From NCBI GenBank assembly GCA_050123415.1, contig JASFHE010000001.1, forward strand, positions 10,607 to 74,606: a stretch of 64,000 nt of DNA. Direction: 5' to 3'. The notes below the pieces were generated by a model, which saw only the letters and a list, made by a program, of their open reading frames with translations, did not search any database and was not told where the DNA came from. The DNA is from Desulfobacteraceae bacterium (GTDB lineage: Bacteria > Desulfobacterota > DSM-4660 > Desulfatiglandales > HGW-15). Shown in pieces: positions 1-64,000 of the stretch; position 1 is the stretch's first letter; every line of letters starts with the position of its first letter. The position numbers and the translations under genes are program-made.

Positions 1-2
1 GC

Positions 3-863
3 CGTATAAGAACCGTAGCCGAAAGGACCGATAAATGGTTATTGGCCCGGCAGCGGAAACATGTCAAGATGGTAGAGAAAAGCGTGGAGAACTTGCAAAA
101 CAAGATTATAAACTCCGTGCAAACACTCTCTACCAAGCGAGGACAGCTTGAAGGTGTGCGTGTAAATCTAAAGCAAGCTCAGAAAGTACACAAGGATGTT
201 ATACGTCTTTTCGGTGATCAGTTCAGCCGTGACATGCGGCGTATGATTGATGACTTTAGTTCGGTGGAGAGTTTAATTGAATCGAGTTATTCCTATTTAG
301 GTGAGTCAGTAAAATTCACCGGGCTTGACCGTACAACTATGGACATTTTGAAAGATGGTTATTGGAGAGATTACTTGGCGATTGGTGATCAACAAAAAAA
401 TAAAGTTATCCAAGAGATATATAACCAAGTGATTGCCGGAGGAGAATTCTCTCAACTTGTTGGTTCGGTCGAGCAAGCACTCCTCGGAAGTAATCTTACC
501 GGTGTGACCGGGCGCCCGCTTGTAGGCTATGCGCGCCTGTATGCCCGGGATATGATAATGAATTTCCATAATGAGGTGAATATAAAAAAGGCAGAAGAAA
601 TTAATATTAAACACTTTCTTTATGTGGGAGATATTATTGCCACCACCCGACAGTTTTGCAAGACCCGTGTGGGAAAGTACTACACAAAGAATCAAATTCA
701 ATCATGGACTTACCGCTGGGCTGGTAAGAGCGGTCCCGCGTTCACTCATAGAGGCGGATGGAATTGTCGTCATCATTGGCAACCAATAAGACCAGAATGG
801 CTTGAGGGAAAGAAGAAATTAGATGTTGCCGATTGGAATCTTGAGAAAAGAGGGAATGGTTAA
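3..863 (+). CDS. head morphogenesis protein, Mu F / SPP1 gp7-like (5' end probably outside window)
   Basis: The frame is open from the window edge, with no stop between nt 3 and the TTG at 42. The C-terminal TTRQFCKTRVGKYY...GGWNCRHHWQPI resembles the conserved Cys...NCRC end of the Mu F/SPP1 gp7 minor head protein family. It sits at the start of a capsid module. Confidence 0.6.
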   Translation, partial: RIRTVAERTDKWLLARQRKHVKMVEKSVENLQNKIINSVQTLSTKRGQLEGVRVNLKQAQKVHKDVIRLFGDQFSRDMRRMIDDFSSVESLIESSYSYLGESVKFTGLDRTTMDILKDGYWRDYLAIGDQQKNKVIQEIYNQVIAGGEFSQLVGSVEQALLGSNLTGVTGRPLVGYARLYARDMIMNFHNEVNIKKAEEINIKHFLYVGDIIATTRQFCKTRVGKYYTKNQIQSWTYRWAGKSGPAFTHRGGWNCRHHWQPIRPEWLEGKKKLDVADWNLEKRGNG

Positions 864-1357
864 TGAGACTTGATAATTTGACAGATGGAAGGGTTCATCC
901 TTCGGATGGTGGTGTAAATGATCATCATGCTGCTCCGATTTCTGTTGATTTCATAAATACAACCCAATCCTTGCCACCCGGGACTTCGTATAACCTTGAT
1001 GTCTCTTTGGGTCGTGATGATTTTCGGTTCGCCCGGGTTATGATAATTGGACCGAATGATTCAGCAGGATTAAATTCTCCTTGGAAAGAGTGTGCCGAAT
1101 TATTAGTGACCAGGGACTCTACCAAGGCTATGGGACATAGTATTTCGAACGCTGGTCAAAAGAAAGTTTATGCGTCCACTTATTCGAAGCAGAATTCGGA
1201 TTCATATTTAACTCACAAGATTTTCAATGCTGGGGTCGGTGATTATATTGCCGTGGAAAATGCAGTATTAACCGGCAGTGTTCTTCGGTTAACCTTCCGA
1301 AGTTTTTACGGTGGCTCAATGACCCTGAATGTTCGGGGTCAAGCTTTGTTATGGTAG
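863..1357 (+). CDS. virion-module protein, DxHH paralog 1 of 3
   Basis: The ATG overlaps the upstream stop (TAATG). N-terminus MRLDN...GVNDHHAAP; about 165 aa. Shares length, the N-terminal M(R/K)L...D-x-HH motif and the SYL(T/S) motif with the next two ORFs. Confidence 0.6.
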   Translation: MRLDNLTDGRVHPSDGGVNDHHAAPISVDFINTTQSLPPGTSYNLDVSLGRDDFRFARVMIIGPNDSAGLNSPWKECAELLVTRDSTKAMGHSISNAGQKKVYASTYSKQNSDSYLTHKIFNAGVGDYIAVENAVLTGSVLRLTFRSFYGGSMTLNVRGQALLW

Positions 1358-1363
1358 GTGATC

Positions 1364-1855
1364 ATGAAACTTGATGCAAATAGAAAAATTACTGACCATG
1401 ATTTAATGACTGGTATTGGAGAAGATGATCACCATAACCGGGGAACATCAGTTAAGGTTTTGATCAACTCCCAGTCAATATCTGCTCAATCTGCTTATGA
1501 AGTTCGGATCGATCTGGGAGCCAGTGGTTATCGGACATTCCGTGTTTTGTTACGGGGCAGTAGTAATGTTGATATCCAAGGTCACACCGGGGTTTTTGTA
1601 ATTGCCGGCGGGGCAAGCGAAGATTGCTCCGGAATTGGGATTGAACCCTATGGAGCAGCAGAGTATACAATTTCATATATGGGGGCTTATTCTCGGATTC
1701 ACGGAGACTCTTATTTATCTCCGATCGGTACCTTCGGTACAAATATAGCATTACGGGATGCCTATATCGATGATAACGAGGCGGTCCTTGAATTTTATAA
1801 TGCGTCAGTATCTACCCAGGATTTAAAAGTTTACGGGACATTAGTGGTGAAATAA
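1364..1855 (+). CDS. virion-module protein, DxHH paralog 2 of 3
   Basis: The track ORF starts at GTG 1358. ATG 1364 gives MKLDAN..., which aligns with the MRLDN/MRLKE N-termini of the paralogs. Motifs GEDDHHNRG and GDSYLSP. Confidence 0.6.
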   Translation: MKLDANRKITDHDLMTGIGEDDHHNRGTSVKVLINSQSISAQSAYEVRIDLGASGYRTFRVLLRGSSNVDIQGHTGVFVIAGGASEDCSGIGIEPYGAAEYTISYMGAYSRIHGDSYLSPIGTFGTNIALRDAYIDDNEAVLEFYNASVSTQDLKVYGTLVVK

Positions 1856-2379
1856 TGAGATTAAAAGAGTATAGGGAACATCCAGCAACACATGCAGCTT
1901 TGTCTAATGTTGGAATCGATCAACACCATGATCGTCCAGAGAATATTGAGGTTTCTAATACTTCTCTATTGGTTTATCCATTGCCGTCCGGGCCTTATAC
2001 ATGGGATATATCGGTCCCTTTGAATGCTAAGGTTGTTAAGTTTTCTTTTCGAAGCAATCATACGGTCGCCGAGGGAGGTGGTAAAGCCGGAGTTCATGGG
2101 ATAGCAACAAGAAATCAATTCGAAACAACTGTATTTTCTTTGGGTGGTCATGGCACAACTTCAATTACTTCTTACAATGCGGTTTATTCTAAAGTTGCCT
2201 CGGCTACGAATCTATCCCATAAGGTCTTTTCTCAAGCGGATACCGAAAGTGTCTGCCTAACAGATGCTTATCTAACATTAATATCTGGAACCGAAAGAGT
2301 TCTCAGAACAATCTGGACAAATTATGGGGGATCAATTGAGACCCTGAATTGCTGGGGAGAGGTTCAGGTTATCGGATGA
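1855..2379 (+). CDS. virion-module protein, DxHH paralog 3 of 3
   Basis: TAATG overlap with the upstream gene. MRLKEY...GIDQHHDRP and a C-terminal L..WGEVQV pattern, as in the paralogs. Confidence 0.6.
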   Translation: MRLKEYREHPATHAALSNVGIDQHHDRPENIEVSNTSLLVYPLPSGPYTWDISVPLNAKVVKFSFRSNHTVAEGGGKAGVHGIATRNQFETTVFSLGGHGTTSITSYNAVYSKVASATNLSHKVFSQADTESVCLTDAYLTLISGTERVLRTIWTNYGGSIETLNCWGEVQVIG

Positions 2380-3608
2380 AAGATAAATTAAAAGTATTGG
2401 CAATTTGTCAGGAAGATCCTGAATGGTTACTTGGAGGTATGGGTCGGCATCTACAAGAACTTTATAAAGCTATGGCCAAAAGGGAAGATGTTTCGGTGGA
2501 TTTATTAGTAGGAGGTCCATCTCATATCTCCTATGAATACAACGGTTTCCAAAAACACCATAGCCACAAATTATTGTGCTACAAACCGAAGGCAGCAAAT
2601 ATGGCAAGTCTCCTTATTACTGATATACAGCTTGCCACAACCCTAATGAAGTTAATTGCTGATGGGAATCGATGGGACCTTATTCATGTTCATGAATGGA
2701 ACTCAATCCAGGTTGCCCGTATGGCTCGGGAAGCATTGGATATTCCAATGGTGGGTACAATGCATCTTTGTATCACAAAGTTGATGGAAGAAGCTCACCA
2801 GGATCCGACGAAATTACGGGAACCGGATATCTATTTAATGCAACAGGAGGGTCATTTGATTGTGGATGTTGATGAATTAATTCTTTGTTCGCAGGCTTAT
2901 ATTGATATGGCCAGAAGAACATTCATGACCGACCGCCCAATCAACCTAATTTACAACGGCATTGATATGAAGAAGTGGAGTAAAGATAACGAGGCAGGGA
3001 TTGAAGTAAAAAAACATCTTTCAATTTGTACAGATAAACCAATCGCCTTGTATGTCGGTCGTATTGCTGAGATGAAGGGGATTCGTGATCTCCTTAAAGC
3101 AATAGAAATATGGGATGACTGTCCCTATATGTTTGTTTTGGCAGGCGAAGTTAACGCAAATAGTGAAGCGGATAGAGAAAATTGGGACGTAACAAGAAAA
3201 ATCAAAGAACTTGAAGAAATATGTCCTCAAAGAATACGGTGGGTAGGATTTCAAAACGACGATGATCTTAGAGGTCTTTATTCGCTTGCAGAAATAGGAA
3301 TTATGCCGTCTGTCCATGAACCATTTGGGATAGTTGCACTTGAATTTATGGCAACTGGTGTACCACTTATTTGTACCGAAGTTGGAGGTCTCGGTGAAAT
3401 AGTAATTGATGAAAATGGTAATGAATATGCGTTTATCATTGATCCTTGTTCTCCAGATCAGATAATAGAAGCTGCTAAACACCTACGTGATAATACTTGC
3501 GCGAAAGAGGAGCTGTGTAGAAATGGAATCAAGAGAACAACAAAGTTTACTTGGGAATGTGCAGCAGAACAAACAGTTGCGCTCTACAGAAAAACAATTT
3601 CAAAATAA
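2376..3608 (+). CDS. GT-B fold glycosyltransferase (GT4-like)
   Basis: ATG 2376 overlaps the upstream TGA (ATGA). The C-terminal HEPFGIVALEFMATGVPLICTEVGGLGEIV is the E-x-FG...E...G-x-P signature of group-1/GT4 glycosyltransferases. The N-terminal GGMGRH is glycine-rich. Confidence 0.75.
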   Translation: MKDKLKVLAICQEDPEWLLGGMGRHLQELYKAMAKREDVSVDLLVGGPSHISYEYNGFQKHHSHKLLCYKPKAANMASLLITDIQLATTLMKLIADGNRWDLIHVHEWNSIQVARMAREALDIPMVGTMHLCITKLMEEAHQDPTKLREPDIYLMQQEGHLIVDVDELILCSQAYIDMARRTFMTDRPINLIYNGIDMKKWSKDNEAGIEVKKHLSICTDKPIALYVGRIAEMKGIRDLLKAIEIWDDCPYMFVLAGEVNANSEADRENWDVTRKIKELEEICPQRIRWVGFQNDDDLRGLYSLAEIGIMPSVHEPFGIVALEFMATGVPLICTEVGGLGEIVIDENGNEYAFIIDPCSPDQIIEAAKHLRDNTCAKEELCRNGIKRTTKFTWECAAEQTVALYRKTISK

Positions 3609-3621
3609 GGAGAAATTGAAA

Positions 3622-4128
3622 ATGTCTTTAAAGCCTTTGGTTCTTGCGACTCCTTACAGCTCGGTATCGCTTGATCACGTAAAAATAGCAAGATATCTTT
3701 TGGAAGATAACGATACATCAGGGCAACATTGGGTTGAAATATGGGTTATCCTTGGATATTTGGCAACTCCTGGCGATGAAAGCACATTTATTCAACATGT
3801 TCATCCAATTTCTGGAGACGCCGCCTTTGGATATATGAAATTCGAAGATGGATTTCATCCATTAAATCCATCTACAGCTCTTGGAAAATGTGATGATTGC
3901 GGAACTTGGTATCAACAAACTTCTGGTGATTGCACGGAGCAAGGATGTAATGGTTCCATAGAACCTTATGATGGATATACAAGAATTATGGATGAAAATC
4001 CTCGCGGCCCCGGCGGCGCATTTGAAAAAACATATAATGCAATTCAATATTTTTTAATCAATGAGGCTGTTCCAAACCCCAATACATGGGTAGAAGAACC
4101 GATTATAGATGGTATGGAGTGGACATAA
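3622..4128 (+). CDS. hypothetical virion-module protein with Cys cluster
   Basis: AAGGAG lies 9 nt upstream of ATG 3622; the track ORF 3487 start overlaps the GT gene. Cys cluster CDDCGTWYQQTSGDCTEQGC. Confidence 0.5.
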   Translation: MSLKPLVLATPYSSVSLDHVKIARYLLEDNDTSGQHWVEIWVILGYLATPGDESTFIQHVHPISGDAAFGYMKFEDGFHPLNPSTALGKCDDCGTWYQQTSGDCTEQGCNGSIEPYDGYTRIMDENPRGPGGAFEKTYNAIQYFLINEAVPNPNTWVEEPIIDGMEWT

Positions 4129-4129
4129 A

Positions 4130-4801
4130 ATGGAAACAAGAATTCAAACAGATGAAACCGAAAGAATAGAAGTTTTATTATTGGATGGTTCACTTTCGCC
4201 ACTTACAAGTCTCTCCAATGCTTTTCTTTCTATTCGTCGTGTAAGTGATGGTTATTGGTATGATTTTAATGATGACACTTTTAAAAATTCCGGCTGGACA
4301 ACGCGCCAACAAGTTATGACAGAAACAGACTCAACAAATGATCAAGGAGTCTATCATTATGATTTTGATACTTCTGCCATCACTAACGTTTCTGCTAATG
4401 ATACTTATGAATTAAGGGTTGATTGCGCTTCGGCAACAAATGTCCCTCAAATAGGAGAGATTAAAGTTGGACAGTTTATAGATTATATAAACGGTTCAAT
4501 TTCTTCAAGAGCTTTAGAAGCAAATGTTGAAGGACATGTAACTACCGCATTAAATACTTATGATCCTCCAACAAGATCCGAAGCTACATCAGACAAGGAA
4601 GAAGTACTTGCAGCAATCAATATTGCACAAAGTGATATTACCTTCTTAAAAGATATTGAAGGCGGAAGGTGGAAAATCGAAGGGGTTCAAATGATTTTCT
4701 ACAAGTCTGATAATTCAACTGAGGTTGCACGGTTTAATTTATTTGATGCTGCCGGAAATCCAACTTCGGCAGTGGAAGTATTTGAAAGAAGAAGAATATA
4801 A
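4130..4801 (+). CDS. hypothetical virion-module protein
   Basis: ATG 4130 lies one nt after the upstream TAA. No recognisable motif. Confidence 0.5.
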   Translation: METRIQTDETERIEVLLLDGSLSPLTSLSNAFLSIRRVSDGYWYDFNDDTFKNSGWTTRQQVMTETDSTNDQGVYHYDFDTSAITNVSANDTYELRVDCASATNVPQIGEIKVGQFIDYINGSISSRALEANVEGHVTTALNTYDPPTRSEATSDKEEVLAAINIAQSDITFLKDIEGGRWKIEGVQMIFYKSDNSTEVARFNLFDAAGNPTSAVEVFERRRI

Positions 4802-4802
4802 C

Positions 4803-5096
4803 ATGCAGACAATTATTATACGTGGCTTTAGTTTAGAAGGTGGCCACCAGAAGATTATAACCAGGGGTTATGGTTATTTTCTTGATAATATTCAGAAAGA
4901 AATATTGCGTTTGGATTCATTGGTAACCCGTGTTACATCTATTGATGGAGGGGTTTGCTTAAATAAAAGTTTCAATTCGGAAATAATTAATAATTTTGTT
5001 TTGAAATGTGAAATAAAGAAAATCGAAGAACAAGAATCGATTTTGCAAAAATCAATAACTTCCGATAGTTCAATACAGTTGGAGGATATTTTATGA
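4803..5096 (+). CDS. hypothetical protein
   Basis: ATG 4803 lies directly after the upstream TAA. Its stop overlaps the next ATG (ATGA). Confidence 0.45.
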   Translation: MQTIIIRGFSLEGGHQKIITRGYGYFLDNIQKEILRLDSLVTRVTSIDGGVCLNKSFNSEIINNFVLKCEIKKIEEQESILQKSITSDSSIQLEDIL

Positions 5097-5383
5097 CAAC
5101 GACAACCGTTTTTGTTAATGATGTTGGAACAATTATCCGTCTCGATACCGGTGTTGATATATCAAACGCCACGGAGACGGTTATTGTAATGAGAAAACCA
5201 GATAAAACAACAGTGGAGTTAAGCGCCACTATTTATGATACAACCACTTTACAATATATTACCGTTGATGGGGATATTAGTGCTGCTGGTACCTATAAAG
5301 TTCAGGCAAAGGTTGTTACACCTGATTGGAGTGGGCGTGGATCAATAGCTACGTTTAATGTTTTGTCTGGGCTTTCAGACTAA
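5093..5383 (+). CDS. small beta-rich protein, possible Ig-like decoration domain
   Basis: 96 aa. The pattern IIRLDTGVDISNATETVIVMRKPDKTTVELSAT...GTYKVQAKV resembles Ig-like/BppU-N-type phage surface domains. Judged by eye only. Confidence 0.35.
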   Translation: MTTTTVFVNDVGTIIRLDTGVDISNATETVIVMRKPDKTTVELSATIYDTTTLQYITVDGDISAAGTYKVQAKVVTPDWSGRGSIATFNVLSGLSD

Positions 5384-5396
5384 GGAGGAAGTAATT

Positions 5397-5876
5397 ATGT
5401 ATTACAAACCTAAACATTTTGTTGTAGAAGAGATATTTCCTCCAGGAATTATTGCCGAACATAACTCTATTGGTAAACTTGATCAGATTTGGAGACTTAT
5501 GGATTGGAGAGTCCTTTGGACACAAGATCAACTCCGAGAGAGATATGGTTCAATGATTTGTAACGATTATTTGTGGGGCGGTAGTAATCAATACCGTGTC
5601 TACCGCCCGGCAATTGGTTTGATTGACTGGGATTATTTCAGAAGATTCCGGGAAGTCAAAGCTAAATGGTCTTCTTTTACTTCTCAGCACTGTTTTGGAC
5701 GTGCAAGTGATAGTAAGTTTAAGAAGGTAACAACGGAAGAAGTGCGCCAGGATATCAAAAGGAATCCGGACCACGAAGCATTTAGGTATATTACTGCTGT
5801 TGAGGATAAGGTCTCCTGGCTACATTTCGATACCCGCTCATGGAATCGAACCGAGAGCGGAATACTTTTTTTCTAA
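5397..5876 (+). CDS. peptidase M15-like cell wall hydrolase (D-Ala-D-Ala carboxypeptidase / L-Ala-D-Glu peptidase fold)
   Basis: AAGGAGG lies 8 nt upstream of ATG 5397. SQHCFGRASD (H-x-x-G-x-A-x-D) and WLHFD (H-x-D) match the zinc ligand motifs of the peptidase M15 family. Confidence 0.65.
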   Translation: MYYKPKHFVVEEIFPPGIIAEHNSIGKLDQIWRLMDWRVLWTQDQLRERYGSMICNDYLWGGSNQYRVYRPAIGLIDWDYFRRFREVKAKWSSFTSQHCFGRASDSKFKKVTTEEVRQDIKRNPDHEAFRYITAVEDKVSWLHFDTRSWNRTESGILFF

Positions 5877-5989
5877 GGAGGTGATGTTTGAATTGTCTAT
5901 TGGTAAGAACTTTAAACGGCTTGAGGAAACTCTGGATAGAGAAGTACTCCGGCCATAACGAGCCTGGATGGGCCAAGGAGTAAAAAACT

Positions 5990-6871
5990 ATGACATGGAA
6001 ACTAAAGACAGACCCCGAAAACAATGACGCCCCGGTGATTGACGACCAAGGTCGAATTGTTTACATCGATCCCGATGGCAAAGAACTGCCGCTTGATCCG
6101 CCGCAGATGTATAACAAGATATCCGAATTGGGTAAAGAAAATCAGACCCATCGAACAAAGCACGAAGAGGTGGTAAAGAAATTCGAAGCCTTCAAGGATA
6201 TCGAAGACATTGCCAAGTGGAAGGAAGAGGCAGACAAAGCCTTGGAAGCCGTCGCCAACTTCAACGACAAAGACTGGATGAAGGCCGAGAAGGTAGATAG
6301 CATGAAGAAGCAGATTACCGATGCCTATGAACAGAAATTGAAAGATAAGGATAAAGGTATTGGTGATTTGAAGACTGAGCACCAACTGGCCATCGAGAAG
6401 TTGAATCAGCAAATCAGGCGGCTGCTTGTCTCCAATAAATTCGCCGTATCGAAATACTTCTCCGGCGGCGGGGACAAATCAGTCACCATTCTGCCTTCAA
6501 ACATTGCCGAAGACCATTTTGGAAAATACTTCCAAGTGGAAGAAGGAAACGACGGCATGCCGACTATCAAGGCACTTTATGCTAATGGCGATCCGGTTTT
6601 ATCAAAGGTCAATCCTGGAGAGCCCGCGGACTTCGAAGAAGCCATCGGGTTGATCATCGATCAATATCCAGGGAAGGAGTCAATTCTCCGCGGTACTTCC
6701 GGTGGTTCCGGAGGCGGCGGAGGCGGTGGCGAAGATGAAACAGGGGATTCTGGCGACCTCGCTAAACTGAAAAAGCAGTACGCCGAAGCCCAAACAGCAG
6801 GTAATTCACGGCTTTGTGTTACCCTCAAAAATCGAATCTTCGAATTGGAGAGGAAACTAAAAGCTGCATAA
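5990..6871 (+). CDS. capsid scaffolding protein (putative)
   Basis: Lies immediately upstream of the major capsid gene. Charged and Lys/Glu-rich with a predicted coiled coil, plus a Gly run (GGSGGGGGGGEDE). Confidence 0.5.
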   Translation: MTWKLKTDPENNDAPVIDDQGRIVYIDPDGKELPLDPPQMYNKISELGKENQTHRTKHEEVVKKFEAFKDIEDIAKWKEEADKALEAVANFNDKDWMKAEKVDSMKKQITDAYEQKLKDKDKGIGDLKTEHQLAIEKLNQQIRRLLVSNKFAVSKYFSGGGDKSVTILPSNIAEDHFGKYFQVEEGNDGMPTIKALYANGDPVLSKVNPGEPADFEEAIGLIIDQYPGKESILRGTSGGSGGGGGGGEDETGDSGDLAKLKKQYAEAQTAGNSRLCVTLKNRIFELERKLKAA

Positions 6872-6922
6872 CCTCTAAATGGGCGGCTGGTAGTACTGCG
6901 GAAAACAAGGAGAATAAACACC

Positions 6923-7885
6923 ATGGCAAATACGAACAATCCAGCAACTATGTGGAACTGTCCGAACTATACCGGTGAACTTTACATGATTGGCGCGAAT
7001 CAAACGCCTTTCTTGAATATGATCGGTGGGCTCCAGGGCGGTCTCGTTCGGACCGTATCTTCGTTTGAATTCCCGTTGGCTCAACCGTGGGCCCTTGAAT
7101 CCGCTTCACAACCCGAGGTTACGGAAACTGCTTCTCTTACGGCGCCCGATCCGTGGACTTATGTTCGCGGTCAGGATACAAACACTGTACAGATCTTCCA
7201 TCGTGCGGTGACCGTATCTTATGCCAAGCAGTCCGTGACGGGAGCAATCGTGGCCGATGCAACCACTGGCCTGGTTGATAAAAACGAAAATCAGCCGGTT
7301 CAAAATGAGAAAGACTTCCAAATCACTGCGCATATGCGTCAAATTGCTGTGAATGCGGATTACACCTTTCTCAACGGTGCCTATCAGAAAGCCACAGATT
7401 CGGGAACGGCTGCCAAATCCCGTGGTATCATCACCGCCTGTGTGACCAACAGTGTGAACGCGAATTCCGCCGCACTGTCCCGGACCCTGATCAACCAGTT
7501 GATCCGGACAATGGCCAACAACGGTGCCGAGTTCATGAACCCGGTTATTTTCTGTAATGCTTTTAACAAACAGAATATTTCGGAAATCTACGGGTATGCC
7601 CCGGATTCCCGAAATGTCGGCGGAGTGAATATCAACCAAATTGAGACTGACTTTGCTATCCTTGGGGTTGTGTGGGCGCCGAACGTTCCGGCCTCTACCT
7701 TGCTGATTGCCGATTTGGCGGTCTGCAACCCGGTCTTCCTGCCCGTGCCCGATAAGGGAGTTCTGTTCTATGAAGAACTATCCAAGACGGGTGCTGCCGA
7801 GAAAGGTCAGATTTATGGCCAAATCGGTCTTGACTATGGTCCGGAAGAGTATCACGGCAAAATCACCAACCTGGCCACCAGCTAA
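6923..7885 (+). CDS. major capsid protein
   Basis: 320 aa, downstream of the scaffold. The N-terminal NYTGELYMIGANQTPFLNMIGG resembles the SU10-type (DUF5309-like) major capsid protein N-terminus. Strong operon position. Confidence 0.75.
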   Translation: MANTNNPATMWNCPNYTGELYMIGANQTPFLNMIGGLQGGLVRTVSSFEFPLAQPWALESASQPEVTETASLTAPDPWTYVRGQDTNTVQIFHRAVTVSYAKQSVTGAIVADATTGLVDKNENQPVQNEKDFQITAHMRQIAVNADYTFLNGAYQKATDSGTAAKSRGIITACVTNSVNANSAALSRTLINQLIRTMANNGAEFMNPVIFCNAFNKQNISEIYGYAPDSRNVGGVNINQIETDFAILGVVWAPNVPASTLLIADLAVCNPVFLPVPDKGVLFYEELSKTGAAEKGQIYGQIGLDYGPEEYHGKITNLATS

Positions 7886-7934
7886 GTCTTCTTGACTTTT
7901 TACTTCCTAAAATAGGAGAAAGGAGACAGAGCAC

Positions 7935-8165
7935 ATGTCCAGTAAAGACAGGTTAGAAATCAGGAACTGGGTTAAGAATAACCCCGGTGTCCATCCCAAA
8001 TTGCGCGAGTTCTTTGAGGTGCTTGACCGCGACTTGAAGGCGAACAATGTTTGGAGCACCACAACCACAACCACTTCAACTACGACCACCACAACGTCGT
8101 CGACCACAACGTCGTCGAGTACGACCACGACGACCAGTAGTAGCACCACGACGACTACGGAATAG
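7935..8165 (+). CDS. small virion protein: 40-aa head domain plus 35-residue Thr/Ser tail
   Basis: AGGAGAAAGGAG lies upstream of the ATG. The protein is 76 aa and the last 36 are STTTTTTSTTTTTTSSTTTSSSTTTTTSSSTTTTTE. Confidence 0.6.
   Translation: MSSKDRLEIRNWVKNNPGVHPKLREFFEVLDRDLKANNVWSTTTTTTSTTTTTTSSTTTSSSTTTTTSSSTTTTTE
8055..8159 (+). repeat. Thr/Ser-coding tract (35 codons)
   Basis: Mixed ACC/ACA/ACG/ACT/TCG/AGT/AGC codons that encode only T and S. Confidence 0.95.
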
Positions 8166-8195
8166 TTGAAGCAACGGTTCTGGGAGGATAACCCA

Positions 8196-8636
8196 ATGGC
8201 AAAAACAAAACAAAAAGCCAGCGAACCAAAAGCATGGCGATTTTATCGGTCGAATCTTTCGACTATCGTATGGAACCCGAAATCGGAGCAACCATTGGCC
8301 GATTTCACCGCTGGGCACTTTACTACCGATGACCCGAAGGTAGCCCGGACATTAAGAGAACTTGGATATCCTGAGATTCCGCTTGATGCTTCTGAGCCAC
8401 CTGCAAATGTCATTATTAGTCAACCGACTCAAGCAATTGATGGAGATGTACCAATCGTTAGGTCATTAATGAATCAGGCGATTACTCCAACGCCAAGTCA
8501 AGAGAAGGCAGTGGAGAAAAACCTGGCCATGAAGACCCATTCAGTTGGCGGGCCTCCTGCATTGAGATCGGAGGAGCAAACACATTCCAGCGGGATTACA
8601 AAGCTACCGCGTAGGCGGAAGAAAAAGACCGCGTAG
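8196..8636 (+). CDS. hypothetical protein with basic C-terminus
   Basis: GGGAGG lies 8 nt upstream of ATG 8196. The track start TTG 8166 directly follows the upstream TAG in the same frame. Ends in RRRKKKTA. Confidence 0.5.
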   Translation: MAKTKQKASEPKAWRFYRSNLSTIVWNPKSEQPLADFTAGHFTTDDPKVARTLRELGYPEIPLDASEPPANVIISQPTQAIDGDVPIVRSLMNQAITPTPSQEKAVEKNLAMKTHSVGGPPALRSEEQTHSSGITKLPRRRKKKTA

Positions 8637-8646
8637 GAGATAGGCA

Positions 8647-9084
8647 ATGACGTACTGTGTTGACAGTGACCTTGTCAAATATCGCCCGAACATCCTGTCC
8701 CTTGGTGTTGCCTCATGGGAAGACCAGCGGGAGGAAGCATATGCGTTGATCAACCGAGTTATTCAGGCTCGGTGGTATCGCAAAGTTGCGCCGGAGATGG
8801 GTTATGATCCGAATGTTACCTTGTTCGATCCGACCCAAATACGCACTGGTACGCTAACCAGGCTTGAGTGTTTCAAAACGCTTGAGCTTGCTTACATGCT
8901 CATGATGAAAGACTCTCCGGAAGCGGATGGCTTCGAAAGGAATATGAAGACTTTTCGTGACCGATACAATGAGGAATTGGAACTTATACTTGCGGTTGGT
9001 ATTGATTACGATTGGTCGGATTCGGATTCATTTGATGATGACGAATTATATCTTCGGGCACCGCGGAGACTTGTACGGGGGTAA
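8647..9084 (+). CDS. head-tail connector / head completion protein (putative)
   Basis: Position between the capsid and tail genes. The N-terminal YCVDSDLVKY is reminiscent of DUF1320/Mu gp36-like connector proteins. Weak call. Confidence 0.3.
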   Translation: MTYCVDSDLVKYRPNILSLGVASWEDQREEAYALINRVIQARWYRKVAPEMGYDPNVTLFDPTQIRTGTLTRLECFKTLELAYMLMMKDSPEADGFERNMKTFRDRYNEELELILAVGIDYDWSDSDSFDDDELYLRAPRRLVRG

Positions 9085-9087
9085 ATC

Positions 9088-9561
9088 ATGGCAAACGCCA
9101 TAAGCATAGACCTGGTTGGAATTACTCGTATTCAAAGGAAGTTAACACTTCTCCAAAATAGTATTTTCTCCAGGGCTTTGATGACGGAGATTGGCCTCTT
9201 TGCCATGACCCGTATTAAGTCAAGAACGGTTGAAGGCAAGGATGTGGATGGTACACCATTCAAGCCTTATTCTCCAAAATACGCAATGTTCCGACAAGAG
9301 CATGGTCATCCGACCAATAAAGTCAACCTGACTTTTTCTGGTTCCATGTTATCTTCAATGACGTTTAACCCGGATGCGGATAAAGTAACACTTTACTTCT
9401 TAAACACTTATGGATTTGGTGCTGGTAACAAAAGTCATACCAGTAATCCTAAAAAAGCATTCTTTTTGAATGAGGAACGGAGATTCTTTGCATTATCCGG
9501 AGAAGACGTTGAAGACATTGTGGATATCGTAGAACGTTATTACAGGAGGTTAATAGCATAA
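9088..9561 (+). CDS. virion morphogenesis / head-tail joining protein (HK97 gp10 or Mu G-like)
   Basis: GKDVDGTPFKPYSPKYAMFRQEHGHPTNKVNLTFSGSMLSSM matches the G-x-D-x-x-G-x-x-F-x-PYS...L-x-x-SG-x-ML pattern of that family. Confidence 0.45.
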   Translation: MANAISIDLVGITRIQRKLTLLQNSIFSRALMTEIGLFAMTRIKSRTVEGKDVDGTPFKPYSPKYAMFRQEHGHPTNKVNLTFSGSMLSSMTFNPDADKVTLYFLNTYGFGAGNKSHTSNPKKAFFLNEERRFFALSGEDVEDIVDIVERYYRRLIA

Positions 9562-10010
9562 TGGCCGCCAATTCAATACGCGAACGCTTAATTCTTGCTG
9601 ATAAGGCAATCCTTGATGAATTGTCTTTCATCAAGACGGTGGAGAGGAGACTTCCATCATATAAAGACTTGCAAAATTTCGCACTCACGCAACTGCCTGT
9701 AGCAGCAATTGTCGGACGTATACCGAAACCGACCAACAAGGTGAGTAGTCGAACAGGTCAGGTGGATCAGATCCTTTCGGAACTTCGTGTGGATATCTAT
9801 GTTTTTCTCCAAGAAAATGAATCTGCGGACTCGGCAATATCGAGCTACTTGGATGATTTGTGGCCGCAACTTTACGCCGACCCGACACGTGGTAGACTTT
9901 GCATGTTTACTACCCTTGAAGCAACGGAGAATACAGAGACGTGGCCGCCATTCGTAGCATTTCAATTAACTTGTGTTCATAACTACCAACATTCAACCGG
10001 AGGAATTTAA
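9561..10010 (+). CDS. tail completion / terminator-like protein (by position only)
   Basis: TAATG overlap with the upstream gene. Lies immediately upstream of the tail tube gene. Confidence 0.25.
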   Translation: MAANSIRERLILADKAILDELSFIKTVERRLPSYKDLQNFALTQLPVAAIVGRIPKPTNKVSSRTGQVDQILSELRVDIYVFLQENESADSAISSYLDDLWPQLYADPTRGRLCMFTTLEATENTETWPPFVAFQLTCVHNYQHSTGGI

Positions 10011-10013
10011 AAG

Positions 10014-10592
10014 ATGACCGAAGCCCACAGTACCTCATTGTATTCACCAGCAGGGCGAGGTATCCTCTATATTGCGGAGTGGAGTGGAACTACTCCTCCG
10101 ACGGATCCCGACGATTACACTGAAGTCGGTAACTGTCCGTCGCTTGAAGCGGAGCCTACTATTGAACGCCGCCCGCATTATTCTAGCCGTTCTGGTCTCC
10201 GTACCCGCGACCTTAACCCGGTCGTGCAAACGGAGTATAATATCACCTTTGAGTGTGACGAAATGTCCGCCAAGAACCTTGCACGGTTTTTCTTGGGCAC
10301 TCTAAATGCTTCAACCAAGGTGATCGCTGGTCTTCAGAGCGCGGATAAAGAGTATGCCTTGAAGTTCGTTTCCGACAACCCGATCGGGCCCAACCAGATT
10401 TTTTACTACTGGAGAGTAACACTGGGGCCCAACGGACCGCTGCAACTTATCGGCGATGAATACCTGATAATGTCGTTCACGGGAGAGGGCTTGAGCGATA
10501 GTGCCAATCATGCTTCCAGCCCGTATTTTGATATTAAATATGTGACGACAACTACCACAACTACCACAACTACCACAACTACCACAGAGTAA
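10014..10592 (+). CDS. major tail (tube) protein with C-terminal poly-Thr tail
   Basis: Located directly upstream of the chaperone and tape measure genes. 192 aa, ending in V-T14-E. Confidence 0.65.
   Translation: MTEAHSTSLYSPAGRGILYIAEWSGTTPPTDPDDYTEVGNCPSLEAEPTIERRPHYSSRSGLRTRDLNPVVQTEYNITFECDEMSAKNLARFFLGTLNASTKVIAGLQSADKEYALKFVSDNPIGPNQIFYYWRVTLGPNGPLQLIGDEYLIMSFTGEGLSDSANHASSPYFDIKYVTTTTTTTTTTTTTTE
10545..10586 (+). repeat. 14 consecutive Thr codons with 9-bp (ACA ACT ACC) periodicity
   Basis: acg aca act acc aca act acc aca act acc aca act acc aca. Confidence 0.95.
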
Positions 10593-10619
10593 TTGTGTGG
10601 TATAGCAAAGGAAACGCCA

Positions 10620-11066
10620 ATGCCGAGGAAAAGAGAAGTCGTGAAAATCGACGACAAGGAGTATACCATTAAAGAACTAACCGTCGGGGAGATTATCAAT
10701 ATCACCCAAGGGTCGGTGTTTTTTAGTGGTCCGCTGAAAGGTAACGGTGTTGGAGACAAAGATAAGTCCAAAAAAGGAGATGAAGCAAAAGGAAAGAAAT
10801 CCGAAAACCTGACTGATGAAATCACTGATATTATGTCTGATTTCAAAAGATTAATGAAGACCTGTTGTGATTTCGGTCCGGAAGACTTGGTTAAGTTGAC
10901 TCCTTCTCAAATTCGCGAAATTTACGATGGTTTCAAAAAAGTGAATTCGGATTTTTTATCTTCGTTAAAAGCACTGGGGGTGGCGGAAGCCCTGGTAAAT
11001 ATCAGGGACGTAGCTCTCAATCGCTTTTCAAAAATGCTTGTCACCTTGTTGAATCAGGACATGTAA
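10620..11066 (+). CDS. tail assembly chaperone, short form (gpG-like)
   Basis: Lies between the tube and tape measure genes. AAGGA is upstream of ATG 10620. Acidic and Lys-rich. Contains a slippery heptamer with an open -1 frame. Confidence 0.6.
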   Translation: MPRKREVVKIDDKEYTIKELTVGEIINITQGSVFFSGPLKGNGVGDKDKSKKGDEAKGKKSENLTDEITDIMSDFKRLMKTCCDFGPEDLVKLTPSQIREIYDGFKKVNSDFLSSLKALGVAEALVNIRDVALNRFSKMLVTLLNQDM

Positions 11067-11218
11067 ATGTCTTCCAATACGGCTTTTCATTTTTTCTCCA
11101 AGCGTTGAATGAGCATCAAATTATTTCCAACATTCAACGAAAAAACATGGCTATTGCCATGCGGGTTGCCCGATGGGCGTCTGATAGAGAATGGAAGAAA
11201 TTCATGAAAAGGAAGTAA
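10620..11218 (+). CDS. tail assembly chaperone, -1 frameshifted long form (gpGT-like)
   Basis: After a slip at 10952-10958 the -1 frame reads IFVKSTGGGGSPGKYQGRSSQ...REWKKFMKRK* and fills the otherwise non-coding 11067-11219 gap. Confidence 0.45.
10952..10958 (+). promoter_or_regulatory. candidate -1 programmed frameshift heptamer U UUU UUA
   Basis: In the zero frame the sequence reads gaT TTT TTA, the canonical X XXY YYZ form. I translated the -1 frame by hand and found it open from here to TAA 11216-11218, one nt before the tape measure ATG. Confidence 0.5.
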
Positions 11219-11219
11219 A

Positions 11220-14200
11220 ATGACCGAACGACTGGATATAATAGTCCGGATTAGAGATGCCGCCCAAGCTGGAGTGCGGTCGGTTAAAAAGGGTCTTGCA
11301 GGAATCGGAAGTACTGCTTCAGCAACAACTGGAGCAATCCGTGGAATGTATGGACAACTTGCAGCCGTCACCGCACTCTTTGCCGGTGGAGCATTTCTTG
11401 GCAGCGCCGTCAAAACTTTTACCCAGTTTGATGATGTAATGAGGCAAGCTGGTGCTGTAACAAATGCCACCAAGGGAGAAATGGAGGCGATGACGGAGCA
11501 GGCAAAAGAAATGGGTAAGACAACTCGTTTTACTGCTTCCGATGCTGCCAATGGTTTGCGTTTGCTCGGTATGGCGGGGTTTGAAGCCAGTGAATCTACC
11601 GCAGCACTTCCTGGAGTACTTAATCTCGCTGCCGCTGGTAGTATTGATCTTGGAACTGCGGCAGATATTGCAACGAATGTCTTGGCTGGCTTTGGTTTAG
11701 AAGTGGAGAATTTAGGTCAGGTTAATGATGTTCTGGTTCAAACTTTTACTTCTTCAAACACTACCATCACCGAACTTGGCGAAGCGTTTAAACTTGTTGG
11801 CCCAATTGCAAAAGGTGTTGGATCAAATTTTGAAGACTTATTCGCCGCGATTGGAAAGTTAGGTGATGCAGGTCTGAAAGGAACACTTGCCGGTACAGCA
11901 TTAAGAGGAGCAATCAACGCCCTATTGAATCCAACCAAAGAAGAAGAGAAATTAATGGAAGGATTGCAAAAACGTCTTGGCGGAGTTGCTCTAAAAGTCA
12001 AAGATGCCGAAGGAAATTTTATTGGCTTTACTTCGATTATCAAGCAATTGGAGGATGCTGGCTTAAAAGGAGATGAAGCCCTCAAGCTTTTTGGATTGAG
12101 GGCTGGGCCAGGTATGGCAGCATTATTAAACCAGGGCTCGGAAGCACTTGCAGAACTTGAACGTAAAATAAATAATGCTGGTGGAGTAAGTGAAGAAATT
12201 GCTGATAAGATGGAGTCAGGAATCGGTGGTGCGGCACGTGAGGCGGCCGCAGCATTTGAGGCGGTAAAGATTGCTATCGGAGAAGCATTTTCGGAAGATA
12301 TTATTAAGGCAATTAGAGGGTTCCGCGATCGGATGCTTGAGGTTATTGATATTATCAAGCAATTAAAAAAAGAAGGAACCCTTAAAGCATATGTTGACGC
12401 GGTGTCCGCAACATTAAATTTTCTTGGCAGGAGAATTGAAGAAATTACAACCGGATTTAAGGAACTTACCAAGGTTATAGTTGCGGGAATTGCTGCAATA
12501 AATGGAGATTTAGGAATAGCAAAGGAGGCATTAAAAGATATTGGGTCTGATTTCGATAGACTTCTTGTTAAGAGGGGTTTACTTGAATCACAAACCAAGA
12601 GAGAGTCAATGGCAATAAAGGAGCAAATTAATGCCATTCAAAATCAAATTGTTATCTCTGAAAAGAAAATAGAGCAGGATAAAGAGGATCTGAACGGTTG
12701 GAGGGCCAAAATTGCAGGTTCCAAAGTTTATCAGAAACAACTTGAAAAACACCAAAGGCAGTTACAATCATTATATGATGAGCTTGACAAACTTAATAAG
12801 AAGAAAACACAAATTGATGTTAAATTAAATATTGAACAAATAAAAGAGGAAGGGGAGTATATTGATTATTGGGCAAGAAGTGTTGGTAAAAAATTAGAAG
12901 AAGAGTCAAAGCCAAGCGGTCCGATTGGAACCGGCGGGAAGAAAGTTGCAGAGACAATTGCGGAGTCAATTGTTCCTGATTCTCCAACAATGGAAGCATT
13001 AATGAAAGCCGGTCTCACCAAACTCACTGCTACACTTCAGACAGAAGCAGCAAAGATTGAAGGCCAGTATGACCAGAATTTGATTTCTCTTGATGAATAT
13101 TTCAATCAAAGGCGAACATTGATTGAGAGGAGAATTCAACAGGAACTCGCTCTCCTTAGAGCCCAGGCGGAATCGGAGACTGATACCGACAAACGTGCCT
13201 TAATTAATGCTCAGATATTCGCCAAAGAGCAACAACTCCAAACAGCCTTACTCCAGTTGGAGAATGAACGCTATGAGGAACAAGATCGATTAAAACAAGA
13301 TCAACTCCGAAAAGAGGATCAACTCAATAACCTCCGGTTAAAAGCAGAGAAGGCATTTCAGGATCAAAAGGCTCGGGTTGCTGGTGGTCCTTCGTTTGGT
13401 CTTGAAGCTACATTCTTGGAAGAACAAGCAAAACTCCAGCAGCGTCAGAATGCGGAACTTGCAGCAATCCAAGAATTTTATTCCCAAAAACTCCAATTAC
13501 TCCGGGAGAATAAAGCTGCCGAAGCTGAAATCGAAGCAGCTTTTCAGGAACAGAAGGCTTCAATTGAAGAACAACACAGGTTACAACAGAAGGAGAAGAT
13601 TAGATTAACGCAAGACCAGGAACAACGCCTGGCCGAATATAGACTCAACAATATTGCTCAGACAGCGCAAGGAGTCTCCCAAATCTTCACCCAATTGTAT
13701 CAGTTAACTGGGAAGAAACAGAAAGAATTCTTTTACATTGCCAAAGCGGCAGCAATCGCAGAGGCAACCATAAATGTAGCACAAGGTGTTACTAAAGCTT
13801 TAGCGCAGGGTGGCTTCTTTGGAATTATTACGGGTACTCTTGTCGCAGCCGCAGGCGCAATTCAGATTGCTACAATTGCAAATCAGAGCCTTGCTGAGGG
13901 TGGCCTTGTTGCTGGTAAATCTCCAACGAAATCTTCGGATGATAAATTGATTAATGCAACATCTGGAGAATTTATGCAGCCGGTTGATGCAGTGAATTAT
14001 TATGGTCTCGGTGTTATGGAAGCAATGCGCCGAAAATCAATTCCTAAAGGAATCTTTGATGGATTTTCTATGCCTGGGGTTCGATACGGAACGAGCCACT
14101 TTGCAGAGGGTGGAGCAGTTAAAGCACAAAACAGTGGTATTGGAGATACCAAGAATGATACGAAAAAAGGACAACAAACAAATATTGTAAACGTACTTGA

Positions 14201-14315
14201 TCCGGCTGTGTTTGAGCAGTGGTCAAGCAGTACTCCCGGCCAGCGCAATATTTTGAATGTATTGTCTCAAAATATCTTCGAAGTCAGGCAGATGGTTTTT
14301 GATAACCAAAGTTAA
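11220..14315 (+). CDS. tail tape measure protein
   Basis: 1031 aa. N-terminal GKTTRFTASDAANGLRLLGMAGF is the TP901-type tape measure core. Long Gln/Glu/Lys coiled-coil centre and a hydrophobic Gly/Ala segment near the C-terminus. Confidence 0.9.
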   Translation: MTERLDIIVRIRDAAQAGVRSVKKGLAGIGSTASATTGAIRGMYGQLAAVTALFAGGAFLGSAVKTFTQFDDVMRQAGAVTNATKGEMEAMTEQAKEMGKTTRFTASDAANGLRLLGMAGFEASESTAALPGVLNLAAAGSIDLGTAADIATNVLAGFGLEVENLGQVNDVLVQTFTSSNTTITELGEAFKLVGPIAKGVGSNFEDLFAAIGKLGDAGLKGTLAGTALRGAINALLNPTKEEEKLMEGLQKRLGGVALKVKDAEGNFIGFTSIIKQLEDAGLKGDEALKLFGLRAGPGMAALLNQGSEALAELERKINNAGGVSEEIADKMESGIGGAAREAAAAFEAVKIAIGEAFSEDIIKAIRGFRDRMLEVIDIIKQLKKEGTLKAYVDAVSATLNFLGRRIEEITTGFKELTKVIVAGIAAINGDLGIAKEALKDIGSDFDRLLVKRGLLESQTKRESMAIKEQINAIQNQIVISEKKIEQDKEDLNGWRAKIAGSKVYQKQLEKHQRQLQSLYDELDKLNKKKTQIDVKLNIEQIKEEGEYIDYWARSVGKKLEEESKPSGPIGTGGKKVAETIAESIVPDSPTMEALMKAGLTKLTATLQTEAAKIEGQYDQNLISLDEYFNQRRTLIERRIQQELALLRAQAESETDTDKRALINAQIFAKEQQLQTALLQLENERYEEQDRLKQDQLRKEDQLNNLRLKAEKAFQDQKARVAGGPSFGLEATFLEEQAKLQQRQNAELAAIQEFYSQKLQLLRENKAAEAEIEAAFQEQKASIEEQHRLQQKEKIRLTQDQEQRLAEYRLNNIAQTAQGVSQIFTQLYQLTGKKQKEFFYIAKAAAIAEATINVAQGVTKALAQGGFFGIITGTLVAAAGAIQIATIANQSLAEGGLVAGKSPTKSSDDKLINATSGEFMQPVDAVNYYGLGVMEAMRRKSIPKGIFDGFSMPGVRYGTSHFAEGGAVKAQNSGIGDTKNDTKKGQQTNIVNVLDPAVFEQWSSSTPGQRNILNVLSQNIFEVRQMVFDNQS

Positions 14316-14325
14316 GGAGTAAATT

Positions 14326-15639
14326 ATGCCTTTAAATGGAGCAATTCAGACAGGAACAGTCACCAGTTTCTCCGGTGCAAACGGACTTTTGCAGGCTTTG
14401 TTGGATTTTGTGGCTGGAACAAAAGTAACAGGAGCAACAACGACTGGTTCTGGCTCAGGACCATACACGGCAACCTTGACCACTACTGTTGGTTTAGGAT
14501 CTGTTATCATCAATTATACAGTTGGCGGGATAGATTTCGAGGCACAAGATGATGGTGCGAACGGCTTAAATGATGCAACAGATGGATATATCTCTTCAGG
14601 ATCGATTGATTATGGAACCGGAGCGTTTACAGTAACTTTTACCACAACACCAGATGCAAATCCAACAATTGATTATGTACACGGAGATGATGGTCAGGAC
14701 TGGGAAATTAAATATCAACGTAATACGAGAGATAGCGATAAGTTAACACCAGAGGAGCCATTCGGAAGTGATTGTGAGGAGGTTATTCTACACAACCGTG
14801 GACTATCTGGTGCTGAGAATGTTCTGATTGGTATCCGTGAATGGAAGTATGTTGCTGGCGCTGCATATGGTTGGGATCTTACTGGCTATCAGGCATACAC
14901 GGATGGGATGTATTGGGGAAAGACAATCATTGATGATTTGTCTCTTGATTATGATTCATTATGGGATCATTTTGATGATACTCCAATCCTCCCGCTCATT
15001 GATGATACAATGTACTACTGGTTTTATAGTAACCGTCAGCGCATAGTTGTTATAGTAAAAGTACAGAGCAATTATGAATGTTGTTACATGGGTTTCGCAA
15101 ACCGCTTCGGGAATCCAGAAGATTATCCATATCCGCTTGTTATTAAGGGTTGTGGATATGGTAATATCAACAACACAAGTACTTCACAAAGTAACCATTC
15201 ATATATACCGTATGGACCATCTAATGGAACAGAAATGCTCCATAATGTTCTTCCTAACAATGCTTGGAGTATAAACTGGGGAACAGGATCGACCTACTTT
15301 GCAACATGGCTGTTCCCAACGGCGAATTGGGCAGATACAGGACAGATGTACGAGGCTCCGGCTAAGAAGGAAGTAATGATGACTCCTGTTATTGGTATGA
15401 ATGCGCTAATAAATGCTGGACTTTGGGAACTGGATGGAGTATATCATGTTTCCGGTATCGGTGTCCAATCCGAAGACTACATTCGGGCGCATGATGGAAT
15501 AAAGTACCGGGCTTTTCAGGATATTGCCAGAATAGAATACGACGATTGGATGGGTGTGGCAGAAATAGAATTTACTACCACAAGCACTTCTACAACCACA
15601 ACAACTACTACATCAAGTACCACAACAACTACAGTATAG
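14326..15639 (+). CDS. tail tip protein with C-terminal Thr/Ser tail
   Basis: First gene after the tape measure. 437 aa, ending in TTTSTSTTTTTTTSSTTTTTV. Its central and C-terminal parts look distantly related to the next ORF. Confidence 0.55.
   Translation: MPLNGAIQTGTVTSFSGANGLLQALLDFVAGTKVTGATTTGSGSGPYTATLTTTVGLGSVIINYTVGGIDFEAQDDGANGLNDATDGYISSGSIDYGTGAFTVTFTTTPDANPTIDYVHGDDGQDWEIKYQRNTRDSDKLTPEEPFGSDCEEVILHNRGLSGAENVLIGIREWKYVAGAAYGWDLTGYQAYTDGMYWGKTIIDDLSLDYDSLWDHFDDTPILPLIDDTMYYWFYSNRQRIVVIVKVQSNYECCYMGFANRFGNPEDYPYPLVIKGCGYGNINNTSTSQSNHSYIPYGPSNGTEMLHNVLPNNAWSINWGTGSTYFATWLFPTANWADTGQMYEAPAKKEVMMTPVIGMNALINAGLWELDGVYHVSGIGVQSEDYIRAHDGIKYRAFQDIARIEYDDWMGVAEIEFTTTSTSTTTTTTTSSTTTTTV
15574..15633 (+). 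repeat. Thr/Ser-coding tract (20 codons)
   Basis: act acc aca agc act tct aca acc aca aca act act aca tca agt acc aca aca act aca. Confidence 0.95.
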
Positions 15640-15643
15640 GAGA
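15610..15643 (+). repeat. 34-bp exact direct repeat, copy 1 (acatcaagtaccacaacaactacagtataggaga)
   Basis: An identical string occurs at 22198-22231. It covers the last 8 T/S codons, Val, TAG and the following GGAGA. Confidence 0.9.
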
Positions 15644-15651
15644 AGCGAGTC

Positions 15652-16593
15652 ATGCCGTATGTACTTTCAGAATCAATACACTATAATCCGACTGATACAA
15701 AAGAAGCTATTGACTACATACGCCAGTTTGCCTTATCCGTTGGGTGGACCGTAGATACATGGGTTACCGGAGAGCCGACGCAATTACAATTGTGGTCTCC
15801 TGGTTATGTTGCACAAGAACTTTGCTACCGAATCCAGGTAGTGGATGTTGATGCTCAGGAGCAAACATTATCATTGAAGGGGGTTGTGCCCGGGTATCGT
15901 TCAACAAGTTTTTCAGTTACAGACTCAGTATCTACCTGGGGTGGTAACAGTACATCATATTACAACACCTCTCTTACAGCCTCTTTTTTTGATGCGTTAT
16001 ATTTGTATGGTAATAAGCATTTTATTTGCGCTATTTTCCATGTAGATCCGATTGCTGTGATTACTCTTCAGATTGGTTCATGGGATCTTTATCCAAGTTG
16101 GTGGTATTATAGCCCTGGTATAAACTTTGTATACAACCCACAGGATAATTGGGGGTCTTCCTCTACATATAAATGGTATAATATGACAAGTAATCCGACT
16201 CGTTGGGCACCACCAATGTCCCAGAGATGGTCTATTTCGTTAGGGTCCAATGTGTGGTATGAAGGAGCAAAGAGAGGATCATCAGATTATGCTTGTAACT
16301 ACAGGCCAGCAGCCGATATTTCTCTTGGTTTAGAAGCAGGAGAATTTAATCGAGCGAAAGGAATCTTAACCTATAATAGTTATACAGCAAAGAGGATGGC
16401 TTTTCAATCATCCTTCTTTGTTAGAAACCCATCACTTGGTATTTGGTACCCAGTTGGTGTTAGTCCATTTGCATGGATAAATGGTAGGAACCTGACTATT
16501 GGAGAAGTAGTTAAGTTTGGAGCAGATGAATACAGATGCTTCCCAGGGGTATTCAGTACTTATGAACACTGGCAAGCGTATAGGATTGCATAA
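15652..16593 (+). CDS. tail tip protein (possible distant paralog of 14326..15639)
   Basis: 313 aa and Trp/Tyr-rich. The segments LYLYGNKHFICAIFHV and ...EYRCFPGV parallel YYWFYSNRQRIVVIVKV and ...KYRAFQDI in the upstream protein. Confidence 0.45.
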   Translation: MPYVLSESIHYNPTDTKEAIDYIRQFALSVGWTVDTWVTGEPTQLQLWSPGYVAQELCYRIQVVDVDAQEQTLSLKGVVPGYRSTSFSVTDSVSTWGGNSTSYYNTSLTASFFDALYLYGNKHFICAIFHVDPIAVITLQIGSWDLYPSWWYYSPGINFVYNPQDNWGSSSTYKWYNMTSNPTRWAPPMSQRWSISLGSNVWYEGAKRGSSDYACNYRPAADISLGLEAGEFNRAKGILTYNSYTAKRMAFQSSFFVRNPSLGIWYPVGVSPFAWINGRNLTIGEVVKFGADEYRCFPGVFSTYEHWQAYRIA

Positions 16594-17693
16594 TGGCAAA
16601 TGATGGAGCTATAAACTCAATAATCAATGGGATTGAACGCACTATTGTTCGGAAGAATTATGAGCAGCAGTATGCTGATAGAACACCTGTGCTTCAAAAT
16701 CCAATTGTTAATAAGATCTGTGCCGTGTATACAACAATAGGAGAATCTGAGAAGAGAAGACAAACTCCTGTCATAACACCAGCTCAGGACAATCATGCTG
16801 GGCTATTTTCTACAGACCCTGGCGGAGGCTTTTTCTTTGAGAGGGTTTGGGTAGAACCCTTGCTTTTTGCTTTACAATTTATTACAGAAGATAACGAATA
16901 TGAAATCAAGATCTGGAACGCATACCGTTCAAAGAATGTTCAAACCACTTCTGTTATCGTTCTAAATCAGGAAGGTACTAATTTAACATATCCTACACTT
17001 CCTGATACAATTAATATTTTTGGTGATACAATTTACACACTTGACGTCTATGGAGATGGACCACCGCTACAGGACACTTCTTATACCCTTACTATTGACG
17101 GTGAGGAATATGTAATTGAAATAACTGGCATTCGGATCATTCCATTTGATCTTGATCCGAATTGGGATGAAAATTTGCAATTTACATATGATTTTGCTAC
17201 AACCATCTGGTCAAATGATAGATTCACGGAACAACGGAGACCTTTGAGCCGAGAAAGTTGGTTTACAATGGTTGCATCTTTTGACGCTTCTGGTGCCCGT
17301 AATCGGAAGGTGATGAATCTTCTTGGATATGGAAAAGATAAAGTATTTGGTATTCCAGTCTTTACAGAGAAGATGACGCCAGTGTCAGCGGCGGCTGAAT
17401 CTTCAACTATAATAGTAAATGAAGATTTTACATACTTCTACAATTTAAAGAGTCGGGCTGGATATATTATCATTGTTGATCATAATGTAGGGCAAGCGGA
17501 GATTAAAGTGATATCGAGCCTAACAGGAACAAACCAGATTGACCTAACCCAGCCGATCTCCGCAACATTTGATTTGAAGTATACATATATATATCCATGC
17601 ATGTTTGTTATCATTAATTCATTTTCAGGCAATAATATTACGGATGATTTTGATAATGTGAAGATAAACTTTAAGGAGTTTAAAAGTGGTTGA
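16593..17693 (+). CDS. minor tail / distal tail protein (by position)
   Basis: TAATG overlap with the upstream gene. 366 aa. No motif recognised. Confidence 0.4.
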   Translation: MANDGAINSIINGIERTIVRKNYEQQYADRTPVLQNPIVNKICAVYTTIGESEKRRQTPVITPAQDNHAGLFSTDPGGGFFFERVWVEPLLFALQFITEDNEYEIKIWNAYRSKNVQTTSVIVLNQEGTNLTYPTLPDTINIFGDTIYTLDVYGDGPPLQDTSYTLTIDGEEYVIEITGIRIIPFDLDPNWDENLQFTYDFATTIWSNDRFTEQRRPLSRESWFTMVASFDASGARNRKVMNLLGYGKDKVFGIPVFTEKMTPVSAAAESSTIIVNEDFTYFYNLKSRAGYIIIVDHNVGQAEIKVISSLTGTNQIDLTQPISATFDLKYTYIYPCMFVIINSFSGNNITDDFDNVKINFKEFKSG

Positions 17694-18324
17694 TAGTCTT
17701 CTTGACATCGGTGGTGAACCTGAATTCCCACTATCCATTGATTGGAGTAGCCAGCCTAGTTATAATTTTCAAATCAGCAGGTACCTATTCGAAGGGCGCG
17801 GAACAGCATCTAAGATTGAGGAGAAAAACCCGGAGACACCAATTAGCTTTGAAGCAAAGTTTTATGTTGGGGACCGTGAGACTGAATATGCTTTTCTGGA
17901 CTTTATTCATACAACTGTTGGAAGAACAAACCGCTTTTGGCTTAGATATCCAAAACAGTCGTTTATCCCAACGGAAGGACTTTCAAACGGTTCTATGATT
18001 TTAAAGGTTGAACCAAATAATTTTGATCTATTTCACGTTGGACATGAACGGATATATATCCAAACAATTTATGGGGATACAATAACAAGGCATGTTAGTA
18101 ATGCGACTTATGATGCAACATTTGATGAAATAAGTCTCCAGTTGCTAACTGCAATTGATAGAGATATCTCCTTGGATGAATTCTTAATAATTGGGAGATA
18201 CTTGCTTGTAAGGTTTGATCACGATGACTTTAACATAAATGTTTTAACTGAGGATAAATTTGACTTCTCATTAAAGTTTATTGAATTAATAAGAGATTAT
18301 TCGGATCTTGCGGCTAATCCATAG
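17686..18324 (+). CDS. minor tail protein, lambda gpL / GTA g12 (DUF2460)-like
   Basis: GTG start with AAGGAG 7 nt upstream. EFPLSIDWSSQPSYNFQ...GRTNRFWLRYP follows the FP-x-x-I...P-x-F...G-R-x-x-x-F pattern of DUF2460 proteins. Synteny with the next three genes supports the call. Confidence 0.4.
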   Translation: MVDSLLDIGGEPEFPLSIDWSSQPSYNFQISRYLFEGRGTASKIEEKNPETPISFEAKFYVGDRETEYAFLDFIHTTVGRTNRFWLRYPKQSFIPTEGLSNGSMILKVEPNNFDLFHVGHERIYIQTIYGDTITRHVSNATYDATFDEISLQLLTAIDRDISLDEFLIIGRYLLVRFDHDDFNINVLTEDKFDFSLKFIELIRDYSDLAANP

Positions 18325-18333
18325 GAGTAGAAA

Positions 18334-19143
18334 ATGGCAGAGTATGAAGAAAATTTAGAAGCTGTACAACAATCTCCAGTACCTGAGTTTTTTCTATTCA
18401 ATGCGTCAGGAACCGTTGAAAGATATACATCATACTCCTCTTCTCTTACGTTCCTTGGACAGTATTGGGCGGCTGCATCTATAACCCGTGGTGGTATTAA
18501 GCAAGATTTAAACTTTGGTGTGACAACACTTAACATTACTACTCCGATCACGCCAAATATTGCAAAGTACATCCCGAATCAGCCGGTTGAACCGGTAGAT
18601 GTGACAATCTACCGTAGCCATATTGATTACCTTGACCAGTATGATATTTTTTTCAGAGGTAAGGTTAAATATGTTCAGTTGAAAGGGAAACTGGCATCGG
18701 CTCAATGTGAGGCAAAGAATAAGTATATGGCAACGAAGATTCCAAATATTATCTACCAGTCAAATTGTAACCATGATATATATGATGATGGATGCGGAGT
18801 TGACGAATTTGCATACCGTCGAACTGCGAACGTATCAAATATTGTTGGTAGTAAATTGTATTTCTCCTTCACAGATGGTGGTAGCCCTGTCTCCACCGGA
18901 TACTTCACAGGTGGAAAAGTTAAATATGGCAATGATCTCCGGTTCATAACCTATGCAACTAATACATATCTTGATCTCCATATTCCGTTTGATAGTAAAG
19001 TTGCAATTGGTACAGAAGTTTATATATATCCTGGTTGTGATGGCAATCCTGCCACATGCGTTGGAAGATATAACAATTTGAATAACTTCTTGGGAATGCC
19101 ATATATTCCTGAGACAAACCCGGTAATCTGGGGGTTTAAATAA
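18334..19143 (+). CDS. minor tail protein, GTA g13 / BR0599-like
   Basis: The C-terminal YPGCDGNPATCVGRYNNLNNFLGMPYIPETNP resembles the C...C...N-x-x-NF-x-G-x-P-x-IP motif of the phage BR0599 family. Confidence 0.5.
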   Translation: MAEYEENLEAVQQSPVPEFFLFNASGTVERYTSYSSSLTFLGQYWAAASITRGGIKQDLNFGVTTLNITTPITPNIAKYIPNQPVEPVDVTIYRSHIDYLDQYDIFFRGKVKYVQLKGKLASAQCEAKNKYMATKIPNIIYQSNCNHDIYDDGCGVDEFAYRRTANVSNIVGSKLYFSFTDGGSPVSTGYFTGGKVKYGNDLRFITYATNTYLDLHIPFDSKVAIGTEVYIYPGCDGNPATCVGRYNNLNNFLGMPYIPETNPVIWGFK

Positions 19144-19658
19144 TGTGGACGCCTTATTTTAATGATGATGCCATCTGGAAGAAGTATAGGGATGAAGTAT
19201 TGTCCTGGGAAGGTACGCCGTATAAGCATTTGAAAATGGTAAAGGGAAGGGGAGCCGATTGTACAATGTTTATTGGGGCTCAATGGTTGTATATGGGTAT
19301 CCTTAAGCAGGTGGAGTATGACTACTATCCGAAGGACTGGTACATCCATAAACCAACAGAGTTCGTCATTCAACAATTACACTACCATTGGCAGAATTAC
19401 TCAGCACCGGGTTTTGACATTTTGAAGATAGACACCCGTTATGAGAAAGACTTCATAAGAGGAGATGTGCTTTGTTTTGCTCTATCTACAACCGGAGTGA
19501 CGAACCATGCAACAATTTGGTTTGGGTATTTTGATGAGACGAGGCAGCGCCGGCAAATGTATAATTCAATAAATGGTCATGGAGTCTGCAGAATGACATA
19601 TGGTAGTTTTTGGAGAGATAAACTGACAACTATTTTCAGGGTGATGAGGGACGTATAA
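19143..19658 (+). CDS. NlpC/P60-family tail-associated peptidase (lambda gpK / GTA g14-like)
   Basis: GADCTMFIG (catalytic Cys context) and a downstream NHATIW (His). Position matches the lambda/GTA tail tip order. Confidence 0.6.
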   Translation: MWTPYFNDDAIWKKYRDEVLSWEGTPYKHLKMVKGRGADCTMFIGAQWLYMGILKQVEYDYYPKDWYIHKPTEFVIQQLHYHWQNYSAPGFDILKIDTRYEKDFIRGDVLCFALSTTGVTNHATIWFGYFDETRQRRQMYNSINGHGVCRMTYGSFWRDKLTTIFRVMRDV

Positions 19659-19659
19659 G

Positions 19660-22227
19660 ATGGTAACTGGACTAATTATAGCAATTGTCGTTCTTGTTGC
19701 TGGTTTGTATATGGCATCTATGAATAGGCCTGATACGGAGCAACAAGATATGTCTCCAAACACCCTGGAGTCATTTAAAGCAACAACAAATCAGGAAGGT
19801 GCTGTTGTTCCTCTTGTCTTTGGACAGGCAAGAATATCCGCTAATCTTTTGTGGTATGGAAATCTTGAGACCGAAGAAGTAACAGAAGAGGTTGAAACAG
19901 GTGGTAAGGGTGGTGGCGGCGGAAATAAAGAAGATGTTACTGTTGGATATAGATATTACATGGACATATGGGAAGCGCTCTGCATTGGTCCTGGTGTATC
20001 AGTACTTGGGACTTTTGTTAATGACAAGTTTGCCGGTGGAGCACTTGGAACCCTTAATCCAGGTGATACAACTTATTATCCGACGGAACCTGGTAGTTAT
20101 GCGGCGCCTTTAAACCCGGTCGCACATGTTTTCATGAAACGCCAATATCTTGGTGAAAATGTAGCATCAGTGCCAACCTATCATTGGATAGTAAAAAGGC
20201 TTAGTGATGCGCCTTTAACACATGCTAACCTATCAAACGGAGTTAATCCAGCCGCAGCTATCTATGATATGTTACGGATGTCTGGTGCCGAACCTTCTGC
20301 ATTTGTTCTATCTACCTTTCAAGATGCGGCTACTTATTGGTATACCAAAGGATATGGAATTAACATTACTCTCTCCAGGCAGGAGGAGACAAGAAATGGA
20401 ATTAAAAGGATCTTTACTTATGTTGATGGCAATCTTCGGGTGGATAATCAAGACCGCTTTGAACTAATTGCATGGAAAGATACAGATACATATCAGTATA
20501 CAATTGATCAAAACGATATCAAGGAATTTAACTTCAGGCGACGGAGTTGGTATGATGTATATACAGACTTCAGGGCAAACTTTATAGATAGTACACGTTC
20601 ATATACTCAGCGAACAATCAGAGTGCGCAACACAGCCGTTCGGGATATAACTGGACAAGATCGCCAACTAACGGTAGATTTGACAGCATTCATTGACGTA
20701 AATACAGCAAGTAAACGCCTTTGGGAGATTATGAAGCAAATGTCTTATCCAGAAGCGGAAGTGTCAATGAAGGTAAGTTGGAAATATATTGGTGTTCGGG
20801 TTGGTGATGTTGTTCGTGTAAGCTATAATGATTATGGGATATCAGATCTTGATTTCCGCATTATTGGTATAGATATATCCAAAGCTGATTCCAATGAAAT
20901 AACATGGACTTGTAAGCAACTTTTAAGCACTCTCTTTGATGCAAATTTTGAATTAGGAGGAGATCCACAATGGGTTGCTCCAAGTTATTCTCCACAGGTT
21001 CCATATGCGGCGCAAGTATTTGAATTACCCTACAATGAATTCACCGGACGTTCTCCTGCTTATTTACTACTCTGTGCCAGAAAAGGAGCGGAGACTGGCT
21101 TCAAGTGTATGTTATCTATAACCGGAACGGATTATGTAAGTAAAGGAACCTTCGGAACATTCACCCAACATGGTACACTGGATGAGACTTATCCAGCAAC
21201 AACGTATACAATTGATGATGAAATAGGCGTTCTATATACTCCAGATAGGGAAGATCCGCTATTTGATGATCTTGATAGAGCAGACCTTTTTTCAACAATG
21301 CGCTTTGTGATTATAGATGATGAAATTATGGCTTTCCAGAATGTTGATTATGAGGGTGGTGCTGGAGCTATAAGACTGACTGGAATTATTCGTGGAATCC
21401 TGAATACTACTATTGCCCAGCATAACTCCGGCGCTCATATCTGGATCACTGCTCTTCGGAATAATATCTTGAAAAACGTTACATCAACAAATTTTTATAT
21501 TAAGATGTTGCCATATTTTGGAACAGAAGTGGTTGACGCCTCTTCGGTTAGTCCAATATCTGTAACCTATGAAGAGAAGGCTGTGACACCTTGGACTCCA
21601 TGGAATGGTGTTGCAACTCGCTCTGGCTCAGATATCTCCGTTGTCTTGAATAATACTACACAAGAGATCCTTGGAGCTGGAATGAGGGCCGCTGAGAATC
21701 AAACGCTTGAGGAGGTTCATCAGATAGAAGGCTTCATTCAATATGGTATTAACTCCCAGGCAGCACAATACGAATCGGTAACAGCGGAGTTTTCTTATGT
21801 CCAGGCTGGTTCACATTATCTTTATATGCGGCAATACCTTGAAGGAAGATATACCAACTGGGTAAGTATCTATGTTGGTGCGGCAGATGGTGATTACTAT
21901 GTAGCTGCGAATCAGCTTACAAATACAGGTTTGGAGAAGGTTCAATGGGGGTCCCAGGGATTTATCGAAGTAATAAACAGAAATCTTTCAAGACTTAATG
22001 ATGAATTACTTCTCGTATCGGGACTCCTTGATGTAGACCTTTCTGGCCTTGCAGATACAAATGCGTTGACGTGGAATGAATCAGCGCAAAAGTTTGAACC
22101 ACTTGATTTTGAGGTTGCATTTTCAACTACCACGACAACAACCACCACCACAACCACTACAACCACAACCAGCTCAAGTTCCACAACCACAACAACCACA
22201 TCAAGTACCACAACAACTACAGTATAG
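19660..22227 (+). CDS. host specificity / central tail fibre protein (gpJ / GTA g15-like) with C-terminal Thr/Ser tail
   Basis: 855 aa. The N-terminal EGAVVPLVFGQARISANLLWYGNL resembles the gpJ/GTA g15 N-terminus. The C-terminus carries a 65-aa fibre-like module followed by a 33-residue T/S tract, then V. Confidence 0.6.
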   Translation: MVTGLIIAIVVLVAGLYMASMNRPDTEQQDMSPNTLESFKATTNQEGAVVPLVFGQARISANLLWYGNLETEEVTEEVETGGKGGGGGNKEDVTVGYRYYMDIWEALCIGPGVSVLGTFVNDKFAGGALGTLNPGDTTYYPTEPGSYAAPLNPVAHVFMKRQYLGENVASVPTYHWIVKRLSDAPLTHANLSNGVNPAAAIYDMLRMSGAEPSAFVLSTFQDAATYWYTKGYGINITLSRQEETRNGIKRIFTYVDGNLRVDNQDRFELIAWKDTDTYQYTIDQNDIKEFNFRRRSWYDVYTDFRANFIDSTRSYTQRTIRVRNTAVRDITGQDRQLTVDLTAFIDVNTASKRLWEIMKQMSYPEAEVSMKVSWKYIGVRVGDVVRVSYNDYGISDLDFRIIGIDISKADSNEITWTCKQLLSTLFDANFELGGDPQWVAPSYSPQVPYAAQVFELPYNEFTGRSPAYLLLCARKGAETGFKCMLSITGTDYVSKGTFGTFTQHGTLDETYPATTYTIDDEIGVLYTPDREDPLFDDLDRADLFSTMRFVIIDDEIMAFQNVDYEGGAGAIRLTGIIRGILNTTIAQHNSGAHIWITALRNNILKNVTSTNFYIKMLPYFGTEVVDASSVSPISVTYEEKAVTPWTPWNGVATRSGSDISVVLNNTTQEILGAGMRAAENQTLEEVHQIEGFIQYGINSQAAQYESVTAEFSYVQAGSHYLYMRQYLEGRYTNWVSIYVGAADGDYYVAANQLTNTGLEKVQWGSQGFIEVINRNLSRLNDELLLVSGLLDVDLSGLADTNALTWNESAQKFEPLDFEVAFSTTTTTTTTTTTTTTTSSSSTTTTTTSSTTTTTV
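22123..22221 (+). repeat. Thr/Ser-coding tract (33 codons)
   Basis: Codons encode only S and T and use a mixture of ACN/TCN/AGY codons. Confidence 0.95.
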
Positions 22228-22231
22228 GAGA
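22198..22231 (+). repeat. 34-bp exact direct repeat, copy 2
   Basis: Identical to 15610-15643. Confidence 0.9.
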
Positions 22232-22268
22232 TAACCTAATATTATATGCGAAAGTGTAGGTAAACAAA

Positions 22269-22478
22269 ATGACAGTACTATCTCCAAGCGGACTTGAAAC
22301 ATTTGACTACGGGACACCCGGATGGAACCACATTTACAATCGTAATATGGATCTTCTTGAGAATCAGCTATTGAAACTGGCTGCTTTGCAGGATGTAGAT
22401 GTAACAGGCTTAACCGATGAAGATGTTTTAATCTGGAGTACTTCTGCAAATAAATGGATTAGGACGGAGAGGTATTAA
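22269..22478 (+). CDS. stand-alone fibre-like module protein 1 (69 aa)
   Basis: PSGLETFDYGTPGWNHIYNRNMDLLENQLLKLAALQDVDVTGLTDEDVLIWSTSANKW aligns with the C-terminal module of the 855-aa protein and with the next ORF. Confidence 0.6.
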   Translation: MTVLSPSGLETFDYGTPGWNHIYNRNMDLLENQLLKLAALQDVDVTGLTDEDVLIWSTSANKWIRTERY

Positions 22479-22479
22479 T

Positions 22480-22692
22480 ATGTCTATAAACTTGAACCCA
22501 TCAGGACTTGACCAGAGTGAGGTTGGTGATAGTAATTGGGTAAATACGCAGAATTCGAATATTACTTATCTCAACAGCACCTTGCTTAAATTAAATTCAC
22601 TCGGAGATGTTAATGTTTCGTCTCAACAGGATTTTGATGGATTGCAATGGGGTGAAGGTGCTGGTGAATGGGTGAATGTACCAACTATATAA
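22480..22692 (+). CDS. stand-alone fibre-like module protein 2 (70 aa)
   Basis: PSGLDQSEVGDSNWVNTQNSNITYLNSTLLKLNSLGDVNVSS...LQWGEGAGEW. Same module as 22269..22478. Confidence 0.6.
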   Translation: MSINLNPSGLDQSEVGDSNWVNTQNSNITYLNSTLLKLNSLGDVNVSSQQDFDGLQWGEGAGEWVNVPTI

Positions 22693-22706
22693 GGATAAAT
22701 GAACCT

Positions 22707-22976
22707 ATGTCTGGATCAATTGACAAGGGTGTAGCGGATGTCGCCACTGGGATAGCTAAATTGATTGGAGATCCTGTGTTGATTGTACTTACAATCGTTA
22801 TTATTTCTCTTATCATCTTGCTATTCCTTATGACGAAATCTATGGAAAGGAAGGATAAAGCTCATAAACAATCAATAAAAGAACTTACACATGAATTGCA
22901 TGAGAATAGTCAAACTCTCATGCGGCTTGCTACTTTAATCGAGGTACTTGTCCATGGAAGAAAACAAACTAGTTAA
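22707..22976 (+). CDS. single-pass membrane protein, holin candidate
   Basis: ATG 22707. One hydrophobic helix (VLIVLTIVIISLIILLFLM) followed by a charged C-terminus. Located after the tail genes. Confidence 0.35.
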   Translation: MSGSIDKGVADVATGIAKLIGDPVLIVLTIVIISLIILLFLMTKSMERKDKAHKQSIKELTHELHENSQTLMRLATLIEVLVHGRKQTS

Positions 22977-22992
22977 TCAGGAAGGCAGCACT

Positions 22993-23217
22993 ATGAATAT
23001 TTTTAAAATGTTAGCAAATACAATACTCTATAAAGGATCTAAAGTTGCTGATTCAATGGTGATAGAGGCCAAGAGTAGAGCCAAAGAAGCCAGAGATGTT
23101 ACACAACAGAAGATTGAAAATGTTTACGCACAACTGAATAGTTGTGTTGAGCGCGGAGATAGATGGTTTCTTGTACCGAATACTCCAATTGATGAATGTG
23201 GTAGAGAAGATAAATAA
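22993..23217 (+). CDS. hypothetical protein
   Basis: AGGAAGG lies upstream of ATG 22993. Alternative in-frame starts exist at 22948 and 22954. Confidence 0.4.
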   Translation: MNIFKMLANTILYKGSKVADSMVIEAKSRAKEARDVTQQKIENVYAQLNSCVERGDRWFLVPNTPIDECGREDK

Positions 23218-23313
23218 TTTTACCCCCGCATAAATAATATTTCAAAAGAATAGGAGGTGAAAAAAAAGTAAAATTGGTGGCAGAAAACAATTACTTTGAA
23301 AAGGAGAAAAATA

Positions 23314-23706
23314 ATGCTTCAACAATTTACCATGTTTGTGGTTAACGCCTTGCTGTCCGTTTTGACACCTGAAAAGGTACGTGGATTCCTTCAATCCGGT
23401 ATTGCCAAAATCAAGGAGTATGTCAGATCGACGCCAACCGATATTGATAATTCCCTTGTTATTCCGGCTTGCAATCTGGTGCTTGCTGCCCTTGAAATTC
23501 CCGGCCCAGACGGACAGATTGACATTAATGGAGAACTCAGAAAATTGTTTGACGCTCTGGGTGATCTGAAAACAATTTTTCTTGATGCTGGCCTGGATTA
23601 TATTGAAGATAGGGTGATTGCCTCGGAGAACAAAGTTGACAATGCACTTATCCTGCCGGCGTGCAGTTTGGTACGTACCGTTCTCCGCGTACCCGATAAT
23701 GATTAA
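23314..23706 (+). CDS. hypothetical protein with internal duplication
   Basis: AAGGAG lies 7 nt upstream of ATG 23314. The segment TPTDIDNSLVIPACNLVLAALEIPGPD is repeated as SENKVDNALILPACSLVRTVLRVPDND. Confidence 0.5.
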   Translation: MLQQFTMFVVNALLSVLTPEKVRGFLQSGIAKIKEYVRSTPTDIDNSLVIPACNLVLAALEIPGPDGQIDINGELRKLFDALGDLKTIFLDAGLDYIEDRVIASENKVDNALILPACSLVRTVLRVPDND

Positions 23707-23732
23707 CTAAAATGGCAAAAGGAGGGACTCTA

Positions 23733-24122
23733 ATGTTTCAAAGAAAACAATTCATAATGCTCCTGGTAATGTTTATTACCATGGTATTTCTCTTTGGCTG
23801 TCCAATGATGCCAACTGGAGCGAAATCGGTTTCCCAGATGACACCGAAAGAAAAAGTCACCTGGATGTATGGAGTCTACAATTCGCAGTATGCGGATTAT
23901 CAATCGATGACTGGACATATCTGGGACGATACATCAGAGACATGGAAGAAGACTTCTTCTCCAACTTTGTCGGAAGATCAAAAGGAAATTCTGCGGAAAC
24001 GCAAAGAAATCCTTACCAGGGTATATCCAATTATTAAATTATATGATTCTATGTTGAACAGCGGTGCTGTGCCGGACAGGGAGACCGAGCAAAAGATCAT
24101 TGATCTTTTGAACGGATTGTAA
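23733..24122 (+). CDS. lipoprotein (possible spanin or exclusion component)
   Basis: AAAGGAGGG lies 6 nt upstream of ATG 23733. MFQRKQFIMLLVMFITMVFLFGC has a positive n-region, a hydrophobic core and an L-F-G-C lipobox. Confidence 0.55.
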   Translation: MFQRKQFIMLLVMFITMVFLFGCPMMPTGAKSVSQMTPKEKVTWMYGVYNSQYADYQSMTGHIWDDTSETWKKTSSPTLSEDQKEILRKRKEILTRVYPIIKLYDSMLNSGAVPDRETEQKIIDLLNGL

Positions 24123-24123
24123 C

Positions 24124-24132
24124 TGATATAAT
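24124..24132 (+). promoter_or_regulatory. candidate extended -10 promoter element TGATATAAT
   Basis: Perfect TGnTATAAT in the intergenic region. A second TATAAT at 24159-24164 lies 17 nt from TTCCAA at 24136-24141. Confidence 0.3.
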
Positions 24133-24199
24133 CCGTTCCAAAACCTTGTAAAATATAGTATAATGGAAGTATAACTTTAGAAGCAAAGGAGATCGAACC

Positions 24200-24367
24200 A
24201 TGGCCGATCCGGCACTTGTTGTAATTGAAGGAGGCAAATTAATCCTGCAAGCGTATCTTAATTATATGCGGCAGGCGGGCAAGACGGAGGAAGAGGCTGA
24301 GGCACTCTACCGATCGGAAAAATCCCAGTTTGATTTCAATAAGCCGTCCAGCCTGGAAGACGTCTAA
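24200..24367 (+). CDS. small hypothetical protein (55 aa, below the ORF-track cutoff)
   Basis: AAAGGAG lies 8 nt upstream of ATG 24200. Translates by hand to MADPALVVIEGGKLILQAYLNYMRQAGKTEEEAEALYRSEKSQFDFNKPSSLEDV. Confidence 0.4.
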   Translation: MADPALVVIEGGKLILQAYLNYMRQAGKTEEEAEALYRSEKSQFDFNKPSSLEDV

Positions 24368-24388
24368 ACCCCCACACACCCATCGAAT

Positions 24389-24408
24389 GCCCCGGGTTCG
24401 CCCGGGGC
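24389..24408 (+). terminator. GC-rich hairpin GCCCCGGG-TTCG-CCCGGGGC (no U tract)
   Basis: Perfect 8-bp stem with a TTCG tetraloop 21 nt after the small ORF stop. No T run follows on either strand, so terminator function is uncertain. Confidence 0.35.
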
Positions 24409-24525
24409 AACTAAGGAATAAATTATAAAAAATCAAGATAACCAATTAATATATCCACCTAATCTTTTAAATATCCATAATTGCTCCGCTTGGCGGAAAG
24501 TAAATGGAGAAAAGAGGAGTAGAAA

Positions 24526-26016
24526 ATGAAAAAGAAAGATAAAAGAACCATTGGCATTTTCACGAATTTTCAAGAGTTTAATCCTGGTTATAGCCTAACC
24601 GGCATTGTTGTTGATCAATCATTAATGCTCCTGGAAAACGGACATGATGTTCATGTGTTCGTCAATGAAACCTTCAATTCGAAATACAATCAGGACGCAA
24701 GAATCTCCTACCTAATGAATAAATTCAGAGGGAAATTTCATTTACATAAAGCGACCAAGTTTATGCATTTGATTGATTATGAAACAAAATCCACCCTTAC
24801 GGAAGACCACAAAAAAGCCCTAATCGATGCTGCAAAGATCTTTACAGATAGCATTTTAAAATTTGACATTGATCGGATTTATACCCACGATTTTATTTTT
24901 ACTGGATGGAATCTTCCGTATGCTCTTGCAATAAAAGAAGCAAGCAGACTTCTATCCATAGCTGGCAAACAAGTTTATTGGCTCCATTGGATCCATAGTG
25001 TGCCAGGATCCCATCGGAGAGATTGGTGGGATATTAATCAGTATGGGGATAATCATCTGATTGTATTTCCAAATAATATTGAAATTAATCGGATATGTGA
25101 AACATTTATGACAAATCCGTCAAGGGTCCGTATGATTCCACACATTAAAGATATCCGTACATGGTACGATTTTTCTGATGAATCGTGGGAATTCACAAAA
25201 CGGTATCCTCAGATAATGGAAGCAAATGTGGTCCAAGTTTATCCTATCTCAACCGACCGCATGTCAGCAAAGCAATTACAATTGGTGATCAAAATATTTG
25301 GTTATATGAAACAAGCCAAAGTTCCTGTTTTCCTGTGTGCTGCAAATCAATGGGCTACCGGTCGCCGGCGCAAGGAAGATGTTAATAAATACATCCTTCT
25401 TGCGGAACATTGTGGTCTTGAATATGGTAAGGAATTTGTCTTTACTTCTGAATATTCATATGATCCAGTACTTAATGATATTATCGAAAGCTCGGAGAAT
25501 TTCGAGGAATTAGATCAAAGATTACCGAAATGCGAATCTTCCGGAGATGAAAAAGATGATACATATGGGCAATTCCTAAAAGGTATTAAATGGGATGGTG
25601 ATTTTGCGGAAGAAAAAGTCCGACTTCTGCAACTCTCCCAACCATATGCTACAGGTATCAGCCGCCGGATGCTTCGCGAACTTCAACTCCTATCTAATTT
25701 ATTTATTTTTCCAACCCGTGAGGAGAGTTTTGGATTGGTTGGGCCAGAGGCAGCATTTTCAGGTGCCTTATGTATTATTAATCGAAGCTTAATTATGCAG
25801 TTTGAGGTTATGGGTTCAAATGCTCCGGCGTTTGACTTTGGTTCACACTATAATAATACTCCAAGTATTAATGATGAAAAATATATCCGTGGAGTCTCCT
25901 TTGCGATTCTAAATCGGATTTATTCTAATGAGGCGATCACGACCAAAATCCATTGTCGCCGGCGATACAACATGAACTCGATTTATAACCGGTATTATGT
26001 TCCCAATGCAATATAA
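24526..26016 (+). CDS. GT-B fold glycosyltransferase (GT4/GT1-like)
   Basis: GGAG lies upstream of the ATG. N-terminal IGIFTNF...GYSLTGIV...NGHDVHVF and C-terminal FIFPTREESFGLVGPEAAFSGAL (the E-x-FG...EA...G signature). Confidence 0.55.
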   Translation: MKKKDKRTIGIFTNFQEFNPGYSLTGIVVDQSLMLLENGHDVHVFVNETFNSKYNQDARISYLMNKFRGKFHLHKATKFMHLIDYETKSTLTEDHKKALIDAAKIFTDSILKFDIDRIYTHDFIFTGWNLPYALAIKEASRLLSIAGKQVYWLHWIHSVPGSHRRDWWDINQYGDNHLIVFPNNIEINRICETFMTNPSRVRMIPHIKDIRTWYDFSDESWEFTKRYPQIMEANVVQVYPISTDRMSAKQLQLVIKIFGYMKQAKVPVFLCAANQWATGRRRKEDVNKYILLAEHCGLEYGKEFVFTSEYSYDPVLNDIIESSENFEELDQRLPKCESSGDEKDDTYGQFLKGIKWDGDFAEEKVRLLQLSQPYATGISRRMLRELQLLSNLFIFPTREESFGLVGPEAAFSGALCIINRSLIMQFEVMGSNAPAFDFGSHYNNTPSINDEKYIRGVSFAILNRIYSNEAITTKIHCRRRYNMNSIYNRYYVPNAI

Positions 26017-26025
26017 GTGGGCGCC

Positions 26026-26700
26026 ATGCATATTGCTATTATACCAACAATGGAGATGGATCGTTGTCTCGATCTTGTTTACTCTATAAATAAAGGGAAA
26101 ATTAAACCAAGCAGAATTATTATTATCAATAATTCTGGTTCTGTTTACACTAAGGATTTATCTTTATATAATACTATTGTATGTAATTATTCTAAAAATA
26201 TTGGTGTAAATGCAGCATGGAACATTGGTTTAAAACTTGCCAAAGAGCAGTCCTCGCATTTATCTATATTAAATGATGATATTCTAATCAAAGAAGACTT
26301 TTTCAAAAGGATCAATCTCCTTCTTTCCATTAGATTATTACTCGATGTTCCTGTCTTTTGCCCATCTACAACTCATGATAAAACTTTATTTGATCGGTCG
26401 GAAGTAAATAATCATACAAGCCGGACTCATTATATGAGGAAGAAAGAAGGTTGGGCTTTTACAATCCGAGACCGGTTTGTTAAAATGATCAAACCGATTC
26501 CAGAGGAATTATTTGTTTTCTGTGGAGATGATTGGATTTGGAATGAAACGGTTAAGTATGGTACGATGTGGGTAAAAGATGAAAGAAATATTATCTACCA
26601 TACGGTTGGAGCAACTTTAAAAAATAACCCCAAACTCCGTGCTTTATTGAAGCATGAGAAAAGGATATTTCATGGGAAGGGTAAGTCTTGGAAGGCATAG
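26026..26700 (+). CDS. GT-A fold glycosyltransferase (GT2-like)
   Basis: HIAIIPTMEMDRCLDLVYSI...IIIINNSGS...NIGVNAAWNIGLKLA...LSILNDDILI is the typical GT2 N-terminal Rossmann region with a DD motif. The alternative GTG 26017 start directly follows the upstream stop. Confidence 0.6.
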   Translation: MHIAIIPTMEMDRCLDLVYSINKGKIKPSRIIIINNSGSVYTKDLSLYNTIVCNYSKNIGVNAAWNIGLKLAKEQSSHLSILNDDILIKEDFFKRINLLLSIRLLLDVPVFCPSTTHDKTLFDRSEVNNHTSRTHYMRKKEGWAFTIRDRFVKMIKPIPEELFVFCGDDWIWNETVKYGTMWVKDERNIIYHTVGATLKNNPKLRALLKHEKRIFHGKGKSWKA

Positions 26701-27184
26701 TTATGGAGATATTAAAGTAATTGGACAACGTTGCCATGTCTATGTTGGTAACTTTTGCTCTATTGCTGACCATGTTAAGGTGATTGTCCTCGGGCATGAT
26801 CCAAACAATGTTTCCACATATCCTTTTAATAAGAAAAACTGGCAAAGGGCCGCCGATTCAAAAACGCATCCGGTTGTTTACGGAGATGTCCATATCGGGA
26901 ATGATGTTTGGATCGGTTACAATGTAACGATAATGGGTGGAGTAAAGATTTGTGATGGAGCAGTGATTGCTGCCGAATCAGTTGTAACGAAAAATATTGA
27001 ACCTTATACAATTAATTATGGTGTTCCAACCAGAGTAAAACGTTTAAGATTTACTCCATCAATTGTTTATAAATTATTAAATATAAAATGGTGGGAGTGG
27101 CCGGATGAAAAGATCGCCGAAAACGCTCATTTGCTTTGCAGTAAAAACATTGATGAATTCATAAGACTTCACGGGAGGAAGTAA
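26672..27184 (+). CDS. hexapeptide-repeat (LbH) acetyltransferase, Vat/CatB/sugar O-acetyltransferase-like
   Basis: GRHSYGD...VGNFCSIADHVKVI...YPF...GDVHIGNDVWIGYNVTIMGGVKICDGAVIAAESVVTKNIEPYTINYGVPTRVKRLRF. An alternative ATG lies at 26654. Confidence 0.75.
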   Translation: MGRVSLGRHSYGDIKVIGQRCHVYVGNFCSIADHVKVIVLGHDPNNVSTYPFNKKNWQRAADSKTHPVVYGDVHIGNDVWIGYNVTIMGGVKICDGAVIAAESVVTKNIEPYTINYGVPTRVKRLRFTPSIVYKLLNIKWWEWPDEKIAENAHLLCSKNIDEFIRLHGRK

Positions 27185-27185
27185 A

Positions 27186-27758
27186 ATGGCAATCAAGACA
27201 CCGAGGGAATATCGGCAGATGGAATTCAGGCAATTACTTTTCGAATTGGTATGCCTGCTCAAACCACATACTTATGTGGAGATTGGAGTAAAAGACGGGT
27301 GGACATTCAATAAGATTGCTCCACTTGTTGAACGCGCCGTTGGTGTGGATATTGTAGCGTCTCCAGTAGAAAGACTTCCACATGTTGAATTTATCCATGA
27401 TAATTCTGCCAGGTTTGCAAAAACATGGAAGGATCCAATCGATTTCCTTTTTATTGATGCATACCACGAATGTGAAGGAGTCTTACTTGATTTCTACCGT
27501 TTGCATCCTTTCGTTCGGCCAGAAACCGGAATGATTTTTCTCCATGATACATATCCTGTGAAACCGGAATTACTTCTTCCAGGTTATTGTCACAATGCAT
27601 GGAGAGCGGCAAAGACGATCCGGGAGAAGTTTGTTGAAGAATTTGAAATTGTTACACTCCCCGGTCCGTGGGCAGGCCTCTCAATACTTCGGAAATTGAA
27701 AGATGGCAGGCACGGGTGGATGGACAAAGATGCCTTCGCTGGAGGGAGAGGAAGATGA
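27186..27758 (+). CDS. class I SAM-dependent methyltransferase (Methyltransf_24-like)
   Basis: YVEIGVKDGWT (motif I), GVDI, and FLFIDAYHECEGVLLDF...GMIFLHD. Confidence 0.65.
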   Translation: MAIKTPREYRQMEFRQLLFELVCLLKPHTYVEIGVKDGWTFNKIAPLVERAVGVDIVASPVERLPHVEFIHDNSARFAKTWKDPIDFLFIDAYHECEGVLLDFYRLHPFVRPETGMIFLHDTYPVKPELLLPGYCHNAWRAAKTIREKFVEEFEIVTLPGPWAGLSILRKLKDGRHGWMDKDAFAGGRGR

Positions 27759-28897
27759 CTAAATTACTTTTTCTTTTTATGAGCCAAGGGGCAGCATCTC
27801 CTGGAACGACTAAACGGGTGTATCCAACAAATGATTGTGGAACAAAATATATGGATGCATTTGCAGGAGAAGGCTATTTCAAGATGCTGGATGTACTCCT
27901 CAAAAATAAAGTGATTGATGACTTGAAGATTTTCTTTGAGTCGAATGTCCAGCCCGGCATAGCGTCCTGGGTGAAGGGCCCTTCAACATATTGCGAAGTA
28001 ATTCCGGAGATTCGTTTTGTTGAGGAGTATATTGAGGAGGACACAATCATCTTTGTCCGCGGCGGGTTTAAACACTGGCATGATTTACTTTTGAAATACA
28101 AAAATAAAAATTGGCTTTTACTTTATGGTGCAAATACCGGAAGAGAAAGATGGACATGGTGGGATATTATTTTTGATGATATCTTGTGTAAAAATGAAAT
28201 TGATCGGCATGGAAGATATTGGTTTCCTTTTATCAAACCAATAAATGAGGAGATGTTTTTTCCGGAAGATACGATACGGCAGCAACCAATTCCTCAATGG
28301 GACTTTTGCATCGGAGCATCTCATATTCATGACAGGAAAGGACAATGGAGAATTTTTAACGCTATACTGGAATATAATAAAAAATATGGAGAACTTCATA
28401 CGATTATGCCTGGCGGACCGCGACGTGGATTGAAAACGCTTGAGATGATTAAAAATCTTCCGAATGCAAAGTATGTAGAAACGCCCGGTCATGTTCATCG
28501 AACCGAACTTCAGAGAATTTTTAATGATTCAAAATATTTTATCCACTTTGGTGCTCATGGACAAAATGACCGCGGTCCGATTGAGGCACTTGCATGTGGG
28601 ACACCTGTAGTAATTGGTTCTCCGAGTTATCATGCACCATTCTTATCTGATATATGTTACACGGGTTGCAATATTAATGATCCGGTTTCGATAGCAGAGA
28701 GTTTGAAGATATTACTTGAACGCTGGACAATTGAGGAGAAAAGTAAAACATATTGGAAATATAAGAAGAAAAGTGGATTCAATGAAATAATTATTCCAAG
28801 GATGATAATGCTATTTTCTCTCATAAAACACATGAAACCAACAATAAAGGCAAAACAACTTATAATGGAGGAGGTAATGAATCATGCGATCAGTTAG
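27755..28897 (+). CDS. probable GT-B-like glycosyltransferase
   Basis: ATG 27755 overlaps the upstream TGA (ATGA). The C-terminal YFIHFGAHGQNDRGPIEALACGTPVVIG resembles the GT-B C-terminal domain. Weaker than the other GT calls. Confidence 0.4.
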   Translation: MTKLLFLFMSQGAASPGTTKRVYPTNDCGTKYMDAFAGEGYFKMLDVLLKNKVIDDLKIFFESNVQPGIASWVKGPSTYCEVIPEIRFVEEYIEEDTIIFVRGGFKHWHDLLLKYKNKNWLLLYGANTGRERWTWWDIIFDDILCKNEIDRHGRYWFPFIKPINEEMFFPEDTIRQQPIPQWDFCIGASHIHDRKGQWRIFNAILEYNKKYGELHTIMPGGPRRGLKTLEMIKNLPNAKYVETPGHVHRTELQRIFNDSKYFIHFGAHGQNDRGPIEALACGTPVVIGSPSYHAPFLSDICYTGCNINDPVSIAESLKILLERWTIEEKSKTYWKYKKKSGFNEIIIPRMIMLFSLIKHMKPTIKAKQLIMEEVMNHAIS

Positions 28898-29510
28898 TAA
28901 AATGTATGGTGATAGTTTCTTCCATCGTAGGAAGAAGTTGATTTGGCGCGCTCCAATACTTTGTGAAATTATTAAAGAAATATTTCCTGGTGCAAAAAGT
29001 ATCATTGATGTTGGTTGCGCCATTGGAGAGTTTGTACATCAATTCCAAAAAATGGGGATATCTTCAGAAGGTATTGAGGGTAGTGAAAGTGCATTAAAGT
29101 ACGCATCTCCAGAGACCGGTATATCATTATGGGATATTAGAACACCATTACCTACCTCAAAAACCTGTATTGGTAAAACATGGAATTTGTGCATGTGTCT
29201 TGAAGTTGCAGAACATATCGAAGAGGAATATACAAATATATTTATTGATAATCTTTGCTTCTTATCAAATACTATTTTGATATCTGCTGCACCCCCAGGA
29301 CAACAAGGATACGGTCATTTTAATTGTCAAAAAATGGAATATTGGGAAATCAAATTCGGAATTAGAGACTACAGGAGAAGAGTTGAAAAAGAAAAGCGTT
29401 TTAAAAGTCTCCTTGAACCTTACAAGAGGAAGAAGGGTTTGAGTGGATATTATAACAATATCATGATTTATGAACATAATGATATTATATTGCATAAATA
29501 TTGGGGGTAA
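28884..29510 (+). CDS. class I SAM-dependent methyltransferase (Methyltransf_11/23-like)
   Basis: IIDVGCAIGEFV (motif I), GIEGSESA, and WNLCMCLEVAEHIEEEY. Confidence 0.7.
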   Translation: MRSVSKMYGDSFFHRRKKLIWRAPILCEIIKEIFPGAKSIIDVGCAIGEFVHQFQKMGISSEGIEGSESALKYASPETGISLWDIRTPLPTSKTCIGKTWNLCMCLEVAEHIEEEYTNIFIDNLCFLSNTILISAAPPGQQGYGHFNCQKMEYWEIKFGIRDYRRRVEKEKRFKSLLEPYKRKKGLSGYYNNIMIYEHNDIILHKYWG

Positions 29511-29511
29511 A

Positions 29512-30282
29512 ATGAATAAGGAAATATTTGATATTACTTGTACAGCAACACTTCGACCAGGACTCCTCGATAGAACACTTTCTTCATTTACAAAGAATTT
29601 ATTCAAGGAAAGGATATCTTGTGCAAGGCTTATTATTAATATTGATATGGCTGGTGCAGAAAAAAGCAGAGAAAAACAGAAATTGATTGATGTAATCAAT
29701 GTAATAGATAAATATCCTTTTTGCAGAAGAGAAATTAGGATTGGAAGAGAGCCGCATTTCCCAACAGCTTTTACTTGGTGTATGGATGAAGTCTACAGCA
29801 AGTATTTTTTTCATCTTGAGGAAGATTGGGAATTGCTTTTTCCTATCGATTTTGAAGCAATGTGGGGTTTACTTGACAAGTATGGAGACCTTGCCCACCT
29901 TCGATTATCGCAATTTACTTCCGAAGAGTTTCGGTGTAAAAATTGGAACAAGTTTCTTGTCTGGAACGGAGAATTCTTTGAAGTGCCGCTCGATGAAAAA
30001 TTGGTGATCGGATGGGCTGGCCATCCGTCGCTCAATCGATCATCTTTTATAAAAGACTGTCTACCATACATTGATCGAATGGCAAATCCCGAAAAGCAGA
30101 TCAAAGGCAAGATACATCCATGTATAACTCAATCAATTAATGCACACAGGTTTGGTTCATTTCATCCACAAAACTCGCCGAATTCAATTGTGGATATCGG
30201 GCGAGAGTGGATGGTCAATAATGGGTGGAGTAAAGCAGGCAATAAAGCCTGGTTCACCAATTGGGAAAGGAGTAATCAGTAA
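29512..30282 (+). CDS. hypothetical protein, possible GT-A-like enzyme
   Basis: ATG lies 1 nt after the upstream TAA. ITCTATLRPGLLDRTLSSF...ARLIINIDM...FFHLEEDWELLFP is loosely GT-A-like, with an acidic EED in place of DxD. Uncertain. Confidence 0.3.
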   Translation: MNKEIFDITCTATLRPGLLDRTLSSFTKNLFKERISCARLIINIDMAGAEKSREKQKLIDVINVIDKYPFCRREIRIGREPHFPTAFTWCMDEVYSKYFFHLEEDWELLFPIDFEAMWGLLDKYGDLAHLRLSQFTSEEFRCKNWNKFLVWNGEFFEVPLDEKLVIGWAGHPSLNRSSFIKDCLPYIDRMANPEKQIKGKIHPCITQSINAHRFGSFHPQNSPNSIVDIGREWMVNNGWSKAGNKAWFTNWERSNQ

Positions 30283-31322
30283 TGGATTTATCTATCATCA
30301 TTCCGTTTGTTGGAGAATACCCGCAAGTATTATGGACAATTCAATCGATTGCACAAGGCTTGATTGAAACGGAGATTGAGTTTGAAATTATTGCAGTGGA
30401 TAACTACTGCGAACAGGCTGTCCGTCAATGTAATGTGGCAACTCAGAAAGCAATTGACAAATTGAAACAGATTTACTTCAACGAAGGAAGAGAAATTGAG
30501 GCTTCCGATATGTTTGAAATCCATGACATGATCCCGCCAATTTATAAAAATAGAAGCGGAGAGGCAATCAAGGCTTGTGCGCGTGGGAATCCGTGGCTCC
30601 GTTATGTTGAATATCCTGACAGTTTATCACATTGGCAGGCAAAGCGTGTTGGTGTTCAAGAATCAGATGGAAAAGTTCTCCTGTTTGTTGATGCACATAC
30701 CATTCCGTCGGTTGATGCAATTGAAGAAATGTTTTTAGAATATACACGTGGATCATACAATGAAAATGGAACAATGCATTTACCTTTAACATACAAGATC
30801 CTTGAATGGCACCGATTGATCTACAAGTTTTTTGTTGAGAATGAATTTTTCTACAGTTATAAGTTTACTCCTTTCAGACAAGCCAAAGAGCCGTACGAGG
30901 TACAATGCATGTCAACTTGTGGCATGATGATCTCCAGAAGTATTTATGATCAACTCGGCGGCTGGCCAGCAACTCTTGGAGTTTATGGTGGCGGAGAAAA
31001 TTTCATGAATTATACGCTGGCAGTATGCGGTTTTAAGAAGTGGATATATCCGCATGGGACGCTTTTTCATCATGCGGATAGACGTGATTACCATTGGTAT
31101 GGTGATAATTTGATTTATAACAGGATGCTTGCTCATTATCTTTTCGGGGGTAAAGACTTGTTGGCGAAGTTTACTTCTATTTGTAAAGGTAGACCATCTA
31201 CTCTGCAAATGTTTGCAGAGATGGCCCTTAAGGAAGGTTTCGATCAACGGCAGCAAATCAAATCAATTCAAAAAATGACTATTGAGGAATGGGCGGAGAA
31301 ATGGAGAGAAAATGAACTTTAA
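30282..31322 (+). CDS. GT-A glycosyltransferase resembling polypeptide GalNAc-transferases (GT27/GT2, DxH type)
   Basis: - LSIIIPFVGEYPQVLWTIQSI and EIIAVDNYC form the GT-A N-terminal region.
- KVLLFVDAHTIP carries the D-x-H metal motif, as in LTFLDSHCE.
- GVYGGGENFMNYTLAVCGFKKWIYPHGTLFHHADR parallels the Gal/GalNAc-T motif [32 protein letters not shown]. Confidence 0.6.
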   Translation: MDLSIIIPFVGEYPQVLWTIQSIAQGLIETEIEFEIIAVDNYCEQAVRQCNVATQKAIDKLKQIYFNEGREIEASDMFEIHDMIPPIYKNRSGEAIKACARGNPWLRYVEYPDSLSHWQAKRVGVQESDGKVLLFVDAHTIPSVDAIEEMFLEYTRGSYNENGTMHLPLTYKILEWHRLIYKFFVENEFFYSYKFTPFRQAKEPYEVQCMSTCGMMISRSIYDQLGGWPATLGVYGGGENFMNYTLAVCGFKKWIYPHGTLFHHADRRDYHWYGDNLIYNRMLAHYLFGGKDLLAKFTSICKGRPSTLQMFAEMALKEGFDQRQQIKSIQKMTIEEWAEKWRENEL

Positions 31323-31731
31323 AGATTACCTTTGTAAATTCGAAAGACAAGTAATTTATACAGGGTTTATGATGGGTCGTTTCGGAGAACGCAAGGAAGA
31401 GATTGTGCCTCTCCGATATGGAAAATTATCAAAGTCGGAATTTGGAGAATTCATTGAAAAGACATTTGATGCTGGTGTTTTACTTGCGATCAATTATTAT
31501 GGACTTTTCAAACTATCGACTGAAATAATTAAAGCGGCTGAATCTGTGAGACATATTTTTGGAGAAATTCGATCCATAAAATCTCCAGTTGTTCATTTTA
31601 ATTCCATAAAAATTGAGGATGTTAAGGAACTTGCACCAGAGTTGTTTCCGGATTATCTAGAATTCAAGAAGTATATTGTGGAATTGAGATGGGGCCAGCG
31701 TGATGCCAGCCCAGATTTAAAGATTATTTAA
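31312..31731 (+). CDS. hypothetical protein (last gene of plus-strand arm)
   Basis: ATG 31312 overlaps the end of the upstream gene. No motif recognised. Confidence 0.45.
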   Translation: MNFKDYLCKFERQVIYTGFMMGRFGERKEEIVPLRYGKLSKSEFGEFIEKTFDAGVLLAINYYGLFKLSTEIIKAAESVRHIFGEIRSIKSPVVHFNSIKIEDVKELAPELFPDYLEFKKYIVELRWGQRDASPDLKII

Positions 31732-32107
31732 GAGAGTTCAGGAAGTTAATGAATTTCTGAAACATTGCAAACCATTTTTCACGAATAAGCCCGCCAAATC
31801 CATTTGTCCAGAATTCATTGTTAGCTTGTTGAATTCTTTCCTTATCTGTTTCATATTGCTTCACATAAGGCGGCCAGTTTGGTGTATTTCCATAGATGGA
31901 GATGAGTTCATTTATTTCTGCTTTTGTTTTACAATCAATCAACGGCCGTTTGAAATTTCTGATAAAATTTTCTTGTGCAAGTCTGATTTGAAGACCAAAA
32001 CCATCATTGTAAAAATGGGCTTGGTAATGTTCATCAGTCGGTGATACAGGTTGGAGAATTTGAGCTGCTTCTGCCAATGTTTCCTTATTGAAATATTTTG
32101 GTTTCAT
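31724..32107 (-). CDS. hypothetical protein (last gene of minus-strand arm)
   Basis: Its 3' end overlaps the plus-strand gene by 8 nt (convergent). Confidence 0.5.
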   Translation of the reverse strand: MKPKYFNKETLAEAAQILQPVSPTDEHYQAHFYNDGFGLQIRLAQENFIRNFKRPLIDCKTKAEINELISIYGNTPNWPPYVKQYETDKERIQQANNEFWTNGFGGLIREKWFAMFQKFINFLNSLK

Positions 32108-32128
32108 TTGTTTCTAAATCTCCTTTGT

Positions 32129-32389
32129 TTAAAACTTTTTAAGAAATGTACCAGGATTGATTGCGGTTATAACTCTTTTCAGGCATTCAAGCATACCTTG
32201 AAAAGAAGGATGTACGAGGATCATAATAGCTACATTAAGTTCGTGACCACAACCTATGCAGTTATCTCTCCATATTTTGGTTACGTCCTTGTCGAAGATA
32301 CGAAGGTCAATCTTCTGAACCTTGCCGCATTTCGGGCATTGCACCATTGGGGTTCTTTCTTCTTGTTGGATTTTAATTAGTTCGCCCAT
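32129..32389 (-). CDS. Zn-ribbon protein
   Basis: CPKCG...CIGCG. Confidence 0.5.
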   Translation of the reverse strand: MGELIKIQQEERTPMVQCPKCGKVQKIDLRIFDKDVTKIWRDNCIGCGHELNVAIMILVHPSFQGMLECLKRVITAINPGTFLKKF

Positions 32390-32397
32390 GTTTTCTC

Positions 32398-33018
32398 CTA
32401 TTCTTTGAATGCTGTAGGTTTGATTTCGGATTCGATTGGCAATTGCTCCAAACGATGGATTAAGTTCAGGAATTCCGAGGAGATTTTGTTTACATCAATC
32501 TCCTCCTTGATTAACCTGGCAAGTGTACGTCGGCCTTTCTCGATATGCTTCCTGGCACCAGCACCGCCAAATTTGGTGCGTTTTTTCATTACTTCGGTTA
32601 TAAGGTGATAAGTGTTCCACCAGTAGGCGTAGACATAGACAAAACGACGACGAAGGTTGACAAGTTGTTCATCCTTTTCTAAATCCAGGTCTTTTATTTT
32701 CGCTCGGAGTATTTTATTAAAATGATGACTCCAGATCCCAAATTCGGTTTCAATGTCTTCCCACATCAACATCCATTTGGCCCTGGATGCGCGTTCTTTT
32801 TTCTTTGCACCCGTCGGTTTTCGAAATGGCAGGATGTATTTTTGCAAAGTTGCAGTTACCAAATCAACCTGTGCCATCATATCAATAGGATGCATTTCTT
32901 TTAACTTATCTTCATCCCACTCCATGATATTTTCAAGACCAAGTGTGTAAACAAATCCAATTGACTCGATCATCTCCAGTGGAGTTTTTCTTTTTTCCTC
33001 GGTCGTCGTTTCTTCCAT
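32398..33018 (-). CDS. hypothetical protein
   Basis: 206-aa ORF in operon register. Confidence 0.5.
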   Translation of the reverse strand: MEETTTEEKRKTPLEMIESIGFVYTLGLENIMEWDEDKLKEMHPIDMMAQVDLVTATLQKYILPFRKPTGAKKKERASRAKWMLMWEDIETEFGIWSHHFNKILRAKIKDLDLEKDEQLVNLRRRFVYVYAYWWNTYHLITEVMKKRTKFGGAGARKHIEKGRRTLARLIKEEIDVNKISSEFLNLIHRLEQLPIESEIKPTAFKE

Positions 33019-33242
33019 TATCGCACCCTTTCACGTTGTTTGATTATCTTCACATTCCGCCTTACCTGCATAATAACCTGGAAAACAAGATATGGCCAAA
33101 TAAGGCAGAAGAAAACTATTAACACGGCGACCCAGAAAGGTTTCTTCCCACGAAGTATTGGGTTACCGATAATTCTGATAATCGTGGCAACAAGCCCGAT
33201 CACCGCTATCGCCAAATAGATTTTTAGAATAAGAAATAACAT
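33018..33242 (-). CDS. small membrane protein (two hydrophobic helices)
   Basis: LAIAVIGLVATIIRII and WVAVLIVFFCLIWPYLVF. Confidence 0.5.
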   Translation of the reverse strand: MLFLILKIYLAIAVIGLVATIIRIIGNPILRGKKPFWVAVLIVFFCLIWPYLVFQVIMQVRRNVKIIKQRERVR

Positions 33243-33259
33243 GGTTTTACCTCATAAGT

Positions 33260-33601
33260 TTATTTGATTTGGATATCTTGGTAGATTTGTATAATAATCT
33301 TTGTTTTCAGGTTGACAGTTATCTCCGTCCAATAACGGTGTTTGACACTACCACTTGATACTTCAAATTCCAGAGAATACTTTAGATATTTATCATTCTG
33401 ATTCCATTTCTCACTTCCATCGATGACTCTTACATCTCCACCAGATGCAAGTTGGAATTGATATAAACCACGCATCATGATTCGCTTGGTTTTGGTATAA
33501 ATATCTTCGGCGTCCGCTCGTCCGTGAAAAATCACAATCAAAAGAAGTATTACTCCGATTGTGATGATTGATAATGCTTTAGTAAGTTTTTCCGGTGTCA
33601 T
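33260..33601 (-). CDS. signal-anchored membrane protein
   Basis: ATG 33601 lies 1 nt after the upstream stop and gives MTPEKLTKALSIITIGVILLLIVIF... The track start is 33658. Confidence 0.45.
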   Translation of the reverse strand: MTPEKLTKALSIITIGVILLLIVIFHGRADAEDIYTKTKRIMMRGLYQFQLASGGDVRVIDGSEKWNQNDKYLKYSLEFEVSSGSVKHRYWTEITVNLKTKIIIQIYQDIQIK

Positions 33602-33602
33602 C

Positions 33603-33932
33603 TTAATGTTCCTTCCTGAAGAAGTCATAATCATAAGTGTTGTCAGTTTCATCTTCATCTAAGATTCCATATTTTTTTCTGAACTGATATTCTCGATCAG
33701 CAGCCCAACAGATCGCTTTGTTTTGCTCTGAATCTTCCCGCCAGTTTTCTGCTACCCATTTAAGATACCAAGATGGACATTTGGAGACTGGAGTCCATAC
33801 TTTTTTAAATGGAATCTTTATCTCCTTCGGTTCAACCTTCCTGAGTTTCTTCCGTTTTTCCATTAATTGGCTCCTGTAGCTTATCAATTGTTGTTTCAAT
33901 ATGGATTTCTCTAATGCCAATCCCATCGACAA
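33603..33932 (-). CDS. hypothetical protein, DUF3820-like motif
   Basis: KCPSWYLKWVAENW resembles the P-x-x-YL-x-W motif. The start is uncertain (M24 is an alternative). Confidence 0.3.
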   Translation of the reverse strand: MSMGLALEKSILKQQLISYRSQLMEKRKKLRKVEPKEIKIPFKKVWTPVSKCPSWYLKWVAENWREDSEQNKAICWAADREYQFRKKYGILDEDETDNTYDYDFFRKEH

Positions 33933-34362
33933 ATTTTCCTAAAGCCTTGATCGATTGGTGAATATAGGCATCAGTGGATATTGACGTAACATAACATCCA
34001 GACCGTTCTTGGAAGCGTTGGATAGCTTGAAGGATATCACCTTCAAATATTTGCTTTGCTTCATCATATGCTTGTTTGGGGTTGATATTCCTGAACTTCT
34101 CCTTGATCCGCTCAGCATATACTTTTGAACCATAAGGGGTAACTGGAATAATATCTTCGGAAGCCTGATCCCAGAAGAAATGATTATCCAATTTAAATTC
34201 ATTCATTATTTGACCGCTTGTGCCGAAGTTTATCCTTTCTCCTGTATCAATATTTTCCATTGTTAGTGATGGACTGGAACAGTATGCACAAACACGCCAG
34301 AACCCTTCTCCCTGGTAACTGTAAACTCCTCTTTGCAATGTGAAGTCCTTTGATGGTATCAT
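33832..34362 (-). CDS. hypothetical protein
   Basis: 176-aa ORF. Confidence 0.5.
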   Translation of the reverse strand: MIPSKDFTLQRGVYSYQGEGFWRVCAYCSSPSLTMENIDTGERINFGTSGQIMNEFKLDNHFFWDQASEDIIPVTPYGSKVYAERIKEKFRNINPKQAYDEAKQIFEGDILQAIQRFQERSGCYVTSISTDAYIHQSIKALGKFVDGIGIREIHIETTIDKLQEPINGKTEETQEG

Positions 34363-34369
34363 TATTTCC

Positions 34370-34738
34370 TCACTTTTTTGGAATTTCTAATACTTTCATA
34401 CCGAAAACTTTTTCAATGCATTGTTTGCCACTTCTGTATGCATTTATTTTCGATTGATATTCCTTTTTATCATTCGGTTTAATAACATAATCATGTGTGG
34501 TTATTTCGTTTCCTCTTCCTCTTATTCGACAAACATATGCAATCCATGAAAAATAGAAATCTCCAGGCTCCTTTGACCTCCTAATTTTTACTCCTTCGAC
34601 ATGGCAGCCGCGTTTTATTTTTATGCGATGGTTCTTTTTCTCCTGGTCGCGGATAGCCGTATTTACACATTGAGTAATCCGGTTTGCTTGGGTGTTTGAC
34701 ATACTCATAACCCTCCTCGTTTTCCTGATATAATCCAC
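34370..34738 (-). CDS. hypothetical protein
   Basis: Overlaps the upstream nuclease ORF by up to 158 nt. The start is uncertain (M11 and M13 are alternatives). Confidence 0.35.
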   Translation of the reverse strand: MDYIRKTRRVMSMSNTQANRITQCVNTAIRDQEKKNHRIKIKRGCHVEGVKIRRSKEPGDFYFSWIAYVCRIRGRGNEITTHDYVIKPNDKKEYQSKINAYRSGKQCIEKVFGMKVLEIPKK

Positions 34739-35426
34739 GGAAGTTTATAATTCGATTGCCACCATATCTCCCGCGGTTCCATATTTTCCTTCTCGACGAT
34801 AAAATGTTGACCTTCCGAAAGAAAGCATTTGGTGGACACCAATGGAGAAAATCTTCAAGTCTGAAAATATGGAAGTTAAGGTGGAAAAGTAATATTTGAC
34901 AAGACTGTCCATCTGTCATTGTAAAATTCCGGTAATTATTTCGGAGCATTTTGTAAGTATGATCCATAATTATAATGCAGGAGACTTTGCGATCACGTCG
35001 GAATATAATGATCGGATGATCCTTTTTGTGCTGTTTTGCTTCTTTGATTGCTTTATCGATCCAGCGTAGTAATACAGGACCCCTTTTTAGTTTTTTGGAA
35101 AGAGGTGCGTCAAGCATATTTAAAATGGATATTCCATTATTTGTATGATCCGAATACCCACGTTTTAACTCAATCATACAAATCCTGGTAAGTTTTCTTC
35201 CGATCCGATGCAAGGCCATTACATCTCCACAGGAATTGGCAGTTCTAATATCCTTTTTCATGCGAACGGTTGCCCTCGCACCGGATGCGGAAGTTCTCCA
35301 AAATATATCGTCACGTGGTTCACCAAATGATTTTGAAAACCACAGAGAGAGTTCCTTGCATGTGGAACGTTCGTATGCTCCACCTTTTTTTGGATTACCC
35401 TTCTTCTTTTTTTTCTTTTTTGGCAT
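34581..35426 (-). CDS. PD-(D/E)XK nuclease, Holliday junction resolvase-like
   Basis: Poly-Lys N-terminus, then GGAYERSTCKELSLWF...FWRTSASG...CGDVMAL...ICMIELKRGY (D...E-x-K). Confidence 0.45.
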   Translation of the reverse strand: MPKKKKKKKGNPKKGGAYERSTCKELSLWFSKSFGEPRDDIFWRTSASGARATVRMKKDIRTANSCGDVMALHRIGRKLTRICMIELKRGYSDHTNNGISILNMLDAPLSKKLKRGPVLLRWIDKAIKEAKQHKKDHPIIIFRRDRKVSCIIIMDHTYKMLRNNYRNFTMTDGQSCQILLFHLNFHIFRLEDFLHWCPPNAFFRKVNILSSRRKIWNRGRYGGNRIINFRGLYQENEEGYEYVKHPSKPDYSMCKYGYPRPGEKEPSHKNKTRLPCRRSKN

Positions 35427-35462
35427 CTTTCAACCCTTCTTATGCTGCGAACTTCTCTTCCA

Positions 35463-36083
35463 TTATAACATGTTTTTGCGGATCACCTTGACCCGGGATT
35501 TGCCTTTTACATGTTCAATTTTAAATACTTTGTCGGCAATTTCAATTAGATCGTCATCATGTGTAATTAGGATAACCTGGAATCGAAGTTTTTTGGAAAG
35601 TTCTTTCATTATCATTCCGGTTAAGGAGATAAGTTTGCCAGTCCACTTGAATGGTTCGTCAAGAATAAATACGTTCCGTGTTTTAGGAGAAGACATATGC
35701 CACAAGATAATTCGAAACGTGAAAGATATTATATCTATAATGCTGCCACCAAGATCATCTTTAGGATCGAGTTCCTCTCCATTCTCTTTTACTATAATCC
35801 TGGATTCAATTTCATTTCTTTTCACTTTGTAAACGAGTTCAAAGGATAAATCCCTATTAAATATCTGCCGAATCGATCTTGTTACTGTTGCTTCGATCCT
35901 ATTTTTAAATTTCTTGTGGATAATTTCAATTGCTTTATTGAGTAAATTCCTGGCATCAATATGATCTTTTATCTTCCGCCTTGTCTTGCGGATTTTCCTG
36001 GTAAGTTTTCTTTCCTCTATTAGGAGGCTTGCCTTCTTTGCAAATAACCTATCGTACCGATTTTTAATATCTTCGAATTCCAA
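35463..36083 (-). CDS. Rad50/SbcC-like ATPase, C-terminal half (coiled coil, signature, Walker B, H-loop)
   Basis: DDLGGSIIDIISF (signature-like), NVFILDEPF (Walker B), and VILITHDDDL (D- and H-loops). The N-terminal 60 aa are coiled-coil-like. Confidence 0.6.
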   Translation of the reverse strand: MEFEDIKNRYDRLFAKKASLLIEERKLTRKIRKTRRKIKDHIDARNLLNKAIEIIHKKFKNRIEATVTRSIRQIFNRDLSFELVYKVKRNEIESRIIVKENGEELDPKDDLGGSIIDIISFTFRIILWHMSSPKTRNVFILDEPFKWTGKLISLTGMIMKELSKKLRFQVILITHDDDLIEIADKVFKIEHVKGKSRVKVIRKNML

Positions 36084-36084
36084 T

Positions 36085-36336
36085 TTATATCTCCAATGTA
36101 AATTTTCTGTATCTTATATAATTATATAAACATGTTGGAAGACCTATAGGTATCCAAAAAACAAGAATCATTCCCGGTAATATAAGATTCATAAATGGAA
36201 TTATTCCAAAAAATACAGATATAAAATAATGAAACCAGTATTGTTTTCTACCATCCATATCATTTATAGTATAAATAAAAGCAATCCAAATTGGAATACA
36301 TATAACACATGATAAAATATAATAAAGTAATTCCAT
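36085..36336 (-). CDS. small multi-pass membrane protein
   Basis: 83 aa with three hydrophobic segments. Confidence 0.45.
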   Translation of the reverse strand: MELLYYILSCVICIPIWIAFIYTINDMDGRKQYWFHYFISVFFGIIPFMNLILPGMILVFWIPIGLPTCLYNYIRYRKFTLEI

Positions 36337-36569
36337 TACCTAACCTTATCCAGAATACGTCTTGCTTTCTCTTTGAGGGTTTTCGCCCTACTGGAGAGTT
36401 CTTTTAGTTTGTCGTCAATCCTCTCCAATTCTTTTTCAGCCTTCTGTGGAGTACTAAGATCAAAATCACCAAGTTCTGATTTCTTCTTCTTGATGATTTC
36501 ATCCTTTACACCGATTTGAATTTTTATATCCTGCAACTCCTTGGATAGTTCTCTAATATCAGTTTTCAT
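36336..36569 (-). CDS. coiled-coil protein
   Basis: ATG 36569 gives MKTDIRELSKELQD... and overlaps the upstream stop. Heptad-rich Lys/Glu sequence. Confidence 0.45.
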   Translation of the reverse strand: MKTDIRELSKELQDIKIQIGVKDEIIKKKKSELGDFDLSTPQKAEKELERIDDKLKELSSRAKTLKEKARRILDKVR

Positions 36570-36871
36570 TTTCTTCCTTCTTATTTGGTGATGGGTCTGC
36601 AATTAATTTCATTCTACCAGATTTTCCGCATTGACCACAAAAAGAATCTTCATCATTTAAAAAAGTAAGACAATCCCACGGGATATCATATTGATTTCCA
36701 CATTCGCATCCAACTAATACAGTATCAAGGTCAGCTTCATTTGGTTTCCAATCAATTTTCTCCCTTTTTTCTTCAACTACCTTTCCATTTTTAAATCTTG
36801 TTGTAATTAATTCACCTGGTTTTATATTTTTTTGGAACGATATTCAATAGATAATCTATTATTTTTTTCAT
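36559..36871 (-). CDS. Zn-ribbon protein whose frame is broken at an A7 run
   Basis: ATG 36871 lies 1 nt after the upstream TAA and reads MKKIIDYLLNIVPKKYKTR*. The +1 frame continues as ...KPGELITTRFKNGKVVEEKREKIDWKPNEADLDTVLVGCECGNQYDIPWDCLTFLNDEDSFCGQCGKSGRMKL...*. The two frames join if the homopolymer at 36827-36833 is one nt shorter. Confidence 0.35.
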
Positions 36872-36872
36872 T

Positions 36873-37082
36873 TTAAAATCCTTCCACATCAATTCCAAGG
36901 TCTAATGCTTTTTGAATTATGTTTAGGTAGCATTGGGTAAGTAGCCTAGATTTATATGACCTGTCTTCTATCTTGTGGGCCCTTATTTGACCAAATCTTG
37001 ACATGTTAAGCCTTATCGCCATGCATAAATCCGTATACTCCAGTAAGTTAAGTTTATCAAATACTATCGGTTTCAATATCAA
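36873..37082 (-). CDS. hypothetical protein
   Basis: 69-aa ORF in operon register. Confidence 0.4.
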   Translation of the reverse strand: MILKPIVFDKLNLLEYTDLCMAIRLNMSRFGQIRAHKIEDRSYKSRLLTQCYLNIIQKALDLGIDVEGF

Positions 37083-37995
37083 TCTCCTTTGCTACCTCAG
37101 CGAGGACACTTTTGATCCCGCGTTTATTTTTTGCTTTCATTAGGAGCATTTCGATAACCCTTAAAATGTTAACTTCTTCAATTTGTTTAGTACTTATATA
37201 CAAATCACCGAGGGTTTCTTCGGTGACAATTTCTTCATGGACACCAAAGTTTAAAACATCTCTGGCTGGAGCAACCGGGATATCAACAACATCAAAATTC
37301 CTATCCGTCGAATCATAAACTACCACACGTGGTTTATGCTCTTTCATGTAGTCTGTGACCTCAAGACGCATCATTGGACCAGTGTTTGCAAAAACTCCCG
37401 GTTTTTGGCTTTTCGTATAGTAGTAATGCATTGATGATCGATGGATATCTCCCATTACAATAAAGTCAAATAAATTGCCGTATGTATCTATCCACCTGGT
37501 TGTCTTCTTAAATTTGTGTCCAGGAAATAGGGAATTCCTTGTTATTGGAGCATGAGCAGCAAGAACATTCCTATATGGGTCCCTTCGGAAATGCTTCGGG
37601 ACAGGAAATTTATCTCCCCAATTACATCCATACAAAAAACAATTTCCACATTTTATTGGTTCACTTCCGAGTAATTCGATTACTCCAGAACGCGCCAGAA
37701 TCGCAAGGTTATTGATTACTTTTTTATTCCTCATATACATATCATGTTGACCATAAACAGTATAAAAGGGAACGTCTGGGAACCGCATGGTGATGGATAA
37801 AAACTTAAACAAGGCGAGAATATCCCGTGGAGAGTTAAAAAGATCACCCGCACAAATTATTGGAGCGTTCCCCAAATCCGATGCAAGTTTGAAGACAAAC
37901 TGCATTTTATTCCTGAAGTCAGAAAGTGGATTACCAAGTCTACCTCTTGGAATCCTGCTCGTACAATGTGGATCACTAATGCCGATTAATTTCAT
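37057..37995 (-). CDS. Mre11/SbcD-like metallophosphoesterase nuclease
   Basis: GISDPH (motif I), AGDLFN (motif II), GQHD (GNHD-like), AAHAP, and GDIH. Confidence 0.75.
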   Translation of the reverse strand: MKLIGISDPHCTSRIPRGRLGNPLSDFRNKMQFVFKLASDLGNAPIICAGDLFNSPRDILALFKFLSITMRFPDVPFYTVYGQHDMYMRNKKVINNLAILARSGVIELLGSEPIKCGNCFLYGCNWGDKFPVPKHFRRDPYRNVLAAHAPITRNSLFPGHKFKKTTRWIDTYGNLFDFIVMGDIHRSSMHYYYTKSQKPGVFANTGPMMRLEVTDYMKEHKPRVVVYDSTDRNFDVVDIPVAPARDVLNFGVHEEIVTEETLGDLYISTKQIEEVNILRVIEMLLMKAKNKRGIKSVLAEVAKEIDIETDSI

Positions 37996-38105
37996 TTTTA
38001 CTCCTAATTTATTTTACAAGCGATTGTAAAAAACGACCAATAAAACTCCCAAGTGATAATGAAAAAAATGTTAAAATAATTATTCCCATAATGAGTAATT
38101 CAAAT

Positions 38106-39071
38106 TTATTTTTCAATTTCATTTCGTATTTCCTTAATCCTCTCTGCGGTGATTCTCGAAAGACAAGTTGGACATCTCCTCGATTTTTTTAATTCTTTTA
38201 TGTAACTATTAAGCTTTTTAGAAAATTTCTCCCGAAGTTTTTCAAGTTCCGATTGATTGTCAAGTAAGGATATAATTCCATCCTGTTTATCTTCCAAATC
38301 CTCAAGTTGTTCTCCAATTTTAATCGCTTCTTTAATTATATCTTCAGCTTTTAAAGCTCGCTCAAGTCTTCTCTTTGCCTGCTCTGCTGCTTTAATTTCA
38401 GCCACTATTGATTCTATAGTATAATATTTTCTTTCCAATTTTATTTGTTGTTGTTCGATTTTCTGGAGTTCTTCCATTATTGGTTCAAGTTTCTCCAGGT
38501 CTTTCAATGCGGCAATATCTTCTCGGACGCTTTTGCGTTCCTGAACGGCATCATCTAATATAATAGATAGACTTTTAACGTCCTGGTTTATTCGTTTGAT
38601 CCAATTATCTACCGAACTAACTTTTGTTATGTCGTTAATGATCTTTGTTACCTGACCGGCAGAATTGGAGACAATGTAAGGAAGATCAAGTTGACTTTGA
38701 AAGTTTATCTCCTTTAGATTTAATGCATCTTTAACCTCAGATGGAACTGTTTTATTTATCTTCCTGAAAGTTTGCGTTTTACCTGATTTATTCTGCAAGG
38801 TATAAACCGGTTTTGATTCTCTTCCTTGTTTTAAATTAACAATAAATCCATCCGATGTTTTAAGTTCAATTTCAGATAGTGTATTTTTTGGAGCAAAGTG
38901 GCTCATAAACTTGAGATTAATCGGACGAAAATCTTTTATCCTTCTGATTGCTCGTAGGATGTTAGACTTACCTGCCAAGCCTTCTCCAATGATAGCATTG
39001 ACTCCACGGTGGAAGACAAATTTTTGATCCTTATAACTTCGGAAATTTTTAACTGTTAATATTTTTAACAT
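38106..39071 (-). CDS. Rad50/SbcC-like ATPase, N-terminal half (Walker A, coiled coil, CxxC zinc hook)
   Basis: MLKILTVKNFRSYKDQKFVFHRGVNAIIGEGLAGKSNILRAI (Walker A), a long coiled coil, and a C-terminal RRCPTCLSRI about 20 aa before the stop. Confidence 0.65.
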   Translation of the reverse strand: MLKILTVKNFRSYKDQKFVFHRGVNAIIGEGLAGKSNILRAIRRIKDFRPINLKFMSHFAPKNTLSEIELKTSDGFIVNLKQGRESKPVYTLQNKSGKTQTFRKINKTVPSEVKDALNLKEINFQSQLDLPYIVSNSAGQVTKIINDITKVSSVDNWIKRINQDVKSLSIILDDAVQERKSVREDIAALKDLEKLEPIMEELQKIEQQQIKLERKYYTIESIVAEIKAAEQAKRRLERALKAEDIIKEAIKIGEQLEDLEDKQDGIISLLDNQSELEKLREKFSKKLNSYIKELKKSRRCPTCLSRITAERIKEIRNEIEK

Positions 39072-39315
39072 TTTTTCGATGCTTTCTTATTCGCCTGATT
39101 ATTGCTGCAAATTCCCTGGAAAAAGAACTTATTTTGTGAAGTTTTACTCCTAATTTCCTCGCTGGTAAATCTCTGCCTTGGTTGAAACTGGCTACATTTT
39201 TGGATAAGTCATCTACCATCAAGATTAATCGTTTGAACAGGTGGTCAATATTATCCTTTTTTATTGTCTTTTCAATTTCTTCTTCCATGTTTTGTATGAC
39301 TCGCCTACGTGGCAT
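39049..39315 (-). CDS. hypothetical protein
   Basis: 88-aa ORF. Confidence 0.45.
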   Translation of the reverse strand: MPRRRVIQNMEEEIEKTIKKDNIDHLFKRLILMVDDLSKNVASFNQGRDLPARKLGVKLHKISSFSREFAAIIRRIRKHRKNVKNINS

Positions 39316-39316
39316 A

Positions 39317-39457
39317 TTAAAATCTCCTTAGCCAGTTATTAAATTTATCCAATGATGATTTGTGAATAAATTTCCAAATAAGTATAATTAAATTACTGGT
39401 GTATTTGCGAAAGCAAATCAAAAATAATCCAATAAAAAGATAATTAATTGAATTCAC
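39317..39457 (-). CDS. tiny membrane protein (46 aa, below the track cutoff)
   Basis: GTG 39457 overlaps the FEN stop (GTGA). Hand translation gives NSINYLFIGLFLICFRKYTSNLIILIWKF... Its stop lies 1 nt before the next ATG. Confidence 0.25.
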   Translation of the reverse strand: MNSINYLFIGLFLICFRKYTSNLIILIWKFIHKSSLDKFNNWLRRF

Positions 39458-40353
39458 CTCAAGAAAACTCTTTCCCACTGATCGAAAGTCTCCTTTTCAA
39501 GAAAACTCTTAAAATGATATTTATCGAAAACCTGGATAAATTTCTTGCGCGTACATTTATCCCGGCGGATAAAAGGATCTTTCATTTTTTCTGGCATATA
39601 TGGAAGAGTAACGATTGGAAGATTTTTCTTTATTATCTTTTGACCTTCGTCAGAAGTAATTCGATCATATATAACGCCTGTTGATATCTCTCCGCGGACA
39701 TATTGCATGGTACGACTTCTTGGACCCTTTTTCATGTCTTTCGGGTCTCCACAACCTTTAATGCCAATAACATTATCTCCAGAACAACCGCCGATTGATT
39801 TGCAAATTGGCCATTGTGACGGAAGCACTTTATAAATTGAAATAAACTTCTCCGCCGTCATCCGTTTAAATGTTGTTGGGTTTATAATATCACAATGATC
39901 TAAACATTGCCACATGTCGTTGTCCGCTGTTACCATCAAGACTTTCTTTGTTTTGAGTCGTTCAGCAATTACCGCCATAAAGTCGTCAGATTCGTAGCCT
40001 CTTTGTTGGAAATGGTTCATAAATCCCATGTGATGGAGTGTGGAATCTTTTAATTCGTTTTCTTGTTTGAATTTAAGTTTATATTCTTCCTCTTCTGTTG
40101 GGGTAAGATCTGTTCGGCGATTAAATTTATAAATTGGATAAACTTCTTTCCGGAAATTAGTTGGGTGGTCCCAGCAAAATAGGATATGGCGGGTCCTAAA
40201 TTTCTTTCCTAATTGTAGAACTTTTTTTAGAAATCCATAGATTACTCCAGTTGGTTTATTGTTATATGTTAACACCGGTCCGAATGCAAAGAAAGCAGCA
40301 TAAACCAAACTGGAGCAATCAATTACCAAATGATTTTTATTAAAAATCTTCAT
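39454..40353 (-). CDS. 5'-3' exonuclease / flap endonuclease (T4 RNase H / Pol I 5' nuclease family)
   Basis: LVIDCSSLVYAAFF, HILFCWD, YKFNRR, GYESDDFMAVIA, VTADNDMWQC, and IGIKGCGDP (H3TH). Confidence 0.85.
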   Translation of the reverse strand: MKIFNKNHLVIDCSSLVYAAFFAFGPVLTYNNKPTGVIYGFLKKVLQLGKKFRTRHILFCWDHPTNFRKEVYPIYKFNRRTDLTPTEEEEYKLKFKQENELKDSTLHHMGFMNHFQQRGYESDDFMAVIAERLKTKKVLMVTADNDMWQCLDHCDIINPTTFKRMTAEKFISIYKVLPSQWPICKSIGGCSGDNVIGIKGCGDPKDMKKGPRSRTMQYVRGEISTGVIYDRITSDEGQKIIKKNLPIVTLPYMPEKMKDPFIRRDKCTRKKFIQVFDKYHFKSFLEKETFDQWERVFLR

Positions 40354-40526
40354 TTTTTATGATATCTTTCATCGGTTAATATTTCATCAAGAAGAAGTTT
40401 TGCATATTCCGGTTCTTCTGGAAGTTTTCTCATTGCTTCATCAATCTTATTGCACATCCAATTGATTGTTCGCTGCAATTCAAGAATATGGTTTTTTCTT
40501 TTTTCTGCCTGCTTATAAATATCCAT
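40350..40526 (-). CDS. small hypothetical protein (58 aa, below the track cutoff)
   Basis: ATG 40526 directly follows the recombinase stop. Its TGA overlaps the FEN ATG (ATGA). Sequence begins MDIYKQAEKRKNHILELQRTINWMCNKIDEAMRKL... Confidence 0.45.
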   Translation of the reverse strand: MDIYKQAEKRKNHILELQRTINWMCNKIDEAMRKLPEEPEYAKLLLDEILTDERYHKK

Positions 40527-41636
40527 CTATAATTCCTTGCCACCAAGTTGATCAATTTCTCCATCAAAAGCTTCCTCAACTCGGTTCCAAATTCTTTCGA
40601 CTTTTCTGGAGAGTTTATCCTCAAGACCGCGTTTCTTAACTTCCGATGCAAACTTCAGCCAGTTTGCTTCTGAAGTATCGAGACCTTTCCATTTTTCGAT
40701 CTTGTGCTTTTTCAGGTAATTTGCCATGGCGATAACATCACTCATACCATGGTTTCGAATAATGACAAATTCTTGAGTGTTGAATGCCGGCCCAACTTTG
40801 CTTCTTTCAACATTAACTCCGCAAAGTGTTCCATAAACCCTGTATTCTCCGAGGCGTTGTTTGGAGAGTTTCTTGATTACTCTTATCCATGGCACCAGGT
40901 GAGTGTAGAAGTTAAGAGCATCTCCACCACTCCTGTATTGTTTCTTTCCAAATGTAATGCCGATCCTTGATTTTGTTTGACTGATGATAATCAAAGTGGC
41001 GTCCACCTTGTTGCTTTCGATAAGTTCACAAACATCGGCGAAAAACTGCCAGGCAAATTGTTGCTTTTTCAGTTTCATGCTTTTGGCAATATCTTCATCC
41101 TTTGTTTCCCTGATCTTGTTATCATGGATCGATCGGAAGGAATCCCATGAATCGATGATATAAAGAAGAGCCTCTCCTTTTTTGAGTTTGTCCGCCTCTT
41201 CAAGAAAGTCCCGGCCGGCGGATTCAATTGTTTTACTCCTCCGCCATGTTATCATCTTTTCGAATTTCTCTCCATACATGCGTTTCAATGGAAAGTCCAT
41301 AACTCCCTCTCCATTATTATACACGACTTTAGCTTTTTTTACCTTGCCAAATATGTTGCTTTTGATGGAGTAAATGAATTTCAGGAACCAGAAGACAAGT
41401 TCAAGAGCAAGCAATGTCTTTCCGCTTGATCCATCTCCTACAATATTTGAAACTCTGGCACGTGGCCACCCAAACTTTGCTAAACCAGTTAGAGCAAGAT
41501 TGAGCATTGTGGCACCAGAAGTAAAGAACTCAACCTTTTTGCTCCTCTCCCTGGAACCTTTCTTCGATTTCCCTGACAATTTCACGGACTTTGCGAGAGT
41601 CTGCGTTTTCTTCCTCCGTTTCGGTAATACCTTCAT
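40527..41636 (-). CDS. RecA-family recombinase (UvsX-like)
   Basis: SGATMLNLALTG...RVSNIVGDGSSGKTLLALEL (Walker A), LLYIIDSWDSF (Walker B), and IIISQTKSRIGITFGKKQYRSGGDALNFYTHL, which parallels RecA [32 protein letters not shown]. GGAGG lies 4 nt upstream of ATG 41636. Confidence 0.85.
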   Translation of the reverse strand: MKVLPKRRKKTQTLAKSVKLSGKSKKGSRERSKKVEFFTSGATMLNLALTGLAKFGWPRARVSNIVGDGSSGKTLLALELVFWFLKFIYSIKSNIFGKVKKAKVVYNNGEGVMDFPLKRMYGEKFEKMITWRRSKTIESAGRDFLEEADKLKKGEALLYIIDSWDSFRSIHDNKIRETKDEDIAKSMKLKKQQFAWQFFADVCELIESNKVDATLIIISQTKSRIGITFGKKQYRSGGDALNFYTHLVPWIRVIKKLSKQRLGEYRVYGTLCGVNVERSKVGPAFNTQEFVIIRNHGMSDVIAMANYLKKHKIEKWKGLDTSEANWLKFASEVKKRGLEDKLSRKVERIWNRVEEAFDGEIDQLGGKEL

Positions 41637-41832
41637 AGTTCCTCCCATTTCTTACGCCGCGCTTTCCTTTGTTAAATTCAATCATACTTCTTTTAAGGAA
41701 TTCAATACTGTTAATTAAATCCCTCGTGGTGAACTTTTTGGAGTTATCTCCAATAATAGATTCATTCCTATAGATTTCCTCGGAAAATCCTTTGCTTGAG
41801 TAAATTCCAATTTTAATATCAATCTTCGGCAT
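41530..41832 (-). CDS. hypothetical protein
   Basis: GGAG lies 7 nt upstream of ATG 41832 (MPKIDIKIG...). Its 3' end overlaps the recombinase start by about 107 nt. Confidence 0.35.
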   Translation of the reverse strand: MPKIDIKIGIYSSKGFSEEIYRNESIIGDNSKKFTTRDLINSIEFLKRSMIEFNKGKRGVRNGRNYEGITETEEENADSRKVREIVREIEERFQGEEQKG

Positions 41833-42037
41833 CTTTTTCTCCAATTTCTTCAAAGCTAACCGTAAATACTTGGAGGACGACATACTTTTGACCAGGAACG
41901 GTTAAATCTATTATTGCGGCATTAATTTCGTCTTTACTGCCAGATTTTATAAATTGGAGCCTTCCTTTTGTATGGATGCGGAAGAGTCCAAGTTCTGTGT
42001 GATATTGGAAATTCAAAGGTTCTGTAGGCATATCCAT
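41819..42037 (-). CDS. hypothetical protein
   Basis: 72-aa ORF. Confidence 0.4.
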   Translation of the reverse strand: MDMPTEPLNFQYHTELGLFRIHTKGRLQFIKSGSKDEINAAIIDLTVPGQKYVVLQVFTVSFEEIGEKDAED

Positions 42038-42042
42038 TTTCC

Positions 42043-42327
42043 TTATATCTTTAATGCTTCAGTAAGTTGCTCCGGCCATGGATGACCAGACTCTGCCAGA
42101 TAGTTATTTATTAATGCTTTGATATCAAATATGCGTTTATTGGTGGAAGCAAAGTCTCCGTGGAAAAGTGAGAGCGCCCGATACATTCCAGCTTCAAGTT
42201 CTCTCCTGAAATTTGAATTTGGATTTATGTCATAGAAAGAAATTTCGTAAAATTTTTCACCATATTTAATAATAATTTTAGTAGGAATATTGCCCATTAT
42301 TTTCTCCTCCTTAGAATGGAATATCAT
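42043..42327 (-). CDS. hypothetical protein
   Basis: 94-aa ORF. Confidence 0.45.
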   Translation of the reverse strand: MIFHSKEEKIMGNIPTKIIIKYGEKFYEISFYDINPNSNFRRELEAGMYRALSLFHGDFASTNKRIFDIKALINNYLAESGHPWPEQLTEALKI

Positions 42328-42742
42328 CCTCCCTATCTTCTACTTTCTTATCATATTGGTAAAATTTTCTATCATAATCCTCATTTATCTGTGGTTTCGG
42401 TGTTCTTTTTACTTTTGAATTTTTAATGTATTTTAGAATCCCGGTTGCAGCAGCTTTCCAATGGTCTCTCCTTGGGATCTTATTTGCTGGTTTGGATGCT
42501 CTATCAATAATCCGTATAAGTCTTTTATATAGGTAGTTTGGGATAACATAGCATTTTATCCTCGGAGTATAATTCATCGCTCGATTAATAGAATTAAATT
42601 CTACATCTGTATAGAAAATTTGAGCAAGAAAAGCGCCAGGCTTCTTCTTCTCGGACATGCGAGTTAAAACTTTAGTTGCGCCTTCCATTTTCTTCACTTG
42701 CTCTGGAGTTAATTCGATTTCAATTTGCAGGATTGGTTTCAT
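42311..42742 (-). CDS. hypothetical protein
   Basis: 143-aa ORF. Confidence 0.45.
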   Translation of the reverse strand: MKPILQIEIELTPEQVKKMEGATKVLTRMSEKKKPGAFLAQIFYTDVEFNSINRAMNYTPRIKCYVIPNYLYKRLIRIIDRASKPANKIPRRDHWKAAATGILKYIKNSKVKRTPKPQINEDYDRKFYQYDKKVEDREDDIPF

Positions 42743-42743
42743 T

Positions 42744-43076
42744 TTATTCTTTCTTGTAACGAAGATATTTCCTATTGTAGTGAAGATATTTCCACACTTT
42801 GTGGCTTTTTAAAATCATTGACCGTTCAACATTATTTGTAGAAATATCTCCTCTTTGTGCCATCAAATGGATTGCAAACATCAAATGTCCGAGTTCCGTT
42901 TCAAGATCTCCACGGTTGTTATACTCAATACCTTCGAAACTCGCGTGGTAACCGTGTCTCTGGATTTTACCGATTATTTGTAATACTTCACCGATTTCTT
43001 CCACGAGAAGTGAAAATCGTTCGTATTCTTCCGGAGTCATCGTGTCATAGCCAGATGGAGGTGGATGATTTTTCAT
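42744..43076 (-). CDS. MazG-like nucleoside triphosphate pyrophosphohydrolase
   Basis: LLVEEIGEVLQ and DLETELGHLMFAIHL form the E-x-x-E...E-x-x-D helices. ATG 43076 overlaps the stop of the upstream miniprotein. The track start is TTG 43112. Confidence 0.55.
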   Translation of the reverse strand: MKNHPPPSGYDTMTPEEYERFSLLVEEIGEVLQIIGKIQRHGYHASFEGIEYNNRGDLETELGHLMFAIHLMAQRGDISTNNVERSMILKSHKVWKYLHYNRKYLRYKKE

Positions 43077-43246
43077 TGAATTGTTTTTCCTTCTTTCACA
43101 ATAAGGTTGCAAAGTATCGCCTCATTTTCATCGATATTCCGGTCAAGATGACATTGACACCTCCAGTCTGGTTTTTCTTCTCCGACCGGGTTATTGCGGA
43201 ATAATGGTTCATCAAAACAACTGACATAGCAAACAGAGCAATGCAT
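43073..43246 (-). CDS. Cys-rich miniprotein (57 aa, below the track cutoff)
   Basis: ATG 43246 overlaps the dCMP deaminase stop (TGATG). Hand translation gives MHCSVCYVSCFDEPLFRNNPVGEEKPDWRCQCHLDRNIDENEAILCNLIVKEGKTIQ. Confidence 0.4.
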   Translation of the reverse strand: MHCSVCYVSCFDEPLFRNNPVGEEKPDWRCQCHLDRNIDENEAILCNLIVKEGKTIQ

Positions 43247-43791
43247 CACAACCTCCTATCGGAAGTAAAGGACATTATGATTCTTTTGATTTGGTTTATT
43301 TCGGAATGTGTGAAATGGATTTCTTCCGTTTCAAGTTTATATTCCTCTGCCTTCTTGAGCCAATATCTATCGCGTTCCTCGTCATCACTCTGGTAAATAA
43401 GTTCATAATATATTTTAGTGATTCCGACTCGTTTGATATTCTTTAGACAGTGAATGCATGGGAATAAAGTGCAGTAAAGAACAGAACCACGGAGACCGAT
43501 TCCGCCGAATTCTGCTATTTGGTTGATGGCGTTTTGTTCTGCATGAATCGATGGGCAGTCCTGGTACTTTTTAATTCCGGAATCATCTCTTCCAAGTTCT
43601 CTCCGCAAACAGAATTTGGGCCCTTTATCCGTGCATTGCGGCTCGCCAGGCATACTGCCATTATAGCCGGTTGCAACGACTCGCCTACCGGAAACAATTA
43701 CTGCTCCGGTAGGACGAGAGTTGCAACCGGACCTCACGGCGGCCAGTTTTGCCAACGCCATGAAGTACTTATTCCAAGGAAGCCGGTTCAT
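43246..43791 (-). CDS. dCMP deaminase
   Basis: WNKYFMALAKLAAVRSGC, HAEQNAI (H-A-E zinc/catalytic motif), and LFPCIHCLKNI (P-C-x-x-C). ATG 43791 overlaps the upstream TAA. Confidence 0.85.
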   Translation of the reverse strand: MNRLPWNKYFMALAKLAAVRSGCNSRPTGAVIVSGRRVVATGYNGSMPGEPQCTDKGPKFCLRRELGRDDSGIKKYQDCPSIHAEQNAINQIAEFGGIGLRGSVLYCTLFPCIHCLKNIKRVGITKIYYELIYQSDDEERDRYWLKKAEEYKLETEEIHFTHSEINQIKRIIMSFTSDRRL

Positions 43792-43997
43792 TAATCTGCC
43801 GCTCTGGAATACGGAAATTTCCGCATCCGCAGGGCACATTCAAAAGCATCGCGGAGTTTTTCGTCCGAAGCATGGAAGTTTTCTTTGATCCATTCAAGGA
43901 CGATTCTGGGCGACGAAGCATCTTGGGCCCGCAAGGTAAACATTTCCTCATCGTCTCCAATTTTAACCAATGTTGGACATGTTGATTTAAGTGCCAT
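43791..43997 (-). CDS. hypothetical protein
   Basis: 68-aa ORF with AAGGAG upstream. Confidence 0.45.
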   Translation of the reverse strand: MALKSTCPTLVKIGDDEEMFTLRAQDASSPRIVLEWIKENFHASDEKLRDAFECALRMRKFPYSRAAD

Positions 43998-44016
43998 ATT
44001 TCTTCTCCTTTCTTTA

Positions 44017-44118
44017 GTTAAAGTATATCATATAAAGAACCCCTAATGATATACCAATCCATATTCCGGATGAAAAGCCTTGCCACCAAATTTTCCAAAA
44101 ATCTTTTTTGTTATTCAT
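44017..44118 (-). CDS. tiny membrane peptide (33 aa)
   Basis: The ATG overlaps the TS-like gene stop (ATGA). Sequence MNNKKDFWKIWWQGFSSGIWIGISLGVLYMIYFN. Confidence 0.25.
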
Positions 44119-44870
44119 TTAATTTCATCAATCCTTTTCTCCCTGGGATTCTTCCGAAGATAAGCTGCTACCGCTTCAATCTGATAATGATAACAGTGGA
44201 GTCCTTGGGAGTAAAACGAAAGTGGGCCGGGTTCAATACCGAGTTGGTCGGCGATGTATTGGTTAAGGAGTGTAAATCCTCCCATATTCTCCGGGAACCC
44301 AGCATATAAGTCCCATGAACGGTAAACAATGCCAAGAAGTACTTTCTTGGCTTTGACTTTGATATCAAGACCTCGAAGACATGGCGATGTCCTCCGCTCG
44401 GTTTCAGTCGTGTAAGGGATATCATAATTGAAGTTGATTCGTGGGTCGCCAACAGTAATAAAACAATGGTTGTTTCCGAATCCTTTGGTGGCAAGATGTC
44501 TAATGCACCAATCAAGCTGAGTGATCATTGCTCCGCTGAATGGATGTGCAAAGTGACCATTGATCCATGTAGAATACCTGTACTCCTCATTTGGATTGAG
44601 TTCAGGGTCCATAAGATAGTTGGTGAAGTACTTCTCGATTTCTTCATCCGTAGTGGTTGCAGGAATGCCGGTTGGCATGATTGGTGCAAGCGGACGGGTA
44701 TGCGGGTAGTGAATGAATCCAGCGGCGACCGGGAATTCTAATCTTCCGCCGCCCTTGCCTGAACCTTCATCAATAGCGATATTGTATCCGGTTTCGTAGC
44801 ATTTTGAAATCAATTGGAAGTATGCTTCATCCAACGTCATTGCTTCGACAAATGCTGGGACGAATTTCAT
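44115..44870 (-). CDS. divergent thymidylate synthase (ThyA)-fold pyrimidine C5 transferase
   Basis: TSPCLRGLD carries the catalytic Cys, as in the ThyA P-C-H motif. [26 protein letters not shown] parallels [30 protein letters not shown] parallels GD-x-H-x-Y. The Asn of PFN is retained as PEN. Confidence 0.6.
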   Translation of the reverse strand: [251 protein letters not shown]

Positions 44871-44980
44871 TTTACCTCCTCCTTTTTTTCAAGAACACCT
44901 CCGCAACAACATAAATCTCCGTCATCAAACGGCGCTGATTCCTCATAGCCACAGTTTTCACAACAGAGTAAATCTTTCAT
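44867..44980 (-). CDS. Cys-rich miniprotein (37 aa)
   Basis: MKDLLCCENCGYEESAPFDDGDLCCCGGVLEKKEEVK. Its TGA overlaps the TS-like ATG. Its start overlaps the end of the 86-aa ORF. Confidence 0.25.
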   Translation of the reverse strand: MKDLLCCENCGYEESAPFDDGDLCCCGGVLEKKEEVK

Positions 44981-45218
44981 TGAAATCCGATTTGAAATTG
45001 TTGCGGATATTTTTTGCTAATGCTTCTTGCATATCATGAAGACAAGCGGAACAGATTCTTAAACTCCTACTCCGGTTATTTAATTTTGTATCCATGAAGG
45101 TTGTTTTTGGAATACATAGAACTTGTGAAGCAAACCGCTGGCAGAAGTCGCATGGATATTCCATGCTAAAGCTGTTTGCTTCTGTTCGCTTATTTCGAAG
45201 GATATTGAATTGGGTCAT
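44958..45218 (-). CDS. Zn-binding small protein
   Basis: CDFC...CSAC. Confidence 0.4.
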   Translation of the reverse strand: MTQFNILRNKRTEANSFSMEYPCDFCQRFASQVLCIPKTTFMDTKLNNRSRSLRICSACLHDMQEALAKNIRNNFKSDFNERFTLL

Positions 45219-45236
45219 TTCCCCTACCTTTTATGG

Positions 45237-46412
45237 TTAATCATTGATTCCGAGTTCGTCGCAAATTTCATCCCGGAGGTCATCAATGCTGTCCTTGTCA
45301 TAATCATCGATATCAACGTCCAGGCCTTCTTCTTTGATTAACTTCTTCAGTTTAACCCAGGACATGTCGTCAATATCGTCCCGGTCGTAATCTGGCTCAT
45401 TGTCATCTCCGCCGCTATTTTCTTCCGCTTCTTCCAATCTCTCCTTCAGATAGGCAATAACCTTCTTCTTCTCCTTCTTAAACCTGCCTTTCTCATCGAA
45501 GTCAGCATCATCCAGGTCATTATCATCAACAAATTCCTCCAATTCGTCCATTTTATCGATGTCTTCCAATTCATCGATCAATTCCTGGATTTCTTCGACG
45601 GCATTGGCGACGCCATCTTCAGTGCCACCTTTCGGTTCGCCTACGTCGCCATCTTCGAGACAGGATGCATCTTTGATTTCGTCATAGGTTGCAATTACAA
45701 CAATTTCATCCAAGACGAAAGCGGCATCCAGGATATCGTCATCAATTTCATATTCCCGGTCATCAAAAGAGTGGCCAACAAAGGATGGAAAGTCATTTTT
45801 ACTTTTTGCAGGCTCGATGGTAAACGTAATGGACTTGCCATCTTCAGGATGGACAAAGTTAACTGTCTTTTCCTCTTTGCCATCCCGACTCGGTTTGCGA
45901 CTAATAGCCATCAATTGTTTTTCGAAGTAATACCATGAAACATCCCAAATTTGGACACCCTTCTTTGCTTCCTTCTTGTCGTCGTATGAAATAACGTTGT
46001 AAAGATTACGAGTCTTTGGAAAGTAATCTTTATACCGGTCATCATCCTTATCCCGAAGTTTTTGGCGATATTCGCAAATCGGACATTTTTTATCAAACAT
46101 TGCCGGGCAAATATATTGCTTATTGGCAGGGCCGACGTTCGTATGGACTTGGTATTCAAAAGTATAAGTCGGACTTCCTTCCTCAGTTGCAGGATCACGT
46201 TTGCCGGCCAGGTAGGGAATAATATCAATAATATGAGTCCCATCCTTCGGTTTCCAGATCGGAAGACTTTTGTCCTCCGGGAAGATATTCGAGCGGCGAC
46301 CTTTTGACTTTTGTTGACCGGTCTTTATCCGTTTCTGAAGACCATTACCTTTAAATAATCTTGCCTTCCGACTTTCTTTTGTTGATTTCTTTTCTTTGCG
46401 ATTTCTTTTCAT
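45237..46412 (-). CDS. ssDNA-binding protein, T4 gp32-like, with long acidic C-terminal tail
   Basis: VHTNVGPANKQYICPAMFDKKCPICEY has the H...C...C-x-x-C zinc site arrangement of gp32. KTRNLYNVISYDD...GVQIWDVSWYYFEKQL parallels gp32 KRKTSYWANILVVKD...KVFKYRFGKKIWDKI. The C-terminal 130 aa are Asp/Glu-rich. Confidence 0.55.
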   Translation of the reverse strand: MKRNRKEKKSTKESRKARLFKGNGLQKRIKTGQQKSKGRRSNIFPEDKSLPIWKPKDGTHIIDIIPYLAGKRDPATEEGSPTYTFEYQVHTNVGPANKQYICPAMFDKKCPICEYRQKLRDKDDDRYKDYFPKTRNLYNVISYDDKKEAKKGVQIWDVSWYYFEKQLMAISRKPSRDGKEEKTVNFVHPEDGKSITFTIEPAKSKNDFPSFVGHSFDDREYEIDDDILDAAFVLDEIVVIATYDEIKDASCLEDGDVGEPKGGTEDGVANAVEEIQELIDELEDIDKMDELEEFVDDNDLDDADFDEKGRFKKEKKKVIAYLKERLEEAEENSGGDDNEPDYDRDDIDDMSWVKLKKLIKEEGLDVDIDDYDKDSIDDLRDEICDELGIND

Positions 46413-46578
46413 GGAAAATTCCTCCTTTTCTACCCCGTTTTAGGTCTTTAGCTTGGTAAATACTTTTTGCAATTGCTAAGGTTAGAAGTCTTACAAATAT
46501 GTAAACGATTGCTACACATACAAGCAATGCGCTAAATGCCATAAATCCGTTTCCGATTATTTCAATTATATTTCTCAT
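46351..46578 (-). CDS. small membrane protein
   Basis: Hydrophobic FMAFSALLVCVAIVYIFVRLLTLAIA. Its 3' end overlaps the SSB start by 62 nt. Confidence 0.35.
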   Translation of the reverse strand: MRNIIEIIGNGFMAFSALLVCVAIVYIFVRLLTLAIAKSIYQAKDLKRGRKGGIFHEKKSQRKEINKRKSEGKII

Positions 46579-47105
46579 TTATATCCTCGCCGCCGTTTTA
46601 ATTTTCTGTTTCCACTTGGTCGGTAAGTCCCACGTAATTGATTTTCAATATCCTTGCGTGTGTCTTCACTCATACGCTTTTGCTCTTCACGCGGTACACG
46701 GACATCTCCTTCCATTTTTTTATTCCGATAGTAAAGATAGGCTTCAAGCATACGCTTCCGCTGTTCAAATGCTTTCTCTGCCTTTTTCAATAGATTAAAG
46801 TTTGTCCTTGCGTGTGTCCACTTGCGCCGGGCGCGTTTTACTTTGCTGTTAGAATTAAGGGCGGATTTGATTGCGCCTTCGGTAATATTCGAATCGGAAT
46901 CGAAGTACTTATCAGGATTTGTTCTGATATCATATTCCACATCGATCAAAACCAGGTCATAATTATCTTTTGCATCATCCCGTTCAACTTCTGCTTCCGC
47001 TGTGGCCTGGGCCCAGTCGTAGTACTTTTGTGGTTGCTCCAGCAATTCATCGTCCAAACGGTGCTTGTTGATTCTCAAATCCGCCCTATATCTATTTTTT
47101 GCCAT
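46575..47105 (-). CDS. hypothetical protein, possible UvsY-like recombination mediator
   Basis: The helical pattern RLDDELLEQPQKYYDWAQATAEAE...NITEGAIKSAL...FEQRKRMLEAY is loosely UvsY-like. It lies next to the gp32-like SSB and in the same arm as the UvsX-like gene. Confidence 0.25.
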   Translation of the reverse strand: MAKNRYRADLRINKHRLDDELLEQPQKYYDWAQATAEAEVERDDAKDNYDLVLIDVEYDIRTNPDKYFDSDSNITEGAIKSALNSNSKVKRARRKWTHARTNFNLLKKAEKAFEQRKRMLEAYLYYRNKKMEGDVRVPREEQKRMSEDTRKDIENQLRGTYRPSGNRKLKRRRGYK

Positions 47106-47263
47106 TATTCGGTTTCTCCAGCCTCTTGCGCGTCGGCGTCAATGTAGCCTTCATTCCAGATTTTAATATCTCTTTCCTTTGTATAAGGACAGGAATCGGA
47201 ACTTTCCCCTTTTCTGAATGCTTCCGCGCCTTTGTAGTAAATATTCAATTGCTTTTTATTCAT
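47105..47263 (-). CDS. Rmf-like miniprotein (52 aa, below the track cutoff)
   Basis: MNKKQLNIYYKGAEAFRKGESSDSCPYTKERDIKIWNEGYIDA follows the Y-x-x-G...G...CPY...W-x-x-GY pattern of ribosome modulation factor-like domains. ATGA and TAATG overlaps with its neighbours. Confidence 0.4.
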   Translation of the reverse strand: MNKKQLNIYYKGAEAFRKGESSDSCPYTKERDIKIWNEGYIDADAQEAGETE

Positions 47264-47724
47264 TTTCCCTCCTTAATCTTGTTTTCGGTTTTCCTTGCTA
47301 ATCTTGTAGCACCAAGTGGTTTGAATACATTCTTTTGGTGTGCAACCTTGATCATATGGATAATTAGTGCAGGGTACCATGTGGCAGGCAAATTAGAAAG
47401 AATATTTATTAAGTTATCCCATCCGAGAGCATCAATACCAGCGCATTTTGGAAGTATTTGATCTTTACTTCCAAAATGCGCCTCACCAGATTTCTGATCA
47501 CCTCCTAAGATTATATCTCCACAATGAAAACATCTGTAATGTTGGGCTTGATAATCGATTGAAAGTGGATTGAAATGGCATTCCCATGCTTGATGGTCAT
47601 TATCTCCGCAGACGGCGCAGCAATTACCATCTGGTTTTAATTGTTCCATGGCAAGTTTGCATTTATGTATTATTTCTACATAGTCGCGTTCTGTCGGCAA
47701 TCTTTTCGGTTTAGGTATCTGCAT
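47260..47724 (-). CDS. Cys/His-rich hypothetical protein
   Basis: CCAVCGDNDHQAWECH...CFHCGD. Confidence 0.45.
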   Translation of the reverse strand: MQIPKPKRLPTERDYVEIIHKCKLAMEQLKPDGNCCAVCGDNDHQAWECHFNPLSIDYQAQHYRCFHCGDIILGGDQKSGEAHFGSKDQILPKCAGIDALGWDNLINILSNLPATWYPALIIHMIKVAHQKNVFKPLGATRLARKTENKIKEGK

Positions 47725-47726
47725 AG

Positions 47727-48113
47727 CTAAATCCTAAATGTTTCTTGCTTAATATTGTTTTTCTCCGCTTTTTTCTTCTGGGCAGCATTGATTTTGCGAA
47801 GTTTGTGTCCGCATTTCCGGATGAAACGCATTCGCCTTTGAAAAGTCTTCAAGGTATACATTTCACCAACGCGCAGGACAAATAATTCATCATTTTCTTT
47901 CTTATCGATAGTGAATAGGGCGTCGACCTTTCCTTTAGTGGTGATGTATGTATCACGGAAGACATTATAGGATTGATTGAGGTACTGGTTTGGTAGTTCT
48001 TCGCGGCGTAATGCTTCAATTTTAACCACCTCAATTTTCACCGACGGAGTTGTCAACATTTGATCGCTGTGGAGTTTTCTTTGATATTGTTTAGCTTTTA
48101 TTATTATTGCCAT
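47727..48113 (-). CDS. hypothetical protein
   Basis: 128-aa ORF. Confidence 0.45.
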   Translation of the reverse strand: MAIIIKAKQYQRKLHSDQMLTTPSVKIEVVKIEALRREELPNQYLNQSYNVFRDTYITTKGKVDALFTIDKKENDELFVLRVGEMYTLKTFQRRMRFIRKCGHKLRKINAAQKKKAEKNNIKQETFRI

Positions 48114-48126
48114 TTTCTCCCTCCTT

Positions 48127-48345
48127 TTAGTTTTTTATTTCATGTATTTTAAATTTTATTCTTAAAAATGGTTTAATATTTTCGGCAAATATTTTTGGAT
48201 TAATATTTTCAGTCCCGGATGTATGACTAAGTTCCTGAATCGGATGAACCTGTCTGTGTTCAAGTATTATTTCCTCGATTATAACGTCATTTCTCGGTCT
48301 GGCATAATCGATTACTTCATTGATTAATTTGTCTATTATTTTCAT
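48127..48345 (-). CDS. hypothetical protein
   Basis: 72-aa ORF. Confidence 0.4.
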   Translation of the reverse strand: MKIIDKLINEVIDYARPRNDVIIEEIILEHRQVHPIQELSHTSGTENINPKIFAENIKPFLRIKFKIHEIKN

Positions 48346-48348
48346 TTT

Positions 48349-51300
48349 TTATCTCCTTCTCTTCCTATTATATACTGTTTTATCAGAAAGTCCGGGCGCT
48401 AATATCCGCATTAATCGGAAGAAATTTTTCATCCCTGCGATATAAAATGATTTATTATCAGGATTATGGAATGTTGCTGCTGGATGTAAACACCAAGCAA
48501 TCCAACAACCATACTTTTCATTCCATGTAGTTCTGCCGCTCATTCCGGTAATACCAGATTTTATTCCTTCAAAGAATTGAAGAGAAGTGTTACCAAATGC
48601 AAGAATTAAAACGGGTTTAATTTGCTTTAATTCATCATTAAGATATCTGGAAGTACATTCTTGAATTTGCTTTGAGTTTGGTTTTCTACTTTTGCTTGGA
48701 TAGCATTTATTGATATTGGTTACATGAAATAATGATCGTTCATATCCTTTTCGATTTATATCTCCCCAGAGTAACCCTCCTGCCGGTGCTTCTTCGTAAA
48801 AACCCCAACCAAATTGGTCTTCCTTTGGACCAGGTGCTTCTCCAGCTAATACTATATTATATTTTCCTGGGCTGGGCATAACAGGTCGATGGCATTCATT
48901 TCTCAATTTGCAAGCAGTACAGGATTGTAGTTCATAATATCCATATTTCTTGAATCTTCTCCTTTTAACTGCATTGCCGCCAAGTTTTTTAAGTTCTTTT
49001 GTCTCCCCATTCAAAGTATTATCAAGTCGATCCAAACGGATACTACCTCCAAAGAGATTATAAAGATTTTTGTAATTCTCTTTTGGATTAGAAACCACTC
49101 TAAAATCAAAGTATTCACGCATTTCTTCGGTAATTGTTGTGTCAGTTGGATCATATGCCTTGATGGCATCGAGTTTCTTTCCCAGATCACCAGGATGTCT
49201 TTTTATCTTTTTAACTTTCATTTTATTTTCCTTATTAAAGAATTTAGTAATTCCAGGATCATCGTCTTTTATTCCACCACCTCTTGCTGCCTCAACTGCT
49301 TTGACAGGTCCAAGTCCTCCAACTTCTTTAAATGGAATAAAAAGCATATTATCACGCGCAACCCACTTGGTAGCATGGCTGATACCAATCTTCGGCAGTC
49401 GCATTACAAGTCCGAGCCGATATGCTTCTTCCACAATCTCTCTTTTTTTCTCTTTTGCTCCAAATGTTAATGATGCACAAATAAACTCTGTCGGATAGTA
49501 ATGCTTTATCCACATACACCACATTCCAAGGATTGCATATTCCACAGCATGGGCCCGGTTGAAACCATATCGTGACCACTTTTGCAAACCAGCCCAGAAT
49601 TGCGTTGCTTCACGTTCTGAGAATATCTTCGTTTTCCGGCAACCGCGCATGAACTTCCGTTCGAACTTCTTAAATTCTTTGGCATCACGTTTCTTACCAA
49701 TAATTTTTCGGATTTTATCTGCCGTTTCATATGGTAGACCAGCAACCTTATTAATTACTGCCATAATCTGCTCTTGAAAGACAAGAAGTCCGTAGGTATC
49801 AGAAGTTAATTCTTCATAAACATGGTGCATTTTGTCCCAGTGTTCTCCACGTTTTCTCTTTATATAATTATCGGTCATTCCCGATTCAGTTGGGCCGGGT
49901 CGTACGAGAGAGATTGCATGGGCTATATGATTAAACTCTTCCACACCCATGTCTTTGATCAAATTTGTCATTGCCCAAGTATTTATTTGAAATGCTCCTA
50001 CCGTATTGCCCTCACTTATCTCCTTTAGCACTTGTGGGTTTTCAAGTTCAAGGAGATCAAGTTCGATGTTTTTGTTGTGGTTCTGTTTAATGAGTTCGAT
50101 GGCATGGGATAGAATAGAGAGGAGTTTTAATCCAAGGGAGTCAAGTTTCATCAAACCGACAAATTCTGTATCATCCTTCTCCCAATTAATGTTTCTTCCT
50201 TTTTTGGTATCGATAAGAACACAACGACCAGACTTGCCGATTTCTTGCATGGAAACAATGATCGCCGCGGCGTGCTTTCCATAGTTCTTTACCTGCCCTG
50301 CAAGTTGTTTTGCATACTTAATTATCCTCGGATAATTCTCTGCAAACTCTTGACAGACCTGGTATTCATCAATAGCGTTTTGAATCTTTTCCGCTTCGGT
50401 ACCAGGGAACTTATCATCAATCATTTTTGTAAAAGAGTTCGCTTCACCTTCGCTAACCTCAAAAACTCTGGCGACGTCTTTGACTGCCGCTTTTGCTTTC
50501 ATTCTATTGAAAGAAGAAACACCGGAAATATTTCCTTCCCCATATAATTCTTCCAAATGTTCCTTAATAAGGTGGCGCTTTGTGTCTTCAAAATCAATAT
50601 CAATATCCGGATAGTCAATACGATCTTTGTTAATAAATCGATCAAAAATCAAATTGTGTTTTATTGGATCAACAGAAGTAATTCCGAGGAGATAAGCCAT
50701 TAAACTTCCGCCAACAGAACCGCGGCCGGGTCCAATTAAGATTCCTTGTTTCTTGCACCAACTGCATAGTTCCCATACAATTAGAAAGTATCGTGTAAAC
50801 TTTTTCTCCACGATAAGGTCGTATTCCATCTTTAATCGCTCTTTGTATTCAGTATTATGGGAAACACTTCGATGGAATCGATCCCTATAACCGTCCACGC
50901 AAAGTTGCCAAAGTGTTTTGTTTTCTTTGTCTGGATCAATACCTGGGACATGTGGAAGTTTAATGTCTCGTTTTGGGATTCTGTAGTCCGAACATTTTTC
51001 TGCAATCTCTAAAGTATTAATAAGGAATTTTTCATTATATATTCCAACCGCTTTCATTGCTCGGATCATTTCGTTAGTTTTACGAAGATGAAGTCCGTGG
51101 AATCCAAAACTCCATCTTTTAGGATCATTCCATGTTACCTTACGCTGAATTGCGAGAAGTACATCATGGACTTTCCAATCAGACCGATCAATATAATGGC
51201 AGTCATTAGTGACGATTACTTTTACTCTTGTTTCTTTGGCAAGTTTCAGGATTCTTTTGTTATGCTCCGCCTGGATTTTAATATCATGAGGCATTAATTC

Positions 51301-51783
51301 CAGATATAGATCATCTTTCATTCTTTTATGGAGTTTATGAAAGAAATCAATACCGCCTTCAACATTAATGAAACTCATAACACAAGCAGTTCCAATAACC
51401 AGTCCGCGTCTGTATTTCATCAAAGTTTTGAAATCAATTCTTGGTTTGTAGTGATAGCCCTCCAGATTTGCTATGGTTAGCATTTTGCAGAGATTTCGAA
51501 ATCCGGTGTTATTTTTTATCCATAAAGAGACGTGACCTCGGACCGCTTTCTTCTTCCATTCATTGACCAGGTAACCTTCGCAACCGAGAATTGGTTTGAT
51601 TCCTGCCTGGTCACATGCTTTCTGGAATTTAATAAGTCCATCGATATTACCGTGATCAGTACAGGCCAAGAATTTCTGACCATTAGCCACGGCCTTCTCC
51701 GCATATTTGGACGCAGAGCCGAATCCATCAAGTTGAGAATATTCGGAGTGGAGATGTAAATGGCAAAAGTCTTCTTTATTCAT
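48349..51783 (-). CDS. dnaE: DNA polymerase III alpha subunit (C-family) fused to a C-terminal uracil-DNA glycosylase family 4-like domain
   Basis: - Polymerase part: PHP domain HLHLHSEYSQLDG, GPGRGSVGGSLMAYLLGITSVDPI...DIDIDF, RPGP, and FNRAHAVEYAILGMW.
- C-terminal about 200 aa (nt 48352-48960): CTACKLRNEC, LAGEAPGPKED, NKC-x16-C, and CLHPAAT.
- Start: GGAG lies 9 nt upstream of ATG 51783; the track start is 51831. Confidence 0.85.
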   Translation of the reverse strand: MNKEDFCHLHLHSEYSQLDGFGSASKYAEKAVANGQKFLACTDHGNIDGLIKFQKACDQAGIKPILGCEGYLVNEWKKKAVRGHVSLWIKNNTGFRNLCKMLTIANLEGYHYKPRIDFKTLMKYRRGLVIGTACVMSFINVEGGIDFFHKLHKRMKDDLYLELMPHDIKIQAEHNKRILKLAKETRVKVIVTNDCHYIDRSDWKVHDVLLAIQRKVTWNDPKRWSFGFHGLHLRKTNEMIRAMKAVGIYNEKFLINTLEIAEKCSDYRIPKRDIKLPHVPGIDPDKENKTLWQLCVDGYRDRFHRSVSHNTEYKERLKMEYDLIVEKKFTRYFLIVWELCSWCKKQGILIGPGRGSVGGSLMAYLLGITSVDPIKHNLIFDRFINKDRIDYPDIDIDFEDTKRHLIKEHLEELYGEGNISGVSSFNRMKAKAAVKDVARVFEVSEGEANSFTKMIDDKFPGTEAEKIQNAIDEYQVCQEFAENYPRIIKYAKQLAGQVKNYGKHAAAIIVSMQEIGKSGRCVLIDTKKGRNINWEKDDTEFVGLMKLDSLGLKLLSILSHAIELIKQNHNKNIELDLLELENPQVLKEISEGNTVGAFQINTWAMTNLIKDMGVEEFNHIAHAISLVRPGPTESGMTDNYIKRKRGEHWDKMHHVYEELTSDTYGLLVFQEQIMAVINKVAGLPYETADKIRKIIGKKRDAKEFKKFERKFMRGCRKTKIFSEREATQFWAGLQKWSRYGFNRAHAVEYAILGMWCMWIKHYYPTEFICASLTFGAKEKKREIVEEAYRLGLVMRLPKIGISHATKWVARDNMLFIPFKEVGGLGPVKAVEAARGGGIKDDDPGITKFFNKENKMKVKKIKRHPGDLGKKLDAIKAYDPTDTTITEEMREYFDFRVVSNPKENYKNLYNLFGGSIRLDRLDNTLNGETKELKKLGGNAVKRRRFKKYGYYELQSCTACKLRNECHRPVMPSPGKYNIVLAGEAPGPKEDQFGWGFYEEAPAGGLLWGDINRKGYERSLFHVTNINKCYPSKSRKPNSKQIQECTSRYLNDELKQIKPVLILAFGNTSLQFFEGIKSGITGMSGRTTWNEKYGCWIAWCLHPAATFHNPDNKSFYIAGMKNFFRLMRILAPGLSDKTVYNRKRRR

Positions 51784-52003
51784 ATTTTTTTTCACTCCAT
51801 AATAAACAGGGGCCTTGTCCTGAACCAACAATATACCATCCTATTTTTTTATGCCTTCCGATGCCAATAAGTGGCTCGGAGTTATCAACTACTTCCTTGC
51901 ATTCTTTTGGCATTATGTCATAAAAATGTTTCCATAATTCAGAAGGAAGCATTATTTTTTCAAGTTCTAAATATCCAGTTTCTTTTGTTCTCATAAGAAG
52001 CAT
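51776..52003 (-). CDS. hypothetical protein
   Basis: 75-aa ORF. Confidence 0.4.
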   Translation of the reverse strand: MLLMRTKETGYLELEKIMLPSELWKHFYDIMPKECKEVVDNSEPLIGIGRHKKIGWYIVGSGQGPCLLWSEKKYE

Positions 52004-52209
52004 TCCTTTTCTTCCGTATTGAATTCCGGATTGTCGAACGTAAAGTAAATATTGTTAAGTCCAAGAATCTCAATCAACTCCATGGCCGACATCTCTTTCA
52101 ATCGATCAATTGTGAAACCTGATATCGCTCCTCCGGCTTTATGTATTGATTGGAGAAGACTATGGAGACAAGCCGTCCTTGAAACCAGGACGTATTTATT
52201 CTTGATCAT
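51991..52209 (-). CDS. hypothetical protein
   Basis: ATG 52209 has GGAAAGG 9 nt upstream. The track start is 52287. Confidence 0.4.
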   Translation of the reverse strand: MIKNKYVLVSRTACLHSLLQSIHKAGGAISGFTIDRLKEMSAMELIEILGLNNIYFTFDNPEFNTEEKECFL

Positions 52210-52918
52210 TTCCATCATCCTTTCCGAGCAATTCTTTCGCCGCGATGTTTTTCCATTGTTCTTTCCATTGTTCTTTGTTTTTCTCAATCTCTTCTATTAT
52301 ATCATCCATTATATCATGCTTTAAAAAATATGCCGTGAACGATTTAAAAGCAATTCCAATCCATGACGCCAGTAATGCGTTTCCTTTGGTGATCTCCTCA
52401 AGTCTCTTGGATATCTTCGCATATCGAGACATGAACCGTTCTTGATTGTTTTCGGTGATTATAGCTATATGTGGATGTTCAAACCTTAAATCTTCTACTA
52501 TGTTTCCTTGGGCAATCTTCCATATCAATTCATACCTATCCGTGTAGTATTTCCCCCAGTTCTTTTTGATTCTCTCCCATACTTCTTCCGTGTAGTTGTC
52601 GAATACCTCTTGGATAACTTCGTGAATATTGGTACAGGAGAAGAAAACGCGGGAGCCAATTGGTGGGATATAATTTGGAGTGAATCGATCATGACTCCAA
52701 TTAATGTGTTGCATCGTGCCACGACAGAAAGGACAACCAACCATGAATGGTGTTACTCCGTCACGGCTATTCCAGATGATTTCTACCTTGCCGCATTCCT
52801 CGCATCCATACTCCATCAAGGCAAATGCTTCATGTGGATATTGAAAGGAGTTTTTCATTTGGATATCCATGAATGGCGGTTCTTTGATTGTTAATTCTAC
52901 AGACGGTTTGTTTTCCAT
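52196..52918 (-). CDS. Zn-binding hypothetical protein
   Basis: CEECG...CPFCRG. Confidence 0.45.
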   Translation of the reverse strand: MENKPSVELTIKEPPFMDIQMKNSFQYPHEAFALMEYGCEECGKVEIIWNSRDGVTPFMVGCPFCRGTMQHINWSHDRFTPNYIPPIGSRVFFSCTNIHEVIQEVFDNYTEEVWERIKKNWGKYYTDRYELIWKIAQGNIVEDLRFEHPHIAIITENNQERFMSRYAKISKRLEEITKGNALLASWIGIAFKSFTAYFLKHDIMDDIIEEIEKNKEQWKEQWKNIAAKELLGKDDGNDQE

Positions 52919-52927
52919 TTCCTCACC

Positions 52928-53170
52928 TCACGGTTTTAAAATATAAAGTTTTTCGGCAATATCGAGTAGGCGATCAAATTGCTTCTCGGTCACCTTCATT
53001 TTCTCTCCATGCAGGCGAAACTTTTGGATCAAGTTGTTAACCAGGTCTACCTCAAATTGTGTCATCATTACCGTGTGAGGGTGGAGGTCCCTCAGAGTGA
53101 TGATAAGGTCAGCAACTTCCTCCTGATCAATATTTTTGTCTTTGTCTTCTTTTGGGTAATATGCTGCCAT
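52928..53170 (-). CDS. hypothetical protein
   Basis: 80-aa ORF. Confidence 0.4.
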   Translation of the reverse strand: MAAYYPKEDKDKNIDQEEVADLIITLRDLHPHTVMMTQFEVDLVNNLIQKFRLHGEKMKVTEKQFDRLLDIAEKLYILKP

Positions 53171-53612
53171 GTTTTTTACTCCTTATTAAATTGTTAATTG
53201 TTACGCGCCGGCACATTACCAGCCCCTTTATTATATTGTTCTTCCATGCAATATCTCCTACTTTCCGAAACCGATTGCGTTTGTAGAATTTAATTGCCTG
53301 GTAATTATCTGCTTTGACGTTTAGGAAGACAGTTCTACCGTGGCAAAACTTCTCTATAATTTGGTGAGCGTAACCGCTCTTTGGGGATGTATTGATTAAT
53401 TGGTGGAGCATGTAAGAACCTTTCGGAGCAAGTACTGTTCCGAGTCTTACCGCCTTGACGTATTTCTGGAAGACTATGACCACGCCTTTTTCAAATATAA
53501 CCAAGTCATTGTCGATCATACGCTGGAGATAATCTTTACGAATATGAGAAAAGATATCCCTTAATTCGGTCATCCTTTTAAAAATAAAATCCAGATCTTT
53601 CTCCGTTGCCAT
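53127..53612 (-). CDS. GNAT-family N-acetyltransferase
   Basis: GYAHQIIEKFCH...VKADNYQAIKFYKRNRFRKVG has the N-x-x-A-I-x-F-Y-x-x-x-G-F-like motif A/B. ATG 53612 lies 1 nt after the MTase stop. Confidence 0.5.
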   Translation of the reverse strand: MATEKDLDFIFKRMTELRDIFSHIRKDYLQRMIDNDLVIFEKGVVIVFQKYVKAVRLGTVLAPKGSYMLHQLINTSPKSGYAHQIIEKFCHGRTVFLNVKADNYQAIKFYKRNRFRKVGDIAWKNNIIKGLVMCRRVTINNLIRSKKHGSILPKRRQRQKY

Positions 53613-53613
53613 T

Positions 53614-54636
53614 TTAAACTTTTTGGAAGACATATATTTTCTCCATCTTTTTCGGTGTGTCTTCACAACCAAAAAGACTATTCATCGGAAGCGCCAATAT
53701 CTCTTTTAGGTTTCCGAATATTTTTGTGCCAAATCGTTCCGCATCTCTACCACAAGGATAATTTTTACCTTTAATATTTATATCTGCAATATTTATTATA
53801 AAATAACCACCAGATTTTAACAGTTTGTAGCAGTTCTTTATGGTCTTGCGAAGGAAGAAGATTCTCCACATGTCGTAGGTTGGGTATTTTTTAAAAGATT
53901 GCTCATTGTCTTCCGAGTAAAGTTCTTTGCAGAAGTAGGGAGGAGAAGAAAAAGCAAGATCGATAGTGCTATGGAGTTCGTTTGGACAAAATGCTTCAGC
54001 AATAGTTTTGTGTATAACCGCTTTATTCTTTGCATGGAGAAATCCTATCATATTATTGAGGCCATCAACGGCCGGGGTTGAAGGGTCAACTCCAATATAT
54101 TTCGAAGTCCTGGCATACTTGCTTGCAAGAAATCCAGAAAGTCTCCCGCCGAACCCAGCGCAAAAATCATAGGCGACCGAACCGTTTCGGAGATACCGTT
54201 CATATATTGCTTTTGCTGCGGCTGGCCTAAAGTTTGTTGCAAATTGATGCCATTCTATTCGTGACAAGTACGAGCGGACCGATGTGTTGGTTATCTTTCC
54301 ACTGTACTGGTATGCCATTCTTATTGATTTTCGGAGAAGTCTTCTTTTACTGAATGCATCAACTGGACTTCCCATCGAGCCGAATACCTTCACGGTGTAT
54401 TGGTGTGGCATAAAGTGTTTGCAGAATTCAATGCCAGCAAGGCCGGTTCCAACTGAGTAGAAAAGTCTGCCTTTATAGTCATAGCGTTTTGTGATGACTG
54501 GCTTTGATTCCAGGAGTTTTTTAAAGTCTACCAACAATTCGTGAGGAGTCAAAGAAACAAAAGGGAAGCCGACGCACTTATAATAATTGTATGCTTCCTT
54601 TAATATCCAGTGGTCAACGTTTTTTACTTCAATCAT
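53614..54636 (-). CDS. DNA methyltransferase (N6-adenine or N4-cytosine, SPPY type)
   Basis: YDFCAGFGGR (motif I, F-x-G-x-G) and AFSSPPYF (motif IV, S-P-P-Y). Confidence 0.6.
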   Translation of the reverse strand: MIEVKNVDHWILKEAYNYYKCVGFPFVSLTPHELLVDFKKLLESKPVITKRYDYKGRLFYSVGTGLAGIEFCKHFMPHQYTVKVFGSMGSPVDAFSKRRLLRKSIRMAYQYSGKITNTSVRSYLSRIEWHQFATNFRPAAAKAIYERYLRNGSVAYDFCAGFGGRLSGFLASKYARTSKYIGVDPSTPAVDGLNNMIGFLHAKNKAVIHKTIAEAFCPNELHSTIDLAFSSPPYFCKELYSEDNEQSFKKYPTYDMWRIFFLRKTIKNCYKLLKSGGYFIINIADINIKGKNYPCGRDAERFGTKIFGNLKEILALPMNSLFGCEDTPKKMEKIYVFQKV

Positions 54637-54830
54637 GATAGAATATCCTTATATTTTTGCAATAGTACTTTCCGCCTATGTCCATTTTTAAATTTTATTT
54701 TAATTCCACAATTCGGACAATATTTATAACTGGATAAAATTTTGTCACATGTACATTTAGGACAATTAAACCACTCGGTATATAATTCGTCATATCCAGT
54801 ACTATCATCAATATCTATTTTTATTATCAT
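54633..54830 (-). CDS. Zn-ribbon protein
   Basis: CPKCTC...CPNCG. ATGA overlaps on both sides. Confidence 0.45.
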   Translation of the reverse strand: MIIKIDIDDSTGYDELYTEWFNCPKCTCDKILSSYKYCPNCGIKIKFKNGHRRKVLLQKYKDILS

Positions 54831-55210
54831 TTCGGCTTCTCCATTCCAAATAATGATTCTGGTTTTATGTTCATCCTGCGATACAATTCAATGGTTTGGC
54901 GTCCATGTTTGCTATTACAATTGAATGCACGGCAAATCTTCTGGAGTAAAATTGGTTCTTGTTTCGGTTTTTTCTTTGGGTACCGAACCCATGGAGCATT
55001 TTTAGTGCCGACAAATTTCCGATAAATCAGAAGCAAAAGTTTGTTTGGGATTCGACCAACGAATTGATTGCATATAATGGAGATAACAAAATCATCCGTT
55101 AATGACATTAGACGGTTGGCCATAAAAGGAGAGGTTAAATCCATATCGTCGTCGGATTCAAATATCTCCTTAAATTCAGCGAATATCGGATTACCCTTTT
55201 TGTTTATCAT
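54827..55210 (-). CDS. possible clamp loader small subunit (gp62-like, by synteny)
   Basis: No strong motif. The gene order clamp, clamp loader large subunit, (HNH), this gene mirrors T4 genes 45-44-62. Confidence 0.25.
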   Translation of the reverse strand: MINKKGNPIFAEFKEIFESDDDMDLTSPFMANRLMSLTDDFVISIICNQFVGRIPNKLLLLIYRKFVGTKNAPWVRYPKKKPKQEPILLQKICRAFNCNSKHGRQTIELYRRMNIKPESLFGMEKPK

Positions 55211-55211
55211 A

Positions 55212-55700
55212 TTAGTTATTCCATCTTTTATTATTAATTATTAACCCAACATGACCGGTTGAAACCATAAATACTTTCCCTAACTCCTTTTGTGTATACT
55301 TACCAGTCTTATATAAATTCCTTATCCATTTTACTTTCTTTTTGGTTAGTTTGGATTGGGAATTATTCTCACCATAACTATTCCTTAAACCAATTTTAAA
55401 AGCGTGAATTTTATTATTTGAAGATGTTACCCACTCCAAGTTTCCTATCCAATTAAACGACTTATCTCCATCTTTATGATTACATTCATGAATTGGAGAT
55501 GGTTTTGTCGGACCGAAGTATTCCAGGACGAGTCTATGAATATAAAATGTTTTCTTTTTACCAAATTTTGATAATGTTATTATTTTATAATTCCATTTAT
55601 TTTTGCTTTGTTTTAGAATTATTTTGTTTCTGATAGACCTAATCCTACCAAAATTCGATACTTTGTAATGCCAACCCGATATTTTCTTCCATTGTTCCAT
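55212..55700 (-). mobile_element. free-standing HNH homing endonuclease (NUMOD4 + HNH_3-like)
   Basis: MEQWKKISGWHYKVSNFGRIRS (NUMOD4-like N-terminus) and IHRLVLEYFG...CNHKDGDKSFNWIGNLEWVTSSNNKIHA (HNH). Inserted between two clamp loader genes. Confidence 0.8.
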
Positions 55701-55703
55701 ATT

Positions 55704-56630
55704 TTAAAAAGTAATATTTTTAATGTCCATATTTTGCATAATTTCAATTATACATGCTGTTGCATTGATTTCTCTATCAATAACCGAATTATCTTTTAGC
55801 ATATACTCCGCAACGGTGATTGCTGATGCCGCTGCCGCTTGATTATCTTTCAATGCTGGAATAAATTCATCAATCAAATACTTCCATAGCCACCTGAATG
55901 AAACCGTACCAGCCCATTTTTCTCTTATTGCTCCAATCTTGCCAAGTTCAAGTAAAGACTTCAGCAAACCCAGATCAATATCACCTTCAAGCAAGTGGTC
56001 GAGGTTCATTTTACCACCGATAGAGCATGACTGGAGATTGTTCAATACGGTTCTGATATCAGGAAAGAACTTATCAACGATGGTTTGGACATCCTCCTTT
56101 GAATGCTTTACTCCTTCAGATTTCAAAATCTTGGCGCAGTACCGGACGATTTTCTTTTTCGGAATTTGTTCAAACTGGAAATGTTGACACCTGGAATATA
56201 TTGCTTCATCGATTGCGCCGAAGTCGTTTGCTGTAAAGATAAAGCGGCAGTTTTTGACGTACCGTTCGATGGTATTCTTTAGACCACGCTGGGCGTCACG
56301 GGTTAAACCGTCCGCTTCATCGAAGAAAACAATATTTGTCTTGTCTTTCTTCCGGCGCATTGAACCAGCGAAATGTCTTACTTTCCCTTTAATGACACCG
56401 ACACCACGATCCTCGCTTGAACCATTCAATTCCAATTTAGAACTTGCACAATGATCAATCAAAATCATAGCAAGAGTTGTCTTCCCGCTACCTGGTGGCC
56501 CAGTAAAGAGTAAATGTGGAATCTGTTCTTCCTCAATATATTCTTCCATTTTTGCTCGGCATCGATCATCGAGAGAAAGAGCCGACAAATCCTTCTGCCG
56601 ATACTTTTCGTACCAAATCAGTTCTTTCAT
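55704..56630 (-). CDS. clamp loader large subunit, RFC / T4 gp44-like AAA+ ATPase
   Basis: LWYEKYRQKDL, LLFTGPPGSGKTTLA (Walker A), VFFDEADGLT (Walker B), SRC motif IYSRCQHFQF. Confidence 0.9.
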   Translation of the reverse strand: MKELIWYEKYRQKDLSALSLDDRCRAKMEEYIEEEQIPHLLFTGPPGSGKTTLAMILIDHCASSKLELNGSSEDRGVGVIKGKVRHFAGSMRRKKDKTNIVFFDEADGLTRDAQRGLKNTIERYVKNCRFIFTANDFGAIDEAIYSRCQHFQFEQIPKKKIVRYCAKILKSEGVKHSKEDVQTIVDKFFPDIRTVLNNLQSCSIGGKMNLDHLLEGDIDLGLLKSLLELGKIGAIREKWAGTVSFRWLWKYLIDEFIPALKDNQAAAASAITVAEYMLKDNSVIDREINATACIIEIMQNMDIKNITF

Positions 56631-56890
56631 TTCTTATTCCTTTCTAACGGAAATGCATTTGGATAATTGATCATTCTTGGAGGACCATCAACGAAAGGAA
56701 CCGTTTTATCTCCAGATTCATATCTATTGTATAAAACAGCATGAACACCAAACATTAATGCTTCCTGCTTTTCTTTTGATATGTCGTGGCAGTTATCTGT
56801 AATTTCAACAACTATATCTAAAAGTTGCTTACCGTTCAGTTTATGAATTTGCAAAACTGCTTCGGCAATTATTTTGATGTTTTTGATCAT
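56627..56890 (-). CDS. hypothetical protein
   Basis: 87-aa ORF with overlapping start and stop codons on both sides. Confidence 0.45.
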   Translation of the reverse strand: MIKNIKIIAEAVLQIHKLNGKQLLDIVVEITDNCHDISKEKQEALMFGVHAVLYNRYESGDKTVPFVDGPPRMINYPNAFPLERNKK

Positions 56891-57687
56891 TACTCTTCCT
56901 CCTCGGTCTCTCCTTCAGCGGACGGGAGTAATGCCCAAATGGTTTCCGAGTCAGTAATAAGTACCGGCTTAGAATCACCAATCCATAGTTGCGGTGGGTT
57001 TTCTTCATCGATTTCGATAGTGGAAAGAACCTTGTCAAGAAAATCTCCATTGACCTTAAGGATGATATTCTCTCCATTGCCGTCAACGTCTTCGACCTCA
57101 CCATCAATAGTAATGGAAAATTGATGCTCAATATCAGAGCCGATGGTTATAGTGATTTCCGACCCGTCGTATGCAACCTCGGTTGTTTTTGACTTCGAAA
57201 GCCCAACATAGGAATGGAAGTCCTGTATGACTTCACGGGTCAAAACAACTTTGTATTCCTGCATACCGCGGAACAATTCCGCTGTGTCTTCTTCTGGGTC
57301 ATCTTTATCCAGGACGGTAGCAATCATTGACGGATCGGATAGAAGATACTTCATCTGGCGCCGCTTGTCTTTGCGTATAAAGATCAATTTGTTTTCGCTC
57401 AATGAAGTATTGATCACCGGCTCCTTGATTGTTCCAAAGAACTTAATCAACGAATCGATGCCACCGAGACCGAGTTCAAGCTCGTTGCTTTTCTGCTTTG
57501 AGATGGTAGCAGAAGTCACAACTACCAGATTGTTTGACAAGTCAACCGCTTCAATATAACATTTCTTACCATTGACCACTGCCACAGCGTCTTCAATGAT
57601 GCCGCCCAAGTGAACACGCTTCAATAGTGCAATGAAGTTTTTTGTGCGAATGGTTAGCTTGCCGGCACTCTTATTCCGACGTTTCAT
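56890..57687 (-). CDS. sliding clamp (T4 gp45-like, putative)
   Basis: Lies upstream of the clamp loader. LTIRTKNFIALLKRV...GIDSLIKFFG...KYLLSDPSMIATV loosely parallels gp45 LSKDTTALLKNFATI...LNGFLGIL...FWPAADPSTVVAP. Acidic C-terminus. ATG 57687 is preferred over the track start 57735. Confidence 0.5.
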   Translation of the reverse strand: MKRRNKSAGKLTIRTKNFIALLKRVHLGGIIEDAVAVVNGKKCYIEAVDLSNNLVVVTSATISKQKSNELELGLGGIDSLIKFFGTIKEPVINTSLSENKLIFIRKDKRRQMKYLLSDPSMIATVLDKDDPEEDTAELFRGMQEYKVVLTREVIQDFHSYVGLSKSKTTEVAYDGSEITITIGSDIEHQFSITIDGEVEDVDGNGENIILKVNGDFLDKVLSTIEIDEENPPQLWIGDSKPVLITDSETIWALLPSAEGETEEEE

Positions 57688-57884
57688 GATACTTTTCCTT
57701 TCAATTATAAAGATTGAATTTGTAATAATATGCAATCATGACTTCCTTTGCCATATCATATGCTCCGATCAACATGCAATTGTACCAGATACGGAAATGG
57801 ATAGACATGTCATAAGCAAGGATATTTCGCCGGACAATTATTTGAAGTACTTTTGGCGATATGTTTTTTCATATATTCCACGAT

Positions 57885-57915
57885 AAAAAAGGGCGTGGGA
57901 TAAACACCCACGCCC
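57885..57915 (-). terminator. rho-independent terminator (bidirectional-looking)
   Basis: The stem GGGCGTGGG (57891-57899) pairs with CCCACGCCC (57907-57915) around a 7-nt loop. On the minus strand it is followed by TTTTTT (57885-57890), 48 nt after the stop of 57963..59102. On the plus strand TTCGGTTTT follows. Confidence 0.75.
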
Positions 57916-57962
57916 TTCGGTTTTGAGGATTTAATTTGTTCTTACTTCAGGGCGCTGCCGAT

Positions 57963-59102
57963 CTAATCGTCGTCGGACGCGATGGAGACTTTTCCATCAG
58001 ACAGATCACCGGAGTTTTTATACAGGATATTGATGGCACAAGATTTGGCAATAGATTTGGCGATGGTGCGAACGGCCATGTTGATGCATTTGTCGGCGTC
58101 TTTTTTCTTCTCTTTGCCGATCAGTTTGGCAATATCCATGATGGACATTTCACTTTTCTGGAGTTTTTCATAGATCTTGGCCGGTAGTGAGTCTTTCCGC
58201 ATTCCTTTCGGAAGTTTCCCACTTTTGTCTTTATCGGCCGCCTTGCCCTTGCCTTTACCACCTTTATTGGCTTTATTGGATTTGGTGGATTCGGCCTTCT
58301 CTTCCATGGCGTCCAGGATTTCCTCGATGGCATCTTCGGACTCATCCTCCCAATCTTTTTTCTTGGGGAGGTCTACTTCAAGACCATTTTCTTTCACGAA
58401 GGCCTTGACCTCTTTATACTCCATGTCGCCGAGTTCTTCTTCCAGGGTGTCGCGGTCGAATTTGCCACCGGCATCGCCGGCATCACCCGATTTGGCCTTC
58501 TCTTCCATGGCGTCCAGGATTTCTTCGATGATGTCTTCGGATTCATCTTCCCAGGCCTTTTTCTTGGGCATATCGATGTCAAGGCCGTTGTCTTTGATAT
58601 AGGCCTTAACCTCTTTATACTCCATGTCGGTCAGCGTTTCTTCCAGTTCATCCCGGTCGAAATCGCCGGCGGCGCTCTTGGCATCTTTCGTACCACCCTT
58701 GGCATTGCCGCTCTTGGATGACAGTTTCATGATTTCATCGATAACTTTGGAGAGATTTTTCTTGGTCACTTTGGTCTTGATTTCAAGATCATTTTCTTTG
58801 ATGTAGGCTCTGACCTCCTTGATTTCCATGTCTTCCAGCTCATCACGGAGGTCATCGCCGCCGGCTTCGCCTTTAGATTCGCCGTCGAATTGATCCATGA
58901 CGCGGACATAAAATTTGATAATCTTTTTGTCCACTTCATCAGTCTTGCCATCGTCATCAATTTCTTCCATGGCGTTCATGAAATCCTCGGCGAGTTCTTC
59001 CGAATCATCGGTATCGGTATCGACCGACTCGTCGGTCAGTTCCAACTTGTTCAACGCCTTTGCATTTTTCTTTAATTCTTCCAATGTGACTTTTTTTGCC
59101 AT
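57963..59102 (-). CDS. highly acidic protein with three HeH/SAP-like repeats and a basic C-terminal domain
   Basis: The repeated unit D(M/L)E(Y/I)KEV(K/R)A(Y/F)(I/V)K(E/D)NGL(D/E)(I/V)D(M/L)PKKK-WEDESED-IEEILDAMEEKA occurs twice nearly identically and once degenerate. The C-terminus is Lys-rich, followed by MSIMDIAKLIGKEKKKDADKCINMAVRTIAKSIAK. Confidence 0.6.
   Translation of the reverse strand: MAKKVTLEELKKNAKALNKLELTDESVDTDTDDSEELAEDFMNAMEEIDDDGKTDEVDKKIIKFYVRVMDQFDGESKGEAGGDDLRDELEDMEIKEVRAYIKENDLEIKTKVTKKNLSKVIDEIMKLSSKSGNAKGGTKDAKSAAGDFDRDELEETLTDMEYKEVKAYIKDNGLDIDMPKKKAWEDESEDIIEEILDAMEEKAKSGDAGDAGGKFDRDTLEEELGDMEYKEVKAFVKENGLEVDLPKKKDWEDESEDAIEEILDAMEEKAESTKSNKANKGGKGKGKAADKDKSGKLPKGMRKDSLPAKIYEKLQKSEMSIMDIAKLIGKEKKKDADKCINMAVRTIAKSIAKSCAINILYKNSGDLSDGKVSIASDDD
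58293..58694 (-). repeat. two tandem, roughly 201-nt near-identical units inside the acidic protein gene
   Basis: ggccttctcttccatggcgtccaggatttc recurs at 58293 and 58494. A third degenerate unit follows up to about 58900. Confidence 0.8.
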
Positions 59103-59212
59103 TGTTTTTTCTCCTTTAGTATTTAGTTACGTGTAAATGAATTCAACTTCAAATATTAATGAAAAGTATCTCACCTCCTCTCCCACTTCTCACTTCCAAA
59201 AATTCATGAATT

Positions 59213-59377
59213 TGGTAGGGTAGATGGGATTCGAACCCACAAAAACATAATTTCCGCACCCTTTACTCCAGCAGAGGTGGAAAAATAACCACATAACTGG
59301 CCGCGCTGGTAGCAGTAATTATGTCGCGTTTTACCGCTGACACAAAAGCCGCCTTTACCATTTTTGGCAACTACCCC
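59213..59377 (-). ncRNA. tRNA-like structured RNA, about 165 nt (not a standard tRNA)
   Basis: Minus-strand 3' end: GTGGG-TTCGAAT-CCCAT (T arm, 59240-59224), then CTACCCT-A-CCA (59223-59213). The complementary GGGGTAG lies at 59377-59371, followed by TT GCC-AAAAATGGTAAA-GGC, a type II-like D arm with U8, A14, GG and A21. About 110 nt separate the D arm from the T arm, where 22-39 nt are expected. Confidence 0.45.
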
Positions 59378-59424
59378 ACAATTTCCGTGATTTCAAAGAA
59401 CAATGAACTTTCACTTACAAATAT

Positions 59425-59433
59425 ATTATAACA
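59425..59433 (-). promoter_or_regulatory. candidate extended -10 promoter TGTTATAAT upstream of the tRNA-like element
   Basis: The minus strand reads ccaTGtTATAATat about 45 nt upstream of the tRNA-like 5' end, in the gap after the helicase gene. Confidence 0.3.
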
Positions 59434-59455
59434 TGGTTTATAATTTCATGGAATC

Positions 59456-61108
59456 CTAATCATCGGTCCTTTTGGTTTTACAAACTTGGTAATCCTTGGA
59501 TTTATCCCACCACCATTCTGAGTCAAGAATGACATTACCGGTTTCCAGGCGTTGTGTCATCATAATTTCCGCTGAATGTAACCGTCCTTTGCGCCTAAAG
59601 AGCATCCCAAGACGTTCCAACCCGAGTTCGTATTCAAGTAATGTTTTATTTAAAGTTAAGCGCATATCAATATGAGCATCTTTAGTTTTACTTTCACTCG
59701 TATCCATAACATCCAAGGAACGTTTATTTCTTGCTGCTTTTACCCCTTGATCAGCCACGAAAATGGCACAATCCAATTCCTGAGATAAACCAGCGATTTT
59801 CTTCCAATTATAATCAATATTAAAACGATCCATTAAAACACCTTGAATTGGTGCCATAATATCTGGATAATCGATTGTTATACCATGAGGTTTAAAATTC
59901 TTTTTTCTTATATACCGATAAATGTATTCAATAACATCATCCAATGTAGCAGAAAATCTTGGAAAACATTTTATCCGATAATTTCCGATTCCGTACGGTT
60001 GTTTTGCCTTTATCCCGGAATATAATCGTCTTTCTGTCATTACTTTAATGCGTTTTGTTTTGAACCAGATTGCTGGAATAAACCTCTTCGTCCGTTTGGC
60101 ATTTGATCTTGTTCTTTCTTCCCTGCATTTTGTACATACCTGCCAATGTTTGTTTTCATCATATGCCGCAATATCTTCCGGATAGAGAAGTAAAGCACTT
60201 TTATTTAATGGCTTTCTAAGTACTTCGCAAGTTCCATGTTGATTATTTTGACAATCAAAAATTGGAAAGACAATTTTTCCAGCATGGTCTTCATCTATTG
60301 CAAATCCTGTTTCACGCTGCCAAAAACGTTCCTCTTTATCTTCTGTTGGCATTTCAAGATTGATATCAAGCCATTTTAATTTATTATAAATCACTCCAGT
60401 CCGTCCAATTTCCTGAGCAGTCCAAGTTTTACCTGATTTCTCGATTCCTGTTATCGCATATAATTTTGATTTACATATCGGCCCCATAAACTCACCGACG
60501 GCGCCTGGCATTCTAAATAAAACATTTTGATCTTTTTCTTCGGAGTAATATTTCCGAACCGCTTGGATTGAGCCCGGTTTTGCTGTACCAAGATCTGGAT
60601 CCTCTTCATCGTCAGATATCTGCGTAAATGAATCAACTACTTTTCCAATATCATCAACTTCATTTCTCTCCAATTTCTTTGTCAATTGGTCAATAACTAA
60701 CTCTGCCTCCATTCTTTTCTGGAAGCGTGGTATAACTTCCTTTTTTATAAATTCAGGATCAATTCCGTCTTCTTTGAATTTTGAAAATTCAGTAGCGAGT
60801 CTATCTAAATACTCTGCAATTATATCCGCTGTCTCCTTATTCATTGCCTGTTTATTATAATTATAAACTTCTTGTATAGTTTGTTTTGGTGCGCGTTCAT
60901 ATTCTTTGAAATATCGTACCAACCATCGGAATACATGTTGAAAGTAAAGCCCAAAATGCTTCGTTTTTATCTGACCAGATTTATACTTCCGATAGATATA
61001 TTGCATGATTTCACTATTCATAATCATGTGGCTGAGGATTAGCCATTCATCCTCTGGTTTTATTTCGATATGTTCAATCAGGTTAGAAAGTTTCTCTTTA
61101 GTAATCAT
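59456..61108 (-). CDS. DnaB-family replicative helicase with Cys-rich insertion
   Basis: LYAITGIEKSGKTWTAQEI (Walker A), GITIDYPDIM (Walker B-like), LDCAIFVADQGVKAARN (Q-x-x-R-like), and a DnaB-N-like N-terminus. The insertion is FDCQNNQHGTC...WQVCTKC. Confidence 0.65.
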   Translation of the reverse strand: MITKEKLSNLIEHIEIKPEDEWLILSHMIMNSEIMQYIYRKYKSGQIKTKHFGLYFQHVFRWLVRYFKEYERAPKQTIQEVYNYNKQAMNKETADIIAEYLDRLATEFSKFKEDGIDPEFIKKEVIPRFQKRMEAELVIDQLTKKLERNEVDDIGKVVDSFTQISDDEEDPDLGTAKPGSIQAVRKYYSEEKDQNVLFRMPGAVGEFMGPICKSKLYAITGIEKSGKTWTAQEIGRTGVIYNKLKWLDINLEMPTEDKEERFWQRETGFAIDEDHAGKIVFPIFDCQNNQHGTCEVLRKPLNKSALLLYPEDIAAYDENKHWQVCTKCREERTRSNAKRTKRFIPAIWFKTKRIKVMTERRLYSGIKAKQPYGIGNYRIKCFPRFSATLDDVIEYIYRYIRKKNFKPHGITIDYPDIMAPIQGVLMDRFNIDYNWKKIAGLSQELDCAIFVADQGVKAARNKRSLDVMDTSESKTKDAHIDMRLTLNKTLLEYELGLERLGMLFRRKGRLHSAEIMMTQRLETGNVILDSEWWWDKSKDYQVCKTKRTDD

Positions 61109-61145
61109 AGTCGCCGTTACCTTTCAACTTCTTCAATACGTGGTT

Positions 61146-62441
61146 TTATATCAAATTTATTCGTTCGTGATGTTCAAACATACCCCATTTTTTAAGTGCA
61201 TCTGGAATTGTATTCCGCCAGAAATAATCGGTAAGGAGATAATTTGTATTCTTTACATGAGTATTTTGATCGGAAAGAATAATGTCTTTCAAAATACTTA
61301 TTAAATCTCTGGCAGATTTTATTCTTGATTGGTTTGCGTCACGGAAGATGAAACATTTTTCAACAAACCTAACCAAGTTGTCGTGTTCATGTGACTTGAT
61401 ATCTGGAGACTTTTTGAAATCAAGCCAAATCTTCTCCATTTCTTTAGTGAGTTCTGGATGTGAATCCTTTTGACGTTTTACAAAATATTCCTCAATGTGG
61501 TCCTGCCCTTTCGCAAATTCCTTGAACCATGACTTTACCCCTATCCGCTGAAGTGCTTTTGATCTATTTATAGTTTCAGTATGATATTTGAAAAACTCAT
61601 AAACTGTTATTTTCTTCATTGGATTATAGATGAAACGAGGATTGGAGAAATAACTATTTCCAAGCCTAAAAATATCAACCAGTGAAGATCTATACCGGCG
61701 GTAATGTTTTTGTACGAATTCAAAACTTTTTTTATAGGATTGCGAAGATTTTCGGTGGGAAACAAACCAGTGGAGTTTCATAATTTCGGCAAGAATCTTT
61801 TCTGTGACTTGATCTAAGGAATTATGATTTTCCCTGACAAGTTTTCTTTTTTTCTTTTTTGTTAAATTGCCAACTGTTTTCTTTTCCGGTAATAGTTCAT
61901 ACAATGCTTTCCGTAATGGAGATTTTTTACGTCTACGGTAAACGAGTTTTCCATTTGCTACTAAGGCATCCATCGAATTGTTTTCCAACATATTATGTGG
62001 TAACGACGACGGCCCCAAGGCCGGAGGAGTGTTATCTACTTTTTCCGAAAAAGCCTCTTGACTTGCTTTTTCGTCAAGTAGCATATGGACTATATCTGGA
62101 AGATATAGGACACCACGTACACACATACCCCTACGCGTGGAGGAATCCAAGTAAAATTTTACTTGCAAATATAGGTTTTCCGGAGATTCATCCATCAATC
62201 TTGATCCGGTTATCCTTGTTTTAAAAACCTTTTTCTTTTTTGGATCGAAAAGCCTTACTGATAATTTTATTTTTATATCTTTGAAACCCCGGAGAGTTTT
62301 AATTGTATTTATTAATTCTCCGTTCGTTTTAAATGTTCTTCCAATTTCGATAGTTGTTTTATAAATCATACTATCACCATGTTTAAATTGTTTAATCCTG
62401 CTTTGTGCCTTCATGTTGGTTGATCGATATATTAGAAACAC
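61146..62441 (-). CDS. hypothetical protein (between primase and helicase)
   Basis: 431-aa ORF with no motif recognised. A helicase loader role is possible from position only. Confidence 0.45.
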   Translation of the reverse strand: MFLIYRSTNMKAQSRIKQFKHGDSMIYKTTIEIGRTFKTNGELINTIKTLRGFKDIKIKLSVRLFDPKKKKVFKTRITGSRLMDESPENLYLQVKFYLDSSTRRGMCVRGVLYLPDIVHMLLDEKASQEAFSEKVDNTPPALGPSSLPHNMLENNSMDALVANGKLVYRRRKKSPLRKALYELLPEKKTVGNLTKKKKRKLVRENHNSLDQVTEKILAEIMKLHWFVSHRKSSQSYKKSFEFVQKHYRRYRSSLVDIFRLGNSYFSNPRFIYNPMKKITVYEFFKYHTETINRSKALQRIGVKSWFKEFAKGQDHIEEYFVKRQKDSHPELTKEMEKIWLDFKKSPDIKSHEHDNLVRFVEKCFIFRDANQSRIKSARDLISILKDIILSDQNTHVKNTNYLLTDYFWRNTIPDALKKWGMFEHHERINLI

Positions 62442-62504
62442 AATACAATATAAGACTTGATAATAAAATTGATCACCACTGCGTTCTCCTCATTGGATTA
62501 CTAA

Positions 62505-62575
62505 TTTGGAAGAAGACTCCAACCGGGTCAATGGTCAGTTGATTTGGTGGGAATTGGCTGAAGTCTTCCTCCAAA
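62505..62575. repeat. 14-bp imperfect inverted repeat abutting the primase stop codon
   Basis: tttggaagaagact (62505-62518) and agtcttcctccaaa (62562-62575), with one mismatch and a 43-nt spacer. Confidence 0.6.
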
Positions 62576-63496
62576 TTAGTAATCAAAACCAACGGCGCGT
62601 TTTATTTCCTCAACGTGGGTATTTTTTAATTTTCCAGGATCCTTGTATTTATTCAATTTTAGAATATGAGTTCTCCTGGCAATTGGCGCCAAGATGTTTG
62701 CGACTCGTTTTGATTCTCTTCGTCCTGTTTTATCATTATCATAAAATAAATATAGGTTATTGATTTTCTTTGCTGCCAATTCCAATATACGTTGTGCAGT
62801 GATCTTTACTCCCATAAAACAAAATGTTCCATCACCCATCTTCCAAACATCAGTTGGACCTTCCACACAAAATGCATCTTTATATGGTTTGATGGAATCA
62901 AGGTTGTAAATTGCTTCACGTGGATCGATGACGCAATCCAGGCGTGCCGCTGCCTTGTATCTTAATTGTTGAGAATCTGTAACATCACGGGAAGTATAGG
63001 CGACAAGTTTATTATTTTGATAGATTGGAATGATGATTCGAAATTTGAATGGACCGTGGGTATAACAGGCAAAAAGATTATATTTCCGTATAATCTGACG
63101 CGGGTTAAACCCACGGCTTTTAAGGTAGCGGAGATGGATGGAAGGGAATTCTTTTGTTGCCTCTGGAGGTAATTGGGCCCGTTGGAGTACATTAAAAGGA
63201 GATTTGGTGTTTTTATTTTCTGACGATTCATCTCCAACGGGTCCAGTTACATCCAGAGACTTAATAATTTTTTTTGCTTCTTTGAGAGTACAACCAACAA
63301 TACTCTTAACAACATTGCCGAAATAATGGCTTCCACACTTCCAACAGGAAGTTTTCAGATCTGATTTCCGAATACCAAGGTGGTTGCTTTGATCATCACA
63401 AAACATACAATTGATATTAATCCAACCCTTGGCGACGTTCTTACCGCTCGTCCAGTACTGTACTCCATATTCCTCAAAGAAGTCTTTTAGATCCAT
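62576..63496 (-). CDS. DNA primase (Zn-ribbon + TOPRIM, DnaG/T7 gp4 type)
   Basis: NCMFCDDQSNHLG...CWKCGSH (zinc-binding domain), FCVEGPTDVWKM (E-G-x-x-D) and LFYDNDKTGRRE (D-x-D). Confidence 0.8.
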   Translation of the reverse strand: MDLKDFFEEYGVQYWTSGKNVAKGWININCMFCDDQSNHLGIRKSDLKTSCWKCGSHYFGNVVKSIVGCTLKEAKKIIKSLDVTGPVGDESSENKNTKSPFNVLQRAQLPPEATKEFPSIHLRYLKSRGFNPRQIIRKYNLFACYTHGPFKFRIIIPIYQNNKLVAYTSRDVTDSQQLRYKAAARLDCVIDPREAIYNLDSIKPYKDAFCVEGPTDVWKMGDGTFCFMGVKITAQRILELAAKKINNLYLFYDNDKTGRRESKRVANILAPIARRTHILKLNKYKDPGKLKNTHVEEIKRAVGFDY

Positions 63497-63502
63497 TTAA
63501 AA

Positions 63503-63781
63503 TCAATCCTTGCATTTGTGTTCTTGTCCGGCGAAAACAATTTGATTGCATTTTTTACAGGTGTAAGAGGTTGAATTCATCATAGAATCATATTTATTAT
63601 GAAATGGCTTAAAACGAATTAATGCTTGACCGTTCATGCAGATCCAAATTCTACCGTCTTCGGCGATTTGTATCCCGAAATCTCCATGAACTGCGCTGAT
63701 TTTCATATCTTGTTCTATGGAGATAATTCCATCCTGGTGTGTTTCATCATATGGTTTAATTTTCTTCTTTTCTATTGCCAT
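63503..63781 (-). CDS. hypothetical protein with C-terminal CxxC...HKC
   Basis: 92-aa ORF; YTCKKCNQIVFAGQEHKC. Confidence 0.4.
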   Translation of the reverse strand: MAIEKKKIKPYDETHQDGIISIEQDMKISAVHGDFGIQIAEDGRIWICMNGQALIRFKPFHNKYDSMMNSTSYTCKKCNQIVFAGQEHKCKD

Positions 63782-63785
63782 TATT

Positions 63786-63983
63786 TTATCCTTCTATATT
63801 AATTTTATATTGTATTGGTTCTGTTGAAATACTTTTTCCACACGGACATTTAAATTCCTCATCTTCATCAAGATAAAAGTATTTTATTTTCCTACCACAT
63901 GGACATCTTATTATAGAAGATTCAATATTTTCATTAGTTAATAACTGTCCATCAAATAATGTTATTTTATTTGTGTCTTTCAT
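63786..63983 (-). CDS. Zn-ribbon protein
   Basis: CPCG...CPCG. Confidence 0.4.
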   Translation of the reverse strand: MKDTNKITLFDGQLLTNENIESSIIRCPCGRKIKYFYLDEDEEFKCPCGKSISTEPIQYKINIEG

Positions 63984-64000
63984 TTTTCCTCCTGTAAAGT

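Follow-up and report, generated by a model that had tools for sequence, protein, structure and literature searches.

A candidate tRNA-Leu-derived, non-decoding tRNA-like RNA gene in the leader of a phage gene

Phages encode tRNAs and a few tRNA look-alikes. Species 1 RNA of phage T4 (rnaC, 139 nt; NC_000866 70908-71046) is a small phage RNA with a terminal acceptor-like stem, a canonical T arm (GGGUUCGAAUCCC) beside the 3' strand, and two extra long hairpins. To our knowledge, the annotation of the T4 species 1 and 2 RNAs goes no further than small stable RNA, and they have no assigned function. The CDS-less tmRNAs of mycobacteriophage DS6A, jakobid mitochondria and some plastids keep a tRNA top half without decoding capacity in about 65 nt, have the alanine identity pair G3-U70, and lack a D stem. 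The CDS-less tmRNA of DS6A, which has only the tRNA-like domain, inhibits the host tmRNA (PMC11915505). Bacterial and phage Y RNAs (YrlA) are ncRNAs of about 100-160 nt in which mimics of the acceptor, T and D arms are joined to a long helix. The class-I-shaped tRNA-Leu(UAA) of phages (T5-like phages, L010; L003, L048 and L015 from metagenomes and viromes) is 76-78 nt long and has a 5-bp/7-nt anticodon arm with the loop CUUAAAA.

The window, which is the whole 64,000-nt stretch of phage DNA analysed here, carries a 165-nt tRNA-like unit (59213-59377, minus strand). This element places a perfect tRNA top half on a foreign body and seems to have been gained within an mRNA leader. Its ends were set by presence and absence relative to the relative L005, and the Rfam tmRNA alignment and ARAGORN with the intron option (-i) gave the same span. 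The informal plan of T4 species 1 (a phage RNA of about 140 nt with an acceptor-like stem, a T arm and extra hairpins) is found in the element, and rnaC also folds well (z = -4.6 vs -3.0 for the element). The resemblance is one of plan only, without sequence homology beyond the T loop. T4 rnaC lies at the end of a tRNA gene cluster; its acceptor stem is imperfect, it lacks a clear D arm, and its annotated span does not encode a CCA, whereas the element is solitary and has a perfect acceptor stem, a D arm and an encoded CCA. It differs from the CDS-less tmRNAs in its length, its G3-C70 pair, its leucine-type features and its full D arm. The termini of YrlA lie within the Ro60-binding stem and its gene adjoins rsr (Ro60), whereas the termini of the element are its acceptor end; no Rfam Y RNA match was obtained, and the scanned ORFs contained no TROVE/Ro60 domain. 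The likeness to the class-I-shaped phage tRNA-Leu(UAA) is the closest: the acceptor differs little or not at all, and the D stem GCC/GGC, the T arm, the U-rich variable loop, G1-U72, A73 and the encoded CCA are common to both. The element has 104 nt where these tRNAs have the anticodon arm, and tRNA finders need an intron option to call it. We tentatively favour, at somewhat less than even confidence, a tRNA-Leu-derived, non-decoding tRNA-like RNA gene that entered one phage lineage as a discrete unit of about 165 nt. A tRNA-like RNA is the best reading, and a rearranged tRNA gene without function comes close to it in probability. The readings as an intron-containing tRNA, a tmRNA or an attP site are poorly supported.

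Position i of the element is window coordinate 59378 - i, and all features of the element given below are on the minus strand. The acceptor stem has 7 bp, in which the 5' strand GGGGUAG (GGGGTAG in the DNA, 59377-59371) pairs with CUACCCU (CTACCCT, 59223-59217) by a G1-U72 wobble and six Watson-Crick pairs. The 3' acceptor strand is followed by the discriminator A73 and the encoded CCA (59216-59213), so that this end spans 59213-59223. U8 and U9 precede the D arm (59368-59351), in which GCC and GGC enclose the 12-nt loop AAAAATGGTAAA, and G26 (59350) comes next after it. A14, A15, G18G19 and A21 are all present in the D arm with this loop (AAAAAUGGUAAA), which resembles the D arms of class II tRNA-Leu in L166 and L075. 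An alternative hairpin of the D region (UUGCCA-AAAA-UGGUAA, 6 bp with a 4-nt loop) is possible. The 7/5 acceptor/T stack speaks against a tRNA-Sec-like geometry (6-bp D stem, 4-nt loop), which was discarded. The T arm GUGGG-UUCGAAU-CCCAU (59224-59240) has 5 bp and is preceded by a 5-nt variable loop, UUUUU (59245-59241). The nucleotides of the tertiary core (U8-A14, A15-U48, G18G19 vs U55C56, T54-A58) are in place in the sequence. The 7-bp acceptor stem with discriminator base and CCA end, the 5-bp T arm with a UUCRANY loop, and the D arm with U8, A14, G18G19 and A21 are those expected of a tRNA. A 5-bp/7-nt anticodon arm right after position 26 and a total length of about 70-95 nt were not found. 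The initial annotation had described the acceptor strands, U8, the D arm, the T arm, A73 and the CCA at these minus-strand coordinates, and all of them were recovered there. It had also pointed to an alternative proximal acceptor strand, AGGGTG, which is present as AGGGTG(c)G; this second possible 5' strand, AGGGUG(c)G in the RNA, is preferred by a covariance model of related tRNAs. An internal CUACCA is present besides the terminal 3' acceptor end. Together, the internal CUACCA and the second acceptor-like strand give a hint of a rearranged origin.

The occurrence of this combination was compared with shuffled sequence. The window contains a single T arm that is followed by NCCA and has a 7-bp acceptor partner, none of 300 dinucleotide shuffles contains this composite, and a T arm plus CCA alone was found in 1 of 300 dinucleotide shuffles of the window. 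Chance is excluded as the source of the tRNA-like composite. Two other T-loop-like motifs in the window (1637-1647 and 5842-5852) are antisense within coding regions and were therefore set aside as chance matches.

Between G26 and the variable loop, a body of 104 nt (59349-59246) substitutes for the 17-nt anticodon arm. The absence of a 5-bp/7-nt anticodon arm from the 104 nt after G26, which had been noted from the letters, was confirmed. Folded alone, the body reached -33.3 kcal/mol (z = -2.2), moderately better than its shuffles; the RNAfold minimum-energy structure of the whole 165-nt RNA has -58.5 kcal/mol (z = -3.0). The predicted body consists of two arms. Arm 1 is the bulged hairpin GUC(A)GCG-GUAAAA-CGCGAC (59341-59323). 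Arm 2 (59325-59245) is closed by a 9-bp helix (59325-59317 with 59253-59245), whose 8-bp core is ACAUAAUU/AAUUAUGU (59324-59317 with 59252-59245). Inside this helix, CUGC/GCGG, ACC/GGU, CCAGC/GCUGG and GUGG/CCAC follow one another up to the apical loop UUAUUUUU. The 8-bp helix, the nested CCAGC/GCTGG and GTGG/CCAC helices and the bulged GTC(A)GCG-GTAAAA-CGCGAC hairpin had already been read in the sequence, and all are part of the minimum-energy structure. The closing 9-bp helix emerges at the exit point of the anticodon stem. Two competing structures are predicted for the body, as arm 1 can be extended to 59345-59319 (10 bp) and this extension competes with the closing helix of arm 2. A 33-codon ORF (MVKAAFVSAVKRDIITATSAASYVVIFPPLLE) that starts within the element was treated as a chance occurrence in an AT-rich region.

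It was considered whether the extra nucleotides are a removable intervening sequence in a genuine tRNA gene that yields a decoding tRNA. With the intron option at the default threshold, ARAGORN called a tRNA-Gln(CUG) of 97 nt with a 68-nt intron at exactly 59213-59377. A call of the same type was returned for 138 of 300 controls with a shuffled middle (46%), so the intron call is uninformative. The anticodon stem of this call has G-U pairs in 3 of 5 positions, nucleotide 37 is C, and the 24-nt variable region forms no hairpin. A second version is a tRNA-Leu(UAA) with the anticodon stem ACAUA/UAUGU and an insert of about 62 nt between U34 and A35, a site that we take to be that of the cyanobacterial tRNA-Leu group I intron. 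In our reading, excision of the 62 nt gives the loop AUUAAAU with the anticodon UAA, as in the closest relatives, and in this parse the last nucleotides of the 5' exon and of the insert are U and G, respectively. Against it, 25 nt between G26 and the stem are left unexplained. Inserts of 62-68 nt fall short of the size of group I and II introns, as a group I core (P3-P9) typically takes at least about 200 nt. Rfam gave no intron or ribozyme match (including Intron_gpI) at E<=10. The bulge-helix-bulge motif is absent from the predicted fold, whose helices are interrupted by nothing larger than 1-nt bulges or 1x1 loops, the replication genes point to a bacterial host, and neither an RNA ligase nor a splicing endonuclease was found in the ORFs scanned. 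An interrupted or intron-containing tRNA, as proposed in the initial annotation, lacks an anticodon arm after G26 and any group I or bulge-helix-bulge signal; we consider it improbable.

The standard scans overlook the element. ARAGORN in default mode found no tRNA in the whole window, and Rfam gave no match in it at gathering thresholds. The top weak Rfam match was tmRNA (RF00023), which covered 59213-59377 from one model terminus to the other and scored 11.2 bits (E = 0.033 for 901 nt searched; gathering score 47 bits). In this alignment, the central 265 model positions are replaced by 65 nt, and the score derives from the acceptor, the T arm and the CCA only. A miniature tmRNA, or a CDS-less tRNA-like domain that interferes with host trans-translation as in phage DS6A, would account for the acceptor stem, T arm and CCA that a tmRNA requires and for RF00023 being the best family match. 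There is the precedent of DS6A itself (PMC11915505). The body also holds an open frame of 24 codons (GCG...UAA). Its putative tag ends in ...PPLLE, unlike known degradation tags, and pseudoknots are absent. Alanine charging of tmRNA requires G-U at 3:70. In the element, position 3:70 is G-C and the sole wobble is G1-U72. The full canonical D arm is unlike tmRNA and argues against a tmRNA-like geometry. ARAGORN in tmRNA mode (-m) found nothing at default settings, and at a threshold of 70% it gave implausible calls only. We regard a tmRNA-like RNA as very improbable. The failure of the tRNA, tmRNA and Rfam scans to report the element marks a blind spot of these tools.

The element lies within the 5' leader of the gene that follows the replicative helicase. 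The gap between the helicase and the next gene is 353 nt in the window vs 180-200 nt in relatives (L005, L007, L182-L184, the P0007 contig and L185). In L005, whose helicase is 87% identical, exactly the stretch from 2 nt before G1 to the CCA is missing. The element was absent from the same-locus sequences of relatives (about eight loci: L001, L005-L008, L182-L185). No tRNAs were found at the relatives' loci, and a tRNA-Leu covariance model run over 158 kb had no match besides the window itself. A search with the downstream 379-aa protein returned no close relatives that would widen the sampling. By this comparison, the element is a clean insertion of about 165 nt, discrete and lineage-specific. 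The initial annotation had named a lack of conservation of the paired segments in relatives as an argument against a novel RNA. The paired segments are indeed unconserved there, because these relatives lack the entire element, and the argument applies in part. The JGI contig L009, whose helicase is 98% identical, carries the same flank and at least the first 23 nt of the element. As this independent contig carries its start, the element is not an assembly artefact. A single substitution distinguishes L009 from the window in those 23 nt (A17-to-U, in the D loop, a loop position in both folds). The element persists at an intergenic divergence of about 5% between the window and L009, with only 23 nt comparable.

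A predicted extended -10 promoter element, TGTTATAAT (59433-59425), lies about 48 nt upstream of G1. It is retained upstream in relatives with (L009) and without (L005) the element, and thus appears to be part of the leader of the downstream gene and older than the insertion. The replication genes are of bacterial type (DnaB-like helicase, Pol III alpha), which indicates a bacterial host. The phage encodes its own Pol III alpha, helicase-primase, clamp and clamp loader. An RNA ligase, RtcB, a splicing endonuclease, Ro60/TROVE, SmpB, an aaRS and an integrase were all absent among the approximately 46 ORFs scanned. With this replication gene set, the phage looks lytic.

These data bear on the proposal that the locus is an integration-site relic (attP or attL/R), in which only the 3' end of about 45 nt was copied from a tRNA and the GGGGTAG match is coincidental. 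Similarity to annotated tRNAs in blastn is confined to the 3' 41 nt, and true 3' fragments of the same tRNA type exist in metagenome contigs, e.g., L037. We estimate a chance of roughly 8% that a 7-nt partner containing no more than one G-U lies somewhere within 300 nt. Several observations speak against such a fragment. The 5' 28 nt form a complete canonical D arm with U8 and G26 that matches the tRNA-Leu of L048 and L003. The edges of the indel relative to L005 lie at G1 and the CCA, not around a 3' fragment. The scanned ORFs include no integrase, and the phage has the appearance of a lytic one. The initial annotation had expected that a simple att site would show only its 3' end matching a host tRNA; the exact 28-nt 3' end is absent from all 185,579 species genomes searched. 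This is the least probable of the explanations considered, and we give it very little credence.

The kinship of the element to tRNA-Leu(UAA) was seen on both sides of the body. The 3' 41 nt are 85-88% identical to the tRNA-Leu(UAA) of T5-like phages by blastn, and the T arm is identical to theirs. Both halves are closest to the class-I-shaped tRNA-Leu(UAA) of L048 and L003, with which the acceptor GGGGTAG/CTACCCT and the D stem GCC/GGC are common. Leucine identity is given by A73 and the core pairs U8-A14, A15-U48, G18-U55 and G19-C56, and the anticodon is not required (PMC2377443). When the whole anticodon stem-loop of Aquifex aeolicus tRNA-Leu was removed, the affinity of its LeuRS decreased only 2.5-fold (PMC2377443). 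Type I tRNA-Leu can also be charged by LeuRS (PMC6614811). All nucleotides of the leucine identity set are present in the element.

Homologues of the element were not found in viral, metagenome and genome collections (IMG/VR, JGI metagenomes, GTDB genomes). The pattern scans demand exact matches to fixed motifs, so diverged relatives would escape them; the gapped full-length pattern had no match in IMG/VR and none in JGI metagenomes, the 5'-end pattern plus the generalised D-arm/T-arm pattern gave zero matches, and the arm 1 and arm 2 patterns had no matches. A scan with a 3' end containing Ns returned three ordinary tRNAs only. Scanning with a much looser pattern (GGGG, 120-150 nt, T arm, CCCTACCA) yielded 83 loci in metagenomes and 87 in genomes, which after an acceptor-pairing filter proved to be ordinary tRNAs, tRNA 3' fragments and one unrelated oddity (L120). 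Megablast of the 2-kb neighbourhood against INPHARED phages gave nothing, and blastn found no repeat of the element elsewhere in the window. The 104-nt body showed no similarity to any searched sequence.

This narrow distribution suits a functionless relic, in which the anticodon region of a phage gene of the tRNA-Leu(UAA) type was destroyed by insertion or rearrangement and the remainder persists in an intergenic leader as a neutral passenger. Such a relic may still be transcribed, and even processed, without a useful role. The element occurs in one narrow lineage only, is absent from five relatives, and has no homologue in the collections named above. Three different ad hoc anticodon parses were obtained, none of them convincing. 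The internal CUACCA and the second acceptor-like strand suggest scrambling, and the fold of the insert is just modestly above random (z = -2.2). On the other hand, the top half is undecayed, with zero mismatches in the acceptor, T and D stems and with the nucleotides of the tertiary pairs intact. The body closes as a 9-bp helix at the position of the anticodon stem and is thus structured. The element also survived the divergence between the window and L009, with its sole change in a loop. We therefore regard a relic as a serious possibility that is somewhat less probable than the tRNA-like RNA. If the element is merely a broken tRNA, it is an ordinary by-product of phage tRNA gene turnover. 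The unit boundaries, the canonical top half and the site downstream of a conserved promoter agree with a tRNA-like ncRNA, which would fit best.

For the tRNA-like RNA, a course of expression can be proposed. The TGTTATAAT element would drive a transcript whose start now lies about 40 nt before the element. With its 7-bp acceptor stem and 5-bp T stem stacked on each other, the RNA would be a substrate of RNase P, and from what is generally known of tRNA processing, RNase P would cut at G1 and the 3' side would be trimmed back to the encoded CCA. This would set free the 165-nt RNA as a stable species and leave the downstream mRNA shortened. The acceptor/T helix and the elbow of the D loop and T loop would fold as in a tRNA, with the two-hairpin domain of 104 nt replacing the anticodon arm. 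Sequence and folding show that, with this domain in place, no anticodon can be presented at the proper spacing, so that the RNA cannot decode.

All elements used by bacterial LeuRS (A73 and the tertiary core) are kept, and LeuRS ignores the anticodon arm. In the weakest step of the proposal, the RNA could therefore be leucylated and could occupy enzymes that read the top half of tRNAs, while itself staying out of translation. Two points count against this: G1-U72 is unusual among substrates of LeuRS, and the body is bulky enough that it could clash with the enzyme. It is conceivable, although we consider it unlikely, that the element represents a new kind of phage RNA, in which a leucine-accepting top half on a non-decoding body is released from an mRNA leader by RNase P and then either diverts host factors that read tRNAs, as a decoy or sink, or donates leucine. 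The factors diverted would be LeuRS, CCA-adding and modification enzymes, EF-Tu, tRNA-directed defence nucleases, and aminoacyl-transferases. In the leucine-donor variant, the charged element would give leucine outside the ribosome. If it is expressed and charged, the element would be a tractable model of tRNA mimicry beyond decoding, including enzyme sinks, defence decoys, and RNase P-driven mRNA processing.

The unit is flanked by an imperfect direct repeat of about 16 nt. On the minus strand, the left copy (GAAATCACGGAAATTGT) lies at 59394-59378, and the right copy (AAATTCATGAATTTTTG, 59212-59197) overlaps the last A of the CCA. Both flanks align to one L005 segment, GGAAATTATGGATATTTTG. 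The ends of the insertion coincide with the ends of a mature RNA, and together with the flanking duplication of about 16 nt this makes copying from a mature RNA conceivable. As a more remote variant of the reading as a new kind of phage RNA, a mature, CCA-ended RNA could have been the template from which the unit was copied into the phage DNA.

The 165-nt tRNA-like element lies on the minus strand at 59377-59213. Its 5′ part reads GGGGUAG-UU-GCC-AAAAAUGGUAAA-GGC-G and is followed by a 104-nt body (59349-59246, minus strand) and a 3′ part, UUUUU-GUGGG-UUCGAAU-CCCAU-CUACCCU-A-CCA. The terminal 7-mers are fully paired through six Watson-Crick pairs and G1-U72, and the T arm (GUGGG-UUCGAAU-CCCAU) is textbook. 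In the D arm, U8, A14, A15, G18G19 and A21 are present, G26 comes next after the arm, and U48 is available for an A15-U48 Levitt pair. The tRNA-type 3′ end, 5′ acceptor strand, U8 and D arm of the initial annotation were all read here, and every helix listed in it was found in the RNAfold minimum-energy structure (-58.5 kcal/mol for the whole element; z = -3.0 against 200 dinucleotide shuffles). A composite tRNA-end motif was defined as a T stem of 5 bp with a UUCRANY loop, then 7 nt and NCCA, plus a partner strand able to form 7 bp (no more than one of them G-U) situated between 30 and 229 nt 5′ of the T stem. It occurred at one site in the window, the element, and in none of 300 dinucleotide shuffles. 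Because the features are all present and the motif is this rare, the element is confirmed as a genuine feature and a chance match is ruled out. Two further T-loop-like strings in the window were rejected, being antisense and within ORFs.

The window is part of a tailed phage, with a tape-measure protein and a major head protein encoded on the plus strand and the replication module on the minus strand. This module includes a Toprim primase, a DnaB-like helicase (59456-61108), a sliding clamp and clamp loader, RecA, an SbcCD-like pair, dCMP deaminase and thymidylate synthase. The element is flanked by the helicase gene and by the gene of a 379-aa protein with no assigned function (57963-59102, minus strand), and all three share one orientation. 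At 59433-59425 (minus strand), about 48 nt 5′ of G1, an extended -10 element, TGTTATAAT, was read. Relatives with and without the tRNA-like element alike retain it, which would put the tRNA-like element within the leader of the gene downstream. In a purine-rich block of this leader, GGGAGAGGAGGUGAG (59160-59185, minus strand), a perfect Shine-Dalgarno-like GGAGGUG lies about 75 nt before the real start codon. No start codon follows this GGAGGUG, and the block is conserved in L005, a relative lacking the element. Arm 2, one of the two hairpins of the body, carries CCACCUCU, which is partly complementary to the block.

The L005 locus (Logan contig, helicase 87% identical) has the same promoter and downstream leader, and the stretch missing from it runs from 2 nt before G1 through CCA. 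One and the same L005 segment, GGAAATTATGGATATTTTG, aligns with both window flanks (left GAAATCACGGAAATTGT, right AAATTCATGAATTTTTG), so the element is bracketed by an imperfect duplication of about 16 nt. The gap between the helicase and the next gene is 353 nt in the window versus 180-200 nt in relatives (L005, L007, L182-L184, L185 and P0007, another related phage contig). In locus L001, a different small ORF occupies the element's position. No tRNA was found at any compared relative locus, and a covariance model of the related tRNA-Leu family had no match in 158 kb other than the window. The near-identical relative L009 (JGI contig, helicase 98% identical) breaks off 23 nt into the element, with A17 to U in the D loop as the sole change up to there. 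On these alignments the element is a discrete lineage-specific unit with borders at the predicted RNA ends. These borders argue strongly against the suggestion that it is an attP-type tRNA 3′ fragment with a coincidental 5′ match. Nor was an integrase found among the approximately 46 ORFs scanned, which also lacked RNA ligase, RtcB, Ro60, SmpB and aminoacyl-tRNA synthetase.

ARAGORN reported no tRNA and no tmRNA over the whole window, and Rfam gave no match at gathering thresholds. With relaxed thresholds on 901 nt, the sole relevant Rfam match was tmRNA RF00023, at 11.2 bits (gathering score 47). The alignment covered exactly 59213-59377 and reached both ends of the model, with 65 nt standing in for 265 central model positions, and it scored through the acceptor stem, T arm and CCA. 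With introns allowed, ARAGORN called the 165 nt as "tRNA-Gln(CUG)" with a 68-nt intron, three G-U pairs in the anticodon stem and an unstructured variable region of 24 nt. When the top half was kept and the middle 104 nt shuffled, an intron-containing tRNA was still called in 138 of 300 controls. The call therefore mirrors the strong top half and is uninformative on the body. The intron-containing tRNA proposed initially is further contradicted by a body shorter than any group I or group II intron would need, without a ribozyme family match in Rfam, and by the absence of a bulge-helix-bulge from the predicted helices. A defining test goes against each of the intron, tmRNA-like and attP readings.

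As the initial annotation had noted, a regular anticodon arm could not be built: three anticodon parses can be forced on the body, and none is clean. Besides Gln(CUG), a manual parse (stem ACAUA/UAUGU, loop AUU, 62 nt, AAAU) restores a UAA anticodon and leaves 25 nt after G26 unexplained, and a third treats G-UAA-AA, the loop of arm 1, as what remains of CUUAAAA in 6 nt. This is what one expects for a non-tRNA body. Folded alone, the body gave z = -2.2, and it can form either an extended arm 1 or a 9-bp closing helix at nearly the same energy. It had no match in the window, in phage records or, by exact sub-patterns, in viral or genome collections. The alternative acceptor pairing with AGGGTG noted earlier is also present: the tRNA-Leu covariance model favours a 50-nt minihelix (59262-59213, minus strand; 29.2 bits) whose 5′ strand, AGGGUG(c)G, is a second acceptor candidate shortly before the T arm. 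Together with an internal CUACCA (59312-59307, minus strand) repeating the 3′ end of the element, this proximal strand hints at a rearranged history. A 33-codon ORF through the body (59362-59261, minus strand; AUG at element position 16; MVKAAFVSAVKRDIITATSAASYVVIFPPLLE, stop UAA) is probably a chance ORF.

When 50,697 phage records were searched with blastn, the element matched through its 3′ 41 nt only, with 85-88% identity to tRNA-Leu(UAA) of T5-like phages. Class-I-shaped tRNA-Leu(UAA/CAA/UAG) genes that have G1-U72, A73 and an encoded CCA came up as a family in pattern scans. Its members nearest to the element are L048 and L003, in which the entire acceptor stem (GGGGTAG/CTACCCT) and the D stem (GCC/GGC) are the same, and the element's D arm also resembles that of class II tRNA-Leu (L166, L075). 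These likenesses point to tRNA-Leu as the source of the top half. Class-I-shaped tRNA-Leu(UAA) genes are widespread in T5-like phages and many metagenome contigs (L003, L010, L013, L015, L017, L023, L027, L036, L048, L056, L079, L085 and L178); they are 76-78 nt long, with a short variable loop, G1-U72 (or A1-U72), A73, encoded CCA and an invariant anticodon loop CUUAAAA. Isolated tRNA 3′ fragments of about 48 nt, from anticodon loop to CCA, were seen beside unrelated GC-rich coding sequence in L037 (about 565-612, minus strand), L033/L047 and L127. They look like integration-site (att) remnants, and the L037 fragment ends in CTACCCTACCA, as the element does.

In the best-supported account, the element is a non-decoding tRNA-like RNA that derives from tRNA-Leu. 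Transcription would start from the conserved putative promoter, RNase P would cut the transcript at G1, trimming would stop at the encoded CCA, and the RNA would fold into a tRNA top half to which the two hairpins of the body are attached. The leucine identity set is kept in full (A73, U8-A14, A15-U48, G18-U55 and G19-C56). LeuRS is reported to dispense with the anticodon arm (PMC2377443) and to charge type I tRNA-Leu (PMC6614811), so leucylation of the element is plausible. Nearly as likely, the element is a rearranged tRNA gene without function, as its narrow distribution and the failure of exact-motif scans to find homologues suggest; the lack of decay in the top half and the order in the body speak against this. 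No second example was found in viral, metagenome or genome collections, one of the viral scans being protein-based; the scans need exact fixed motifs, and diverged relatives could escape them. Two very general gapped patterns were among them, and the 170 metagenome and genome loci that they retrieved were each checked for acceptor pairing. Within reach of such scans, the element is an orphan. An Actinomycetota MAG (L120, CAVRGA010000001.1, about 2985-3099, plus strand) carries a tRNA-like sequence of about 115 nt, unrelated in sequence, with a normal D arm (UAGCUCAAGAGGAUAGAGC), T arm and ACCA, about 40 extra nt in place of the anticodon arm, and a C1xU72 mismatch.

Nearest to the non-decoding RNA in overall plan is T4 species 1 RNA (rnaC, 139 nt), annotated only as a small stable RNA, in which two long hairpins are combined with a canonical T arm and a terminal stem like that of an acceptor. 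Functional analogues using a tRNA top half outside decoding are CDS-less tmRNA forms, of which that of phage DS6A is reported to inhibit host tmRNA (PMC11915505), and the YrlA Y RNAs described in PMC4201824. The element lies outside all three families. The best classification for it is either a variant within the loose group of tRNA-like stable RNAs of phages or a wrecked tRNA-Leu gene.

Elsewhere in the replication module, a free-standing HNH/NUMOD4 endonuclease gene (55212-55700, minus strand; PF07463 and PF13392) sits between the clamp-loader gene and its neighbours. Its product is likely a homing endonuclease, and the gene shows that the replication region accepts mobile insertions. The Pol III alpha (48349-51831, minus strand; 1160 aa) has PHP, DNA_pol3_alpha and finger domains fused to a C-terminal uracil-DNA glycosylase superfamily domain, and the fusion also occurs in L182-L184 and the P0007 contig. 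Among the structural genes on the plus strand are three glycosyltransferase-like ORFs and one weak methyltransferase-like ORF, with a Pfam score below the curated cutoff (2349-3608, 27668-28897, 28884-29510 and 30282-31322). These could serve virion or host-surface modification.
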